Positions 1 through 64,000 of a stretch of DNA of 64,000 nucleotides are shown here, one piece after another. This DNA is from Planctomycetota bacterium (lineage in GTDB: Bacteria; Planctomycetota; UBA1135; UBA2386). The position numbers and the translations under genes are program-made. The stretch covers positions 3,072,001 to 3,136,000 of the forward strand of contig OZ245006.1 of assembly GCA_965223545.1 (NCBI GenBank), read 5' to 3'. Under the pieces are notes generated by a model. The model saw nothing but the letters and a program-made list of their open reading frames with translations, was not told where the DNA came from and did no database searches. The first letter of the stretch is position 1, and each line of letters starts with the position of its first letter.

Positions 1-3000
1 CGACCTCCAACAGCTCCCGCCAAATCGCCGCGACCTCTTCCTCCAGCTCCCCCGACGGCGCCACGTACCCCGCACCGCCGCGCGCTCCCACCTCGCGCCC
101 CATCAGCGCCGCGCGGTCCACCTTGCCGTTCGGCGTCAGCGGATACTCCGCCAGCTCCACCAGCACACCCGGCACCATGTACTCCGGCAGCGAACCGCGC
201 AGATGCTCGCGCAGCGCGCCCTCCGTCGCCTCCGCGTTGCCCGGCTCGACGCGGTAGAAGCCCACCAGCTGCACGTCGCCGCGCCGTTTGGTCTGCGCCA
301 CCACCACCGCGTCTCGCACGCCGCCGTGCCCCGCCAGCACCGCCTCGATCTCGCCCAGCTCGATCCGGAAGCCGCGCACCTTCACCTGGTGGTCGATCCG
401 GCCCAAGAACTCCAGCTCACCCGCGTTCGTGTAGCGCGCGAGGTCGCCCGTCTCGTAGATCCGACCCGTCTCCGCAAACGGGTGCGCCACGAACTTCTCC
501 GCCGTCAGCGCATCGCGACGCCAGTAGCCCCGCGCCAGCCCGTCACCGCCCAAGAACAGCTTGCCGGGAACACCCACCGGCACCGGCTGGCCGTGCCGGT
601 CCAGCAGGTACACCTCCGTGTTCGCGATCGGCGCACCGATCGGCACCGGACCGCTCCCCGACTCCACCCGGCCGCACAGCGACCAGATCGTCGTCTCCGT
701 CGGCCCGTACATGTTCCACACTTCGCCCACCAGCGGCAGCAGCCGCTCCGCCAGCTCACGCGGAAACGCCTCGCCGCCGCACAGCACCTTCAGCCCCGAC
801 AGGCCGCCCCATCCCGACTCCAGCAGCAGGTGCCACGTCGCCGGCGTCGCCTGCATCACCGTCGCGCCACACGACTCCATCAGCGCCGCCAGCTGCTCGC
901 CGTCGCTCGCCTGCGCGCTCGTCGCGATCTCCACCCGGCCGCCGACCAACAGCGGCAGGTACAGCTCCAGGCCCGCGATGTCGAACGAGATCGTCGTCAC
1001 CCCGAGCAGCGTGTCCTCGCTCCCCATCCCCGGGCTCGACGCCATCGCGCACAGAAAGTTCAGCAGCGCCCGGTGCTCGATCTGCACCCCCTTCGGCCGC
1101 CCCGTCGAACCCGACGTGAAGATCACGTACGCCAGATCACCGGGCCCCGCCGCCGGCGCCAGCGGCGCGGCGCTTTGCGCGGCGATCGCCGCTCGCGTCC
1201 CTTCCTCCTCGAGGTCCAGCACCGCCGGCAGCGACGGCGGTAGCCGTGGCAGCAGCCCGCTCTGCGTCACCAGCAGCGAGATCTCCGCGTCCTCCATGAT
1301 GAACGCCAATCGATCCGCCGGGAACGACGGGTCCAGCGGTACGTACGCGGCGCCGGCCTTCTGGATCGCCAGCAGCGCCACCAGCATCCCGACCGAGCGC
1401 TCCACCGACACGCCCACCAGCTGGCCACGAGCCACGCCCCGCGACGACAGCTCGCGCGCCAGCTGGTTGCTGCGCGCCTCCAGCTCAGCGTGGCTCAGCC
1501 GCTCGCCGCCGCACGACACCGCCACCGCGTCACCGCGCTCCGCCGCGACCCGGCTGAGCTCGGCCACCAACGTCGAGTCGCGCGGATACTCCCGCTGCGT
1601 CGCTGCACTCGATGCCACCACTGCCGCGCGCTCGCTCTCCGTCAGCAGCGGCAGCTCCCAGATGCTCGCTTCCGGCGACGCGGTCATCGCCCGCAGCAGC
1701 TGCAGATAGTGCTGCTCGAACCGGGCGACGGTGGCGTCGTCGAACAGGTCGGTGTTGTACTCGAACGCACCCTGCAGGTCGCCGCCGGCACTGTCGCCGA
1801 CGAACAGCGTCAGGTCGAACATCGCCTGACCGCTGTCGGGCAGCAGCAGCTCGACCTCGCAGTCGCCGAGCCGCGGCAGCTCCGCTTCCTGGGTCATGCT
1901 GAACAGCACCTGGAACAGCGGGTTGCGGCTCAGGTCGCGGTCGGGCTTGAGCTCGACGACGAGCTGCTCGAACGGCATGCCCTGGTGCTCGAACGCGTCG
2001 AGGGCGGTGCCCCGCACGCGCCGCAGCACCTCGCCGACACTCGGCGCGCCCGACAGGTCCGACCGCAGCACGAGGGTGTTCAAGAACAAACCGATCAAGG
2101 GCTCGGTCTGCGCCGATTCGCGCCCACCGGTCGGCGTGCCCAGCACGATGTCGTCCTGTCCGCTGTAGCGTGCCAGCAGCACCTTGAACGCCGCCAACGC
2201 TGCCATGAAGAACGTGCACCCGCGGGCGCGCGCCATCGCCTTGAAGTCGTCGACGACGGGCTTGGGCATGCGGAACACGCGCCGGCCGCCCGCAAACGTC
2301 TGCACCGCGGGGCGTGGCCGGTCGGTGGGCAGCTCGAGCACCGGTACGCCTGCCAGCTGCTGCCGCCAGTAAGCCAGCAGGGCACCACCGTGGGCGTCGT
2401 ACCAACGGCGCTGCCATGTGGCGTAGTCCGCGTACTGCACCTCGAGCTCCGGCAACGGCGACCGCTTGCCGGCACATCGCGCCTCGTACAGCGTCGCCAG
2501 CTCGTGGAACCAGATCCCGAACGACAACCCGTCGGTGATCATGTGCAGCATGGTGAACACGAGCACGTGATCGCTCTTGCCGAGCTGCAGGAGCACCAAC
2601 CGCAGCAGCGGCCCGGTGCGCAGATCGCATCCGGTCTCGCTCTCTTGCTGCGCGATCTTCAGCGCCGCCGCGAGCGGATCGTCCCGATCGCGCAGGTCGG
2701 TGCGCGCCAGCGTCCACGCCGCCGGCTCGTGCACCACCTGCACCGGCTCGTCGCCGGCGGTCTCGAACGTCGTGCGCAGCACCTCGTGCCGGCGGACGAT
2801 CTCAGCGATGCTCCCCTCGAGCGCGTCGGCATCGAGCGGACCGCGAAACCGCAGCATGTGGGACAGGTTGTAGGGCGCGGTGTCGCCGCCGAGCTCGCAC
2901 AGGAACCAGAACCGCTGCTGGCCAAAGGAGAGGGGCAGGGTCCCGTCACGCGGCACGGGCGGGATCACCAGCGGGTCTTCGGCACCGGCCGAGATCGGAT

Positions 3001-3229
3001 CGGCGGCGGCCGCCGCCGCGGGGTCGCCAGACCGAAGTGCCTCCTCATCCTCCGACTCCGACTCCGACTCCAAGACGAAGGCGATCACCTCGTCGCGCTG
3101 CGCTTCGAGCTCGCGGGCGAGCTCTGCCGGCAGCTCGGCCCGGGGAATTCCCGTGCAGAGCTCACCGCCATCGACCCACAACCGACAGCCCAGCGCGCGC
3201 AGGCGCGACAGCAGCTCGAACAGCGTCAC
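1..3229 (-). CDS. Non-ribosomal peptide synthetase (TubC-type N-terminal docking domain - C - A[Gly] - start of PCP); runs off the left edge
   Basis: Manual minus-strand translation (absent from the ORF track because its stop lies outside the window). Motifs: LFELLSRLRALGCRLWVDGGEL (docking), LSFGQQRFWFL, TMLHMITDGLS (C), YVIFTSGSTGRPKG, NMYGPTETTIW, YETGDL, LTPNGKVDR (A), WRELLEV (PCP start). GTG at 3229 has GGGAG upstream; an in-frame ATG at 3271 is an alternative start. Confidence 0.95.
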   Translation of the reverse strand, partial: MTLFELLSRLRALGCRLWVDGGELCTGIPRAELPAELARELEAQRDEVIAFVLESESESEDEEALRSGDPAAAAAADPISAGAEDPLVIPPVPRDGTLPLSFGQQRFWFLCELGGDTAPYNLSHMLRFRGPLDADALEGSIAEIVRRHEVLRTTFETAGDEPVQVVHEPAAWTLARTDLRDRDDPLAAALKIAQQESETGCDLRTGPLLRLVLLQLGKSDHVLVFTMLHMITDGLSFGIWFHELATLYEARCAGKRSPLPELEVQYADYATWQRRWYDAHGGALLAYWRQQLAGVPVLELPTDRPRPAVQTFAGGRRVFRMPKPVVDDFKAMARARGCTFFMAALAAFKVLLARYSGQDDIVLGTPTGGRESAQTEPLIGLFLNTLVLRSDLSGAPSVGEVLRRVRGTALDAFEHQGMPFEQLVVELKPDRDLSRNPLFQVLFSMTQEAELPRLGDCEVELLLPDSGQAMFDLTLFVGDSAGGDLQGAFEYNTDLFDDATVARFEQHYLQLLRAMTASPEASIWELPLLTESERAAVVASSAATQREYPRDSTLVAELSRVAAERGDAVAVSCGGERLSHAELEARSNQLARELSSRGVARGQLVGVSVERSVGMLVALLAIQKAGAAYVPLDPSFPADRLAFIMEDAEISLLVTQSGLLPRLPPSLPAVLDLEEEGTRAAIAAQSAAPLAPAAGPGDLAYVIFTSGSTGRPKGVQIEHRALLNFLCAMASSPGMGSEDTLLGVTTISFDIAGLELYLPLLVGGRVEIATSAQASDGEQLAALMESCGATVMQATPATWHLLLESGWGGLSGLKVLCGGEAFPRELAERLLPLVGEVWNMYGPTETTIWSLCGRVESGSGPVPIGAPIANTEVYLLDRHGQPVPVGVPGKLFLGGDGLARGYWRRDALTAEKFVAHPFAETGRIYETGDLARYTNAGELEFLGRIDHQVKVRGFRIELGEIEAVLAGHGGVRDAVVVAQTKRRGDVQLVGFYRVEPGNAEATEGALREHLRGSLPEYMVPGVLVELAEYPLTPNGKVDRAALMGREVGARGGAGYVAPSGELEEEVAAIWRELLEV
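3050..3071. repeat. (CTCCGA)x3.7 hexamer repeat encoding an ESESESE acidic linker after the docking domain
   Basis: ctccga ctccga ctccga ctcc read directly. Confidence 0.8.
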
Positions 3230-3475
3230 CGGCGGGCTCCCGGCCTTCGCGTGGACGCGGCGGCTCGGCATTCGGAGGGAGGAAGAGGCGGGGCGGGCAT
3301 GGAGGGTCGAGGCTCCGGCGAAGTCTACCTGACGTCACACACCGCGTCGCCACGCGCCGGTGGGACGGAGGACTCCACACCGAGCGGCAATCACCTTTGG
3401 TCGAGGCCCGGCACTCCCCGAAACAAACAGAGAATCGACCGGCGCCACCGCGCGTACCGCGTCCACCGACAAGCG

Positions 3476-4519
3476 ATGCCCGTGTTGAACACAGTCCCGG
3501 TCCACTACCGACGCGGCGCCGTCTTCCGCGGCGGGTTAGCCGCGGCCGCGTTCGCCACTGCGATCGTCATCGACCTGGTGTTGCAGCGCTCGCCGATCGC
3601 GGACGCACCGCCGCGCTGGAGTTGGTGGGACCTGCTGCGCAGCGGGGCGATCGCCGCGTGCGCCCTGTTGTCGATCTCGACATTGCTGCGGCTACGCCCC
3701 GTGCGGGCGGGGTCCTGCGCGTCCGCGCCGATCTCGGCGGCAACGCCGGCCGCGGTGTGCCTCGGGCTGGCAGCCACCTGCGTGGCGCTGCTGGCCTTTG
3801 CCCCGACAGTCTACGAATGGCTGTGCCAGGAAGACTCTTGGGTCGAGAACTCGTCGGCCGCGGCGATGGCGCTGGCCGCAGCCGTCGGCGCCCACCTGTG
3901 TGTTCGCGGCGCCAACCACCACGCCCTCAGGGTGGCAGCTGCGGCCGTGGCAGCGTTCTTTGCCCTGTGCGCGCTCGAGGAGGTCTCTTGGTTCCAACGC
4001 GTCTTGGACATCGAGACGTCGGCGTGGTTCGAGGGCAACCTGCAGAACGAGACCAACCTGCACAACTTCGCCACCGACAAGCTCGAGACCCTCTACTACT
4101 CGGGCGCTTTCGCCATGCTGGTCGCGCTGCCCTGGGCCGCGGAGCAGCTACCGCTGCGGTCGCTTCTCGGCCCGCTCGGGCCCCTCGTCCCCGGTCGGCG
4201 CGCGGTGGCCTGCGCCGCCCCCTGCAGCGCGTTCAACTACGACATGTGGAACAACGCTGCGATGCAGCTCGCGCTGGCCGGCACCCTGGCGATCCTCGGC
4301 CACTTCGCGCTCGCCTCCCACCGCGCCGGCGCGCGCCGAGAAGCGCGGATTTGGATGGGGTTGACCGTCGCGACGGTGGGCATCCAAGCCAGCTTCTTGT
4401 GCAACGGCGCGGCGCAGGAGCGGATCTGGTCGGTGACCGAGTATCGAGAGCTGCTGATCGCGATCGCCTGTGCGGCCTATGCGATCGACGTCCGCCGGCA
4501 GGTGGCGGCGCCCCGCTGA
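3476..4519 (+). CDS. Multi-pass membrane protein of unknown function
   Basis: C-terminal 347 aa of ORF 1490..4519; several hydrophobic segments; EDSWVEN, LEEVSWFQR and NLQNETNLHN motifs typical of a conserved membrane-protein family. Confidence 0.75.
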   Translation: MPVLNTVPVHYRRGAVFRGGLAAAAFATAIVIDLVLQRSPIADAPPRWSWWDLLRSGAIAACALLSISTLLRLRPVRAGSCASAPISAATPAAVCLGLAATCVALLAFAPTVYEWLCQEDSWVENSSAAAMALAAAVGAHLCVRGANHHALRVAAAAVAAFFALCALEEVSWFQRVLDIETSAWFEGNLQNETNLHNFATDKLETLYYSGAFAMLVALPWAAEQLPLRSLLGPLGPLVPGRRAVACAAPCSAFNYDMWNNAAMQLALAGTLAILGHFALASHRAGARREARIWMGLTVATVGIQASFLCNGAAQERIWSVTEYRELLIAIACAAYAIDVRRQVAAPR

Positions 4520-4552
4520 ACGGCGCGTCGTCCGCGGGTCAGCAGGCCCCGG

Positions 4553-5749
4553 TCAGAACGCCGTGGGCGGCGGCATGGCGCGCTCGAGCAACGACGGCCG
4601 CTCGGCGAGCACCTCGCGGTAGCGTTCGACGTCCACGTGCACGCTGCAGCCGGTGAACCAACTGAGCAGCTGCCGGCTGGTCGCGTTGGCGATCGGATCG
4701 TGGTCGTCCGCCAGCTCGAGCAACTGCTCCACGGCGCCGCGATCGCCGGCGCTCAGCAGCGCGCGCACGGCGGCGGTGCGCAGCGGCGGGTCCAACATCG
4801 ACAGCTGGCCGCGCACCTGCTCCGGCTCCACCGATCGCGTCGACTCGAGACAGTAGATCGCGCGGCGCCGGATCTCGAGGTCGAGGTTCGGCTCCAGGAT
4901 CCACGTCCAGACGGACCGCGGGTCCTGCAACGGGCCCTCCAGGCTGGCGAGCGCGGCGAGCGCTACGCGCTGAACATCCGGCGACCACTGGAAGAACGCA
5001 CGCGTCAGCCGCTCTTCGTAGTCACCCGCAACCCCGGCCGCAGTGATGAGCTCGATGATGCGGATCCGCTCGCGATCGTCGCCGAGCTCGACCCGGTTCC
5101 AGATCTCGCTCCAGAGCAACTCGCTGGGGTGGGCCAACAAGAAGTCCATCGCCGCCGTGCACACCTCGGCGTCGTCGTGGGCCATCAGGGACACGACCTG
5201 CTCGGTGACGTCCTCGGCGAACGGTGCGGCATGTTCGAGCGCCGCGAGCAGCACCGCGGCGTGCGACTCGAGCAAGAACAGCGCGATCGGCTCCTGCGAC
5301 CACGGGCGCAGTTGCCCCAAAGCGCGGATGGCGCGCGCACGCCGCTCCGGTGGACCATCGGCGGCCAGTCTCTCGAGCTCCGCGCTGAAGCTGACGATGC
5401 CGGCGGCGCCGACGTAGTCGATCGCCGCGGCGTGCAGGGGATCGACCGGTCGCCGCAGCATCGCCTGCAGCGGCGCCGCGAACTCGCGCGCATGACCCGG
5501 CGCTGCCGCCAGGATGCGCTCGCGCTCGCGCGGGTCATACGCACCCTGCAGCGCGCGCAGAGTCTCGTGCAGCCGGCGCTCGGCCATCGACTTGCCGGGG
5601 CCGAGCTCGATCTCCGGCTGAATGCTGAGCGCGTGCGCCGCGATCGCCGCCGCGACCCCGGCCAGCACGATGCCAGCGACGCGTGAGACCGCGACCTGGT
5701 TGAAGCGGGGCTCGGGCAACCCCGAGGGGGGGCGGGGGGAGGGACTCAT
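4553..5749 (-). CDS. Membrane-anchored HEAT-repeat protein
   Basis: N-terminal TM segment; repeats such as RARAIRALGQL, VQRVALAALASL, LRTAAVRALL; ATGA overlap with the upstream gene. Confidence 0.75.
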   Translation of the reverse strand: MSPSPRPPSGLPEPRFNQVAVSRVAGIVLAGVAAAIAAHALSIQPEIELGPGKSMAERRLHETLRALQGAYDPRERERILAAAPGHAREFAAPLQAMLRRPVDPLHAAAIDYVGAAGIVSFSAELERLAADGPPERRARAIRALGQLRPWSQEPIALFLLESHAAVLLAALEHAAPFAEDVTEQVVSLMAHDDAEVCTAAMDFLLAHPSELLWSEIWNRVELGDDRERIRIIELITAAGVAGDYEERLTRAFFQWSPDVQRVALAALASLEGPLQDPRSVWTWILEPNLDLEIRRRAIYCLESTRSVEPEQVRGQLSMLDPPLRTAAVRALLSAGDRGAVEQLLELADDHDPIANATSRQLLSWFTGCSVHVDVERYREVLAERPSLLERAMPPPTAF

Positions 5750-6807
5750 CGAGCGATCTCCTGCCATCCGTTGAAGGCGACGTACGTGCCGCTCGCCTTG
5801 TTGGCCAGGGCGATGGCGGCGGATGAATAGATGACGTTGAGGGTGCCCTTGATCTCGAACGTCGAGCCGCTCGGGCCCTGCAACAGCGCGCCCCGGATCG
5901 TCGCCGTGCCCGCGCTGTTGACGATGTCGCCGAGCACGATCACGACGCCGTCGAACACGAAGTTGCCGGTCACGGTCAGATCGCCGGTGACCAGCAGGAT
6001 GCCGGCGCCTTGACAGCTGCCGGAGAACTGAACGTCGCCGTTGCGGTAGGCGATGTTGGCGACGCCACCGGTGCCGCTGCCGAACTTGTAGTTGGAGTAG
6101 CGCTTGCTGGTCAGGATCAGGTTGGCGATGTTCTGCAGCGACGTCACCATCTCGGTAAAGTTGAACGAGGTCGTCGCCGTCGCCATGGTCGGCGAGCCGG
6201 TCACGTAGCCCGACAGCGAAGTCGAGAACGACGTGGACGGCCCCGGCGACGCCACGGTCACGCCGGTGACCGTCGTGCCAGTCGACGCTCCGGTCATCGT
6301 CACCTCGTTGCCGGACACTTTCGGCGTGCCACTGCCGGCGAACACGATCGACGAGTTGAGGAACATCACCGCGCTGGAGATGGAGGGCAGCAACGGCACG
6401 GGGCCCAGATAGGCCACGACCTTGCGCGTGGTGTTGCGGTAGGTCCCCGCCACCAGCACCTGGAACGCATCCTCGTCGGCCTCGTCCACCGAGCCGTCGG
6501 CGTCGTTGTCCTGACCGTCGGAGCCGAGGTAGGTCGGCGTGACGTCGAACGAAATGCCGCCGCCGAGACCGCGGGTGTAGGTCACGCCCGTCTGCAGCGC
6601 CTTCGGGCCGGAGCGGCCGCGGAAGATCGCGTCGTCGATGCCGGACTCCGCCGCCAACAGCGCCTTCTCCTGGTCCAAGATCGCCTGGCCCTCCGCACTC
6701 CGGCGCGACATCGCCGCGGTGAACGCGCCGACGATCAGCAGCAACGGCACGAGCATCGCGAACAGGACAAAGAGGATCGCTCCTCGTTCAGAATGGGTCT
6801 GGTGCAT
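5746..6807 (-). CDS. PilX-like / minor-pilin N-terminal domain protein with Ser/Thr/Gly-rich beta-strand C-terminus
   Basis: ERGAILFVLF... prepilin-like N-terminus, KALLAAESGID PilX-N motif, DGQDNDADGSVDE Ca-binding-like loop; GGAGG RBS. Confidence 0.75.
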   Translation of the reverse strand: MHQTHSERGAILFVLFAMLVPLLLIVGAFTAAMSRRSAEGQAILDQEKALLAAESGIDDAIFRGRSGPKALQTGVTYTRGLGGGISFDVTPTYLGSDGQDNDADGSVDEADEDAFQVLVAGTYRNTTRKVVAYLGPVPLLPSISSAVMFLNSSIVFAGSGTPKVSGNEVTMTGASTGTTVTGVTVASPGPSTSFSTSLSGYVTGSPTMATATTSFNFTEMVTSLQNIANLILTSKRYSNYKFGSGTGGVANIAYRNGDVQFSGSCQGAGILLVTGDLTVTGNFVFDGVVIVLGDIVNSAGTATIRGALLQGPSGSTFEIKGTLNVIYSSAAIALANKASGTYVAFNGWQEIAR

Positions 6808-7136
6808 GGCTTGGCCTCCGCGCCTCCTCCCGCGGCCGCCTCACGTGCTGAGTGCAGCCGTCGGTTGTTTCGGCACACGCCGCCGCTCGGTTGAGACCGA
6901 GTGTGTCCGTGCTCTCACTCTGAGACTGGCCCGGGCCGGGGCCGCGACCCAAGACGAAGCACTTCGCGACAGCGACGGAGTCCGCCGCTCCAGCGTGGTG
7001 AAGTCCAAGCCAACCGAGTTCGCGCTCCACGGCCTAAGCGGGGCGTCGGGGCCACGGACGTGGTGCATCATCACCACGAAGGACCGAAGAACACGAAGAC
7101 CGGTTCCGACGCTGGCGCTGTCCCCAGCCCGCAGAC

Positions 7137-7178
7137 GGACAAAAGTCAGGGCGGCGACCCCTTGCGGGATCGCCGCCC
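7137..7178 (-). terminator. Intrinsic terminator-like hairpin
   Basis: Minus strand GGGCGGCGATCCC-GCAA-GGGGTCGCCGCCC then TGACTTTTG: 13-bp stem with one G.U pair, GNRA loop, short U tract. Confidence 0.7.
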
Positions 7179-7412
7179 GGCCCTCTCAAGTCTCGTCTCG
7201 TCCAGTCGACTCTCCGTCTTCCCACCTTCCTCAGCGATAAACGGCAGCCGAACGGAACAGAAAACCACCAAAATGCGCGCCCCGCCGCGGTCCGCGACCG
7301 AGCGGCCGCGGCCCTGAGGCACGAGGTATCGTTGAGGGGTCGGAACCGGTCCCCTCCGCACTCCGCCCCGCAGAACGATCTCCGTTGCCCTGCCGGTGAC
7401 CCCACCGCCCGC

Positions 7413-10400
7413 ATGAGCCCACCCCCCTCCCCCGCACCCGCCGATGCCATCGCCATCATCGGAATGGCGTGCCGATTCCCAGAGGCGCCGGACATCGAAA
7501 GCTACTGGCGCCTGCTCCGGGACGGCGTCGAAGCGGTGCGCTTCCCCGACCCGGACGCGCTGCGGGCAGCGGGAGATACGCCAGAGCGGATGAGGCATCC
7601 GCGCTACGTGGCGTCCCCGGGGGCCGTGCTCGACGACGTCGACGCGTTCGACGCGGCATTCTTCGGCATCGAGGCGGATCGAGCCGCCCTGATGGACCCG
7701 CAACACCGCGTCTTTCTCGAGTGCACCCACGCCGCGCTCGAGGACGCCGGCTACGACCCGACGCGTTACCCCGGCATGATCGCGCTGTTCGCCGGCGCCG
7801 GCCGCAACCACTACCTGCTCGAGCACCTCCTGCCGCAGGCCCGCGCGATGGCCACCGCCGGACCGCTCGAGGTGACGCTGACCAACGACAAGGACTTCGT
7901 GCCGCTGCGCGTGTCCTACCTCCTCGACCTGCGCGGGCCGAGCGTCGGGGTGCAAACCGCGTGCTCGACGTCGCTGGTGGCAACCCACTTGGCGTGTCAG
8001 AGCCTGCTGAGCGGTGACGCGGACATCGCGCTCGCCGGCGGAGTCTCGATCACCACGCTGCACGGGCGCGGCTACATCGGCAGTGACGACGGCCTGTTCT
8101 CGGCCGACGGCCACTGCCGCCCGTTCGACGCCGACGCGACCGGCCCGGCCGCCGGCAACGGCGCCGGTGTCGTGGTGTTGAAGCGGCTGGAGGATGCGCT
8201 GCGGGATCGCGACTGCGTGCGGGCCTTGATTCTCGGCTCCGCCATCAACAACGACGGGGCGACCAAGGTCGGCTTCACCGCACCAGCCGTCGAGGGGCAG
8301 CGTCAGGTCGTCCGCGACGCACTGTCGATCGCCGGTGTCGACGCCGGCACGATCAGCTACGTCGAGGCGCACGGCACCGGGACCAAGCTCGGCGACATGA
8401 TCGAAGTCGCGGCGCTGACCGACGCGTTCCGCGACCAGACCGTGCAGCGCGCCTATTGCGGCATCGGCTCTGTCAAATCCAACTTCGGACACACCAACAC
8501 GGCCGCTGGCGTCGCCGGCTTGATCAAGGTGGTGCTCGCGTTGCAGAACCGCGAGCTGCCCGCCAGCCTCAACTTCGCGCGGCCCAATCCGGAGATCGAC
8601 TTCGCAGACAGCCCGTTTCGCGTCGTCGATCGACGGCAGCGCTGGGCGGCGGACACGCCGCGCCGGGCCGCCGTTCACGCGGTCGCGATGGGTGGCACGA
8701 ACGCCCACGCGGTGCTCCAGGAGGCTCCCGCGGCCCACCCCCGGCAGGCGACGGAGACTGCCGCGCACGTGCTACCGCTCTCGGCACCGACCGCGGAGGG
8801 CCTGCAGCGCGTCGCCGAGCGGCTGCGATCCCACCTGCAAGCCCATCCCGACCAGGCGCTCGCGGACATCGCCTACACGCTGCAGGTCGGGCGGCGCGCC
8901 TTCGACCACCGCCTCGCGGTGGTCGCGACCACGACACAGGCGGCAGTGGCCGCACTGGAAGACTTCGCGTCACCGGCTGTGGCCACGCCGGGTCGCGCGC
9001 TGACCCTCTGTCTCGCGGACAGCGCCCCCGAGCCCGAGGCCTGGCGACGGTTGCAGCGCGAGGACAACGCGTTTCGCGACGCGATCTCGGAGTGCGGCGA
9101 TCCCGAGGCACTGCTGGCGGAGAACGGCGGGCGCAGTGCGTTTGCCTGGCTCTACGCCCTGGCCAAGAGCTGGCAGAGGTTCGGCGTCACGCCGGCACGC
9201 ACCGTCGGGTCGGGGATCGCCGAGTGGGTCGCCAAGAGCCTCGACGGCCGTTGTGATCTGTCGACCGGGCTGGCTCATGCCGACCGGATCACGCCGACCG
9301 GTGCGGTCCAGCCCCCGGACGACCCCACGGCGACGCGCCTGGTGATCGGCGCCGCGTCATCCGAGGCGGATGCTACCGGTGGGCTCCTCGACCCACTGCC
9401 GGTCATCGCGCGGTTGTGGTGTGAGGGAATCGAGATCGATTGGCAACCGCGGGCCGACCTGCTCGAGGCGCGGCGCGTGTCGCTCCCCACCTACCCGTTC
9501 GCCCGGGCTCGGCATTGGATCGACGCCGGCGACGGAACACCAGCGACAGTCCAGCCGGAAGCCGAGGTGGATGGGTGGCTCTACGTACCGACCTGGAATC
9601 GCGTGCCCGTGCCGACCGAGAGAGTCACGGTGCGCGACACGGAGTGGCTCGTCCTCGCCGACCCGACGGGCGTCGGCGACCACGTCGCCGCCCGGCTTCG
9701 CCACCGGGGAGCGGGGGTCACGTGCATCACACCGGCGGCTGCATTCGAGCAGGTCGGCGACCGTCGCTACGCGTTGCGACCGGACAGCAAAGACGATTGG
9801 CAGAGGTTGTTCGAACAGCTGGCGGCGCAGGGTCGCCAACCGCAGCACGCGCTGCACCTGTGGTCGTTGGCGCCGGCCAGCGAGAACGGGGCCGCCAACC
9901 CACACCTCGACTCGCGCGTTTCGCTGTGCGTCGACAGCCTGCGCCACATCGTCGAGCACGTCGACGCGAGCGCCGGCAACGGTGCGGTGATGCTGGTCAC
10001 CGACCGCCTGAGCGACGTATTGGGTGGCGAGGTCGCGGACCCGGAACGCGCTCTCGCAGTGGGCGCGTTCCGCGCGCTCACCAGTGAGCATCGACGTCTG
10101 CGGGCACGCCACCTGGACCTTTGCCTGGCGCCGCCGCAGGCCGACGCTGCCGCGGCCGCCGATATCGTGATCGACGAAGCGACGACCTCCGCACCGAACA
10201 GCACGGTCGCCTACCGGGGCCTGAGCCGGTGGCGGCAGTCGCACACGCGCCTCCGCGCGAGCGCCGTGGCCAGCACCAACGAGCTGCGCGGCACGGTACT
10301 CATCACCGGTGGTTTCGGCCGCGTCGGCCAATCGGCTGCGCTCCAACTCGCGGCTCCGGGAGTGCACCTGCTGCTGACCACGCGCCGGCCGATGGCAGCG

Positions 10401-11231
10401 CCGGACACCGATGAGCGCGGCGCGAGCATTGCCGCACTGCAGGCCCTTGGCGCGACCGTCGAGGTGGCAGTCCTCGACCCCGCGGACGGGGCCGCGCTGC
10501 GCCACACCGTCGAACGATCGCGCGCGGACAACGGCCCGCTCCGCGGGGCAATCGGCGCGGCCACGCCGCGCCTGCACAGCCCCGACGCGATTCGATGCGG
10601 CGTCGAGTGCAGCCGCGCGCTGCTCGCCGCAGTCGCCGGCGAGCCGGTGCAGTTCACGGTGCTGACGACCTGCATCACCAGCGTGCTCGGTGGGGACGGG
10701 GTCGTCACTGACGCCGCCGCGGCGACCGCGGCCGAGAGCATCGCCCTGGCCGCCGACGCCGACGCCCGCGCCCGCGTCGTCACCTGGGACCGCTGGGACG
10801 ACCACGACGGGATCCTCGGCGACGACGGCCGCACGGCTCTCGGCCGGATCCTCACCAGCCCCGAGCGCCACGTCATCGTCTCCCGTTACGACCTCGACGC
10901 GCGCCGCGCCGGCGCCACGCCACGAGCTCCCGCTCGATCCGGATCCGCCACCGCGCCGCGCACGCCACTCGAGCGCGACATTCTGGCCATTTGGAGCGAG
11001 TGCCTGCAGGACGACTCGATCGGCGTGCTCGACAACTTCTTCGAGGTCGGCGGGCGCTCGGCGACGGCGACGCGGGTGCTGGCCCTACTCCGCGAACGCC
11101 TGAGCGTCGAGCTCCCGTTGCGACAGCTGTTCGAAGCACCGACGGTCGCCGATCTCGCGGCGGTGATCGAGAGCCGGCAATCGGACGATGCCGGCCGCGA
11201 CGACAGCGAGCGAGAAGAGATCGAGATCTGA
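7413..11231 (+). CDS. Type I PKS module: KS - degenerate AT - degenerate KR - ACP - C-terminal docking tail
   Basis: IAIIGMACRFP, MDPQHR, NDKD, VQTACSTS, EAHGTGT, KSNFGH, GGTNAH (KS); RVSLPTYPFAR; VLITGGFGRVG (KR); DNFFEVGGRS (ACP); ends ...DDSEREEIEI. Confidence 0.93.
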   Translation: MSPPPSPAPADAIAIIGMACRFPEAPDIESYWRLLRDGVEAVRFPDPDALRAAGDTPERMRHPRYVASPGAVLDDVDAFDAAFFGIEADRAALMDPQHRVFLECTHAALEDAGYDPTRYPGMIALFAGAGRNHYLLEHLLPQARAMATAGPLEVTLTNDKDFVPLRVSYLLDLRGPSVGVQTACSTSLVATHLACQSLLSGDADIALAGGVSITTLHGRGYIGSDDGLFSADGHCRPFDADATGPAAGNGAGVVVLKRLEDALRDRDCVRALILGSAINNDGATKVGFTAPAVEGQRQVVRDALSIAGVDAGTISYVEAHGTGTKLGDMIEVAALTDAFRDQTVQRAYCGIGSVKSNFGHTNTAAGVAGLIKVVLALQNRELPASLNFARPNPEIDFADSPFRVVDRRQRWAADTPRRAAVHAVAMGGTNAHAVLQEAPAAHPRQATETAAHVLPLSAPTAEGLQRVAERLRSHLQAHPDQALADIAYTLQVGRRAFDHRLAVVATTTQAAVAALEDFASPAVATPGRALTLCLADSAPEPEAWRRLQREDNAFRDAISECGDPEALLAENGGRSAFAWLYALAKSWQRFGVTPARTVGSGIAEWVAKSLDGRCDLSTGLAHADRITPTGAVQPPDDPTATRLVIGAASSEADATGGLLDPLPVIARLWCEGIEIDWQPRADLLEARRVSLPTYPFARARHWIDAGDGTPATVQPEAEVDGWLYVPTWNRVPVPTERVTVRDTEWLVLADPTGVGDHVAARLRHRGAGVTCITPAAAFEQVGDRRYALRPDSKDDWQRLFEQLAAQGRQPQHALHLWSLAPASENGAANPHLDSRVSLCVDSLRHIVEHVDASAGNGAVMLVTDRLSDVLGGEVADPERALAVGAFRALTSEHRRLRARHLDLCLAPPQADAAAAADIVIDEATTSAPNSTVAYRGLSRWRQSHTRLRASAVASTNELRGTVLITGGFGRVGQSAALQLAAPGVHLLLTTRRPMAAPDTDERGASIAALQALGATVEVAVLDPADGAALRHTVERSRADNGPLRGAIGAATPRLHSPDAIRCGVECSRALLAAVAGEPVQFTVLTTCITSVLGGDGVVTDAAAATAAESIALAADADARARVVTWDRWDDHDGILGDDGRTALGRILTSPERHVIVSRYDLDARRAGATPRAPARSGSATAPRTPLERDILAIWSECLQDDSIGVLDNFFEVGGRSATATRVLALLRERLSVELPLRQLFEAPTVADLAAVIESRQSDDAGRDDSEREEIEI

Positions 11232-11373
11232 AAGCGTCCCCCGGGGCGCGTCACCGTCGCGGCGCGTTCGGCACCACCGGGCAGGGGCAGAGCCCGTAGC
11301 GCCCCTCGCCGGCACGGGCATCGAGGGGCACTGCCCCCTGTCGCCGACGCGCGAAACGCGGGACGATGCCGCG

Positions 11374-13809
11374 GTGGCGACTCCGCGACCCGTCTTCCGC
11401 CGAGCACTCGGACGGCTCGACAGCTACGCCGCGCTGGTCGGCATTCTGGTCGGCGCCGGGATCTTCCGGGTCACCGGCGACGCCTACGCCCTGACCGGCC
11501 CGAGCGTCATCCTGGGCTATCTGGTCCTGGCGCCGGTGATCGCCGCCACCGCCCTGCCGTACGCGGCGTTTCTCGGCACCACGGCGGGCGGCACCGCCGG
11601 CGGGGACTACGCCCACATCGCCCAGGTGTTCGGCCGCGGCCGGTTGGCCTTCCTCGCCGGATGGCTCAAGTTGATTTCCTATCTGGGCGCCGCAGCGTAC
11701 TTGGCCCTGACGGTTGCCGACTACGGCGTCGAGCTTCTCGTCACCTGCGGCTTGCCTGGGGCAGCGGCCCTCGACCGCACGTGGATCGCCGTCGCGACCC
11801 TGCTGCTGTTCTGGTCGGTGCAGGCCGGCGGCGCCCGTTGGTTCGCGCGCACCCAGACCGCGATGTTTCTCGCACTGCTGGCGGCAATCGCCCTGCTGGT
11901 CATTCCCGGCGTGTTCGCGATCCGGCCGCAGAACTACCAACCGTTCTTCGCAGCGGGCGCGACGGGCTTCGTCACCGCGCTGCCGCCCCTGTTCTTTGCG
12001 TACGCGGGGTTCGAGGCGCTCGCGCACCACGCGGCCGAAGTGCGCGACGGCTCCCGGCGGCTGCCGGGCATTCTGTTGCGCGGGATCGCGATGACCACCG
12101 CGATCTTCGTGGCGATGGCATCCGTCGCACTCGGAACGGTCGACGGAGCCGCGATCCGAGCGAGCACGGCGCCGATGGCGACCGCGGCCGCGGCCTACTT
12201 GCCCGCCGGAGCCGCCGCGGTCGTCGCCCTGGGCGGAGTCCTGGCGGCGGCGACTTCGGTCAATGCCACGCTCGCGGTGCCACCGCGGCTCGCGGTGACC
12301 CTGGCCGCCGACAAGCTGCTGCCGACCGCTTTGGGCTCGGTCCACTCGATCTCGGGCGCCCCGCGCCCGGCGCTGTTGGCCACGGTCGGGGTTGCGCTGG
12401 CGCTTCTGCTCAGCGGTCAGCTCGCGTTCGCCCTGAACATCGCCGTGCTCAGCCTGATGCTGGTCTACCTGTTGCACAGTGTCGCGCTGTTGTGCGTTCA
12501 GCGGCGAGCGCCGCGGCTGTGGTCGGAGATCATCCGTCAGACTCCGGCCCGCCGGCTACGCGCCGCCGCCTGGATCAGCGCTGCGACCCTCGCCGCGCTG
12601 ATCGGGACCATGGTCGTCCACGACGTCACCGCGATCGCCAACGACAGCATCGTCAGCCGATGGTCGGCCGGCAATCTGACCGCGCTCGAGCTCTGGATCT
12701 TCTGGGCCGCGGCGGGGTTGCTCCTGCACGCGAGGGCCGCCGGCAGGCAGGACACCGAGGTCCGCGATGTGAACGCGCGCAACCGGGACTTCATCCGCTA
12801 CGAGCAGGTGGAGAAGCGGCAGAGCTACCGGCTCGCCGAGGCGCGAAGCACGACTTCCGTTGCGGAGACCGAACGCTTCGACGACGACTTCGAGCTGCGG
12901 ACCGTGTCGATGCGTCTTCCCGAAGACGCCTTCGCCGCCGAACTGGGCACCGCCTTGGAGGAGATCGGGTTTTGCGTGTTGACCGACCACGGCACCGATC
13001 CGCGGCTGTTCGCGACGGCGGCAGAGCACACTCTGCGCATGCTGCGCGACACGCCGCAGGCCGCCAAGCAGCGATACCGCGCACGACGCCACGGCTCGAT
13101 CAACGCGGGCTGGTTCCCCCTGCAGGAGACCAGTGACATCCATCCCGATCAGGTGGAGGGCTGGGTCCTGTGCCGGCGCGCATTCGACCTGGGCGAGCGC
13201 GACGACTACGACGTCGACGCGTTCTGGCCGGACCCCGCACACGAGCGCGCGTTGCGGCCACTGTGCACGACCCAAGAGAGGCTGATCCTGCCCATCATGC
13301 AGGCAGTGCTGCGCTACCTCGGGTGCGACCCGCATCTGTACGACGCCCGACTGACGGCCACCAACTTCGCCCTCCGACTCAACTACTACCCACCGCAGGC
13401 AGCAGACGCCCCCACCGGAGCCGGCCGGCTGCTGGGCCACGAGGACGTCACGCTGTTCACCATGCTGCCGGCCCCCACCATCGAAGGCCTGCAGATTCTC
13501 AACCGCGCGAGCGCGGCGTGGGTGCGCGTCGACGCGCCGCCGAACAGCCTGATCCTGAACACGGGCGACTACATGCAACGGATCACCAATGACCGCCTGC
13601 CGTCGACCACGCACCGCGTCAGCCTGCCGCGCGATCCCGCCCTGCGCCGACAACCTCGCGTCAGCTTTCCGATGAACGTCTACTTGTGGGAAGACGAGAT
13701 CCTCGAGGTGCTCCCGGGCTTGGGCGAGCCGGCGTACCCGCCGGTTCGGGCCGAAGACTTCCACACCCGGATCACCGCGAAGTACTACGGCGACGATTAC
13801 CCCAGGTGA
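11374..13809 (+). CDS. APC-family amino-acid permease fused in frame to an isopenicillin-N-synthase-like 2OG-Fe(II) oxygenase
   Basis: GILVGAGIF and FFAYAGFE (APC) with many TM segments; then LRLNYYP, GHEDVTLFT (HxD), NTGDYMQRITN, STTHRV, RVS (RxS). No stop between the halves; possible internal start GTG 12769. Confidence 0.85.
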   Translation: MATPRPVFRRALGRLDSYAALVGILVGAGIFRVTGDAYALTGPSVILGYLVLAPVIAATALPYAAFLGTTAGGTAGGDYAHIAQVFGRGRLAFLAGWLKLISYLGAAAYLALTVADYGVELLVTCGLPGAAALDRTWIAVATLLLFWSVQAGGARWFARTQTAMFLALLAAIALLVIPGVFAIRPQNYQPFFAAGATGFVTALPPLFFAYAGFEALAHHAAEVRDGSRRLPGILLRGIAMTTAIFVAMASVALGTVDGAAIRASTAPMATAAAAYLPAGAAAVVALGGVLAAATSVNATLAVPPRLAVTLAADKLLPTALGSVHSISGAPRPALLATVGVALALLLSGQLAFALNIAVLSLMLVYLLHSVALLCVQRRAPRLWSEIIRQTPARRLRAAAWISAATLAALIGTMVVHDVTAIANDSIVSRWSAGNLTALELWIFWAAAGLLLHARAAGRQDTEVRDVNARNRDFIRYEQVEKRQSYRLAEARSTTSVAETERFDDDFELRTVSMRLPEDAFAAELGTALEEIGFCVLTDHGTDPRLFATAAEHTLRMLRDTPQAAKQRYRARRHGSINAGWFPLQETSDIHPDQVEGWVLCRRAFDLGERDDYDVDAFWPDPAHERALRPLCTTQERLILPIMQAVLRYLGCDPHLYDARLTATNFALRLNYYPPQAADAPTGAGRLLGHEDVTLFTMLPAPTIEGLQILNRASAAWVRVDAPPNSLILNTGDYMQRITNDRLPSTTHRVSLPRDPALRRQPRVSFPMNVYLWEDEILEVLPGLGEPAYPPVRAEDFHTRITAKYYGDDYPR

Positions 13810-13818
13810 GGTCGAACT

Positions 13819-14478
13819 TCATCGAGCAGCGCGTTCCGCAACCCACGCGACGAGGGGAATCGTCAGCCTGTACGGCAGCTTTACGGCCCAGCTCGGCAGC
13901 TTGGGATGCCGCTCCTCGCGCTCGACCCGCCCGCGCAGGTGCTCCAAGCCGAGTCGTCGAGGAACCGCGCGCCGCAGGTCGATGCCGACAAGGTGTTTGA
14001 TGCTCTTGTAGCCGTAGTGCTTCGGCGCGACGAGGCGCAACGGCCCACCACTACGGCCATCGAGAGGCCGGTCGTCGAAGTGTGTCGCGACGATGACGTC
14101 CTCGGCGAGCGCATCCTCCCATACGAAATGGCCGCGGCGGTGATCCGCCGCGCGGGCCACCACGTAGGGGGCGGGCGGCGTGAGTTGGCCCAGTGCTTCG
14201 AGGACCTGCCGCAGGGGCACGCCCGTCCAGCGCACACCCCTCACCGACCAGGTCGTCACGCAGTGGAAGTCCGCTTGCAGCGTTCGCGGGCCCAGCGCGC
14301 GGAAATCATCGAGATCGAGCTGCGCGACCGGCTCTCGGTCGCGACGCACGACGAGCACCGGCGGTGGCAGCGGATCCGGCGGAGCCGACCACGGCCGATC
14401 CGAGAAGCGCGGCATTTGGCGCAACTCGCGTTGGCCGGGCGGCAACCCGGCGGCGCGTCTTGGCCACTGGAAACCCAT
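13819..14478 (-). CDS. Molybdopterin-dependent oxidoreductase (sulfite oxidase / MsrP-like, Oxidored_molyb domain)
   Basis: LPPGQ, DFHCVTTWS, WTGV, GGPLRLVAP, YGYKSIKHL motifs. Confidence 0.88.
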   Translation of the reverse strand: MGFQWPRRAAGLPPGQRELRQMPRFSDRPWSAPPDPLPPPVLVVRRDREPVAQLDLDDFRALGPRTLQADFHCVTTWSVRGVRWTGVPLRQVLEALGQLTPPAPYVVARAADHRRGHFVWEDALAEDVIVATHFDDRPLDGRSGGPLRLVAPKHYGYKSIKHLVGIDLRRAVPRRLGLEHLRGRVEREERHPKLPSWAVKLPYRLTIPLVAWVAERAAR

Positions 14479-14544
14479 GGGGTCGCGACTATCTCACCAG
14501 CGAATGCCCTGCGCACCAAGGGAGGCGCAATTAGCATTGGCGAC

Positions 14545-15888
14545 GTGAGTGCGACCCTAGCCATCTCGTTGCTCGCCCTCGCCGGCCAGCAACCCGTGCC
14601 AACGGACACGAGTGCCCCGCGTGTTGCGTCCGACGTTTCCGCCGCCGACTCCTGGCCGCACTGGCGCGGCCCATTCGGCACGGGAGCCAACCCGGCCGCC
14701 GACCCGCCGACGCGATGGAGCGAAGCCGAAGGGGTACGCTGGAAAGTGCCGCTGCCGGGAACGGGTCACAGCTCCCCGGTGGTCGCCGGCGACCTCGTGT
14801 TCGTGACCAGCGCGGTCCCGTTCGGCGAGCACGGCGATCCGGTGCCGGACGACGCACCCGGGGCGCACGACAACGCGCCCGTCACGCAACAGCACGCGTT
14901 CGTCGTGCAGGCCTACCGGCGCGCCGACGGCGGCCTGCTGTGGACGACGACGGTGCGTGAGCAACTGCCACATGCGGGCGCCCACGTCAGCGGATCACTG
15001 GCATCGGCGTCGCCGGTGACGGATGGCGGCCACGTGTACGCCTTCTTCGGCTCGTACGGCCTGTACTGCATCGACACCCGCGGCGAGATCGTGTGGCAGC
15101 GTGACCTGGGCGACATGCAGGTCAAGCACGGCCACGGCGAGGGTGCTTCCCCGGCCCTGCACGGCGACACGATCATCGTCAACTGGGACCACGAAGGAGA
15201 CTCCTTCATCGTCGCCCTGGACAAGCGCGACGGCACCGAGCGCTGGCGGCGCCCGCGCGACGAGGTCACCTCATGGGCATCGCCTCTCATCGTCGAGCAC
15301 GGCGATCGGCGCCAAGTCATCGTGAGCGGCACGACAAGGGTGCGGGCGTACGACCTCGAGAACGGGGACGAGATCTGGGCGTGCGGAGGCTTGTCACACA
15401 ACGTCGTCGCCTCGCCCGTCGCGGCCGATGGCATGGTGTATGCGGCCAGCAGCTACGAGAAGCGGGCTCTGCTGGCGATCCGGCTCGAGGGTGCCGAGGG
15501 CGACCTCACCGGCACCGACCATGTGGTGTGGTCGCGTCGCCGGCGCACACCGTACGTTCCCTCCCCACTGCTGTACGGGGAGTGGCTGTACTTCCTCAAC
15601 CACTACCAGGGAGTGCTCACGCGGGTGCGCGCGCGCACCGGCGAGGAACCCGACGGACCGTTTCGCCTCCCCGAGGTGTACGAGCTCTACGCATCTCCCG
15701 TCGGTGCCGCCAACCGAATCTACTTGTGCGACCGCGATGGGGTCACGGTCGTGCTTTCCCATGGCGACGACCAGCCGCAGATCGTCGCGATCAACCGCCT
15801 GGACGACAGCTTCAGTGCGACGCCGGCATTGGCGGGCCGCGAGCTGTACCTGCGCGGTCGCAACCTGTACTGCATCGCGCCCGACTGA
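14545..15888 (+). CDS. Exported PQQ-like beta-propeller repeat protein
   Basis: Signal-like N-terminus, WPHWRGP, GHSSPVV, ASPV/SPLL repeats; start approximate. Confidence 0.85.
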   Translation: MSATLAISLLALAGQQPVPTDTSAPRVASDVSAADSWPHWRGPFGTGANPAADPPTRWSEAEGVRWKVPLPGTGHSSPVVAGDLVFVTSAVPFGEHGDPVPDDAPGAHDNAPVTQQHAFVVQAYRRADGGLLWTTTVREQLPHAGAHVSGSLASASPVTDGGHVYAFFGSYGLYCIDTRGEIVWQRDLGDMQVKHGHGEGASPALHGDTIIVNWDHEGDSFIVALDKRDGTERWRRPRDEVTSWASPLIVEHGDRRQVIVSGTTRVRAYDLENGDEIWACGGLSHNVVASPVAADGMVYAASSYEKRALLAIRLEGAEGDLTGTDHVVWSRRRRTPYVPSPLLYGEWLYFLNHYQGVLTRVRARTGEEPDGPFRLPEVYELYASPVGAANRIYLCDRDGVTVVLSHGDDQPQIVAINRLDDSFSATPALAGRELYLRGRNLYCIAPD

Positions 15889-15907
15889 CGGCGCGGCCCG
15901 GCCGACG

Positions 15908-17671
15908 TCAACCGCCGATCAACGCCGCCGCCGCATCCGACGTCGTCAGGCCGAGCCCGCTTCCCGGCGCGCGCGGATCCACCACAAGCCACTGGTGGAA
16001 CACCACCTGACCAATCAGATCCCGGTCGGCCGGCAGCGGAATCGACGCCGCACCCAAGCCGCGGCCATCAATCGGCACCAGCAGAGTGCTGTTCATGCCG
16101 GTGCGCAGCGCGCAACCGAAGCCGGCCCCCAGCCCACTCAGCGGCCACGGCAGCGCCAACCCTCGCCAGCTGGTGTTCGAGCTGCCGGTCGCCAGGATCG
16201 CGTTGCCGCCCGGCGGCGCGCTGTACAGATAGGTCTGGTAGATCGCACCGACCGTGGGCGCGGTACCGCCGATGCCAGGCGATCCATTGGAGCCGGTGCA
16301 ACCGCGAACGCCGAACACGTGGAACCCACCAGCCGGCGAGCGTGCCGCATCCACGACCGCATCCAGCTCTTCGTAGGCGTCCTGCGCCCTCGGCGACAAG
16401 CCGCCGGCGGCGAGCAGGTCCGTGGTCTCGAACGGATCGAGCCTGAGATCGTAGAGCTCGTCGAAGAACAGTGTCGGCGCCGGGTACCGGCGTACGAGCT
16501 TGTAGCGCGCCTCACGCGCGGCGGCGAACCCGCTGGCCGTTCCCGAGAACGTCGCACCAAAGAACAACTCGGTGAAGACCGACGACCTCGTCGCGACCGC
16601 TCCGGGTTGGGCCAAGATCGGCATCACGCTGATCGCGTCGATCGGCATCCAGGGATCCAAGACCTGTTCGGCGTCGACGCCGACGAGGTCGAGACAGGTG
16701 GCAAACAGGTCCACGGCGCTGACCAGAGCACCGACTTCGCGGCCACCCTGCGCGACGTCGGGACCGGCGATGATCAGAGGAACGTTGACACCTCCCTCGT
16801 AGGGAGTCGCCTTCGCGTGAGTCGGTTGGAACGGGGGCTCGCTGACCTCGGCGGTCGTACCGTTGTCACCGACGAAGATGACGTTGGTGTTTGCCAAGCG
16901 CGATCCGAGGTGACGCAGCAGTCGCCCGCTCTCGCGATCCATCGCCTCCACCATGGCACGAAAGAACGGGACCGGGGTCTGGGTCGGGTCCAAACCCGCG
17001 AGCGACTGCGAGTGCAGCGACGGAGGTGGCGCGTGAAACGGTGTGTGCGGCGCGTTGAACGACACCACACAAAGCCAGGGCTGCCGCTGCCGATCGATCC
17101 AGTCGATGGCGTCGTCGACGATCTGAGTGGTCGCGTACACCGTGCAGTTCGCCGTCACGCCATTCTCGGTGCGATCCCAGTCGAAGTAGTCGTGCACGCC
17201 ACCCGACAACAGGCCGGCGAAATGAGACCACCCCGCGCGATTGGGCCCGCGCGAACCACCGGCCGGCGAACCCAAGTGCCACTTGCCGATCAGCGCATGC
17301 GCGTATCCCGACCCGCCACGGTCGAGGGCTTCGGGCAACGTCGTCTCGCGGTCTGCCAAGACGCCTGTGTTGAACGGCAACGCCTGGCCGACCAGCGTTC
17401 GGAAAGCATGGCGGCCGGTGAACATGCCGGCCCGAGTCGGCGAGCACACCGGGTTGGCCCATGCGTTGCGAAACAACACCCCGCGGGCGGCCAGGCCGTC
17501 GATGGTCGGTGTCGGCGGCGGGTTGGCGCCCTCTCGATAGCTAGCAACGCCGTCGACACCCAAGTCATCTGCGACCACGATCAGGACATTGCGCTGCGTG
17601 ATCCCCGGCACTGACGTAAGTGCCGCGACCACCGCGCCCAACAATGGGTTGCGGAGGGCTCGTTGTTGCAT
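15908..17671 (-). CDS. Exported sulfatase (formylglycine-dependent) with C-terminal accessory domain
   Basis: NVLIVVADDLG, CSPTR (CxPxR), GKWHLG, GDNG, YEGGVNVPL; about 130-aa extra C-terminal tail. Confidence 0.9.
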   Translation of the reverse strand: MQQRALRNPLLGAVVAALTSVPGITQRNVLIVVADDLGVDGVASYREGANPPPTPTIDGLAARGVLFRNAWANPVCSPTRAGMFTGRHAFRTLVGQALPFNTGVLADRETTLPEALDRGGSGYAHALIGKWHLGSPAGGSRGPNRAGWSHFAGLLSGGVHDYFDWDRTENGVTANCTVYATTQIVDDAIDWIDRQRQPWLCVVSFNAPHTPFHAPPPSLHSQSLAGLDPTQTPVPFFRAMVEAMDRESGRLLRHLGSRLANTNVIFVGDNGTTAEVSEPPFQPTHAKATPYEGGVNVPLIIAGPDVAQGGREVGALVSAVDLFATCLDLVGVDAEQVLDPWMPIDAISVMPILAQPGAVATRSSVFTELFFGATFSGTASGFAAAREARYKLVRRYPAPTLFFDELYDLRLDPFETTDLLAAGGLSPRAQDAYEELDAVVDAARSPAGGFHVFGVRGCTGSNGSPGIGGTAPTVGAIYQTYLYSAPPGGNAILATGSSNTSWRGLALPWPLSGLGAGFGCALRTGMNSTLLVPIDGRGLGAASIPLPADRDLIGQVVFHQWLVVDPRAPGSGLGLTTSDAAAALIGG

Positions 17672-17876
17672 GGATCCCGGGAGCGGGGACGAGAGGAGGT
17701 GGTCGGATCTTTGAGCAAAACCCGATCGCCAGGGCAATTCGGGATCCCCCGTGGTGCGGGTGGGATTCCCGCGAGTGCGCTGCTCCGCATCGCAGCTGCC
17801 GCGCGAGCCGGTCCCGGATTGCGCATGAACGTCATCCGGGAGTACAAGAGAGGACCTTGCCACCCCCACACCTCCC

Positions 17877-19013
17877 ATGAACGGCTCCCTCACCCGGTCC
17901 CGAATCGGACTCGCTTCTCTTCTCCTCGCCGCGAGTGTCGCCAGCCAACCGTCCGCTGGCTGGCACATGGAGTTTCCAACCGCGGGCGGTCGCGTGGTCC
18001 TACGCGACCTGCAGGGTCACACGGTAAACGTGTGGACCTCGCCGATCGCCAACCACCGCTTCGCCGAGCTCGCCAAGCCGCTGCCGAACGGCAACCTCCT
18101 GGCGATGCTGATCGACGACACTCTGCCGGGCCCGCCGCACCACAAGATCCTGGTCGAGCTGGATTGGCTCGGCAACACCGTTTGGAGCTATGACCCACTG
18201 ACGGTCGGGCGTTATCTGCACCACGACTTCGAGCGCCTGGCCAACGGCAACACGCTGCTGTGCACGCAACAGGTCGTCACCGATCCGACGATTGCGCCGG
18301 GCAACATGTACGACGAAGTCATCATGGAGGTCGACCCCACCGGGACCGTGGTCTGGGAGTGGTCCACGCTCGCCAATCGGGCTCAGCTTCCGATCACTTC
18401 CGCCGGCTGGACCTACCTGTCGACGCGCCCCGCCGGCGCCGTGCGCACGCTGTTCCACCTCAACTCGGTGCAGTCGCTGCCGCGCAACCGACTCGAAGAC
18501 CCTCGCTTTCTCGCCGGCGACGTCCTCGTCAGCTACCGCGATACCAACTTGGTGATGGTGATCCGCAAGAGCACTGGCAACGTCACCTGGAGCATGATCA
18601 ACCGGACGATTGGCCAGCACCATGCGCGCATGATCCCGCTCGGGCTGCCCGGCGCCGGCAACATCCTGTTGTTCGACAACGGTGGCGCGTCGGGAGCTCC
18701 CTTGCTGGTGCGTGACTCGTCCCGAATCATCGAGATCTGGCCCGTCGACGGCCGCATCGTCTGGGGCTACGAGTGCGTTGTCGGTGCGGCGCCGAGCAGC
18801 TGGTGCAAGACGACGTTCGCCAGCGCCTTCATGGGTTCCGTGCAACGCCTGCCCAACGGCAACACGCTGATCTGCTCGGCCGAGCAGGGCCGCTCCTTCG
18901 AGGTCGACCGCAACCGCCAAGTGGTCTGGTCGCGCAACACCGGCACGCGCATCTACCGCTCGTACCGCATCGACGCGAATTGGCCGTCGTCGATGCCGAG
19001 CTTCATCTGGTAG
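17877..19013 (+). CDS. Arylsulfotransferase (ASST)-like exported beta-propeller
   Basis: Signal peptide; HHDFERLANGNTL, FHLNSV, GQHHAR, LLFDNG, QRLPNGNTLI, IYRSYR. Confidence 0.82.
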   Translation: MNGSLTRSRIGLASLLLAASVASQPSAGWHMEFPTAGGRVVLRDLQGHTVNVWTSPIANHRFAELAKPLPNGNLLAMLIDDTLPGPPHHKILVELDWLGNTVWSYDPLTVGRYLHHDFERLANGNTLLCTQQVVTDPTIAPGNMYDEVIMEVDPTGTVVWEWSTLANRAQLPITSAGWTYLSTRPAGAVRTLFHLNSVQSLPRNRLEDPRFLAGDVLVSYRDTNLVMVIRKSTGNVTWSMINRTIGQHHARMIPLGLPGAGNILLFDNGGASGAPLLVRDSSRIIEIWPVDGRIVWGYECVVGAAPSSWCKTTFASAFMGSVQRLPNGNTLICSAEQGRSFEVDRNRQVVWSRNTGTRIYRSYRIDANWPSSMPSFIW

Positions 19014-19056
19014 TCGGGGTCGATCCGGCGACGGCTTGCCGCGACAATCAGCGGCC

Positions 19057-20343
19057 ATGCCGCCTACCGGACGCGCCGTCGCCGAGGACCTCGGCCGCTT
19101 CATCGACGACTCGCCATCGCCGTATCACGCGGTCGCGTCGGCCGCCCAGCGCCTGGCAGACGCCGGGTTCTCCGCGCTGAGCGAGACCGAACCATGGCAG
19201 CCGCAAACGGGTGGGCGCTTCGTCGCCCGGGGCGGTGCCCTGGTGGCGTGGGTCGCCGGGCAAGCGCATGGGCCGACCGACGGGTTCCGCATTATCGGCG
19301 CGCACACCGACAGCCCCAACTTGCGCATCAAACCCCGGCCCGCATCGCCGGCAGCCGGCTTCGCCCAACTCGGCGTGGAGGTGTACGGCGGCGTCTTGCT
19401 CAACTCGTGGTTGGATCGCGACCTCGGGATCTCGGGACGGGTCGTGGTTCGCGAAGAGCGCGGACCGCTGCGCACTCGACTGCTGAGGATCGACGAGCCG
19501 CTGGCCCGCGTTCCACAGCTGGCGATCCACCTCGATCGACAAGTCAACGACAAGGGGCTCGTGCTCAACCGACAACGCCACCTGTCGCCGGTCTGGAGCT
19601 TGGACCCGAAGGCGTCGTTCGCGCGCTGGCTCGCCGAGCGAACCGACTGCCACGAGGAGGCGATCGCCGGCTACGACCTGATGCTGCACGATCTCACCCC
19701 CAGCACCCTGCTCGGCCGCGACCGCGAGATGCTCGCGGCGCCGCGCATCGACAACCAGGCGTCGTGCCACGCGGGGGTGCTGGCGCTGCTCGACGCCGCG
19801 CAAACGCCAGGTCCCGCCGTCCCCGTCCTCTGCCTGTTCGACCACGAGGAAGTCGGCAGCACCTCGACCGGCGGCGCCACGGGCAGCTTGCTGCCGACCG
19901 TGCTCGAGCGCATCCACGGCTCACTCGGCGGTGACCGAGCGTCTTGGCTCGTGGCGCTCGCACACTCGTCCTGCATCTCCGCCGATGGCGCCCACGCGAC
20001 ACACCCCAACTACCCGGACCGGCACGAGCCAGACCACCGCATCGCGCTGAACAAGGGACCGGTGATCAAGCGAAACGCGAACGAGCGCTACGCGACCGAC
20101 GCGATGGGCCAGGCAATTGCCGAAACCGCCTGCCGTGCCGCCGGAGTGCCGACTCAGCTGTTCGTCAACCGCAGCGATCTCGCCTGCGGCAGCACGATCG
20201 GACCGATCACCGCGGCGCAGCTCGGCATCACGACGGTCGACCTCGGCTTGGCCCAGCTCTCGATGCACTCCGCACGCGAGCTGTGCGGGGCGGACGACCC
20301 CGCCATGCTCGCCGCCGCGCTGAGCGCGTTCGCGCGCGCGTGA
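19057..20343 (+). CDS. apeB: M18 family (aspartyl) aminopeptidase
   Basis: SPSPYHAV, GAHTDSP, RIDNQASC, FDHEEVGS, SADGAHATHPNY, CGSTIGP, MHSARE. Confidence 0.92.
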   Translation: MPPTGRAVAEDLGRFIDDSPSPYHAVASAAQRLADAGFSALSETEPWQPQTGGRFVARGGALVAWVAGQAHGPTDGFRIIGAHTDSPNLRIKPRPASPAAGFAQLGVEVYGGVLLNSWLDRDLGISGRVVVREERGPLRTRLLRIDEPLARVPQLAIHLDRQVNDKGLVLNRQRHLSPVWSLDPKASFARWLAERTDCHEEAIAGYDLMLHDLTPSTLLGRDREMLAAPRIDNQASCHAGVLALLDAAQTPGPAVPVLCLFDHEEVGSTSTGGATGSLLPTVLERIHGSLGGDRASWLVALAHSSCISADGAHATHPNYPDRHEPDHRIALNKGPVIKRNANERYATDAMGQAIAETACRAAGVPTQLFVNRSDLACGSTIGPITAAQLGITTVDLGLAQLSMHSARELCGADDPAMLAAALSAFARA

Positions 20344-20442
20344 CCTGTCTCTCCGAGCCTCCGGCGCCGCGGCGACTTCGCCGTGGCAGCGGCGTTGCCT
20401 CGAGAATGTTGTCGAAGCTCGACGATTCGTGGCGCCGGAGGC

Positions 20443-21774
20443 TCAGAAGCGAAAGTCGCCCTGCAGGTAGAAGAAGTGCGCGAGATCGTCGGCACCGGCC
20501 ACGGCTTCCGCGCCGGGACCGGGCAGGAAGACGCCGTAGCCGACCTCGAGCGCCGCGGTGAGCGGCGCCGTGTCCAGGGCTCGCGACAAGACGACGTCGA
20601 ACTCGTTGCCCATGGTCTGGGACTGCCCGGCTGCCCCCGGCGACAACGCCGCGCTGGGGCCACCGAACCGGTCCGCGCCTTCGTCGGCTCGAAAGAAGTG
20701 CCAGGCGAAGCGCAGCTTGTATCGCTCGGCGGGTGACGTGCCGACCTCGACCATCACATGCTGCAGGTTCTCCCACAGAGCCAAGTCCATCATGCCCAGG
20801 TAGTAGTGGGCGAATGGGAACAGCGTGTTGAAGCGCTCTCGGTCGGCCGTATCGGGGTCGTCGCCACTCACCACGTTGGCCTCGATCTTGGTCCACAACG
20901 CCTGCGGATCCGCAAACGGGCGCACGGTGGCGACCGCTGCCAGCGCATGGCACTCGCCGAGCGGGATGTCGGCGTCATCCACCTCGCCGGTCTGCGTCGC
21001 GGCCTCGATCTCGAGCTCGACCGGGCCGATCCGCTGCACGGCGCGCCCGCCGAGGGTCAGGCGGCTCTCGGTACCACCGGCGGCAGTCTCGTCGTCGTGC
21101 AGCCACAAGAGATACGCGTCGACGCCGAGGTCCTCGTCCGGCCGCAGCTCGGCGAAGACGCCCGTCGTCCACGCGTCGTCGTTGACAGCGTTCAGCTGCT
21201 CTCGGGTCTGCACCGCCAGCGCGTGCAGCGCACCATCGTCAGCCAGCGCCCAGGTCTGCACGACACCGTCGAACGCGCGCCCCTGTGTCGCCCACTCCAA
21301 CGAGCTGACCAAGCGCTGGCTGCCCAGCGCGATCGCTTGCCGCCCGATGCGCGCGCGACCGCCGATACCCGGCACGGCGTCGACCTGCAGGTAGCCCTGG
21401 TGCAAATCGAGCCCATCGGCATCGTCGTCCAGCGTGCTCGCCTCCTCGCCCCAGTTGCGCGCATCCTGAATCTGAAAGAACGCCGACAACTCGTCGTTGA
21501 AGCGCGGCTCGAGATTGATGCGCACGCGCTGGCCGAAGAAATCGTTGGAAGCCCCGCTGTCCCGGTCGAAGTCGAAGTCGATCTTGGCCTCGTAGCGCAA
21601 CCGGTACTGCCCGGTAATGGTCAGGCTCTCGAGCCCCGGCACGATCAGCTGAGGCCCCTGCGGCTGGGAAGCCGGCGGCTGGGGCGCGGGCGGCTGGGAC
21701 GCCGGGTCCGGCGACTGCTGAGCCACGAGAGGGCACGCGAGAACGAAGGCGGGGATGACGATCGCGGAACGCAT
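20443..21774 (-). CDS. Alginate-export-family outer-membrane beta-barrel
   Basis: Signal peptide, GQYRLRYE, QIQDAR, LHQGY, IGRQ, RAFDG, FNTLFP..H, C-terminal Phe. Confidence 0.85.
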   Translation of the reverse strand: MRSAIVIPAFVLACPLVAQQSPDPASQPPAPQPPASQPQGPQLIVPGLESLTITGQYRLRYEAKIDFDFDRDSGASNDFFGQRVRINLEPRFNDELSAFFQIQDARNWGEEASTLDDDADGLDLHQGYLQVDAVPGIGGRARIGRQAIALGSQRLVSSLEWATQGRAFDGVVQTWALADDGALHALAVQTREQLNAVNDDAWTTGVFAELRPDEDLGVDAYLLWLHDDETAAGGTESRLTLGGRAVQRIGPVELEIEAATQTGEVDDADIPLGECHALAAVATVRPFADPQALWTKIEANVVSGDDPDTADRERFNTLFPFAHYYLGMMDLALWENLQHVMVEVGTSPAERYKLRFAWHFFRADEGADRFGGPSAALSPGAAGQSQTMGNEFDVVLSRALDTAPLTAALEVGYGVFLPGPGAEAVAGADDLAHFFYLQGDFRF

Positions 21775-21914
21775 GGACAACGGAAACTCCTCTCGCGAAG
21801 CCGGGGCGCGGAACGATGCTGCGCGCCCACCGTGGCGGTTTCAACGCACCGCGACGATCGGTTCTTTCGCGATCGGATAGGCTGGCACGGTACCGACAGC
21901 TCCACCCATCGCCG

Positions 21915-22484
21915 ATGACGACGCCCGACGCCGATGCGCTGCAGCGCGCCCGCCAACGCCTGTTGCCGGACGTCTTGTCGCCCGGTCTCCAGGTCGTGTT
22001 CTGCGGCATCAACCCGAGCCTGTACTCCGCCGCGGTCGGCCACCACTACGCCCGGCCTGGCAATCGCTTCTGGCCGGCGTTGCACGGGTCGGGCTGGACC
22101 GACCGGGCGCTCTCGGCGGCGGAGGACCGGCTCGCCCCGGAATTCGGCTTCGGCCTCACCAACCTCGTCGCGCGGCCAACGGCGCGCGCCGCCGAGCTCT
22201 CGAAGCGGGAGCTCACCGACGGAGTCGCCGCGCTGGCCGCCAAGATCGAGCAGTTCGCTCCGCGCCGGCTCGCCCTTCTCGGCTTGGATGCGTTCCGCAC
22301 CGCATTCCAGCGAAAACACGCCCGCGTCGGGCCCGCCAGCTTCGAGCTGGCCGGCGCCGAGGTCTGGGCCTTGCCCAACCCGAGCGGTCTGAACGCCCAC
22401 TACCAGCTGCCCGACTTCGTCCGCTTGTTCGCGGACCTGCGCGCGCCGCCTGTCAGGTCGTCGCGAGCCGCAGGCTGTGAATGA
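21915..22484 (+). CDS. mug: G/U mismatch-specific DNA glycosylase
   Basis: FCGINPS, NRFWPALH, GLTNLV, LPNPSGLNA. Confidence 0.92.
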   Translation: MTTPDADALQRARQRLLPDVLSPGLQVVFCGINPSLYSAAVGHHYARPGNRFWPALHGSGWTDRALSAAEDRLAPEFGFGLTNLVARPTARAAELSKRELTDGVAALAAKIEQFAPRRLALLGLDAFRTAFQRKHARVGPASFELAGAEVWALPNPSGLNAHYQLPDFVRLFADLRAPPVRSSRAAGCE

Positions 22485-23142
22485 AGTCGGGCGACAGCCG
22501 CTGCGCCACTTCGACCTGCCCCACGAGGTAGATCAGCGACTCGCGGAGCTCCGCCGCCAGCTGCAGACACTCGCGGTCGGCGTGGGTTGACGTGGCACGG
22601 GCCATCAGCCCCGCCAACGCCTGTAGCGAGTTCGCGCCACCGGGGCAGACGAGCGCCGGCGCCAACTCCTGCACCGACTCGAGCCGGTTGCGAGCGCCGG
22701 CGGTTCCGTTCAGGCGACGAAGGAAATCCTCGCGTTCGCTGCCCTGCAGCAAGCCGCCGACATCGGCCAGGAAACCCTCGCCAGCACCTTCGAGGGCCCG
22801 CAAGTAGTAGGTCACCGCCCCTGCTCCCAGCCCGCGCTGCTCCGCCTCGCAGCCGCGGCGGAAATCATCGGCACCGAGTCCGAGTGCGGCTTGGACCGAC
22901 TCGGGGACCGCGATCTCCACGGTGCGGGCTTGCTCCACGCTACTGGCTTGCTCCACGGTGGAGGATTGCGGCACAGCACTGGAGCTCTGCCCCCCACCGG
23001 CGCCCGCCCCGGCCTCCGCGGAGACCTCGTCGCCGCGCGCGGCGATGCTGTTCTCGTTCCAATGACGCGCCGCGTAATCTCGGATCGTGGCTTCGTCGGT
23101 CGTGCCCGGTTGCGAGCGGTCCATGGCTACTCCATCAGACAC
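22453..23142 (-). CDS. Hypothetical protein, C-terminal half resembles a DUF4145/HEPN-like helical domain
   Basis: 229-aa ORF overlapping the upstream gene; GLGAGAVTYYLRALE ... PGGANSL ... DRECLQLAAELRESLIYL pattern recalled from this family. Confidence 0.6.
   Translation of the reverse strand: MSDGVAMDRSQPGTTDEATIRDYAARHWNENSIAARGDEVSAEAGAGAGGGQSSSAVPQSSTVEQASSVEQARTVEIAVPESVQAALGLGADDFRRGCEAEQRGLGAGAVTYYLRALEGAGEGFLADVGGLLQGSEREDFLRRLNGTAGARNRLESVQELAPALVCPGGANSLQALAGLMARATSTHADRECLQLAAELRESLIYLVGQVEVAQRLSPDFIHSLRLATT
22916..22957. repeat. Imperfect 18-nt tandem repeat (TVEQAS/SVEQAR/TVEI)
   Basis: ggcttgctccacg at 22927 and 22945; partial third copy at 22916. Confidence 0.65.
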
Positions 23143-23815
23143 TGAGCTGGGCGTACACGTCGTCGACGGACACCGTGCACTCCGTGCGACAGCACACGTA
23201 ACGACGGCCGGTGCGGATCGCGATCAGGCTGTCGCCGTCGTCGTAGACCTGGGCGTAGCTGGTCTCGTCGCGCCCCTCGCGCCGTGACATCTCCCGGGCG
23301 GTCTCGATCAACACGTTGAAGACCCGACGGTCGGACGCGAACGCGTCGTCACTGGCGGCGACGACCGCCAAGGAGTGGTCGAGCAGGCCTGCCCGCGCCA
23401 TTCCGTCCATCTCGGCGAGTCGCTTGATCAGGTCCTCGGCGCGGTCTCCAACCTCGGTCTCGTTCGGCGTCGCCACCGGCGCGCGCCCGGTGTACTTCGA
23501 CTCGTCCAAGCGCCGCAGGGTCTCCAACAGCATCCGGTCACCGGACATCTCCGGGAACGAACGCTCCGCGGTCGTCACGCCGGGCTGGAACACGCAATCT
23601 CCGGTTGGCCAACGGACGATCTCGAGCAGCGCGTCCGGCCCCTCGGCTCCCTCGACGCATGCGTGGAGGAACCGGCCGTCGGCCAAGTAGACATCGCCCG
23701 ATTGGTCACCGTGCGTGACGGCGAGCCGGCCTCCGGCAACTTGGAAGATCAAGTGCTGGATCACATCGAGGATGCCGACGTGGTTGATCGTCGCCTTGAA
23801 TCCGCTGCTGCTCAT
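23135..23815 (-). CDS. DUF4388 (PATAN) domain protein with Roadblock-like C-terminal domain
   Basis: ILDVIQHL, GDVYLADGRFLHA, GPDALLEIVRWPTGDCVF, LLETLRRLDE; ATGA coupling. Confidence 0.82.
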   Translation of the reverse strand: MSSSGFKATINHVGILDVIQHLIFQVAGGRLAVTHGDQSGDVYLADGRFLHACVEGAEGPDALLEIVRWPTGDCVFQPGVTTAERSFPEMSGDRMLLETLRRLDESKYTGRAPVATPNETEVGDRAEDLIKRLAEMDGMARAGLLDHSLAVVAASDDAFASDRRVFNVLIETAREMSRREGRDETSYAQVYDDGDSLIAIRTGRRYVCCRTECTVSVDDVYAQLSV

Positions 23816-24234
23816 CGCTGGCCCTCCGTTGCGGCGGGCTGCGCGGCCGCCGCTGGCTCGGTCTCGGGCGAGAACGACACTTCCGAAGTCTCGAGGATCT
23901 GTGCGACCATCTGAAAGCTCAGCTCGAGCAGCGGCATCTTGACGTCGCAGCGCGTCACCACGACGACCACGTAGTTGTCCAGCTGCTGAACACAGGTGAT
24001 GGACTCCGGCCGGGCGAAATCGAAGCGGTGCCCTTCGCAGCCGAGGTCGGCGAGCTTGCCGACCATGCACCAAGCGGCGTCGGCATCGGCAGCGATATCG
24101 ACCTGCTGGACATCCGGGGTGCAGAGCACCGCGCGCAGGGTCCCGCCCTCCGAGATCGACGCCGCCTGAACGCCATCCAAGTCCAGCAGCTTGCCAAGCA
24201 ACTTGTACGAGCTGACTTTCTGTGCTGTCGTCAT
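23812..24234 (-). CDS. Roadblock/LC7 (MglB)-like small protein
   Basis: 140 aa, LLGKLLDLDGVQAASI...G pattern, beta-rich middle (NYVVVVV), terminal helix; GAGGGG RBS. Confidence 0.6.
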   Translation of the reverse strand: MTTAQKVSSYKLLGKLLDLDGVQAASISEGGTLRAVLCTPDVQQVDIAADADAAWCMVGKLADLGCEGHRFDFARPESITCVQQLDNYVVVVVTRCDVKMPLLELSFQMVAQILETSEVSFSPETEPAAAAQPAATEGQR

Positions 24235-24317
24235 TTGTCCCCTCTTCGCTCGCGACTCTGTGGCGACCTCCGCTCCAGACCACACCGGTCGTGGTCAGCC
24301 GCCGGCGCGCGACCCGA

Positions 24318-24704
24318 CTACTTCTGTTCGTCCGGCAGCAGCGGGCCCAACACGTCTCGCATCTGCTCAGGAGTGAATGGCTTGGTCAGGTATCCGCGGG
24401 CACCGTGCCCCATCGCCTCCCGCTCGACGTCCGCGCTGCGCTCCGACGTGATCATGACCACTGGCGGCGGTGTCTGGAACTTCTCGGCAATGGCGTGCAC
24501 GAAGCTCAGCCCATCCATGCGCGGCATGTTCACGTCGCTGAGAATCAGGTCGACGCCCGGATTCATCTTCAGCGCCACCAACGCCTCCGTGCCGTTGTTC
24601 GCCTCCAGAACAGCATCGATGCCGATGCCGGCCTGCAGCAGGCTGCGTCTGATGATCTTTCGCATCGTCCTGGAGTCGTCAACGATCAGGAAGGTGTAGC
24701 TCAC
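24318..24704 (-). CDS. Single-domain CheY-like response regulator
   Basis: LIVDDS, LILSDVNMPRMDG, VMITS, YLTKPF. Confidence 0.93.
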   Translation of the reverse strand: MSYTFLIVDDSRTMRKIIRRSLLQAGIGIDAVLEANNGTEALVALKMNPGVDLILSDVNMPRMDGLSFVHAIAEKFQTPPPVVMITSERSADVEREAMGHGARGYLTKPFTPEQMRDVLGPLLPDEQK

Positions 24705-24900
24705 CGTGGTCTCTCTTGAAGCGCGGTATCGCGGTAGGTCGTTATCGACGTTCGCGCGCGGCCCCCTTTACCAAGAGCTCCGGATAATGCCTGACCAGCC
24801 GGCGACGGGCTCACGCGGCCACGGCCACGCCGTTGCCTTTGCCGGCAACGTTGCCTCGAAAGAAGTCGTCGCAGCGCGAAGATCCGCGGCGCCGGAGGCT

Positions 24901-26480
<1,580 letters not shown>

Positions 26481-26481
<1 letters not shown>

Positions 26482-27443
26482 CAGCGCCCCCTCGCCGTCA
26501 CCGAGCGCGCGCGGTCGACGAACGCCTGCGGCAGCTCGATCCCGAGCTTGTTGGCGACCGCGGCGTTGTAGACCATCGAATAGCGCGGAGGCACGACCTC
26601 GGGCGCGGTGCCGGTCACCGCGTCGCCGCGCAGGATCGCGCGCAGGACGTCGGCTGCCTGCCGGCCCTGATCGGCTGGGTCGACGCTCACGCCCGCGACG
26701 GCTCCGGCCTTGACGAATCCCTGGGAGAAACCGAACACCGGCACTCGATTGCGTATCGAGCTGAGCAAGAGGAGGCGCACGGTCGCCGCGTGGAACACCG
26801 CGGGATCGGCAGTGGTCCAGATCAGCTCGGGCTCGCTCTCGAACAGTGACTTGATCGCCGCAGCTTGAGTGGAGAACGATGCCATGTCGATGGGCACCAG
26901 TTCCTCCTGCGGCCGCAACGCCGCGTCGACGCGGACCAACGTGGCCACGCTTCCCTCCGAGTCCGAGCGATAGAGCATCGCGATCCGGCGAGTCCTGGGG
27001 AATGCCTGGCGCGCGACGGCCAGCGCGACCTCCGGCGCCACCTGTGTCGTCACCCCGTGCAAGCGGCCGGCTTCGGCGCCGACGCGAGCCGGCGCGGACA
27101 CCATGCAGTAGACCGCGGGAACCCCATCCGGGGCGGTCGTGAGCGCCTTCGCCGCCGCCGTACCGAGGCCGACGAAGGCGGCCGGGCGACCCGCCATCAG
27201 CGAGCTGCGCGCGGCCTGATCCAAGTCGGAGAGGACCACTTTGCGCACCGTCAAGCCATCGCTCTGCAGCGCCGTCTGCAGTGCCGCCAACGCGTCCTCG
27301 TACGGCTTCGCCTGCTGACTCAGCAGCGCAATGACCTCCTTCTGCGCAGCAAGCGGCGCGTGCCCACCGAGCACAGCCACCAACGCCAGGACAAGGGACG
27401 CGACGAGCGTCCGTGGGCGCGCATTCTCAGGCGTCGGCTGCAT
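26481..27443 (-). CDS. ABC-type substrate-binding protein (ABC_sub_bind-like)
   Basis: Signal peptide; FVGLGTAA, PAVYCMV, RIAMLY, VPVFGFSQGFVKAGA, QGRQAA, YNAAVANKLGI. Confidence 0.85.
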
Positions 27444-27456
27444 GTGGCGACCGAGC

Positions 27457-29451
27457 TCAGAACCTCACCTGCAATCGCAGGAAGGCCGCGCGACCGGGCG
27501 TCACCACCGCCCCCGTACCGATAACGGAGGGGGCGTAGTCGGAGTCGTCCAGCAGATCCGTAACGCCGAGCATCACCTCGCCTTTGCCCTCGAAGACTCG
27601 TTGTGCCAACGTCAAGTCGAGCCGCTGCACCTCAGGCAGCCGCTCGATCTGGAACGACTGCGCCCACGTGCGAGAGCTGTACTTGTAGTTGAGCGATGCC
27701 GAGAGATCCCGGCACAGGTCCGCCCGGAGTCGCGCGCCGACCTTGTGCTGCGACGGACGCAGCGCGCGGATGCTCTGATTGCCTCGGTCGGGCTCGAACT
27801 CGTGGAACGCGTACCACACCGAACTGGTCAGCCACTCGCCCCGCCACGACGCTTCGGCCTCGACACCGTAGCCGTCGCCGCCGTCGATATTGACCAGCTC
27901 GGCTACCAACGGAAGCCCCGGCGACGCCAGGGCGAGCCCGATCAAGTCCTCGTAGCGCTGATAGTAGCCGTCGACACGTACGTCGAGACTCTCGGCCCAA
28001 CGATCGGAGTAGCCGAGCTCGATGCCGGCGACCTCCTCGTGCTCCTGTCCGCTGCCCGACTGCAACACGAACCCGGGGCGGTTGAGCCGCAGCCGCCGAA
28101 TGCCCGCAAGAGGGGCGCGAAACGCCCGGGCTGCGCTGGCACGAAGCGTCGTGGCCCGATCCTCCCAGGGCTGATAGAGGGCCGTCAGGCGCCCCGACCA
28201 ATCCTCGGTCGTTTCGGAGTAGTGATCGCCCCGCAGCTGCGCTTCAACCGCCACTCCCCTCGACACCTGCACGCGGCCGATGGCCAGCAGACCCGCCCAT
28301 AGCTCGTCGTACCCGTTCAGCGTCGGCTCCGCCTGGAACGGCTGGGCTTGACGCCCGTCGATCTCCACGGCGCGGAGGTTTCCGCCAACGGTCAGCGATG
28401 CGCCTCCCTCCCCCGCGAACGTCCACTGCCCTTCGACCTCGGTCTCCCGTGAGTCGACCTCGGTGAGAGAGGGAACGTTGTCGTCGTACCGGTTGTGTAC
28501 GATCTGCGCGTAGCCACTGCTGCCGGACGATGCCTCGTGCTCGAGACGGAGGTAGGCATTGGTCGTCCGCTGATGCCCGTCCTGGGACGGCTGCACCCCG
28601 AACATCGCGTAGTCGCCCACCTCGATGTCGTTGTAGCCGGCACCGAAACGGAGCGCCGTCCGCTCGCCCAAGGACAAGCGAAAGTCGGACGTCACCATCG
28701 GGTTGCGCGCGAAGTCACGCGGCAGTGCTCCGGGGTTGTCGGCAGGCGACGAAGCCTCGTGCTCCAAGTAGCCCGCGGAGACGCGCCAGCTGAGCGGCCC
28801 AGCCGTGTGCGCCCACCGCACGTAGGTGTCCGTGTCTCCCAGCTCGTTGATGGTGAAGGAGGAGGCGAACCCCGAGACTTCCTCTGGGCGCGCCGTAATG
28901 ATGTTCACGACCCCGTTGAATGCGTTCGGCCCCCAAGCGGCGCCGCCCGGCCCACGCACGACCTCGATCTGCTCGATGTCCTCCATGAACACGAGCATCC
29001 GCGCATACTCGGGCCCGCCGTACACCGGGTTGCTGGCCGTCCGGCCGTTGACCAGCGCGATCGTCCGGTCGGAGAAGGACTCGTGCATGCCGCGGATGCC
29101 GGCGGCCGGCCGGTTGCGGTCGAAGCGCAGCATGTCGACGCCAGGGGCAAACTGCAGCACTTCGGCGATCCTTGTCTGCCCACTGTAGTGGACGTCGTCA
29201 TAGCTGAGCACGGATACCGGCACGGCAGTCAACGTGATGGACTGCTGCTCCCGGGAGGCGCTGATCACCACCGGCAAGTCTTCGAACGCCAGCAGATCGT
29301 CCCACTCCTCGACGCCGTCCTCGGCGGTCGTTCCTACCGCCGGTGGATCGGCCGGTTCGACCTGCGCCGGTGGGTCAGGATCTTGACCGCGCAGGGGAAC
29401 GGCCGACGCCAAGAAGGCGACGGTCATGCACTTGAATCCAACTCTCGACAT
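27457..29451 (-). CDS. TonB-dependent receptor
   Basis: Signal peptide; plug VISASR, IEQIEVVRGPG, NAFNGVVNIIT; beta-barrel ending in Phe. Confidence 0.92.
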   Translation of the reverse strand: MSRVGFKCMTVAFLASAVPLRGQDPDPPAQVEPADPPAVGTTAEDGVEEWDDLLAFEDLPVVISASREQQSITLTAVPVSVLSYDDVHYSGQTRIAEVLQFAPGVDMLRFDRNRPAAGIRGMHESFSDRTIALVNGRTASNPVYGGPEYARMLVFMEDIEQIEVVRGPGGAAWGPNAFNGVVNIITARPEEVSGFASSFTINELGDTDTYVRWAHTAGPLSWRVSAGYLEHEASSPADNPGALPRDFARNPMVTSDFRLSLGERTALRFGAGYNDIEVGDYAMFGVQPSQDGHQRTTNAYLRLEHEASSGSSGYAQIVHNRYDDNVPSLTEVDSRETEVEGQWTFAGEGGASLTVGGNLRAVEIDGRQAQPFQAEPTLNGYDELWAGLLAIGRVQVSRGVAVEAQLRGDHYSETTEDWSGRLTALYQPWEDRATTLRASAARAFRAPLAGIRRLRLNRPGFVLQSGSGQEHEEVAGIELGYSDRWAESLDVRVDGYYQRYEDLIGLALASPGLPLVAELVNIDGGDGYGVEAEASWRGEWLTSSVWYAFHEFEPDRGNQSIRALRPSQHKVGARLRADLCRDLSASLNYKYSSRTWAQSFQIERLPEVQRLDLTLAQRVFEGKGEVMLGVTDLLDDSDYAPSVIGTGAVVTPGRAAFLRLQVRF

Positions 29452-29587
29452 CGATCAATTCCCTGCCGGTCAGCAATGCCCATTGTCCTGATCGACCGGA
29501 CGAGGCGCGGCACGTGAGGGCCACCGCGACGAATCGGCCACACCTACGCGGCCGAACCACTCGCCGCATGTTCCGCACCAAGCCGGT

Positions 29588-30901
29588 CTACGGACAGACC
29601 GGTACGGGCGCGCGCCGAGGCAGCTGCACGATGAAGACGGAACCTCCGTCGCGGCGGTTCTCCGCGTGGATCGTGCCACCATGCATGGCCACCACATCGC
29701 GGCAGATCGCCAGTCCCAGCCCGGTACCGCCCGCGCCCGACCGCGTTTGGCTCGACTGCGCGAACTTCTCGAAGATGGTCTCCAGCTCCGATTCGGGGAT
29801 GCCGACGCCGCGGTCGCGAATCTCGACAGTCACCGACTCGTCGGATTCGCGCACGTCGATCTCGATGTCCGAGTCGTTGCTGGAGAACTTGGCCGCGTTG
29901 CTCAGCAGGTTGCGAAACACCTGCTTGGCGAGTCCGGGGTCCAGCGCCATATCGACCGATTGCCCGGGGTGCAGCCATACGATTCTCAAACCGCGCGCCG
30001 AGATGTAGGAGCGAAACTCGTCGACCATCTCGTCGAGCAAGTGGGCGAGATCGACATCCTCCGGCCGCAGCTCCATCCTGCCGCTCTCCAGCTTGGCCAG
30101 GTCCAAGAGGTTGTTGAGCAAACCCAGGAGTGTCCGTCCACTGCGGTCGATCTGCTCGAAGAAGCTCAGCAGCCGCTCGGGCTCCACCTTCTCGATCCGG
30201 CGCATGCCGAAGCCGGCGAAGCTCAGTATCGAGTGCAGCGGCGTCCGTAGCTCGTGCGACATGTTGGCCAAGAACTCGCTCTTCGCCTGATTGGCCTGCT
30301 CGGCCTCTTGCTTGGCGGCGACCAGGGCGCTGGTCCGCTCCATGACACGTGCCTCGAGGAACTCGTGTTGGCGAGCCAACAAGTCCTCGGCCTCGCGCCG
30401 GCTAGTGATGTCGCGGACGATCACGATCAGATCGCCGCGCCCGATCGGCAACAACCGTGCCTCGAAGTATGCAGAGCGGCCGTCCAGGTCGAGCCCGTAC
30501 TCGACGGAAACCGACGTATCCGAGCCACGCACACTCCGCAGCGCACCGCAGATGGCACGCGCCGCCTGCGGCTGGGGCACGGCGTCGAACTTCTTGCCCA
30601 GCAGCTCCGGCGCGGTGATCAGCAAGTCGCGCTTGTCGCCGACGTGCAGGTTGCGGATCCGGTCTTCCTTGTCGAGCCACACGAACAGATCCGGACACGC
30701 CAGGAACACCGCCCGCATCTCGGTGTTGGCCTGCACCAGATCTCTCGAGCTCAGCTCGAGACTGCGCTCGAGCATGGCCCGATCGTCGTCACTCTCGCGA
30801 TAGGCGTCGTCGATCGCGGCGACGAAGGCGGACCACCGATCCGGCGGTTGTTGCTCGGTGCCGCCGTAGCGCTTGAGCTGACGCTGGAGTAACCGGTGCA
30901 T
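29588..30901 (-). CDS. Cytoplasmic PAS-domain sensor histidine kinase
   Basis: MHRLLQRQLKR N-terminus typical of FIST-linked kinases, PAS (VRDIT), SHELRTP, NLLSNAAKF, GGTGLGL. Confidence 0.92.
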   Translation of the reverse strand: MHRLLQRQLKRYGGTEQQPPDRWSAFVAAIDDAYRESDDDRAMLERSLELSSRDLVQANTEMRAVFLACPDLFVWLDKEDRIRNLHVGDKRDLLITAPELLGKKFDAVPQPQAARAICGALRSVRGSDTSVSVEYGLDLDGRSAYFEARLLPIGRGDLIVIVRDITSRREAEDLLARQHEFLEARVMERTSALVAAKQEAEQANQAKSEFLANMSHELRTPLHSILSFAGFGMRRIEKVEPERLLSFFEQIDRSGRTLLGLLNNLLDLAKLESGRMELRPEDVDLAHLLDEMVDEFRSYISARGLRIVWLHPGQSVDMALDPGLAKQVFRNLLSNAAKFSSNDSDIEIDVRESDESVTVEIRDRGVGIPESELETIFEKFAQSSQTRSGAGGTGLGLAICRDVVAMHGGTIHAENRRDGGSVFIVQLPRRAPVPVCP

Positions 30902-30915
30902 GCCGCCGTTTCTGA

Positions 30916-32052
30916 TCAGCGTTCGCTGAACGCGGTGATCGTCATCGTCTGGTTGTGCAGCTGGCAGGCGGCGTTCGGGGTGAACGGCGAAATCTCGCCG
31001 TACGAGTAGAACCCGGTCATCGTCGTGCCGGCGCCCAGCACCTCGCGCACGGCTTCCACCTCTTCTTCGATGCGCTGACGCAGGACGAGCTTCCGTCCGA
31101 CGCAGCTGATGAGGATCGCCAAGTCCGGCTCGGAGCTGCCGATCGCCTCGTAGCTGCTGCGGGCCGCGCCGGCGGCACCGTCCACCAAGCGGTCGAAGTT
31201 GGCCTTCATCAGCTGCGCGAAGGCTCCCTCGGGGACGTCGCCGGCAAACGTCATCGACTGCGTCTCCTCGTCGACGGCGAGGATGGTCCGCACGACGGGC
31301 GTCGCGCCGTCGCGGAACCGGACGGCCAACGGGTACAGAAGCCCGGTCGCCGGCAAGCCGTCGGCGTGCTCGCCCAAGTACTCCTTGTAGAGCGCCAGTG
31401 CGGACTTGCCATCGAGCTCGTGCAGGACGTTGCCGGTCGCCCGAGTGATCAGACGCTCCGGGCCGAAGGGATCCCAGCCACCCAGTGACGCGTAACCGAC
31501 CTTCAGGCGCTCACCGTACATGCCGAGGACTGCGACCTCGCCAGGGGCGGGGGCCTCGCCATCGGCCAGCACGAGGGTCTGCTCGAAGCGATCTCCATCA
31601 CCGGAAAGGCCGCCGGTCACGGTGACGCCCTCGGGCAGGTTGCTGGTCAGGCCGGCAACCAACTCACTGCCGTTGACCTGCAGGCCTTCGGAGATGACGA
31701 AGACGTGCACCAACCCCTCGGTGGCGAGCGATCCCGCCAGCCGCGCGCCGACCGCGTGGCTGTCGTCCGCGTCGTCCAGGTGGGCCCGCACGCACTCGAT
31801 GCGGGTGTCCTCGAATTCGACCGCGGTGGCGACCAAGGACTCGTCGCAGACTTCGATGTCGCGGATCTCGCCGGCTGTCGAGCAACCGATCACGTGCGCC
31901 TGCGGATAGGCGCTCCGCAGATCGGTCAGCCAGGTCGGGTCGCGCATGGCCGACGTACTGCCGAACGCGAACACCAGCTGCGCGGCGTTGACGCCGTTGG
32001 GTGTTTCGCTCCAACCGCCGTCCCGTTGCCAAGTTGTTTGTGAGGTCTTCAT
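30916..32052 (-). CDS. FIST signal-transduction protein
   Basis: GCSTAGEI, VTGGLSGD, GGWDPFG, LISCVGRK, GFYSYGEI, LHNQTMT. Confidence 0.93.
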   Translation of the reverse strand: MKTSQTTWQRDGGWSETPNGVNAAQLVFAFGSTSAMRDPTWLTDLRSAYPQAHVIGCSTAGEIRDIEVCDESLVATAVEFEDTRIECVRAHLDDADDSHAVGARLAGSLATEGLVHVFVISEGLQVNGSELVAGLTSNLPEGVTVTGGLSGDGDRFEQTLVLADGEAPAPGEVAVLGMYGERLKVGYASLGGWDPFGPERLITRATGNVLHELDGKSALALYKEYLGEHADGLPATGLLYPLAVRFRDGATPVVRTILAVDEETQSMTFAGDVPEGAFAQLMKANFDRLVDGAAGAARSSYEAIGSSEPDLAILISCVGRKLVLRQRIEEEVEAVREVLGAGTTMTGFYSYGEISPFTPNAACQLHNQTMTITAFSER

Positions 32053-33134
32053 GCGGGCACTCCTCGCTTCTCGCTCTCCACTTCCTCTATCACACCGATC
32101 GGCACCTCGACCGAGAAGGTCGTGCCGGTTCCCGTTTCACTCGTGACCGCGATCGCTCCGCCGTGCGCCGCCACGATGTAGCGGCTGATCGCGAGGCTGA
32201 GCCCGTGTCCGCCGCCGTGCAGATTGACCTCCCGGCAGGCGAAGGGATCGAACACGCGCGGCTGGAACTCCGCCGGGATGCCGTCGCCATTGTCGTGCAC
32301 GGTGAGCCGCAGCGTGTTGTCGTCCCCACTCAACTCGACGCGCACGTCTTGCCCGGCGCGGCTCGCGTTGTCGAGCAGCGCGGCGACGACGAACCGCAGG
32401 TGGCGGCCATCGACCATCGCGGTGACCGGCTGCAGCTCGGTGGTGAAGTTCACCTTGGCGGACTTGCTCTTGCACTTGTCGACCGCCTCGGTCACGAGCG
32501 CCGCCATGTCCTCGCGCTCGCGCTTGACTCCGCTCACCCCCGCCTGGAACGCGCACAGCATGGTGACCTTCTGCACGAAGCGATCGAGTCGGTCGACGCT
32601 GGCCAGCGCCATCTCGACCAGCATGTCGCGCTCCGAGTCGTCCATGCGCTTCTGCTGCATGAGTTCGAGCGGCACGCGAATGGTCGTCATCGGCGTGTTG
32701 AGCTCGTGGCTCAGCAGCGCGATCACATCCGACTTCATCGTCGCAATCTCTTCCGCCCGGCTGAGCTGGAGGTAGACCTTGACCTTCGCCACCAGCTCGT
32801 CCTCGTCGAACGGCTTGGTGATGTAGTCGTCCGCGCCGGCCGCGTAGCCGGCGACGCGCTCGGCGGCCATCGCCTTAGCCGAGACCATGACGATCTTGGC
32901 GCTCTTGGTCTCCGGCAAGTCCCGCAACCGGCGGCACGTCTCGTAGCCGTCGATGCCCGGCATCATGATGTCGAGCAGGATCAGCGCAGGCCGGAACGTC
33001 GGCGCGATCTTCAACGCCTCGTGACCCGAGGCCGCGGTCGCCAGCTCGTAGTGATCGCCCAATGCGATCTCGAGGATGGTCAGGTTGACCGGGTGGTCAT
33101 CCACCAACAGGATGCGGTCTCTGCTCTCTTTCAC
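32049..33134 (-). CDS. Hybrid response regulator-histidine kinase (REC-HisKA-HATPase)
   Basis: ILLVDDH, LLDIMMP, YITKPF, SHELNTP, DNGDGI, GHGLSLAI; GTG start inferred. Confidence 0.88.
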   Translation of the reverse strand: MKESRDRILLVDDHPVNLTILEIALGDHYELATAASGHEALKIAPTFRPALILLDIMMPGIDGYETCRRLRDLPETKSAKIVMVSAKAMAAERVAGYAAGADDYITKPFDEDELVAKVKVYLQLSRAEEIATMKSDVIALLSHELNTPMTTIRVPLELMQQKRMDDSERDMLVEMALASVDRLDRFVQKVTMLCAFQAGVSGVKREREDMAALVTEAVDKCKSKSAKVNFTTELQPVTAMVDGRHLRFVVAALLDNASRAGQDVRVELSGDDNTLRLTVHDNGDGIPAEFQPRVFDPFACREVNLHGGGHGLSLAISRYIVAAHGGAIAVTSETGTGTTFSVEVPIGVIEEVESEKRGVPA

Positions 33135-33325
33135 GGCTTTCTCCCGACGTGGCCGAACCTCGGGACCCTGTCCCGATGGCCGGAGGGTAGATCGGGTACG
33201 GTCCCTAGGCGACTTGACGTCGGAGCTGTCGATTTCCGCGTCGGCGCGTGGCGCGGCGGCACTCAAGACCCCGGGGCGAAGAACCGACAACACGATCGGG
33301 GGAGCCACTTACGGCTAGATCGCCG

Positions 33326-34522
33326 ATGAGCAGGATTGGAATCGCGCTGGCGTCCGGCAGTGACGCCGCTTCAACGACCGCCGACGCCACGCAGCGTGCG
33401 GCCAAAGACCTCGGCTGCGCGCCGGAGCTGGCGCTGGTCTTCTCGACGGACGGCTACCCCGCCGACGCCGTGCTGAGCACGCTGCGTGACCTGCTTGGCG
33501 ACGTTCCGGTCGCCGGCTGTCAGGCCCCCGGCGTGCTGTGCGGCGACGCCGTGACGCACGACGGCATCGGCGTCTTGGTCGCGGGCGGCGGCCAGCTGAC
33601 GATGCACTCCGCCGCTGCGGAAGGCGCCAACGTGGACTCGGCGGCGGCGGGAGCTCGATCGGCCGAGGCCGCCTTGGACGCCCTCGACGAAAGCCACCAA
33701 TCGCCCGAGTTCGAAACCTCGGTGCTGCTGGCGTTTCCGGACGCGATCGCCGGCAACCCGTGCGCCGCGCTTCGCGGCCTCAACTCATCGGTCGGTGGCA
33801 CGGTGCGCGTCGTCGGCGGCGGGGCAGGCGACAACCTGCGTTTCGAGAGCACCTACCAGTACGCGGATCGCGCGCACACCGGGGCCGTGGTCAGCGCTGC
33901 CCTGTCGGCATCCCGCCCGATCGGCACGGCCCTGCGGCACGGCTGTTCCGCGTGGGGCCCCCCGATGAAGGTGACCCGGTGCGATGGGAAGCTCCTGCAA
34001 GAGCTGGAGTGGGAGCCCGCCTACGAGCACTACGTGCGCGTCGTCGAGCAGGTTTCGGGCGAAGTCGTCGCCGCAGACACCTTCCAGAGCTACGCGCTCT
34101 TGCACCCACTCGGCTTGCCCCAAGAAGACGGCAACTTCGTGCTCCGTTCACCGTTCTCCCCCGGTGCCAGTGGAGAGATTCACTGCTGCTCCGACATCCC
34201 CTCCGACGGCGTCGCGCGCATCATGGTCGGGGACGAGGATTCGCTGCTGACCGCGGCTCACGATGCGGGCGCCGCGGCGGTCGCCGCCGTCGACGGTGCA
34301 CCCGCCGCAGCTCTGGTCTTTGCCTGCGTGTCCCGCGACCTCGTGCTGGGCGGAGCGGCCCAGGACGTCAGCCGAGAGCTCGCCGCAGTGCGCCGCGCCG
34401 TGGGTAGGGAGACACCGGTGTTCGGCTGCTTGACCTTTGGCCAAATCGGCACGCTCGGCGGGGGCTTGCCCCAGTTTCACTCCAAGTCGATCCAGGTGGT
34501 CGCGCTGCCGTCGGCAGCCTGA
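33326..34522 (+). CDS. FIST signal-transduction protein (second, divergent copy)
   Basis: VGGGAGDN, HGCSAWG, VFACVSR, GCLTFGQI, FHSKS. Confidence 0.88.
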   Translation: MSRIGIALASGSDAASTTADATQRAAKDLGCAPELALVFSTDGYPADAVLSTLRDLLGDVPVAGCQAPGVLCGDAVTHDGIGVLVAGGGQLTMHSAAAEGANVDSAAAGARSAEAALDALDESHQSPEFETSVLLAFPDAIAGNPCAALRGLNSSVGGTVRVVGGGAGDNLRFESTYQYADRAHTGAVVSAALSASRPIGTALRHGCSAWGPPMKVTRCDGKLLQELEWEPAYEHYVRVVEQVSGEVVAADTFQSYALLHPLGLPQEDGNFVLRSPFSPGASGEIHCCSDIPSDGVARIMVGDEDSLLTAAHDAGAAAVAAVDGAPAAALVFACVSRDLVLGGAAQDVSRELAAVRRAVGRETPVFGCLTFGQIGTLGGGLPQFHSKSIQVVALPSAA

Positions 34523-34539
34523 GCCACCACGCGTGTTCG

Positions 34540-36630
34540 ATGGCAGAGCCCGGCGCGCGCGACTCCGATCCGGCCGAGCGCTCGTTCGCCGAGCTCTCGG
34601 TGCTGTACGAGCTGACGGCCACGCTGGCCGACTCGCTCGACGGCAGCAGCGGCCTCGACGACTTTGCCGAGAAGTTGTCGCGCGTGCTGTGCGCCGAGAT
34701 CGTCGCGGTATTCACCGGCCCGGATCCGCGCGAGCTGTCGATCCGCGCCGCTGTCGGAGTACGGCGCAAGCACTACGAAATGCGCATTCCGCTCGACCTC
34801 CTCACTGAACTGCGCCAGTCGGGACCGGAGTGCCGGATCAGCTTTCCCGAGTCCGAGACGACCGATGAGGTCGAGACGGCAACGGCCGCCCGCGCGCAAT
34901 TGTGGCGGTTCAATCCGCGGATTGCTTGCGGTGCGGCGTTCCTGCTGCACACCGGCCGCGGCACTCTGGGCGTGCTCCTGGTCGGCAAAGTCGACGCGAC
35001 ACCATTCGCCCGTGGCACGCTCGGCATGATCGCCACGATGGCGCGCCGGGTCTCCGTGGTCCTGCACCACGCCCGCACCCGCGGTGAGCTCGAAGCGAAC
35101 GAGCAGAAGTACCGGACGCTGATGATGAGCGCCTCGGATGCGATCCTGGTCTACGACCCCGAGCGGGACGAGCTCGTCGACTACAATGCCGCCGCCGCGC
35201 GGCTGATCGGGATCGAGACGGATGTCGACCTGTTCGCCAGCGGCGCGCCGCTGTTGATGACGCACTTGCGGGCGCTCGGCGAGCTGCAGCGCGATGGTCA
35301 ACGAACCAACGCGTCGAGCCTGCCGATGGAGTGGCCGATCACCGGCCCGACCGGCACGCTGTTTCTCGACGCCGCCGCGTGCCCGGTCACGGTCGCCGGA
35401 CGCACCATGCTGCTGGTGACGGCGCGAGACGTCACGCGCCGGCGCCGAATGGAGAACGCGATGATCGAGGCCCGGGAGCGCGCCGAGGCAGCGACGCGGG
35501 CGAAGTCGGCGTTCTTGGCCAACATGAGCCACGAGATTCGGACACCGCTCGCCGGCATCATCGGCCTCGCGAGCATCCTGCAAGAGAGTGATCTGGAGAG
35601 CTCCGAGCAGCAAATGGTCGCCACCCTGGCGAACTCGGCCGAGGCTCTGTTGCGCATCCTGAACGACGTGCTCGACATGTCGAAGATCGAAGCCGGTCAG
35701 ATCGAGATCGAGCACACCGACTTCGACCTGCACGCGACCGTCGCCGACGTCCGCGACCTACTGGCGCAAATGGCAGCGGAGAAGGCGATCGACATCCGCT
35801 GCTCGATCGACGACGACGTGCCGCGGCACGTCAGCGGCGATCCACTGCGGCTGCGCCAGGTGTTGCTCAACCTCGGCTCCAACGCGGTCAAGTTCACCGC
35901 CGAGGGCGGTGTCCATATCGCCGTGCGGACGACCGCTCGGACGCGGCCCGACCGCACCGCGCTCCGGGTCGCGGTCGATGACACCGGTGTCGGCATCGCA
36001 CCCGAGGTCGCCCCCCAATTGTTCACTGCCTTCAGCCAGGCCGACTCCTCGACCGCCCGGCGCTTCGGCGGCACCGGGCTGGGGCTTGCCATCTGCAAAC
36101 AGCTCGTCCAACTGCAAGGTGGCCGCATCGGCTTCGAGCACTTGTCAGGAGGGACACGCTTCTGGTTCGAACTCGACTACGCGGTCGCGGACACACCGAG
36201 ACCGGTCCGGGCGCCGACCGAGGCCGTACCGGTCCCGGAGAGCGACATCCTGATCGTCGACGACAACGACATCAACCTCCGCGTCGCGGCCACGATCCTG
36301 ACCAAGCAAGGCCATCGAGTGGTGACTGCATGCTCGGCGGTCGAGGCCTTCTGCCAGCTCGAAAGCCGCCACTTCGACCTGATCTTCATGGACTGCCAGA
36401 TGCCGGGGATGGACGGCTACGAGGCAACGCGACAGATCCGCGAGGGGGTCGGCGATCACGCCTCGACACCGATCATCGCCCTCACCGCGAACGCGCTGAG
36501 CGGCGATCGCGAACGCTGCCTGGAAGCCGGCATGGACGATTTCTTGGCCAAGCCAGCGCGCGCCGCGGACTTCTTCGCGGCAACGCAGCGGTGGCTGACG
36601 ACGATGAAGGCGAGCGCGCGCCAGCGCTGA
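34540..36630 (+). CDS. Hybrid sensor kinase (GAF-like - PAS - HisKA - HATPase - REC)
   Basis: FLANMSHEIRTP, NLGSNAVKFT, FGGTGLGL, ILIVDDN, FMDCQMP, FLAKP. Confidence 0.93.
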   Translation: MAEPGARDSDPAERSFAELSVLYELTATLADSLDGSSGLDDFAEKLSRVLCAEIVAVFTGPDPRELSIRAAVGVRRKHYEMRIPLDLLTELRQSGPECRISFPESETTDEVETATAARAQLWRFNPRIACGAAFLLHTGRGTLGVLLVGKVDATPFARGTLGMIATMARRVSVVLHHARTRGELEANEQKYRTLMMSASDAILVYDPERDELVDYNAAAARLIGIETDVDLFASGAPLLMTHLRALGELQRDGQRTNASSLPMEWPITGPTGTLFLDAAACPVTVAGRTMLLVTARDVTRRRRMENAMIEARERAEAATRAKSAFLANMSHEIRTPLAGIIGLASILQESDLESSEQQMVATLANSAEALLRILNDVLDMSKIEAGQIEIEHTDFDLHATVADVRDLLAQMAAEKAIDIRCSIDDDVPRHVSGDPLRLRQVLLNLGSNAVKFTAEGGVHIAVRTTARTRPDRTALRVAVDDTGVGIAPEVAPQLFTAFSQADSSTARRFGGTGLGLAICKQLVQLQGGRIGFEHLSGGTRFWFELDYAVADTPRPVRAPTEAVPVPESDILIVDDNDINLRVAATILTKQGHRVVTACSAVEAFCQLESRHFDLIFMDCQMPGMDGYEATRQIREGVGDHASTPIIALTANALSGDRERCLEAGMDDFLAKPARAADFFAATQRWLTTMKASARQR

Positions 36631-36739
36631 GCGACCGGGTCCGACAAGAGTCGAGCGGCGACGGCGCTCTCGAGACGGCGCTGCCTTCGCGGTTGATTCC
36701 GGCCAAGCCTGCTCAGCGACTCCCCGGACCGCGCACCGC

Positions 36740-37387
36740 CTACTTCGGCAGGCCGAGCTTGTCGAGCTTGGGCGCGATCACTGCGCGGCAGTAGCCCTGG
36801 CTCCGGTTGGCGAAGTAGTAGTCCTGGTGATAGGGCTCCGCCTCATAGAAGGTCGAGGCGGCGGTGATCTCGGTGACGATCGGCGCCGCGAAGTTCGCCT
36901 GGGCGGCGCGCATCGACACGCGCGCCGCTTCGGCCTGCTCGGGCGAGTGGTAGAACACGGCGGATCGATACTGGGTGCCGACGTCCGCTCCCTGCCGGTT
37001 CAGGGTCGTCGGATCGTGCAGCTGCCAGAACCACTCCATGACTGCGGCGAAGCTGATAACGCTCGGGTCGAAGACGACCTGCACGACCTCGGCGTGGCCG
37101 GTCTGCCCGGTGCAGACTTGCTCGTAGGTCGGATCCGGGATCTCGCCTCCCATGTACCCCGAGCGCACCTCGCGCACGCCTTCGACCTGCTGCAACACGG
37201 CTTCTACACACCAGAAGCAGCCCGCGCCGAGCGTCACCACTTCGGTGCCGCTCTGTGGCGGCGTTGTCGATGTTTCCTGCACACTGCCCTCGCTTCCACT
37301 TCCAGAGGAGCCGACCGCGAGATCGATCGCCGAGTTTGAGCACGCCGTCGCCAACAACAGAATCAAGACCGGAATCGACCGGGCCAC
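36740..37387 (-). CDS. msrA: Peptide-methionine (S)-S-oxide reductase, probable lipoprotein
   Basis: GAGCFWCVE, GHAEVVQ, RQGADVGTQYRS, AEPYHQDY, GYC; N-terminal LLLATAC lipobox; start approximate. Confidence 0.92.
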   Translation of the reverse strand: MARSIPVLILLLATACSNSAIDLAVGSSGSGSEGSVQETSTTPPQSGTEVVTLGAGCFWCVEAVLQQVEGVREVRSGYMGGEIPDPTYEQVCTGQTGHAEVVQVVFDPSVISFAAVMEWFWQLHDPTTLNRQGADVGTQYRSAVFYHSPEQAEAARVSMRAAQANFAAPIVTEITAASTFYEAEPYHQDYYFANRSQGYCRAVIAPKLDKLGLPK

Positions 37388-37436
37388 GGCCGTGGTCCAG
37401 CTCGCGATCCTCTGACACGTTAGGCTGTTGTCCATC

Positions 37437-38354
37437 ATGTTCACCACCGCAACTCTGCTCGGTTCGTTGGCGCTCGCGGCCTGTGCCGTCGCGCAGCCGA
37501 AGCTCGAACAACTCTACGAAGAGCATCGAGCCACGGTCCCGGGCAATCGACAAAGCGAACCCATTGTCCGGTCCTATCGGCTGATGCGACCGGAGACGGA
37601 ACCCGAGCAGAGCTATCCACTGGTGCTGTTCCTGCACGGCGCGGGCGAGCGAGGCAGCGACAATTCGCGCCAACTCCGACACCTACCGGCATGGCTCGCC
37701 AGCGAGCGAGCGCGCCGAGAGCACCCCTGCTACGTCTTGGCCCCACAGTGCGCCCCGGGCGAATGGTGGGTCGATGGGGACGCGCGGCGCGCGCTGCGAT
37801 CCGACGCGCCGGTCGACGCGAGCCCGTCCAATTCGCTCCGGGCCGCGCTGGCAGCACTGGAGGACGTGATGCGCCGCGAGCCGGTCGACCCGGACCGGGT
37901 CTACTTGACCGGCCTGTCGATGGGCGGGTTCGGCGCATGGGAGCTGGCGATGCGCGAGCCCGAGCGCTTCGCCGCGCTCCTGCCAATCTGCGGCGGAGGT
38001 GACGCCCGCCGCGCCGCCGCACTCAAGACGATGCCGATCTGGGCGTTCCACGGCGCCGAGGATCCCGTCGTCCCACTGCGCCTGTCCCGCCTCATGGTCG
38101 AGGCCGTGCGCAGAGCGGGCGGCTCCGCCAAGCTGACCGAGCTCGACGGCGTCGGCCACGACGCGTGGACCCACGCGTACCGCCGGAGCGGCGCACTGGC
38201 GTGGCTCTTCGAGCAACGCCGCACGGCTGCCGCCGCGGCACCCTCCGGCGACGCGGCTGCGGACCGCGCGCCGAAGAGGCAGGACCCGCCCGCTCACTCG
38301 TACCAGCGAACGGCCGCCAACCGACGCTCGGCAGCGGGGGCGTCGGGGTCGTAG
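37437..38354 (+). CDS. Alpha/beta-hydrolase (predicted peptidase/phospholipase), probable lipoprotein
   Basis: LALAAC lipobox, PLVLFLHGAGERG, GLSMGG nucleophile, FHGAED, GHDAW. Confidence 0.88.
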   Translation: MFTTATLLGSLALAACAVAQPKLEQLYEEHRATVPGNRQSEPIVRSYRLMRPETEPEQSYPLVLFLHGAGERGSDNSRQLRHLPAWLASERARREHPCYVLAPQCAPGEWWVDGDARRALRSDAPVDASPSNSLRAALAALEDVMRREPVDPDRVYLTGLSMGGFGAWELAMREPERFAALLPICGGGDARRAAALKTMPIWAFHGAEDPVVPLRLSRLMVEAVRRAGGSAKLTELDGVGHDAWTHAYRRSGALAWLFEQRRTAAAAAPSGDAAADRAPKRQDPPAHSYQRTAANRRSAAGASGS

Positions 38355-40882
38355 CCCCGGGTCTCGCCAAAGCGACGCTGCAGCGCCTCGATGGCCAACC
38401 TCCTGGTGCCCTCGTCCGCCGACATCAACAGGCCGGCGAGATCGTTCTTCGCGGTGTCTTCACCGAGTTGAAGCCGGGTCCGCGCGACCTGCATCAGCAA
38501 GCGGTCGATGACCAAACCCTGCGGCACGCGTCCCTGAGCGCGCAAGGTGAGCAGCCGGTCCTGGTAGCGACTCAGCGCGGGCAGGTTGGCCGCGTCACCG
38601 CAGCTCTCCAGCGCCCAGCACGCCCAGGCGGCCACCGCGACCACCGGGTCGCGCAAAGTCGAGGCGAGCACCGGCGCGGCGTTGCCGCTGCCGATGTTGC
38701 CCAGGCACTCGCAAATCCGCGCGCGCTTGAGGTCGAAGCCGGCAGGGAACTTCAGCCCCTGGATGAGCGCCGGGACCGCCGACTCGCCCATCGCCAGCAG
38801 CTCGTCGACCAACTCTTGGTCGTCGCCGCCGGGCACGGTGCCCGCGCCGCCGCCCAGCTTCGACACCAGGCTGAACGCGTGCGCATGCGTCCGCGCATCC
38901 GGCCGCGGCGGCCGGCGCAGCACGTCGGCTCCACCGCTCTCGGCCCACCGCGCCTGCAGCAGCGCCAACGCCGCCAACCGCTCGTCGCGCGGCATGAACG
39001 GGTCGTAGCCCTCGTGCATGGCCGTCACCGCGAAGAAGGCCTCGAACGCCGCTTCGCGCAGCAGGTCGTCGGTCAGGTCGAGCTGCTCGAGCAGCACCGG
39101 GATGCCGGCCGGCGAGCCCATCGCCGCGGCCGCCTCTGCCAGGTCGCGCCGTGTTTCCAACCACGGCGCGGCGCGCAAGGCCGCTTCGATCGCCGGCAAC
39201 GCCTCGCGGTCGTCGAACAGCGCCAGCGCGCGCGCCGCGGCGCGGACCACGTCGGGATCACCGTCCGCCAAGAGCGGTCGCACCGCCGCCGCGTGTTGTT
39301 TGCCGTACAACAAGCCGAGCGTCTCCGCCGCACCGGCCCGATCGAGCGGCTGCGCCGCATCGAGGTCGTCCGCCAGCGCCGCCAGCGCGGCTTCCTTGTG
39401 CTCGCCCCAGGCAAACCGCGCCGCCAACTCTCGCGCATGGACCCGCACGTAGAGCTGCTCGTGATCCATGGCGGCGAGCAACGCCGGCGCAGCAGGGGCG
39501 CCGATGCGCTGCAGCACGCTCTGCGCCTGCTTCCACGTCTTGTTGTCCCACGACCCCAGCGCTTCGATCAACGCCGGCACCGCGGCGGCGCCGATCTCCA
39601 CCAACCGCGCTTGCGCGCGCCGGTTGCCCTCCGGCACGGGGAACTGGAACATCTCGATCAGCTTGGCGATGGTCGCATCGTCCGCGCCCTCGGGAACATC
39701 GACGGCGACCGTGCCGATCGGCGGTCTCGCGTAGTCGACGAGGTGCGCCGGGCCCGCCGCCTCGGCGGCGATCCCCTCCGGAGTCTGCACTCTCACGTCG
39801 GGTGCAGAGACGACCTCCTTGTCGGACGGCGTCACGCCGGCGAACGCCAACCGCCGCACCTCGAGCCGCCGCGCCAGATCCGGATGGTGATCCTCGATCG
39901 GGTAGTAGAGCTTGAAGTGCAACTCGCAGTCCACCGTGCCGTCCGCGACGCGGATCGGCACCCGGTGCTCGCGGCTCTCGCCGGCGGGGATCTGCGTGTT
40001 GACCGGCAGCTTCATCCCGTAGGGACGCTTGTAGGGATCGCGAAACACCATGCGCGATCGCGAGACCTCGGCGCCACTCTCGTCGCGCACGACGATCAGG
40101 GACTCGACCGACCGCTGCTTGAGCTCGGTCGGAAAGTTGTGCCCCGTACCGGTGTTGGCGATCACGACGACCGCTTCGTTGCCCTCGATCCTGGCCTCGT
40201 AGTCGTACGCGCGCCGCAGCTGCTGTTCACTGCGCGCACCGGGGAAAGCATGGCTCCGCACCCGGCTCGGCGGCTGGCCGACCGCGACCGGCCGCTCGAC
40301 AACCTGCATGTGGCACGTCATGCACTTGCGACCGCGCGCCTTTCCGGTCGGCGCGATCTCCCACTGATACGGAGTGCCGTGGTTGCGGTGGCAAGACGCA
40401 CAGGCCTCCACCGTGCCGACCTGGTCGTGGAAGGCCGTTTTGCACTCCGCCCCACCCTGGAACTGCCCATAGTCGTAGTCGGGCTTCCAGTGGCACGTCA
40501 TGCACGTGTTGCCCTCCTCCAGGTTGTGATGCCGCCGCAACGGGTTCATGCCGATGCCCGTCTCGAAGATCGGGCGCGGCGTATGGCAGCGGATGCAATC
40601 ACCGTGATCGAACCGGCCCGTGGCCAGCCTGGCCTCCTCGTCGGTGAACGCGCGGCCGTGGGTATTCTGCGCGTGCTCGGCGTAGATCGCCGGGTGGCAC
40701 CCAGCGCAAAAGACGCTCTTCATCACCTCCGCCTCGTGCGCCTGCCGCTCGGCCGGGTCCTGCGCAACCGCCGCCGGGGCGGGCTGCGCCCCCACGAACG
40801 AACCGGATCGGTCGACCAGTAGAGTGCAGAGGAGAACCGGTAGGCCGGCGGCCGCCGGCACGAGAAGTCGCATTGGCTTCAT
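38294..40882 (-). CDS. Exported multiheme (5x CxxCH) cytochrome c fused to HEAT repeats
   Basis: CAGCH, CIRCH, CMTCH, CASCH, CMTCH; HAFPG and GHNFPT; C-terminal HEAT repeats (AVPALIEAL, VVRAAARAL). Confidence 0.88.
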   Translation of the reverse strand: MKPMRLLVPAAAGLPVLLCTLLVDRSGSFVGAQPAPAAVAQDPAERQAHEAEVMKSVFCAGCHPAIYAEHAQNTHGRAFTDEEARLATGRFDHGDCIRCHTPRPIFETGIGMNPLRRHHNLEEGNTCMTCHWKPDYDYGQFQGGAECKTAFHDQVGTVEACASCHRNHGTPYQWEIAPTGKARGRKCMTCHMQVVERPVAVGQPPSRVRSHAFPGARSEQQLRRAYDYEARIEGNEAVVVIANTGTGHNFPTELKQRSVESLIVVRDESGAEVSRSRMVFRDPYKRPYGMKLPVNTQIPAGESREHRVPIRVADGTVDCELHFKLYYPIEDHHPDLARRLEVRRLAFAGVTPSDKEVVSAPDVRVQTPEGIAAEAAGPAHLVDYARPPIGTVAVDVPEGADDATIAKLIEMFQFPVPEGNRRAQARLVEIGAAAVPALIEALGSWDNKTWKQAQSVLQRIGAPAAPALLAAMDHEQLYVRVHARELAARFAWGEHKEAALAALADDLDAAQPLDRAGAAETLGLLYGKQHAAAVRPLLADGDPDVVRAAARALALFDDREALPAIEAALRAAPWLETRRDLAEAAAAMGSPAGIPVLLEQLDLTDDLLREAAFEAFFAVTAMHEGYDPFMPRDERLAALALLQARWAESGGADVLRRPPRPDARTHAHAFSLVSKLGGGAGTVPGGDDQELVDELLAMGESAVPALIQGLKFPAGFDLKRARICECLGNIGSGNAAPVLASTLRDPVVAVAAWACWALESCGDAANLPALSRYQDRLLTLRAQGRVPQGLVIDRLLMQVARTRLQLGEDTAKNDLAGLLMSADEGTRRLAIEALQRRFGETRGYDPDAPAAERRLAAVRWYE

Positions 40883-40994
40883 GAATCGCGGGATGAGCGG
40901 GCGCGGACCGCGGGGGAGGGGACCGGACACGATGAGTGTTAGCGCCGGAATCCGGGGTCGGCAACCCCGGAAACCCCGTTCGCCGCCGCGGCGC

Positions 40995-43001
40995 TCAGGA
41001 GTCCGCCGCGTACCCGAGGCAGACCAGCTCGCCCGCGCTGCTGCGGCAGTACACCCGCCCACCGGCGACGACCGGACTGGCCCAGCAGGCCCCTCCGGAC
41101 AGTGCATCGACCGCCCACCGCTCCGAGAAGCCCGCGGGCGTCGCGCCCGCCGCGACCAGACGGCCACGCGCGCTGATGATCACCAACTGATCGCCCGCCA
41201 GCGTCAATGCCCCCATGCCCAAACCGCGCTTGCGCCAGCGCTCCGCACCGGCGAGATCGACACACTTCAAGGTGCCCTCGTCGAATCCGTACAGATGACC
41301 GTCGAAGTGCACCGCTCCCGACAGCTTGGTGCGCAGTACGCGATTCTGCCACAGCGGAATCAAGCCGTCGTCGCCAATCCGCAGCAGTGCGCAGCCGTGA
41401 TTGTAGCCGGACGAGATGAAGATCCGGTCGTCGACGACCACAGGGGTCGACGCGTTGACGGTTTCCGGCCCCTTGCGCCAAGCGTGGAAGCCCACGGCGC
41501 TGCCGTCGGCGCGATCGAGCACGAACAGCCCCCGTTTGGCGAACGCCGCCAGGAGTCGGCGACCACGCCACGCGAACGGCGCCGGCGTCGAGTACATCGC
41601 AGCCAAGTCCGGCGACCGCCAGCGGAGATCGCCGGTCTCGGCATCCAGGGCCAACATGTCGGCGACTCCGTAGAAGATCGTGTCACCGACGACGATCGCC
41701 GAACCACCGAAGCCGTAGTCCGTTCCGGTCAACCCCAGCTCGCGCGCCAACGCGCGATGCCAGAGGAGGGCGCCGTCGGCGGCTGACAAGCAACGCAACT
41801 CGCCTTCCCGATGCGCCAGGTAGACGCGCCCGTCGTGCACGGCGGGGGTCGCCAAGGTGCCACCACTGTGACCGAGAGCCCGCAGTTGCGCGGGGTAGCG
41901 CACATCCCATTCGACCTCACCCGAGGCGGCGTCGATCCGCCACACGACATCCACTCCACCTTCCTCGTCGTGTCCGGCGGTGAACACGCTGCCGTCGACC
42001 ACCGCGACACTCGAGTGTCCGAGGCCCACCGCGGCACGCCACAGTACCGCCGGTGGCCCGTCCCCCCGCCAGCCGGGGTCCGCGCCGACGTTGTCCACTC
42101 TCGGCCCGCGCCACTGCGGCCAGTCCGCCACCGGGCTCGCCTTGCCCTCGCCAGCCGGACGGGGCGCGCCCTCGCGCGGCGGGCGGTCGGGGTCCTTCGA
42201 CGGAAGCGCGGCCGGCAGCGACGGCCGCGACAACACCTCCGGCATGGGTTCCGGTGGCCAGGGAATCTGCAGCCGTGCGGCGACGGCGGCGGCCTCCTCG
42301 CTCTTCTCGAGCGCGGCCAACAGTGCCGGCACCAGCTCCAGAGCAGCCAAGCCATCCAGCGCGGTGAACACCCGGCCGGAGCGGATTGCCGGTCGATTCC
42401 CGACCACGGTGAGCGCTGGGTACTCCGCCTGCAACCGCGCAACCATCGGCGAAGGCACCGTGATGCGCGCCTCACCGAGGACGCCCGCAGTCGCCAAGAG
42501 CCAGCTACCGGCCCCGACACCGACCACCGCGCGGGCGCGCGCAGAGATGTTCCGCACCGCGGCCAGCACCATGTCGTCGCCGGCGGTGCTGCGCACGTTG
42601 CCCCCAGGCACCACGAAGACATCGATCGGCGGCAGCTCGGCGAACGAGTACTCGGCGACCGCGGTCACGACGCCCTGCACCCGCACGGGGTCCAGGGTGT
42701 CGGCGATGGTGAAGACCCGGACGGCGCGCGAGTCCTGCAGCAGACCGGTCGCGGCGGCCAGCTCGAACAGGTCCACGCCGGGATACAGCAGCACGCCAAC
42801 CTGCGGGACGGTCTCGATCGGCACCAGCTGCATTCCACACTGGCCGCAAGCACCGGCTTCTGGATGGCGATCGCGGTGGCAATCGACACTGCACGGCGGG
42901 CAGACCCAGCTGCCGGCCGAGGAAGGCTGCGCCGCCGCCAGCGGCAAGACCCCGACAACGAGGGCGAGGAGGAGGGTTGAGCTGCGAACGAGCACCGACA
43001 T
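40995..43001 (-). CDS. Exported fusion: Cys-rich heavy-metal-binding motif - DJ-1/PfpI - PQQ-like beta-propeller
   Basis: WVCPPC...GACGQCGMQLVP; VGVLLYPGV, VFVVPGG (DJ-1); Pro-rich linker; DWPQWRGP, GHSSV, STPVV, WASPVV. Confidence 0.82.
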   Translation of the reverse strand: MSVLVRSSTLLLALVVGVLPLAAAQPSSAGSWVCPPCSVDCHRDRHPEAGACGQCGMQLVPIETVPQVGVLLYPGVDLFELAAATGLLQDSRAVRVFTIADTLDPVRVQGVVTAVAEYSFAELPPIDVFVVPGGNVRSTAGDDMVLAAVRNISARARAVVGVGAGSWLLATAGVLGEARITVPSPMVARLQAEYPALTVVGNRPAIRSGRVFTALDGLAALELVPALLAALEKSEEAAAVAARLQIPWPPEPMPEVLSRPSLPAALPSKDPDRPPREGAPRPAGEGKASPVADWPQWRGPRVDNVGADPGWRGDGPPAVLWRAAVGLGHSSVAVVDGSVFTAGHDEEGGVDVVWRIDAASGEVEWDVRYPAQLRALGHSGGTLATPAVHDGRVYLAHREGELRCLSAADGALLWHRALARELGLTGTDYGFGGSAIVVGDTIFYGVADMLALDAETGDLRWRSPDLAAMYSTPAPFAWRGRRLLAAFAKRGLFVLDRADGSAVGFHAWRKGPETVNASTPVVVDDRIFISSGYNHGCALLRIGDDGLIPLWQNRVLRTKLSGAVHFDGHLYGFDEGTLKCVDLAGAERWRKRGLGMGALTLAGDQLVIISARGRLVAAGATPAGFSERWAVDALSGGACWASPVVAGGRVYCRSSAGELVCLGYAADS

Positions 43002-43110
43002 GCGAGAATCCTCAGCGACACGGGAGCGAGGGGCGACCCGGTGCTCCGCGCCGCCAGGCGACATCTGCCGCCAAATCAAGGCCAGTCGCGCGGCTATGAT
43101 GCTCGGCGCC

Positions 43111-44367
43111 ATGCCGTGCCGCGCTGCCACGCTCGTCGCCGTCACCGCGTTCGTCGCGATCGGCGGGCCCGGTCTCTGCCAGGACCCCGCCGTCGACCAT
43201 CCCCACCAGCGACCGCCGGCCGACATCCCCGACGCCGAGCTCCTGCGGCGCGGCCTCGATCTGCTCGAGGCGGGGTGGTCGTGGGAGGCCGGCCGGTGGT
43301 TTCGCGAGCTCGTCGAGCGCGGCGACGAGCCCACCGGCTACCTCGGGTTGGCACTGGCGACGCGCGCTGCGCCGCGCCGGGCGGCGGAGTTGATGGCCAA
43401 GGCGACCGCCGCGCGGAAGAGCGCCGGACCGCTTGCGCGGCGGGTGATCGACGCCTACAGCGATTGCTTTCGGGCGGCGACGCGCCCGTCCGCGGCGGAC
43501 GAGACCTTCGACGCACCGCCGGACCCCGAGCGGCGCGCCGCCCTGCGCGCCGCGCTGGCAACGCTCGTGGAACAACACCCGGCCGCCGTCATTCCGCGGC
43601 AGCTGCTGGCGATCGAGCAGGACACGCCACCGCCCCCGACCGAAGCGGAGCAGGCCGGCACGTGTCTCCGACTCGCCCATCAGTTCCTGCGCGAAACCGG
43701 CGCGATGCCTTTCCTGATTCCCGGTCACGCCAGCCTGCTGTCGGCGGCGGGCGCCGGCGGCAACACCGCGCTGGCACGTCTCCCGCGCCACCCGCACCAC
43801 TCCGCCGCCGCAGCCGTCGACGCCACGCGGCTCGCCGCCGGCCTCCGCTCGCTGCTCCGTGATCCGAGCGGTGGCGATCGCGAGACCCCCCTGCTCTGGC
43901 AGCCGCGCCGCGCACCGGGCTTCGATCTCGAGCGCGGGCTCGGTGGGCGCGGCACTTCGGCGTCCCTCCGCGGCAAGCCCGCCCTGGTCGTGTTCTTCTT
44001 GGGGTTTGGTTGAGTGCATTGTGTCGCCCAGCTCGGTGAGCTGGACCCCATGGCCCCGGCGTTCGCCCGCGCCGGCATCGAGGTCGTCAGCATCGGCACC
44101 GACGATCGCGACCAGGTGCGTGCCGCCCACCAAGCCGCGCTGGAGAACGGCGTGGACCCCCTGCACTTCGACGTCTTGTGCGACCCCGACGGCGCCGAGT
44201 TCCGGCGTTGGGGCGCTTGGGACGAATTCGCCGACGAAGCGCTGCACGGCACGTTCTTGGTCGACGCGGAAGACCGCATCCTGTGGGCCGACATCAGCCG
44301 ACAGCCGTTCTTGCAGACCGAGTTCTTGCTGGCCGAGTGCCAGCGGTTGCTCGCCGCGTGGCGCTGA
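43111..44367 (+). CDS. Exported helical (TPR-like) domain + AhpC/TSA redoxin, probable selenoprotein (in-frame TGA 44011-44013 = Sec in U-V-H-C)
   Basis: ORFs 41980..44013 and 44014..44367 are in the same frame: ...RGKPALVVFFLGFG-TGA-VHCVAQL...VVSIGTD...LCDPD...HGTFLVD; SECIS-like hairpin downstream; start may be 43096. Confidence 0.85.
44023..44046 (+). promoter_or_regulatory. Putative bacterial SECIS element
   Basis: CCAGCTC-GGT-GAGCTGG (44028-44044), perfect 7-bp stem; the G-starting loop begins 22 nt after the UGA. Confidence 0.72.
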
Positions 44368-44380
44368 ACCCGCGGGCCGA

Positions 44381-45187
44381 TCAGCCGCGCCGCGAAGCCC
44401 GCTGCAAAGTGTAGACGTGGCAGTCGTAGCACAGTGCGACGCGGCCCTCGGCATCTGCGTGCGCGGTGTGCAGCACGACGAGCCTGCGCAGCAAGTCGTC
44501 CCGCCGTGGACCGGCTTCGGGAACCGTGGACACGCTGGTGGTGCGACCCAACAGCGCGTCGACGTCCAGCAGCTGCTGGTTGGGGAACGCCGCGTGCCGC
44601 AAGCCAAAGAACCTGCCGGTCGCGTCGATCACGGCCGGATCGAACCTGTTGCGCTCCACCGGTGGCTCGGCGTCGAACTCCTCCATCAGCGCCCGGTAGG
44701 CGTCGGTGAAGGCGTGGCCGGCCACGCGCTTGTTCCAAACCAGCATCAACCGGCCGGCCGGAGCCAAGATGCGCGCGAACTCGGCGGTCGCCGCTTCGAC
44801 GTCGAACCAGTGGAACGCCTGCGCGACGCAGACCAGACCGACGCTGCCCGCGGCCAGCCCCGTGGCGGCGGCTTCTCCCGCGAGCCACGTCACGTTGGGC
44901 GCGGCGACCGCCTGCGCGCGCATCGCGGCGTTGGGCTCGACCGCGAACACCTGCAGCCCACGCGCCGCCAGCCAGCGCGCCGAGATCCCGGTCCCCGCGC
45001 CGATGTCGGCCGCGATGGTGGCCACCGGTCCCGCGGCGGACGACAGCGCGAAGTCGAGCGCCGCGTCCGGATAGCCCGGGCGGTGCCGGGCGTAGTCGGC
45101 GGCGCGCACACTGAAGCGCGCGCGCGGGTCGGGCTCCGATGCTCCCGGCTCCGATGCCCGCGGCTCGGGATCACGCTTGGGAGTCAC
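44381..45187 (-). CDS. Class I SAM-dependent methyltransferase
   Basis: RFS..AADYARHRPGYP, ADIGAGTG, AVEPN, AQAFHWFD; GTGA overlap. Confidence 0.9.
   Translation of the reverse strand: MTPKRDPEPRASEPGASEPDPRARFSVRAADYARHRPGYPDAALDFALSSAAGPVATIAADIGAGTGISARWLAARGLQVFAVEPNAAMRAQAVAAPNVTWLAGEAAATGLAAGSVGLVCVAQAFHWFDVEAATAEFARILAPAGRLMLVWNKRVAGHAFTDAYRALMEEFDAEPPVERNRFDPAVIDATGRFFGLRHAAFPNQQLLDVDALLGRTTSVSTVPEAGPRRDDLLRRLVVLHTAHADAEGRVALCYDCHVYTLQRASRRG
45132..45166. repeat. 15-nt tandem repeat in the methyltransferase N-terminus (EPRAS/EPGAS/EP)
   Basis: ggctccgatgc at 45132 and 45147; partial copy at 45162. Confidence 0.65.
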
Positions 45188-46278
45188 GGACGCGGCATGA
45201 GGGCGATGCCGCCCGCTTGCAGCCCGACGTCGACGGTCGCGACCACGGCCAGCGCTTCCAGGTCGACGACGTCGACGGCACCGGGCTCGGCGCCGACGCC
45301 CTCGGAAGTGACGAAGGCGTAGCGGCCGTCGGCAGTGATCGCGACACCATGTGTCACCCCGCGCGCCGACGGTAGCCGGGCGACTTCGACGCCATCCTCG
45401 AGATCCCAGATCCCGATCGCGCCGGCGGTCTTGTAGGTCACCACCATCCGAGATCCGTCGGGGGTGACCTCGAGATTGTAGGGGCCGGCCGCGGTCTCGA
45501 AGCGGCGGACGACGACCCAGCGCTGCAGATCGACCTCGACCACCGTGGCCGCCCCGTTGAGCGCGCAATAGACCACGCGCCGCTGCGGGTGGGCGTGCAC
45601 CCAAGTCGGCTTGGCCGCCGATGCGTGGCCCTCGGGCGGCTCGACGTCGAGCTGCAGGTCGCGCACGACCTCGAAGCTGACCGCGTCGATCTCGAACAGA
45701 TGGCCGGACATCATCGCGCACGAGTAGTGGAACCGGCCGTCGGGCGACAGGCGCGAGCCGTGTGGCATCGGGCCCGTCTGCGTGCGCGCCACCTCGACCA
45801 TCTCCTCGGGATCGACGATCGAGACCGTGCTGGGCAGCATCCGGCCGTGCAGGTTGAAGTTGACGCAGTACAGCAGGCCGGTCGCCGGCGAGATCTGCAT
45901 CGTGGCCGGGAACATGCCCAGCTCGCATTCACCCACCAGCGCGTCGTCCTCGACCCGGTACTTGTAGAGCAGGCCGAACGGCTTGCCGTGCGCGATCGAC
46001 AAGAACCAGTGCCGGCCGTCGGCAGCGACCGTCAGGCCGTGTGGCCCCTCGATCTCCGTCGGCTGGTAGCCGACTTGAATGACGCGCTCGACGCGGAGCG
46101 ATTCTCCGTCGAACGCGACGCGGTGCACCTCGTCCGCCGACTCGCACGCGACGTAGGCGCGATACGGAGGCGTGGCGTCGACGGCGGCCGGGGCGACATC
46201 CTGTGCCCGCAGCCCCGCCGATGACAAGGCGACCGCGGCCAGAGCCAGCGCGCCGCGATGGAACGACCGCGCCTGCAT
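45184..46278 (-). CDS. Exported YncE/YVTN-type beta-propeller
   Basis: Signal peptide; EGPHGL, MPHGSRLSPDG, GPYNLEVTPDG, THGVAITADG; TGATG overlap. Confidence 0.85.
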   Translation of the reverse strand: MQARSFHRGALALAAVALSSAGLRAQDVAPAAVDATPPYRAYVACESADEVHRVAFDGESLRVERVIQVGYQPTEIEGPHGLTVAADGRHWFLSIAHGKPFGLLYKYRVEDDALVGECELGMFPATMQISPATGLLYCVNFNLHGRMLPSTVSIVDPEEMVEVARTQTGPMPHGSRLSPDGRFHYSCAMMSGHLFEIDAVSFEVVRDLQLDVEPPEGHASAAKPTWVHAHPQRRVVYCALNGAATVVEVDLQRWVVVRRFETAAGPYNLEVTPDGSRMVVTYKTAGAIGIWDLEDGVEVARLPSARGVTHGVAITADGRYAFVTSEGVGAEPGAVDVVDLEALAVVATVDVGLQAGGIALMPRP

Positions 46279-48275
46279 CACCCGCGCCGCCTGCCGGTGT
46301 CCTCCACCAGCTTGACCGCCCATAGGCCGCTGTTCCAATCGGAGAAGAAGATGTGGCCCTTGTGCGGCTGCGGCCCCCACACCATCGGGGCGTTGGGGAC
46401 CACGCCTTTGGGGTGCGTCGGCAGGAACCACGCGATCTCGCGCCCCTGCCGGTAGAGGTCGCCCATCAGCTCGCCGGAGACGTCGACGACGCGCAGGCCG
46501 CCGTTGTAGTAGGCCACGTACATCGTGTTGCCCTCGATCCACAGGTTGTGCGTCCCGGCCTCCGGCACCTCGTAGCGCGCCACCTCGGCCGGCGCGTCCA
46601 CGTCGGTGAAGTCGATGAAGTGGATCCAACCCCGCGCGTAGGTGGGGTCGTTCTTGACGCTGAGCCCGAACGGAAACGCCTCGTCACCGGCGACGACGTA
46701 GAACTTCTGCGTGTCCGGGCTGCGCCACGGAAACGCGGCGTGGTTCCAGCCGGTGGGATACATGTAGCTGCCGAACTCGACCGGCGCCGATGGCGAGCCC
46801 CCGGCGACGCCGTTGCCGACGTCGACCATCCGCACGCCGTAGCTCCAGTTCGAGGAGAACGCGATGCCGTCCTCGATCCACACGTCGTGGATCGAAGCCC
46901 CGGGCTCGAACAGCTGGAAGGAGCCGACGCGCGCCGGCGCGCGGGGCTCGTTGATGTCCAGCACGTCGTAGCGGCGGCCGGCGCTGAGCGCGTAGACGTG
47001 GCCCTTGTCGATGAACAAATTGTGCACGCCACCGGTCAGCTCTTCGGTGAACTCCGAGATGACCGCGGGCTTGCGCGGGTCGGCGACATCGATCAGCACG
47101 ATGCCGTTCTTGCGGTTGGAGGCCCCCTCGCGGCTGATCACACACAGCCTGCCGTCCTCGCTCACCTTGACGTCGTTGACGGTGCGCGCGTCGACAGTGA
47201 CCGTCGAGATGCGCTCGATCCGCGCCGGGTCGGTCACGTCCCAGAAGATGGCGTCGCCGTTGGCGCCCCAAGTACCGGTGACCGCGTAATCCCGGCCATC
47301 GACTCCCTCCCAGACCCAAAGGTCCGAGGTGTGCACGTCGAGCACGGGGCCGTGGCCGACCTTGATCAGCTTCTGCTTGGTCTCGAACCGCGGTTTGCAC
47401 CGCACCACCTGGCGCGCGACCACATCCCCACAGCTGGCGAGGATCGTGTACAGCCCGGGCTGCTCGGCGACGAACCGCCCATCCGGCTCGATCTGGCCGG
47501 TGGCCGCGTTGCCGAGCGTGTCGTCGGGCGCGGCGCGGAAGGTCCATTCGACCGGCACACCGGTGACCGGCAGACCAGCACCGTCGACCGCCGACGCGGC
47601 GCAGCGGAGCACGTCACCCGTGCGCGCCTCGGCGGGCAGCCCATCGATGCGCAGGCCTCGGACCGGGTTGTCCACGACCTCGATCTCGTGCTCCACCGCG
47701 AGGCCGCCGCCTTCGGCACGCAGCACCAGAGGGCCGGGCCGCAAGCCGGTGAGATGGCCGTGCGCATCGAGTCCGGCCACCGATCGGTCGGACACCGACA
47801 GCGAAACCTCGAGGTCCTCGCGATGGAAATCACCTTCGGCCAGAACCGCGCCGACGACGCGCACGCTCGTACCGGTGTACAGGCGATCACCGACGCCACT
47901 CAGCTCGATCCGCTCCGGAGTCGGCTGTGGCACGACGACCGGCACGGTCGCCTGCGGGCCACGCGCGCCCCCCACCACCGCGCGCACGACGATCTCGAAC
48001 GCGCCCGCGCGCAGGGCGTGCACCTCGCCGTCGCGAGAGACCCGCAGCGACCGGCGAGCACGCGAGAAGAAGAACACGTCGCCGTCGACCGGCCGGCCGC
48101 CGACGTCGACGAGCTCGGCGTCGAGCCGAGCCTTCTGACCGACCGGCAAGGTCAGCTGCGGCGGCGTCACGCGGACGACGAGATCCTCGACCGACACGTC
48201 GGGTCGCTCACCCTGTGCCGGAAGAGTCAGCGCCAGGGCGGCGGCGCAGCCGAGAGTAAGAACGGTGCGAGACAA
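46278..48275 (-). CDS. Exported Ig-like + LVIVD-repeat protein
   Basis: N-terminal Ig-like segments; TSDLWVW, NDVKVS, GVHNLF, IHDVW, THNLW, YYNGGLRVVDVS. Confidence 0.85.
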   Translation of the reverse strand: MSRTVLTLGCAAALALTLPAQGERPDVSVEDLVVRVTPPQLTLPVGQKARLDAELVDVGGRPVDGDVFFFSRARRSLRVSRDGEVHALRAGAFEIVVRAVVGGARGPQATVPVVVPQPTPERIELSGVGDRLYTGTSVRVVGAVLAEGDFHREDLEVSLSVSDRSVAGLDAHGHLTGLRPGPLVLRAEGGGLAVEHEIEVVDNPVRGLRIDGLPAEARTGDVLRCAASAVDGAGLPVTGVPVEWTFRAAPDDTLGNAATGQIEPDGRFVAEQPGLYTILASCGDVVARQVVRCKPRFETKQKLIKVGHGPVLDVHTSDLWVWEGVDGRDYAVTGTWGANGDAIFWDVTDPARIERISTVTVDARTVNDVKVSEDGRLCVISREGASNRKNGIVLIDVADPRKPAVISEFTEELTGGVHNLFIDKGHVYALSAGRRYDVLDINEPRAPARVGSFQLFEPGASIHDVWIEDGIAFSSNWSYGVRMVDVGNGVAGGSPSAPVEFGSYMYPTGWNHAAFPWRSPDTQKFYVVAGDEAFPFGLSVKNDPTYARGWIHFIDFTDVDAPAEVARYEVPEAGTHNLWIEGNTMYVAYYNGGLRVVDVSGELMGDLYRQGREIAWFLPTHPKGVVPNAPMVWGPQPHKGHIFFSDWNSGLWAVKLVEDTGRRRG

Positions 48276-48371
48276 GGCATCCTCCGAGAGTGGGGTTGTG
48301 CGCGCGAGATTCTATCGTGTCGTCGATTCGCCGGCACGCGCGCGGAATCCGCGGACCACTACAATGGGCGC

Positions 48372-49751
48372 ATGCGCCGTAGCCCCGGCTCGCCCGCCCT
48401 CTGGATCGCGCTAACCACCCTCAGCACACCGCACACAACCGAACGTACGGAGCCAGGCTCCATTTCATCACTTCCCGCCACCCCCGGCGGGAGCCGCGGC
48501 GAACCCGCACCGCCGCAAACGCCGCCCAACGTCGTCATCATTCTCACCGACGACTTGGGCTACGGCGACACCGGGGTGTACGGCCATCGTTCGATCAAGA
48601 CGCCGGCGATCGATCGGATGGCGGCGGAAGGTCTGCGCTTCACCGACTTCTACGCCGGCGCCTCGGTCTGCACTCCGTCGCGGGCCGCGCTGCTGACCGG
48701 CCGCCACCCCGTCCGCATCGGCCTCGCCGGCAACCAGCCCCGCGTTCTGACACCCAGCTCGACCGGCGGCTTGCCGGCGGTCGAGACCCTCGCGGAGAGA
48801 ATGCGACAGGCGGGCTACGTCACCGGCTGCATCGGCAAGTGGCACCTGGGCCACCTGCCACAGCATCTGCCGACCCAGCACGGCTTCGACTCCTTCTACG
48901 GGGTTCCGTACAGCAACAACATGAGCCCGCTGCCGCTGCTGCGCAACACGACGGTCGTGCAGGCGAATCCGCCGCAGTCCGCGCTCACCGGCCTGTTCAC
49001 GCAAGAGGCGATCGCCTTCGTCAACCGCCACCGCAACAGTCCGTTCTTCTTGTTGCTCTCGTACACCGCGCCGCACGAGCCACTGGTTGCCTCGGCCGCC
49101 TTCGCCGGCACGAGCCAGTACGGCCTCTACGGCGACGTCGTCGAGGAGCTGGACTCCGGTGTCGGCCAAGTGCTGGCGGCCATCTCGAGCGCAGGGCTCG
49201 ATCCGTCGACGCTGTCGTTGTTCCTCAGCGACAACGGGCCCAGCACCGGCTTGGGCGGCTCGACCGGCCCCTTCCGCGGCGCGAAGTCCCGCGTCTACGA
49301 GGGGGGAATCCGCGTGCCCTGCATCGCCCGGTGGCCCGGACGCGTCCCTGCGGGCACGGTCACCGGTCAGCTGGGCTCCGTCCTCGACCTGTTCCCGACG
49401 ATCACGTCGATCACCGGCATCGGCTACCGCCACGTCAAGCTGCTGGACGGCTACGACCTCAGTCCCGTGCTACTGGGCACCGGCGGCAGCCCGCGGCGCG
49501 ACGCGTTCTTCTACTTCGGGCGACACCTGGCCGCGCTGCGAATGGGGAAGTGGAAGGCGCACCTCACCAGCCAGCCCTACCCCCTGACCGCGGATCGGGT
49601 CGTGTTCAACCCCCCGCGCCTCTACGACCTGACGGCCGATCCGCGCGAGCGCTTCGACGTGGCCCCGCACCATCCTCAGATCGTCGCCGCGGTCCTGGCG
49701 CTGGCGGACGCGCACCGGCGCAGCGTGGTCACGGTGCCGTCGCGCTTGTAG
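48372..49751 (+). CDS. Arylsulfatase A-like sulfatase
   Basis: PNVVIILTDDLGYGD, CTPSRAALLTGR, GKWHLG, SDNG, YEGGIRVP, LYDLTADPRE. Confidence 0.93.
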   Translation: MRRSPGSPALWIALTTLSTPHTTERTEPGSISSLPATPGGSRGEPAPPQTPPNVVIILTDDLGYGDTGVYGHRSIKTPAIDRMAAEGLRFTDFYAGASVCTPSRAALLTGRHPVRIGLAGNQPRVLTPSSTGGLPAVETLAERMRQAGYVTGCIGKWHLGHLPQHLPTQHGFDSFYGVPYSNNMSPLPLLRNTTVVQANPPQSALTGLFTQEAIAFVNRHRNSPFFLLLSYTAPHEPLVASAAFAGTSQYGLYGDVVEELDSGVGQVLAAISSAGLDPSTLSLFLSDNGPSTGLGGSTGPFRGAKSRVYEGGIRVPCIARWPGRVPAGTVTGQLGSVLDLFPTITSITGIGYRHVKLLDGYDLSPVLLGTGGSPRRDAFFYFGRHLAALRMGKWKAHLTSQPYPLTADRVVFNPPRLYDLTADPRERFDVAPHHPQIVAAVLALADAHRRSVVTVPSRL

Positions 49752-49826
49752 CGCCGGCGCGCGTTCAGCCGAGCTGCGCGGGCAGCCGATGAGCAAGGAG
49801 AGCCTCCCCGTCGGGCACTGCCGATC

Positions 49827-51419
49827 ATGCCATCCACGCCCCCGCCCTCCCCACTGCCCAACGCGTGGTGGCTGTCGTTGGCCGTCGTCACCGCACACTG
49901 CGGCGTGGCGCTGTGGTTCGTCGCCGGGCGGTCGACCGGCACGGACGCCGCGCTGACCGGGTTTCCGATCGACGACGCGTGGATCCACATGGTGTACGGC
50001 CGCGCCGTCGCCGAGACGGGCCTGCCCCACTACAACCCCGGCCAGCTGGAGACCGGCTTCACGAGCCCGCTGTGGATGCTGCTCTTGGCGGCAGCGCACT
50101 GGCTCGCGCAGGCCGCCGGCTGGGCACCGTGGGCGGTGGCCAAGGCGTGCGGAGTTGCCCTCGGTGCCGTGACGGCCAGCCTGGTGCTGCACTTGACCTG
50201 GCAGCTGACGCGCAACGTCGCCGCGGCCGCCTGCGCGGGGATCCTCGCCGCGCTGAGTCCACACGCGGTCTTTGCCGGCCTGTCGGGAATGGAGGTCACC
50301 CTGTCGAGCTGCGCCGCGCTGGCCGCGCTGCTCGCGTACTGCCGGGGCCGTCCGGCGCTGACCGGTCTGGCGCTGGCGGCGGGCGTCGCCAGCCGCCCGG
50401 AGGGGTTGTTGTTGGTCGCCGTCCTGGCGGTGGCCGAAGTCGTCCGCCGGCGCACCGCGACGGGCACGGAACGAATCCGCGCCGCGGCCGCCCTCTGCGC
50501 CCCGTCCCTCGCCGTCGTCGTGTCGTGGTCCCTCTACTGCATGGTCGCGACCGGCCGCCCGCTGCCCAGCACGTTCTACGCCAAGCTGGAGGCAGCCGGC
50601 GACGGACGCACGCTGGCGGCACTGATCGACGTGGCGCGCATGCTTCCCGCCCACACCTACGGCGCGGGCTTGCTGCTGCTCGGCGCCGCCATGGCCGGCG
50701 CCGCGCGCCACCGCCTCCGGGTCGAGCACGCCGTCGTGCTCGCCTATCCGTGGCTGTTCTGCCTGGCGGTCGCACAGACGCGAAGCTTGCCGGAGCCGTT
50801 CGCCGACCACTTCTATTGGTGGCGCTACTTCGCGCCCGCGTTGCCGATCGTCGCCGCGGGCACAGGCCTCGGCATCGCCGCTCTGCTGCGGGCCGGCGAA
50901 CCCGCCCACCTGCCCCGCCGGGTCGCGGCCGCGGCGGGCGCCGCGCTCGCCTTGGCAAGCCTGACTCCGCACGCTCCGGCCCTGGCGAGTTCCCGCGACC
51001 GGTTCGCCTCGGACTGTCAGAACATCGAAGAAGTGCAAGTCGGCCTGGGCCACTGGCTGGCGGCGCGCCCGCACGGCGATGGCGCCGCGGTCAACGACGC
51101 CGGCGCGATCCGCTACTTCGGCAAGCGCCCGGTGCTCGACCTGATCGGCCTCAACTGCGCCGAGCTGCTGACGCCGGGAGCGGGCACGGTGTACGCCGAC
51201 CCCGGCTCGCTGCGTCTGCAGATGCGGCTCGCCGGCCTGCGCTACCTCATCGTCTTCCCCGGCTGGTTTCGCGAGCTGGTCGACCATCCGGAGTTCGCAG
51301 CGGTCTTTCGTCCGCGGCTGCGCCACCACAGCCCCGAGTACACCGTCGCACCACAAGACAGCGGTCAGGACACCATGTGGGTGTTCGAGCTGCGGGCTAC
51401 GCCGGCCGCGCCGCGGTGA
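49827..51419 (+). CDS. Polytopic membrane protein, GT-C glycosyltransferase-like
   Basis: IDDAWIH..Y, GFTSPLW, SGME, RPEG, P.TFYAK, DAGAIRYF...DLIGL. Confidence 0.78.
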   Translation: MPSTPPPSPLPNAWWLSLAVVTAHCGVALWFVAGRSTGTDAALTGFPIDDAWIHMVYGRAVAETGLPHYNPGQLETGFTSPLWMLLLAAAHWLAQAAGWAPWAVAKACGVALGAVTASLVLHLTWQLTRNVAAAACAGILAALSPHAVFAGLSGMEVTLSSCAALAALLAYCRGRPALTGLALAAGVASRPEGLLLVAVLAVAEVVRRRTATGTERIRAAAALCAPSLAVVVSWSLYCMVATGRPLPSTFYAKLEAAGDGRTLAALIDVARMLPAHTYGAGLLLLGAAMAGAARHRLRVEHAVVLAYPWLFCLAVAQTRSLPEPFADHFYWWRYFAPALPIVAAGTGLGIAALLRAGEPAHLPRRVAAAAGAALALASLTPHAPALASSRDRFASDCQNIEEVQVGLGHWLAARPHGDGAAVNDAGAIRYFGKRPVLDLIGLNCAELLTPGAGTVYADPGSLRLQMRLAGLRYLIVFPGWFRELVDHPEFAAVFRPRLRHHSPEYTVAPQDSGQDTMWVFELRATPAAPR

Positions 51420-52134
51420 CGGTGGCCTCGGCCCAGCGCAGCACGTACCAGATGGTGGCGTCGCGGCGCGCAGCGAACTCCCGCAGCGCCGTCGTCCCCG
51501 CCCGCACGACGCCGGCCTCCAGCCCCACGCTCGCCACGACCTCACCCAAGCGGGCAATCGCCGCCGGAAACTCCGGCTCGCCTGCACAACAGCCGAACGA
51601 CAGCGACCGCGCTTTACGCGGCCGAGCACCGGCGTCACCCAACAGCTGCACCAGCTTCGCTCCCGCGCGGGCGTCGTTTCCCGCCTCATCGAACGCCGTC
51701 GCGTAGCGGCGCCAGACGCGCTCGAACTCCGGGACCGGCGGCCACAACGAGAGGGCCGCGTGGTCGTCATCGGCGAGGACCACCCGCCCCCCGGGCCGCA
51801 CCGCGTCCACCATCGAGCACACCACCGGCAAGGCGTCGCGCTGTGACTCGAGCACGAAGCGCGCGTGGGCGACGTCGAAGCGCCCGCGCTCGCCGGGGTG
51901 CAAGGGCAGAGCGGTGGCTTCGCCGCGGCGGAACTCGAACCCGGCCGCGGCGGCACGGGCGACGATCTCGGCGCTGGAGCTCCGGTCGATCGCCAGGACC
52001 GCCGCCGCACGGGCCGCGATCAGCGCGGTCAGCGCGCCGTCACCACACCCGACATCGAGCACCTTGTCGGTCGACGCCAACGCCAGCTCGGCGACGCACG
52101 CGGCGTTGAGCAGCTGCTCGACGATGCGCACCAC
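51397..52134 (-). CDS. Class I SAM-dependent methyltransferase
   Basis: VLDVGCGDG, FDVAHARFVLE, VRPGGRVVLADDD. Confidence 0.88.
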   Translation of the reverse strand: MVRIVEQLLNAACVAELALASTDKVLDVGCGDGALTALIAARAAAVLAIDRSSSAEIVARAAAAGFEFRRGEATALPLHPGERGRFDVAHARFVLESQRDALPVVCSMVDAVRPGGRVVLADDDHAALSLWPPVPEFERVWRRYATAFDEAGNDARAGAKLVQLLGDAGARPRKARSLSFGCCAGEPEFPAAIARLGEVVASVGLEAGVVRAGTTALREFAARRDATIWYVLRWAEATVTAARPA

Positions 52135-52161
52135 CCGACTCGCCTGCGGCAGTGGGGCCGG

Positions 52162-52722
52162 TCAGCCCGCCGGCCACAACCAGCCGAGCACCGCCGCGGC
52201 CGCCGCGGCGTAGAGCAGTCCGTCGAGCAAGAACTTCGCCGTGACGCCCCAGCGTATGCCCTTCCAAATCGAGTCGGTCACCGCGCCGAGACCGAAGCCC
52301 ATGAACGCCGCCGTCGCACAGAAGCGAAACACCGCGGCAAACTCCGCCTCGCGCGGCAACGCGAGCGCGGCGAGGTAGGCGACGAAGGCGCAGACGACGA
52401 TGCACAAGACGAACCACTGCCCCAGGCTCTTGCCCATCGCCGGCATTCCGGGAAGCACGACCATGGTGCCCACGGGCCCACGGCGGAGCTTCTCCTGCAT
52501 CTCGGGTGTGGACATCTCCTTGTACGACCCCGCACAGGGAAACATGTACTGACCCGGGCGCACGCCCGCGTCGCGCATCGCGGCCAGGACGGCTTCCTCG
52601 TTGTCGAGCTTGCCGTAGTCCTTCTGGTGGTAGGGCAGCACCATGTGCAACACCGAGCTGACCAGGAAGACCGCGACGGCCGCGCAGAGGATGGGGAGCC
52701 AAAACTCGGGGAATGGGATCAT
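52162..52722 (-). CDS. Conserved hypothetical membrane protein
   Basis: WLPIL..AVAVFLVSSVLHMVLPYH, PGQYMFP, about 4 TM segments. Confidence 0.8.
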   Translation of the reverse strand: MIPFPEFWLPILCAAVAVFLVSSVLHMVLPYHQKDYGKLDNEEAVLAAMRDAGVRPGQYMFPCAGSYKEMSTPEMQEKLRRGPVGTMVVLPGMPAMGKSLGQWFVLCIVVCAFVAYLAALALPREAEFAAVFRFCATAAFMGFGLGAVTDSIWKGIRWGVTAKFLLDGLLYAAAAAAVLGWLWPAG

Positions 52723-52905
52723 GGCACCAGCGCTGGCAAGGGTCGGACGACGCGCGCAAGGCTAGCCGATCGGGCCCAGGCCCCGCACCCGGCGCAGCCG
52801 CGAATCGGCCGAATTCGCGCAGCGATGGGCGCGGTCCGTGCCAGGGTCTGGGATCCTCCGCTGGGATCCCTCGCCGCCGACAAACGGTATTCTCGACCTG
52901 TCCCA

Positions 52906-53937
52906 ATGACCGCGATGCCGGAGCCCGCGCCCCGCGAACCCACCGCCCTGGAGCGCACGTGTGCCAGCTGGCCCGCGCCGGTGTTCGTGCTCAGCACCCG
53001 CGTTGGCCGCGGAATGCAGTCGTTGGGCGACGCCCTCGCGCAGCGCCTGGGCTCCCGCTGCGTCGCGCACGAGACCGTCGAGGACCATCTGCCCGGGCGC
53101 GCCCTGGCCGAGGACCTTCGCCACTACCGGAACATCTCCTGCCGCTTCCCAGCACTGCTGCACGTCGCCTATCGGTTTCCGCCGATCTACTGGCGCAAGC
53201 TCTGGCGCGAACGACGGCTCGCACCGACGGCACTGCACGGGCTGGCCGACGCCCTGCGCGGCAGCGGCGCTCGCACCATCATCGGCGTCAGTCACCGCCC
53301 GACGTTTTGGGCGGCGTTCGCCGCGCTCCGGCACGACCTGCAGGCCCGGTTGGTCGGCGTGCTCGGCGAGTACGGATCCAATCTCGGCTGGCGCTACCAG
53401 CCGTGGCAGCGGATCGACGGCTTCCTGACCCCGGTCACTACTGGACAGCTGCGCTTTCGGTTGCCGTCGAGCGTGCAGGTGACCGAGATCGATCTGCCGG
53501 CGCGCGCCGAGTTCACCGCGCTGAGCGGCCACGCGGGCGAGCCGCGCCGGCTGCTGGTCGTGTGTGGAATGTGGGGGCAGGGCCGGATCGACCGGGTCGT
53601 CGGCACCCTGCGCCAGCTCGGCGCCGCAGTCGATGCGGTCTGTGGCGAGAACGACGCCATGCTGGACCGGCTGCGCCGACGCTTCGGCGACGACCGCGGC
53701 GTCACCTGCCACGGCGTCGTGCCGAGCTTGGCCCCGCTGATGGCGCGCTGCCGCGGCGTCGTCACCAAGCCCGGCATCGCCACGATCACCGAGGCACACG
53801 CGGCCGGCCGCCAGATCTTCTTGCTGAGCGGCATGCCGGTCGCCGAGGACAACAACGCGCGCTACGCCCTCGACCACCTCGGGGCGGTGCGCTTTTCGCA
53901 GCCAGCCGTGCGCCGCTGGCTGGAGGGGGAGGGATGA
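52906..53937 (+). CDS. GT28/MGDG-synthase-like glycosyltransferase
   Basis: VGRGM N-terminus, AVCGEN, LMARC..VVTKPGIATITEA, EDNNARY. Confidence 0.75.
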   Translation: MTAMPEPAPREPTALERTCASWPAPVFVLSTRVGRGMQSLGDALAQRLGSRCVAHETVEDHLPGRALAEDLRHYRNISCRFPALLHVAYRFPPIYWRKLWRERRLAPTALHGLADALRGSGARTIIGVSHRPTFWAAFAALRHDLQARLVGVLGEYGSNLGWRYQPWQRIDGFLTPVTTGQLRFRLPSSVQVTEIDLPARAEFTALSGHAGEPRRLLVVCGMWGQGRIDRVVGTLRQLGAAVDAVCGENDAMLDRLRRRFGDDRGVTCHGVVPSLAPLMARCRGVVTKPGIATITEAHAAGRQIFLLSGMPVAEDNNARYALDHLGAVRFSQPAVRRWLEGEG

Positions 53938-55190
53938 GCCAGGGCCTGCGGACACCGGCCTCCCCGCCCACCGCGCTGCCGCCGAAACCGACGCCGAGCC
54001 ACTCCGGAGCGAGCAGCGTGCGCGGCAACCTGCGGTTGGCGCGCAAGCACCCGCGCTACTTCGCGCACCTGGCACTCAAGAAGCTGCAGTTCGCACGCCG
54101 GTTTCGCTGGATCCAACGCCACGGCAACTCCGACCGCCCGGTGCCCAAGCCGCTGGTGGTCAAGCTAATGCTCAACTGGAAGTGCAACCTGCGCTGCCCG
54201 ATGTGCATGCTGTGGGGCGAGGTCGGTTGGCTGGAGCAGGAGACCAAGGCCACCGTCGGCACCGAGCTCCCCTGGCAGGCCGTCGAGCGCGTCTTCGACT
54301 GGCGGCTGCCGGCCAACGCGTCGTTCATCCTGTCGGGCGGCGAGCCGACGATGTACGCGCACTTCGATCGCCTGCTGCGTCGCCTGCAAACGGAGCGCAA
54401 GTTCGCGATCATCTGCACCAACGGTCTCTGGCTCGATCGCTACACCGACGCTCTCGACGGCAACCCCTATCCAACGCTGCTGGTCTCCCTCGACGGGCCG
54501 CGCGAGACCAACGACCAGCTGCGCGGCAAGGGCGTCTACGACCGCGTGATCCAAAACATCGAGCGCCTGCAAGGACTGCGACGGCCGCCATTCATCGGCG
54601 TCCAATTCACGGTGATGCCCGAGAACGTCGCCCACATGGAGTCCTTCTGCGAGGAGATGGTGGCGCGCGGCGTCGACTGGATCCTGCTCAACCCCGGCTG
54701 GTTCTTGTCCGACGCACAGGCGCGCCGCTACGAGCAGGAGCTGCGGCAGAACTTCGACGTCGAGCCGCACACCCATCTCGGCTACGTGCGGACCTACGAC
54801 TACGACGCCGCCGCGTTCGAAGACGCACTGCGCCGGATCTGGCAGCGCCGCTGGCCGATCCAGATCGCCTCGCACCTCAAGGAGCCGGAATGGGTGCAGG
54901 ACTTCATCGGCCAGCCCGACAAGATCCTCGCCAACCGCCTCTGCTACAAGCAGTGGCTGCGGCTCGACGTCTTGCCCGACGGCAAGGTGACGCCGTGCGT
55001 TCAGTTTCCCGATCTCACCGTCGGCGACCTCAACACGCAGACCGCCGATGAAATCTGGCACGGCGCGGAGAACCGCCGATTCCAGCGCTTTGCGCACGGC
55101 AAGAGCCTGTCGATCTGCGCCAAGTGCGACAACCTCTACCTCTACAACGGGCGGGGTGCCGGCCCCGCCCGCTTCCGCGCCGCGCGCTGA
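53934..55190 (+). CDS. Radical SAM / SPASM-twitch domain protein
   Basis: CNLRCPMC (CxxxCxxC), SGGEP, TNG, VSLDG, C...PDGKVTPC, CAKC; ATGA overlap. Confidence 0.9.
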   Translation: MSQGLRTPASPPTALPPKPTPSHSGASSVRGNLRLARKHPRYFAHLALKKLQFARRFRWIQRHGNSDRPVPKPLVVKLMLNWKCNLRCPMCMLWGEVGWLEQETKATVGTELPWQAVERVFDWRLPANASFILSGGEPTMYAHFDRLLRRLQTERKFAIICTNGLWLDRYTDALDGNPYPTLLVSLDGPRETNDQLRGKGVYDRVIQNIERLQGLRRPPFIGVQFTVMPENVAHMESFCEEMVARGVDWILLNPGWFLSDAQARRYEQELRQNFDVEPHTHLGYVRTYDYDAAAFEDALRRIWQRRWPIQIASHLKEPEWVQDFIGQPDKILANRLCYKQWLRLDVLPDGKVTPCVQFPDLTVGDLNTQTADEIWHGAENRRFQRFAHGKSLSICAKCDNLYLYNGRGAGPARFRAAR

Positions 55191-55196
55191 TCACCC

Positions 55197-56528
55197 TTGG
55201 CCATCGACTTCAAGCTGCGAGAGTTCTGCCATCCGCGGCGCATCGGGCAGCTGCACCGCACGCTGCGGCGCACGCAGTGGTTGCCGCCGGATGCGCTGCA
55301 GGAGTACCAGGACGCTCGGCTGCGGGCCGTCGTGCGCCACGCCGCAGCCCACGTGCCGTACTACCGCGCACTATTCGCGCGCCTGCGGCTGCGCGCAGAG
55401 GACATCCGGACCGCGACCGATCTGCAGCAGCTGCCGCTGCTGGACAAGCGCACGCTGCGGCGCCAGCCGGAGGCACTGCTCGCCGACGACGCCGACCGAC
55501 GCCAGCCGCGCTGGCACCGAACCAGCGGCACCACGGGCGAGCCGCTGCGGTTCGTTCTCGACCGGGACGCCAACGCACTCGAGTTCTGCTACTACTGGCG
55601 GCACTGGAGCTGGGCCGGCTACCGGCTCGGCGCGCGGTTCGCAGAGCTCGGCTGCACGCACTTCCTGCGCCGCGGCCGCGCCGCGCACGCGGTCCACTGG
55701 CAGCCCCTGCTCCGCCGGCTGATGCTCAACAGCGGGCAAGTGTCCCCGTCGACCGCCCCGGCGATGGCCGCGGCCCTGCGCCGGCACCGCCCGCGGTTCC
55801 TCAAGGGTATGGCGTCGGCTCTGTTCCACTTGGCCCGGTCGCTGCGTGACGCCGGCGTCGACGACTGCCGGATGCGGGGCGTGTTCTCGACCGGCGAAGT
55901 GCTCACCGCGGCACAGCGACAAGTCATCGAGCAGGTGTTCGGCTGTCCGGTGCTCGATTCCTACGGCCACATGGAGCGCACCGCCGGCATCGCGCAGTGT
56001 CCAGCCGGCGGCTACCACGTGCAGAGCGACTACGGTCTCGTCGAGCTGCGCGACGTGCGGACGGCTTCGGACGGCACGCGCCTGGCGCGCGTCGTCGGCA
56101 CCTCGCTTTACAACCTGGCGATGCCGCTGCTGCGCTACGACGTCGGCGACGACGTCGAGCTGCCCCCCACCCATCGGCCGTGTCCGTGCGGGCGCACCCT
56201 GCCACTCGTCGCCGGCGTCCGCGGCCGGACCCAGGACACGCTGGTCACCCCGGACGGCCGCTTCATCACCTCCGCCTTCGTCTTGTTCGAGATGGTCGAC
56301 GGCATCGCCGGCGCGCAGATCGTGCAGGAGGCGCCCCACGCCGTGCGACTCGTCGTCGTCCCCGAACAAGGGTTCGGCAAGCAGCACGCCGCGGCCCTGC
56401 GCGACCTCGCCACGCAGCTGCTCGGTCCGGAGATGAAGGTCGAGGTCAGCACCGCGCGGGCCGACGAGCTGCAGCGCGGCGCGACCGGCAAGTTGCGGCC
56501 GGTCATCGCGCTCGGTGTCGGCGGCTGA
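55197..56528 (+). CDS. Phenylacetate-CoA ligase / CapK-like adenylating enzyme
   Basis: VPYYR, LPLLDK, TSGTTGEP, DSYGHME, MPLLRYDVGD, GRTQD, TGKLR. Confidence 0.88.
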   Translation: MAIDFKLREFCHPRRIGQLHRTLRRTQWLPPDALQEYQDARLRAVVRHAAAHVPYYRALFARLRLRAEDIRTATDLQQLPLLDKRTLRRQPEALLADDADRRQPRWHRTSGTTGEPLRFVLDRDANALEFCYYWRHWSWAGYRLGARFAELGCTHFLRRGRAAHAVHWQPLLRRLMLNSGQVSPSTAPAMAAALRRHRPRFLKGMASALFHLARSLRDAGVDDCRMRGVFSTGEVLTAAQRQVIEQVFGCPVLDSYGHMERTAGIAQCPAGGYHVQSDYGLVELRDVRTASDGTRLARVVGTSLYNLAMPLLRYDVGDDVELPPTHRPCPCGRTLPLVAGVRGRTQDTLVTPDGRFITSAFVLFEMVDGIAGAQIVQEAPHAVRLVVVPEQGFGKQHAAALRDLATQLLGPEMKVEVSTARADELQRGATGKLRPVIALGVGG

Positions 56529-56574
56529 GGCAGCCGGACTCCGGACTACGAACTCGCCGATGATCCGAGCAGCC

Positions 56575-57441
56575 TCACACCCGCGGCAATCCCAGGAAGT
56601 GGCTGATGAAATCGGCGTGGACGTTGCCTGGATCGGACTGCCATAGGTCTTCCAGCCAACTCACGTAGAGTTCGGTCCAACGCACGACATCCAGGGCATC
56701 CTCCGCTGCGCCGGATAGCCCTTCGCCAATCTCGATCGCCAGTCGGCCGTCACCGCCGAAGGCCGACGCAACCGTCAGCACGCGCGCCCCACTCATCGTC
56801 GCCAGGTGACCGAACCCATCGCGCACCGGATAGCGCCGGCCGCAGAGCGGCATCGTCGCGAACGCGGCGCCGTGGCGGCCGTCGGCAGCGAGGTGCACGA
56901 CGCCGCCGCCGCTCAACACGGCCAACGCCCGGTGCAGGACCGCCGCCCCGTTGAGCCCCTCGAGCCGCAGCACGTCGAGTGGCGCGGCGTCCGGCGCTGG
57001 CCGCGGCGCCGGCATCCGGCGCTGGATCGAAGTCAACGCGATGCCGGCGCGGGCGAGCAACACCGGCACCAGATGGCAACCGCCGACGTGGGCACCGGCC
57101 AGCAAGACACCGCGGCCAGCGCGCGCTTCTTCGGTGATCCGCTCGACACCTCGCAAACGCACGGCGGGGCGGAGCGACGACCACGGAGCCAGCTCCGCCA
57201 TCGCCATTTGCCAACGCCGACCACCGAACAGCGGCGAGGCCAGCAAGTGCACCGCCCGCGCCGCGGCGCGATCGGTCCGCGCGTCGATCGCGCCGGCGAA
57301 CTCCTCCAACCGACGCAACCGGGCGCGCGCCAGCGTCGCGTGCAGCCAACCCGCCGACGCCACGCGGCACTGCGCGCGCCGCACCCACGCCGCCGGCAGG
57401 CGGGCGGCCAGGCGAGCGCCGAGCCGCGGCCTCGCGGTCAC
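56575..57441 (-). CDS. LpxL/lysophospholipid-type acyltransferase
   Basis: GRGVLLAGAHVGG, VHLAADG, PLCG, GFGHLA..SGA; GTGA overlap. Confidence 0.75.
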   Translation of the reverse strand: MTARPRLGARLAARLPAAWVRRAQCRVASAGWLHATLARARLRRLEEFAGAIDARTDRAAARAVHLLASPLFGGRRWQMAMAELAPWSSLRPAVRLRGVERITEEARAGRGVLLAGAHVGGCHLVPVLLARAGIALTSIQRRMPAPRPAPDAAPLDVLRLEGLNGAAVLHRALAVLSGGGVVHLAADGRHGAAFATMPLCGRRYPVRDGFGHLATMSGARVLTVASAFGGDGRLAIEIGEGLSGAAEDALDVVRWTELYVSWLEDLWQSDPGNVHADFISHFLGLPRV

Positions 57442-58544
57442 GGCGTATACCCCCACTCGGCGAAGCAGGGCTGCGCGATGGCGCGCACCGCGCGGCGCTG
57501 CGCCGGCGTCAATTCTTCGGCCGGCCGCCGCTGGTGCCGCGCCACCGCCGCTGCGTGTTGCGCGAAGTGCGGTTTGGCGGCATCGAACCCGGCCAGCCCC
57601 AACTCCTCGTAGATCGTGCGCAGGGTCGCCAGCGGGGACTCGACCAGCGCGTCGTAGCCGACCTCGACCCACGCCTCGCGCGGCAGCGCGGCCCGGTCGG
57701 CGAGGTAGCGCGCGTGCACGTCGCGATAGCGGTCCAGGATCCACTGCGGAAAGGGGTCGCGCTGCTCATCGCCGGGCTGCATGCGCAGCCATCCTTGCAT
57801 GACGCGTTCCATGGCGACCGTCGAACGCACGACATCGTACGGGTGGCGGTGCACGTGCACGAACCGCGCCCCGGGAAACGCCCGCGCCAACAAGCCCAGG
57901 CGCGCGGTGTGTGCCGGCGCCTTGAGCACCACGCGGCCGTGGCGCAGGCTCAGCTTGGCGACCCAAGTGCGCATCGCGGCGACCCAGCGTTCCGACTCGC
58001 CGGCGTCGGCCCCGCCGGAGATCCAGCGGGCGTAGTGCGCCCGCGCCGCCGGAAACACCGCCCCGAGGTAGCTCGAAGCGAGGGCGAGACCGAGGAGCGC
58101 GTACTCGTCTTCGGCAGCCGCGTCGTAGCCAAAGCGCATCCCGTCCACCAACCGCGTGCCGGGGAGCACGCCTTGCAGAAGGCGGGGTCCCCACCTGCCG
58201 GTCAACAGGAACGTCGAGGGGAAGCTGGCCTCGTACACCGTCGGCGCGGAAAGATCGGGGTCACGGCGCAGGTACTCGTGGAGCAGCGTCGTGCCGCTGC
58301 GCCAATGGCCGAGCACGACGACCGGCGGCACAGGCGTGGCGCGCCGCCACCGCCGCGCGTAGCAAAGGGTCTCGACCCCACCCAGCACCGAGTTGACGGC
58401 GCTGGTGACCGTCACCGTCATCGCCTTCGGCCAGTAACGCGGTGGGATCGCGGTCCCGTGCCTCCACACCAGCTGCGCCCAGCGACCCGCGGTGATGCCA
58501 CCCAACATGCCCGGCGCCAGCCAAGTGCGCCACCACCGCCGCAT
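57438..58544 (-). CDS. PAPS-dependent sulfotransferase
   Basis: VVLGHWRSGTTLLH, EDE, VLKAPAHTAR, FVHVHRHPY, YDALVESP. Confidence 0.9.
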   Translation of the reverse strand: MRRWWRTWLAPGMLGGITAGRWAQLVWRHGTAIPPRYWPKAMTVTVTSAVNSVLGGVETLCYARRWRRATPVPPVVVLGHWRSGTTLLHEYLRRDPDLSAPTVYEASFPSTFLLTGRWGPRLLQGVLPGTRLVDGMRFGYDAAAEDEYALLGLALASSYLGAVFPAARAHYARWISGGADAGESERWVAAMRTWVAKLSLRHGRVVLKAPAHTARLGLLARAFPGARFVHVHRHPYDVVRSTVAMERVMQGWLRMQPGDEQRDPFPQWILDRYRDVHARYLADRAALPREAWVEVGYDALVESPLATLRTIYEELGLAGFDAAKPHFAQHAAAVARHQRRPAEELTPAQRRAVRAIAQPCFAEWGYTP

Positions 58545-58563
58545 CGGCCCCGCCGTCCGCACC

Positions 58564-59973
58564 TCAGTCCTCGACCACGTGGGTGGCGAACCGCTGGCGC
58601 GCCGCCCGCCATGCGTCCGCGTCGAATCGGCCGTCGGGTCCCAGGCAGGCGGCCGCGGTGGCGGCCATGTCCAAGCCATGGTGGGTGTTGTCGTGAGCGA
58701 ACAAGCCCTGCCGCCCCAGCGTGAGAATCCCGGGCAGCGACGTCAGCCACTCGTCGATGCGCCGAAAGGACGCCTCGAATCCCACCGGATACAGCGGGTA
58801 GGCGTGCTCGACCCGCCGGCTGAGGACCTGACGCACGATGGCGTTGTCCACGGGCATGCCGGCACGGCGCAGCCCGCCCACCACCAGCATGCCGAGCTCG
58901 TCGTCCGGCATCCGCCACACGACATCGTCGGTCGCACAGGGCAGCTCGGCACACAGCACCGTGACACCCGGCGGCTGGTCCGTCCCGGAGTAGTTCTTCG
59001 GTTCCGACACGCGCGTGAACGGCGCGTCCGGCTCGGGGAAGTAGTGCGCGTCGAACTCGGTGACGCGATCGCGAGCGATCACCAAGTAGACCAGCAGCAT
59101 CGCGCGAAAGCGCAACGCCGCCGCCGCCTCGCGCACCTCCGGCGGCGCCGCCGGCCGCAGCACGCGCGCCAGCGCGGTCAGCGGAATCGTCGAGTACACG
59201 TGGTCGACGGTGAGTTCACCGCCGGCACCGTCCCGGTCGCCGCCGTACTGCACATTCCAGCGCTCGCCCCGACGAACGACAGCGGTCACCGGAGCGCGGC
59301 GCCGCAGCCGCGCACCGGCGCCCTCCGCCGCCTCGGCCAACCGCTCGGAGATCTGACCGAACCCGGCGGCCGGATAGAGGAAGACGCCGCGCTCGCCGCG
59401 CGTCGCCTTGGGACCCGGCAGCGCGCGCCGCACCATCGCCGCCAGCGACCGCGCGCCGACGCGCCGGCGCGCCTGCTCGGGCGCGATCTCGTCGGGCTCC
59501 ATGCCCCAGATCTTGCGCGCATACGGGAAATAGAACCGCTGGCACACGGTGCGTCCGAGCGCGGCCTCGAGCACCGAGCCGAAGCTCTCGCTGCCGTTCG
59601 CCGACGACCGCCGCCGCAAGACGTCACGCGCGACGCCGCCGGCAAACGACGGCGGCAACCGCGTCAACAGATCGCCGGCCCGCAGTGGAAACCGCAGCCA
59701 ACGCCCGAGCAGCCGGATGCGCCCGCGGCGCGGGCGGCGCAAGAGGTCGTCCCCCAACAGCTCTTCGAGCCGAGTCAGGACGGCTGGGCTGGCGGCCGGA
59801 TGCAGCCGATGACTGCCGTAGTCGACGCGCACTCCCGCCAACTCGAAGCTGCCGGCGTTGCCGCCGAAGTCCGCGGCGCGCTCGAGGAGCGTGACCTCGG
59901 CGCCGCCTTCGGCCAACGCCAGCGCCGCCCCGAGTCCCGCCGGCCCGCCGCCGAGTACCGCCAACGACGTCAT
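58564..59973 (-). CDS. FAD-dependent oxidoreductase (protoporphyrinogen oxidase / UDP-galactopyranose mutase-like)
   Basis: VLGGGPAGL, DYGSHRLH, KIWG, FLYP..GFG, AYPLY, GRQGLF. Confidence 0.87.
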   Translation of the reverse strand: MTSLAVLGGGPAGLGAALALAEGGAEVTLLERAADFGGNAGSFELAGVRVDYGSHRLHPAASPAVLTRLEELLGDDLLRRPRRGRIRLLGRWLRFPLRAGDLLTRLPPSFAGGVARDVLRRRSSANGSESFGSVLEAALGRTVCQRFYFPYARKIWGMEPDEIAPEQARRRVGARSLAAMVRRALPGPKATRGERGVFLYPAAGFGQISERLAEAAEGAGARLRRRAPVTAVVRRGERWNVQYGGDRDGAGGELTVDHVYSTIPLTALARVLRPAAPPEVREAAAALRFRAMLLVYLVIARDRVTEFDAHYFPEPDAPFTRVSEPKNYSGTDQPPGVTVLCAELPCATDDVVWRMPDDELGMLVVGGLRRAGMPVDNAIVRQVLSRRVEHAYPLYPVGFEASFRRIDEWLTSLPGILTLGRQGLFAHDNTHHGLDMAATAAACLGPDGRFDADAWRAARQRFATHVVED

Positions 59974-60857
59974 CCGAGGCGCGACTCCCCGAATCCGCGG
60001 CGCAGCGCGACGCGTGAGATCTGGTCCGACAACAGCCCCACCGCGAGGACCAGCAGCGCGCCGAGCAGCCCGAGCAACGCCGACTCGGAGAAGTCGCCCA
60101 CCCACAGGTCGTAGACCAGCTTGCAGAAGCCGATGCCGAACAGCATTGCGGCGAGCGGCACGAACACTTTGAGGGGGTTGAAGTAGACGATGGACCGCAA
60201 CACTAGGAACAGGATGTCGAACGCGTGCAGGGGCCGCATCTTCGACTGTCCGATCCTGGGCCGGTAGTTGATCGACTCGTAGCGCACCAACGCATCCGTG
60301 CACACCGCGGCCAGAGTGATCGTCGTGGTGAACGAGAAGCCGGCGGGCAAGATGTGCTCGAATCGCAGCGGAAGGGCGCGCCGCATCACCCGCATGCCCG
60401 AGTTGAGGTCGGGAATCCGGCGCCCGGCGAGGTACGTCGCCAGCCGTTGCAGGAGCCACTTCGCCGGGCGGCGGGCAGCGGGGATCGCGACATCGCCGAG
60501 CCGCGCCCCCACCACCATGTCGTAGCCGCGCAACAACGTGTCGTACAGCTGCGGCAGCGCGCCTGCGGGGTAGGTGCCATCGGCGTCGGTGATCGCCACG
60601 ATGTCGTGCCGCGCCCGCTCGATCCCGACCTTGAGGGCCGCGCCGTAGCCCCGGTTCTCCGGCAACCGGATCACGGTCGCGCCCTCGGCGCTGGCGATCG
60701 CGGAGGTCGCGTCGGTCGATCCGTCGTCGACGACGATGATCTCGAAGGCGACCCCGTGCGCGTTCAGCGCATCCCTGACCTCGCGCACGACGGCGGCGAT
60801 GCCGCCCTCCTCATCGAGGGCGGGGATCACCACCGTCAGACCTTCTTCGACAGCCAT
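59970..60857 (-). CDS. GT2 glycosyltransferase (polyprenyl-phosphate sugar transferase-like) with C-terminal TMs
   Basis: VVIPALDEE, VVDDGSTD, NRGYGAALK, DADGTY, DLNSGMR, R.G.SK. Confidence 0.92.
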   Translation of the reverse strand: MAVEEGLTVVIPALDEEGGIAAVVREVRDALNAHGVAFEIIVVDDGSTDATSAIASAEGATVIRLPENRGYGAALKVGIERARHDIVAITDADGTYPAGALPQLYDTLLRGYDMVVGARLGDVAIPAARRPAKWLLQRLATYLAGRRIPDLNSGMRVMRRALPLRFEHILPAGFSFTTTITLAAVCTDALVRYESINYRPRIGQSKMRPLHAFDILFLVLRSIVYFNPLKVFVPLAAMLFGIGFCKLVYDLWVGDFSESALLGLLGALLVLAVGLLSDQISRVALRRGFGESRLG

Positions 60858-60996
60858 GGACAAGGCACAGTGCGCGGCGCGGGCGCGGGACAGTCCGCGC
60901 CATTGTGCCACGTCGGCCGCAGGTTGCGACGTCGCCATCCGACCGACCGCACCGCGCCTTCACCGCCAGCCTCAAGACCCGGGGCGCGAGGCGGCG

Positions 60997-62355
60997 ATGC
61001 CGAAGTGGAACTTCACCATGCTCGGCAACACAGCAGCTCTCGGCCACCCGCTGGCCATCTGCGCCCTCGTTCTGTTCGGCCTCGCCTACGCGCTGGTCGT
61101 GCTCGAGGACGTCATCCACCTGAAGAAGTCCAAACCGGTGATCCTCGCCGCCGGCCTGATCTGGGTGCTGACGGCACTGGTGATGGGCGAGATCCCCGGC
61201 ATCGACCTCGAAGCCAGCGTCGGCCATCACGTCAAGGACTTCGCCGAGCTGTTCCTGTTCTTGACGGTGGCGATGACGTACGTGCACGTCATCTCCGAAC
61301 ACAACGTGTTCCTCAAGCTGAACGCGTGGTTGGTGTCGATCGGCCTCGGCCTGCGCGCGGTGTTCTGGGCCACGGGTGCGCTGGCGTTCGTCCTCTCACC
61401 GGTCGCCGACAACCTTACGACCGCCTTGCTGATGGGCGCGGTCGTCGCTCAGGTCGGCCGCGGCAACCAGCGCTTCGTCGCGCTTGCCTGCACCAACGTC
61501 GTGGTCGCGGCAAACGCGGGCGGGGCGTTCTCGCCGTTCGGCGACATCACCACGCTGATGGTGTGGCAAGCCGGCATGGTGCAGACCTCCGAGTTCGGCC
61601 GACTGTTCGTCCCGGCACTGGTCAACTGGCTGGTGCCCGCTGCCTTCATGGCCTGGGCGATTCCCAACGATCCTCCGCAGCGGCTGCGCGAGGACGTGCG
61701 GCTGGTCGCCGGCTGGCAAGTCGTCATCGCGCTCTTCTTGCTCACCATCGCCACCGCGGTGCTGTTCCACGCCCAGCTCCACCTGCCGCCGTTCCTCGGC
61801 ATGATGCTCGGCCTGAGCTACCTGATGTTCTACGGCTACGCGCGGCAGTGGGCTGCGCACCGCGACCGCTCTCGGCAACCGCTCGACGTGCTCGGCAGCG
61901 TCGCGGCGGTCGAGTGGGACACGCTGCTGTTCTTCTTCGGCGTGATCATGTGCGTCGGCGGCCTCTCCGAGCTGGGCTACCTCGGCGCGGCTTCGACCTA
62001 CCTCTACGGCGAGCTGGGTCCCACCGTCGCCAACATCGGCGTCGGCGTCATCTCGGCGGTGCTCGACAACGTGCCGGTGATGTTCGCGGTGCTGGGCATG
62101 AACCCCGAGATGGGCCAGGGCGCCGAGGCCCACTACCAATGGCTCTTGGTCACCCTCACCGCCGGAGTCGGCGGATCGCTGCTGTCGGTGGGCTCGGCCG
62201 CCGGGGTGGCCCTGATGGGCGCTTCCGGCGGCGCATACACATTCGGCAGCCACCTGCGCTGCCTGCCAGTGATCGCGTTGGGCTACGCGGCGGCGATCCT
62301 GGCCCATTGGCTGCTCAACGCCCCCGCCGAAATCGCCCTGCCGCTGACCGAGTAG
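60997..62355 (+). CDS. nhaD: Na+/H+ antiporter NhaD
   Basis: LKKSKP, FLTVAMTY, SPVADNLTTAL, AANAGGAFSPFGDITT, EWDTLLFF, DNVP, GGSLLSVGSAAGV. Confidence 0.92.
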   Translation: MPKWNFTMLGNTAALGHPLAICALVLFGLAYALVVLEDVIHLKKSKPVILAAGLIWVLTALVMGEIPGIDLEASVGHHVKDFAELFLFLTVAMTYVHVISEHNVFLKLNAWLVSIGLGLRAVFWATGALAFVLSPVADNLTTALLMGAVVAQVGRGNQRFVALACTNVVVAANAGGAFSPFGDITTLMVWQAGMVQTSEFGRLFVPALVNWLVPAAFMAWAIPNDPPQRLREDVRLVAGWQVVIALFLLTIATAVLFHAQLHLPPFLGMMLGLSYLMFYGYARQWAAHRDRSRQPLDVLGSVAAVEWDTLLFFFGVIMCVGGLSELGYLGAASTYLYGELGPTVANIGVGVISAVLDNVPVMFAVLGMNPEMGQGAEAHYQWLLVTLTAGVGGSLLSVGSAAGVALMGASGGAYTFGSHLRCLPVIALGYAAAILAHWLLNAPAEIALPLTE

Positions 62356-62420
62356 GGCAAAAGACGCAGAAACCGGTCGTCGCGCCGTCACGCCTCGCCC
62401 GGCTCGATGCAAGATGGGGC

Positions 62421-64000
62421 GTGCCCGCATCCGCCGCCGACGACGCGTTTGCCCGCTATCGCGCAACCCGCGAACCGGCGGCGATGGGCGATCTGTTCGA
62501 CGCGACCGCGGCCGAGCTGATGCGGGTCGCGACCCACTTGGCGCCCGATCTCGCCGCCGCCGAAGACCTGGTGCAGGCATGCTTCGTCACCGCCATCCAG
62601 GCCGCCGACCGGCATGACCCGGGCCGCCCGGTGCTGCCGTGGCTGCTCGGCATCCTCGGCAATCACGCCAAGCGACAGCAACAAACACGGGTCCGGCGGC
62701 CCGACCCGGCCCGCCTGCGCCCGCCCCTCACTCCATCCCAGGCACCCGAGGCGGCGGCGGCGCACCAGGAGCTCGAACGCGCGGTCAGCGACGCCATCGA
62801 GCAGCTGCCCGAGCGCTATCGCGCGGTGCTGCGCCTGCACCTGCGGCACGGTCTCGGACCGACCGACATCGCCATCGACCTGGGCCGCGCACCGGCGACC
62901 GTGCGCAAGCAGCTGCAGCGCGGCCTGCAGCGACTGCGCGCCGCCCTGCCCACCGGCGCGGCGCTGGCGCTTCCTGCCCTGCTGTTGTCGAGCCCGGGCC
63001 TCGCCGCCGTGCGCCGAGCGGTTCTGCAGGGTGCCCGCCTCCACCATGCAACGCCCGTCTTGCACCTCGCAACGCCCGGATTCCTGATGAAGAAGACGCT
63101 GATCGCGGCGACCGCCGTCTCGCTCGCTTGCCTGGTCCCCTTGCTTTGGTGGCGAGCTCCGGCGCCACCCGCATCGGCCGAGACCGACCGGACCGCATCA
63201 AGGTCGATGGAGACCGCGGCGCGCCCCACGGCCGAATCGCTGCCCCAGCCGGCGGCGGCGCGAACACCGAGCGCTGTCGCCTCGAGCGCCGCAGAGCGCG
63301 GCGCACTCGAGATCCTCGTGACCTGGAGCGACACCGGGTCGCCGGCGGCGGGCATCGAGGTGCGCGCGCTGCCTACGGCGCACGACACTCCCGCCCTCTT
63401 GCAACGACAGGCCCGCACCGACCCGGACGGCCGCGCCCGACTGGCAGGCCTGCCCGCCGGAACGTGGACGGTGGAGACGGATCGGGGGGCGCGGACCGAG
63501 GCGGCGACCACGGCGGGCCGCTCGACCCCGGTCCACTTGCACCTGCCACCGGCACTCACCGTGAAGGGCACCGCCGTGGACGATGACGGCCGCGGGGTGG
63601 GCGGCGCCGAGATCACGCTGTCCGACGCCGACGACTTCGCCGATACCGCCGTGGTCGCGAAGGCCGCGCCGGACGGGACCTTCCTGCTGCGCGGCGTGCC
63701 GCGGCGCAGCCTGATCAGCGCACGCGCTCCGGGACACCGATCCGCGATGGCCCTGCGGGCGTCCTCGGATGTCGATGGCACCGTCGAGCTGCGACTGGTG
63801 CTGCACCGCGGGGGGCGCGTCGTGCGCGGCCGGGTCGTCCGCCCCGACGGCACGCCGGTGGCCGGCGCTGCGGTGGTGGTCGGCTTCATCGTGGATGCAG
63901 ACCTGATCGTCCCGTTCGTTTCGCCGCGGACGCCCGCGCGGCCGCCGGTGATCACGCGGACCGACGCGCACGGCCGCTTCGCGGCGATCGGTGTGCGCAC
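62421..64000 (+). CDS. ECF sigma-70 factor with TM segment and C-terminal carboxypeptidase-regulatory-like repeats; runs off the right edge
   Basis: Manual translation: LFDATAAELMRVA, AEDLVQ, PWLLGIL (region 2); LPERYRAVL..L, IA..LG..PATVRKQLQRG (region 4); MKKTLIAATAVSLACLVPLLWW (TM); RTDPDGR, GRVVRPDGTPVAGA, RTDAHGRF. Confidence 0.9.
   Translation, partial: MPASAADDAFARYRATREPAAMGDLFDATAAELMRVATHLAPDLAAAEDLVQACFVTAIQAADRHDPGRPVLPWLLGILGNHAKRQQQTRVRRPDPARLRPPLTPSQAPEAAAAHQELERAVSDAIEQLPERYRAVLRLHLRHGLGPTDIAIDLGRAPATVRKQLQRGLQRLRAALPTGAALALPALLLSSPGLAAVRRAVLQGARLHHATPVLHLATPGFLMKKTLIAATAVSLACLVPLLWWRAPAPPASAETDRTASRSMETAARPTAESLPQPAAARTPSAVASSAAERGALEILVTWSDTGSPAAGIEVRALPTAHDTPALLQRQARTDPDGRARLAGLPAGTWTVETDRGARTEAATTAGRSTPVHLHLPPALTVKGTAVDDDGRGVGGAEITLSDADDFADTAVVAKAAPDGTFLLRGVPRRSLISARAPGHRSAMALRASSDVDGTVELRLVLHRGGRVVRGRVVRPDGTPVAGAAVVVGFIVDADLIVPFVSPRTPARPPVITRTDAHGRFAAIGVR

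Follow-up and report, generated by a model that had tools for sequence, protein, structure and literature searches.

A redoxin gene split by an in-frame TGA in a planctomycetal genome very likely encodes one exported selenocysteine-containing redox protein

Within the 64,000-nucleotide stretch of planctomycetal DNA analysed here (hereafter the window), a redoxin gene is interrupted by an in-frame TGA, and the question is whether its two halves form a single selenoprotein and, if so, what that protein might do. The TGA (44011-44013, U301) is the single internal stop of a 418-aa frame at 43111-44367 on the forward strand, in the context FFLGFG-U-VHC-VAQL. A preliminary description of the locus had placed both halves in one frame, and this holds: each scores as coding in a hexamer model trained on the same genome (0.28 for the upstream and 0.60 for the downstream half, vs. 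-0.85 and -1.43 for the remaining two forward frames of the downstream half). Overall, the split gene very likely encodes one exported redox protein with selenocysteine (Sec) in its active site, organized as follows (short and long denote the ~420-aa and ~800-aa forms of the family discussed below):

43111..44367, +, read-through gene of 418 aa (frame, hexamer score and AlphaFold model); an alternative start, ATG 43096, would make it 5 aa longer
43111..43179, +, probable signal peptide, residues 1-23, with cleavage before Q24 (read by eye)
43231..43854, +, putative TPR-derived helical region, residues 41-248 (model helices; profile alignment probability 100)
43909..44280, +, AhpC/TSA-type thioredoxin-fold domain, Pfam residues 267-390 (Pfam and fold matches)
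44011..44013, +, TGA as probable selenocysteine U301, position 1 of U-x-H-C (frame, homologue column and four other genomes)
44020..44022, +, C304, second motif residue, aligned with the peroxidatic Cys of peroxiredoxins
44028..44044, +, predicted upper hairpin of a bacterial SECIS element, 7 bp stem, GGU loop, G at +22 (hand check against the consensus)
44179..44181, +, C357, third Cys, kept in 45 of the 46 short-subfamily rows with a residue there
44245..44247, +, H379, invariant His (45/45 short rows, 119/119 long rows)

The family consensus AQDP comes right after the hydrophobic stretch, residues 1-23 are disordered in the AlphaFold model, and export to the periplasm appears highly probable. 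No match to a sigma-70 promoter or an intrinsic terminator was found within 42700-44600. The preliminary description had called for confirmation of the TGA, and contigs from sequencing runs X1 and X3 do read TGA and cross the locus with 0 differences; these are assembled contigs rather than raw reads, from two samples of one study that is possibly the source of the analysed DNA, and runs X5 and X6 do not cover the TGA. Because the X1 and X3 contigs are identical here and the same TGA occurs in four further genomes, a sequencing error at this position is unlikely.

Comparison with homologues places the TGA on the first Cys of a CxHC motif, in line with the CxxC that had been read from the sequence. 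Among 54 database matches, position 301 is Cys in 46, so that every intact homologue has Cys and none has Trp or any other residue; 7 matches, including the half of this very gene, stop exactly before the column at FFLGFG; another begins just past it. The downstream half used as a query gave 21 matches, with the intact motif in 4 and a start past the column in 17, the latter being protein records that were mostly read without the underlying stop codon. Public databases store the two halves as separate proteins, which is the mis-annotation that had been predicted, and the record titles of relatives are mostly labelled Planctomycetota.

At the genome level, the ~420-aa short form was detected in 19 of the 339 genomes of the order, all 19 belonging to one family, and its column codon is TGA in 5 genomes and TGC or TGT in 14. 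The other four TGA-form genomes (G312, G313, G314 and G315) each carry selA and selB, and the proteins of the TGA genes in the five genomes are 46-57% identical to the window protein over the aligned part. Just 2 of the remaining 124 matches in the order's genomes have TGA, both being divergent paralogues of 620-770 aa (L038, in G023:C6, and L039, in G013:C237) that fall outside the short clade, have non-canonical hairpins and are possibly independent Sec gains or broken genes. In a 401-genome sample of the phylum, 47 genomes matched at 53 places, with TGA in the window's genome only, a count that represents a floor given the stricter criteria of this first look. The TGA orthologue in G315 (G315:C67:21800-22996 and onward) has a BNR sialidase-like domain fused to its C-terminus, and the database divides it into two proteins (P0054 and P0050). 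A search of metagenome contigs with a degenerate DNA pattern modelled on the TGA form yielded 9 matches, none shown to be homologous (4 short unrelated frames, 1 unrelated motif only and 4 without a matching frame).

All four Sec genes that the preliminary description had proposed to look for are present in the genome: selA, selB and selD score above cut-offs, and a tRNA-Sec with a TCA anticodon represents selC. The selA gene adjoins selD, which bears an in-frame TGA of its own. Of 20 relatives tested, selA occurs in 20 and selB in 19, and therefore the Cys forms live in Sec-competent hosts; across the family, selA is found in 84 of 91 genomes.

The consensus for bacterial SECIS elements has a loop of 3-9 nt with G in position 1 or 2, a stem of 4-16 bp, a spacing of 16-37 nt and an energy of -7.5 kcal/mol or lower (PMC13188914). 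Checked by hand, the window hairpin (CCAGCTC-GGT-GAGCTGG, 21 nt spacer, -13.1 kcal/mol for 44014-44060) falls within every one of these bounds as given there, and it stands where it had first been noticed, 22 nt past the UGA and with a G-first loop. As a background, we used 3275 ordinary TGA stops and 5867 in-frame Cys codons of the window's genome: a G-first loop at +15..30 on a stem of at least 7 Watson-Crick pairs follows 1.5% and 0.6% of them, respectively, and one on a stem of at least 6 pairs follows 3.5% and 2.2%. Across the family, a G-first hairpin of at least 6 pairs was found in 5/5 TGA short forms, 0/14 Cys short forms and 0/11 Cys long forms tested, the five TGA genes being kin, so that these counts rest on related sequences. 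Their stems are 6-7 bp long, with a G-first loop and one shared register. Part of this signal is apparently protein-level, since the peptide alone gives at least 6 pairs in 21% and at least 7 in ~5% of 20000 synonymous recodings (genome codon usage); TGA forms encode QL(G/V)EL across the hairpin, and Asp replaces Glu in most Cys forms. The folding energy of the hairpin is no better than that of shuffles (z -0.2 to +1.1), a 60-nt fold prefers a different pairing, and an Rfam search gave no relevant match.

Two other readings of the TGA have to be weighed against this evidence. Were it a real stop, the locus would hold either a nonsense-broken gene or a second protein starting at the GTG after the TGA. 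TGA is indeed an ordinary stop in this genome (it ends 3275 coding frames), a GTG follows it both here and in G315, two further database halves start there, most relatives use Cys, and in the two divergent paralogues the TGA is not followed by a canonical hairpin. But the same TGA recurs in five genomes despite the protein divergence given above, the next codon is GCG, which is no start, in 3 of these 5, both halves are conserved as well as coding, the break falls inside one fold at the catalytic residue, and the presence of the hairpin tracks the TGA exactly; a real stop is thus very improbable. Harder still to credit would be a UGA read as Cys or Trp through an altered genetic code or a suppressor tRNA: Cys would agree with all intact homologues, but Trp occurs in none of them, the sole TCA-anticodon tRNA found is the tRNA-Sec, and thousands of genes end in TGA. 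With the machinery, the conservation and the hairpin all observed, we infer with near certainty that Sec is inserted at 301 by SelB, which would recognise the hairpin 22 nt past the UGA.

The AlphaFold model (52 sequences; pLDDT 90.8, pTM 0.88) consists of an N-terminal helical part and a thioredoxin fold. As anticipated, the redoxin domain straddles the TGA (Pfam AhpC-TSA, PF00578, 58.1 bits for a cut-off of 26; Redoxin, PF08534, 36.2 bits for a cut-off of 26.6). Structurally, the domain matches peroxiredoxins as well as proteins of the ResA/TlpA type (Z up to 19.4; rmsd 2.0 across 152 aligned residues), in searches with both models that hit almost solely the redoxin domain and barely covered the helical part. 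Residues 1-260 have no Pfam match. Region 41-248 matches two parts of an ~800-aa paralogue, its N-terminal repeats and its MPF...LPRHP segment, and lacks the His motifs, so that the TPR-like character first proposed for this part is borne out by homology to a TPR-bearing family; Atlas look-alikes of the helical region (at 0.91, TPR_2 in 50% of members, recognition below the strong threshold) are a weak lead in the same direction.

U301 sits at the thioredoxin-nucleophile position, at the N-terminal start of helix 1 (UxxC). When aligned with peroxiredoxins, L297 falls in the Pro column, U301 in that of Thr, C304 in that of the peroxidatic Cys and H379 in that of Arg, and both the PxxxT/SxxC motif and the catalytic Arg are absent from the protein. 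The cis-Pro that precedes strand 3 in thioredoxin, ResA and TlpA is likewise absent, with a His at the equivalent Arg column; the peroxiredoxin Arg position has been equated with the thioredoxin cis-Pro, which may prevent metal binding (PMC2757866). Because Pro, Thr and Arg are all replaced and His occupies the cis-Pro site, the active site conforms, by alignment, neither to the peroxiredoxin triad nor to the usual thioredoxin pattern. The label AhpC/TSA, applied at the outset, therefore stands for the fold but not for a peroxiredoxin, the catalytic triad being missing.

Evolutionarily, the alignments at hand make the window protein a shortened member, by paralogy, of a planctomycetal TPR-redoxin family whose proteins are ~800 aa long. 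The same genome encodes a second family member, a Cys-containing protein of 830 aa (L040:2917-5406, +; G000:C1:1477916-1480405), with 47% identity between the two redoxin domains. The long family is large (5051 matches among 8000 scored), and its members bear TPR matches and a core in which eight His are invariant (119/119 rows). The His cluster of the 830-aa paralogue (H264-H347) lies in the repeat region and resembles a metal site; related His clusters, none of known function, are also present in Verrucomicrobiota, Acidobacteriota and fungi. Profile alignment covers the two families from one end to the other and shows that the short form has lost the His core as well as the C-terminal repeats; intermediates of ~600-740 aa with degenerate His motifs occur in another family. 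A 37-row redoxin-domain tree recovers the short clade (100/97) and joins it to the ~600-aa intermediates (91/93).

Within the short form, a 70-row tree, built after removal of 10 duplicates and a single long-branch row, nests a Cys clade of 41 rows (98/90) inside a basal grade of TGA and presumed-TGA rows; 5 changes are counted on it. A 27-row tree (5 truncated and 27 near-redundant Cys rows dropped; 4 changes) rejects the TGA genes as one clade (p-AU 2e-5), this monophyly test having been set after seeing the 70-row tree. Cys relatives interspersed among the TGA forms retain hairpin-coding residues, G009 carrying a 5 bp remnant, and both Cys genes with hairpin remnants use TGT, a rare codon. 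That the TGA forms are not one clade suggests a single Sec gain followed by several reversions, which is favoured because the shared hairpin register, the G009 remnant and the rare TGT codon all fit it. Against this history, the change counts (4-5) fit gain or loss alike and the basal branch order is unsettled, and repeated Sec gains are a possible alternative. Our preferred history, which we hold to be likely, is that a duplicate of the ~800-aa Cys-containing TPR-redoxin shrank via ~600-aa intermediates to ~420 aa, and that this short form gained Sec once and then reverted several times to Cys in hosts that kept the Sec machinery.

Downstream of the gene, on the opposite strand, lie two conserved propeller genes:

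45184..46281, -, c1, YncE-like beta-propeller with a signal-like N-terminus and invariant His, Met and Cys
46278..48275, -, c2, Ig-like domains and an LVIVD propeller, with six invariant His

Across 18 loci of relatives (4 kb flanks, some shortened), c1 is present in 16 and c2 in 13, again on the opposite strand. Among the 91 family genomes, c1 occurs in 22, i.e., in 19/19 with the short form and 3/72 others; short form and c1 share one contig, within ~10.5 kb, in 18 genomes, and are on separate contigs in G297. Outside the family, 8 genomes of the 401-genome phylum sample have c1, which in 5 adjoins a long or intermediate form (c2-c1-long form co-directional in 2, c2-c1 facing an intermediate form in 3); the other 3 show no long or intermediate neighbour in the stretch examined. 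Other long-form loci have the c1-c2 pair in 3 of 12 cases (some loci shortened), and the pair is absent beside the genome's own 830-aa paralogue. Overall, c1-c2 stays with the redoxin family in three gene arrangements. The gene and c1-c2 are tail to tail, and hence not co-transcribed. Linkage across lineages suggests a shared task, and linkage inside the family (f1) may simply reflect common descent. Here alone among 19 loci, the gene is separated from c1 by a class I methyltransferase gene (44381-45187, -), which looks like a recent insertion.

Taking these elements together, the best explanation, history included, is on balance probably that of a periplasmic, thioredoxin-type selenol-thiol oxidoreductase that uses Sec and serves partner proteins. 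The U301 selenolate would attack a disulfide or an oxidised thiol of the partner, C304 would resolve the mixed bond to leave a selenenyl-sulfide, and DsbD, the membrane domain of which is encoded in the genome, would supply electrons from the cytoplasm. With the usual cis-Pro or Arg missing, the site would be tuned by H379 and H303, and the helical region, having lost its own His cluster, would act as scaffold and partner-binding surface. The likeliest clients would be the neighbouring propellers, a role suggested for c1 and c2 by gene linkage. The missing cis-Pro, which defines thioredoxin and ResA/TlpA reductases, speaks against a thioredoxin-type reading.

Other functions are conceivable for the same selenoprotein. 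Sco binds copper via a His in the loop before strand 3, and in a Sco-like scheme a metal, for instance copper, would be bound or reduced by U301, C304 and H379 (perhaps H303) and passed on to the His-rich sites of c1 and c2, the clients of the long ancestor including its own His cluster. The invariance of the eight long-form core His and the persistence of the three genes together in three arrangements would both fit, but the motif is CxxC rather than the CxxxC of Sco, the gene is not among the genome's three Sco (PF02630) matches, it aligns weakly with the genome's Sco (probability 39), over a stretch that ends before the His, which in Sco lies two residues earlier (by eye), H303 is Gln in two TGA forms, and no gene for copper transport stood out among those window proteins that were scanned; we consider metal handling unlikely. 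A more elaborate version, a so far undescribed three-gene periplasmic system of planctomycetes in which a dedicated maturation factor, with a Sec/Cys-x-His-Cys and His site and repeated Sec-to-Cys reversion, would load or reduce the metal centres of two His-rich propeller metalloproteins, strikes us as doubtful. If true, it would represent a metal chaperone that uses Sec on a peroxiredoxin-like fold, and a bacterial family reverting from Sec to Cys several times despite retained Sec machinery. No less doubtful is a stand-alone periplasmic peroxidase, in which the selenolate would reduce peroxides, C304 or C357 would resolve and the neighbours would be incidental. Peroxiredoxins are the top fold and sequence matches (Z 19.4-18.1, vs. 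~16 for ResA-type proteins), C357 is kept in the short form and the genome has several other candidate Sec thiol-redox genes; on the other hand, substitutions affect every residue of the peroxiredoxin triad (Pro, Thr, Arg), scores are far under the AhpC, PrxU and BCP cut-offs, and the conserved c1-c2 linkage is left unexplained.

Elsewhere in the genome, an ab initio read-through scan, itself unspecific (91 TGA vs. 119 TAG and 15 TAA), yielded twelve further candidate selenoprotein loci (L114-L125, G000:C1), chosen by motif and by eye and most with signal-like N-termini. They include deiodinase-like (with EF-hand-like repeats), MerP-like, TlpA, MsrA, BCP, DUF3179-like, AhpD-like and thioredoxin-like types, as well as a VPGUxxT candidate with two TGA that scores above its NCBIfam cut-off. 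A G-loop hairpin of at least 6 pairs (G-U allowed) occurs at 10 of the 15 candidate sites tested. L121:87-1283 (-, TGA 6247186; LGDIDGFL-U-SAG), which has a clear 6 bp GGUC-loop hairpin and no NCBIfam match, resembles the selenoprotein N motif. L125:107-1168 (-, TGA 1338116) combines a thioredoxin-like domain (YAP-U-GPC) with a following helical region and has a weak DsbH match and no G-first hairpin by the rule used. L116:161-1582 (+, TGA 492917) is an FG-GAP-like repeat protein (NNW-U-CIG) with neither an NCBIfam match nor a canonical hairpin; an FG-GAP-like selenoprotein family is absent from the table of PMC13188914, and L116 is possibly a new selenoprotein family or a broken gene.

The window itself holds several other unusual arrangements. 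Divergently upstream of the gene, 38294-42833 (-) encodes a HEAT-repeat multihaem cytochrome c as well as a protein in which a DJ-1/PfpI domain is joined to a PQQ-type propeller. Further away, 29588-36630 has two FIST-domain genes, each by histidine/hybrid kinases, on both strands, followed by a Cys-type MsrA (36740-37240, -). An amino-acid permease fused to a 2OG-Fe(II) dioxygenase (11374-13809, +) lies downstream of a stand-alone KS-KR-ACP polyketide module (7464-11231).

Among known systems, no NCBIfam model reaches its cut-off, the best match being the SelL-related redox protein NF040769 (31.5 bits vs. 120), which has another architecture. We take PRX_like2 (cd02970) and SelL-related proteins to resemble the window protein in their CxxC-type motif and peroxiredoxin-like fold without a triad. 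Peroxiredoxins (AhpC, PrxU, BCP/PrxQ, Prx6 and AhpE) are the closest solved folds, with C304 at the peroxidatic Cys, but in the window protein Pro has become Leu, Thr has become Sec and Arg has become His. ResA, TlpA and CcmG, the top Foldseek matches, share a putatively exported CxxC thioredoxin fold with the same insertion; unlike them, the window protein lacks the cis-Pro, has no membrane anchor that we could see and carries a large helical domain. Sco1/SenC belongs to the same fold branch and has a His in the loop before strand 3 (by eye), but the window protein has CxxC rather than CxxxC, a His that is apparently two residues later and no PF02630 match. Its direct parent would be the uncharacterised ~800-aa family ('redoxin domain-containing protein', with Planctomycetota and Verrucomicrobiota labels), which differs from the short form in having Cys, the invariant His cluster and more repeats, and the function of which is not known; the fold matches listed include no solved structure of its helical part.

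Selenoproteins with related redoxin domains are already described: Table 1 of PMC13188914 has a Prx-like thiol:disulfide oxidoreductase (PF00578, UxxC) and a Redoxin family selenoprotein (PF08534, UxxC). The window protein resembles these in its Pfam domains, its UxxC motif, its Cys homologues and a SECIS just past the UGA, and, when set against their published description rather than the sequences of representatives, is unlike them in its TPR-derived helical domain, its FLGFG-U-xHC motif and the His at the cis-Pro site. Sec-peroxiredoxins have PxxxTxxU (PMC13188914), with the Sec three residues later than in the window protein. The terms 'TPR' and 'Planctomyc' are absent from the main text of the same review. 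Sec-redoxins are thus known, and searches of models and papers yielded no instance of a TPR-derived helical region combined with UxHC and no paper on this family; these genes could already be filed under the Prx-like or redoxin families in BSepDB or in supplementary lists.

Bacterial Sec-to-Cys changes are described as rare and documented mainly for FdhA and SelD (2026 review, PMC13188914), and for this reason the short-form family may serve as a test case. It offers matched Sec and Cys orthologues, all in Sec-competent hosts, in which the SECIS hairpin is present, decaying or gone. More broadly, the locus would add a selenoprotein subfamily that public annotation cuts in half, and draws attention to a thioredoxin-fold site where His may stand in for the cis-Pro or the Arg, as well as to the conserved propeller pair, itself uncharacterised, as likely clients.
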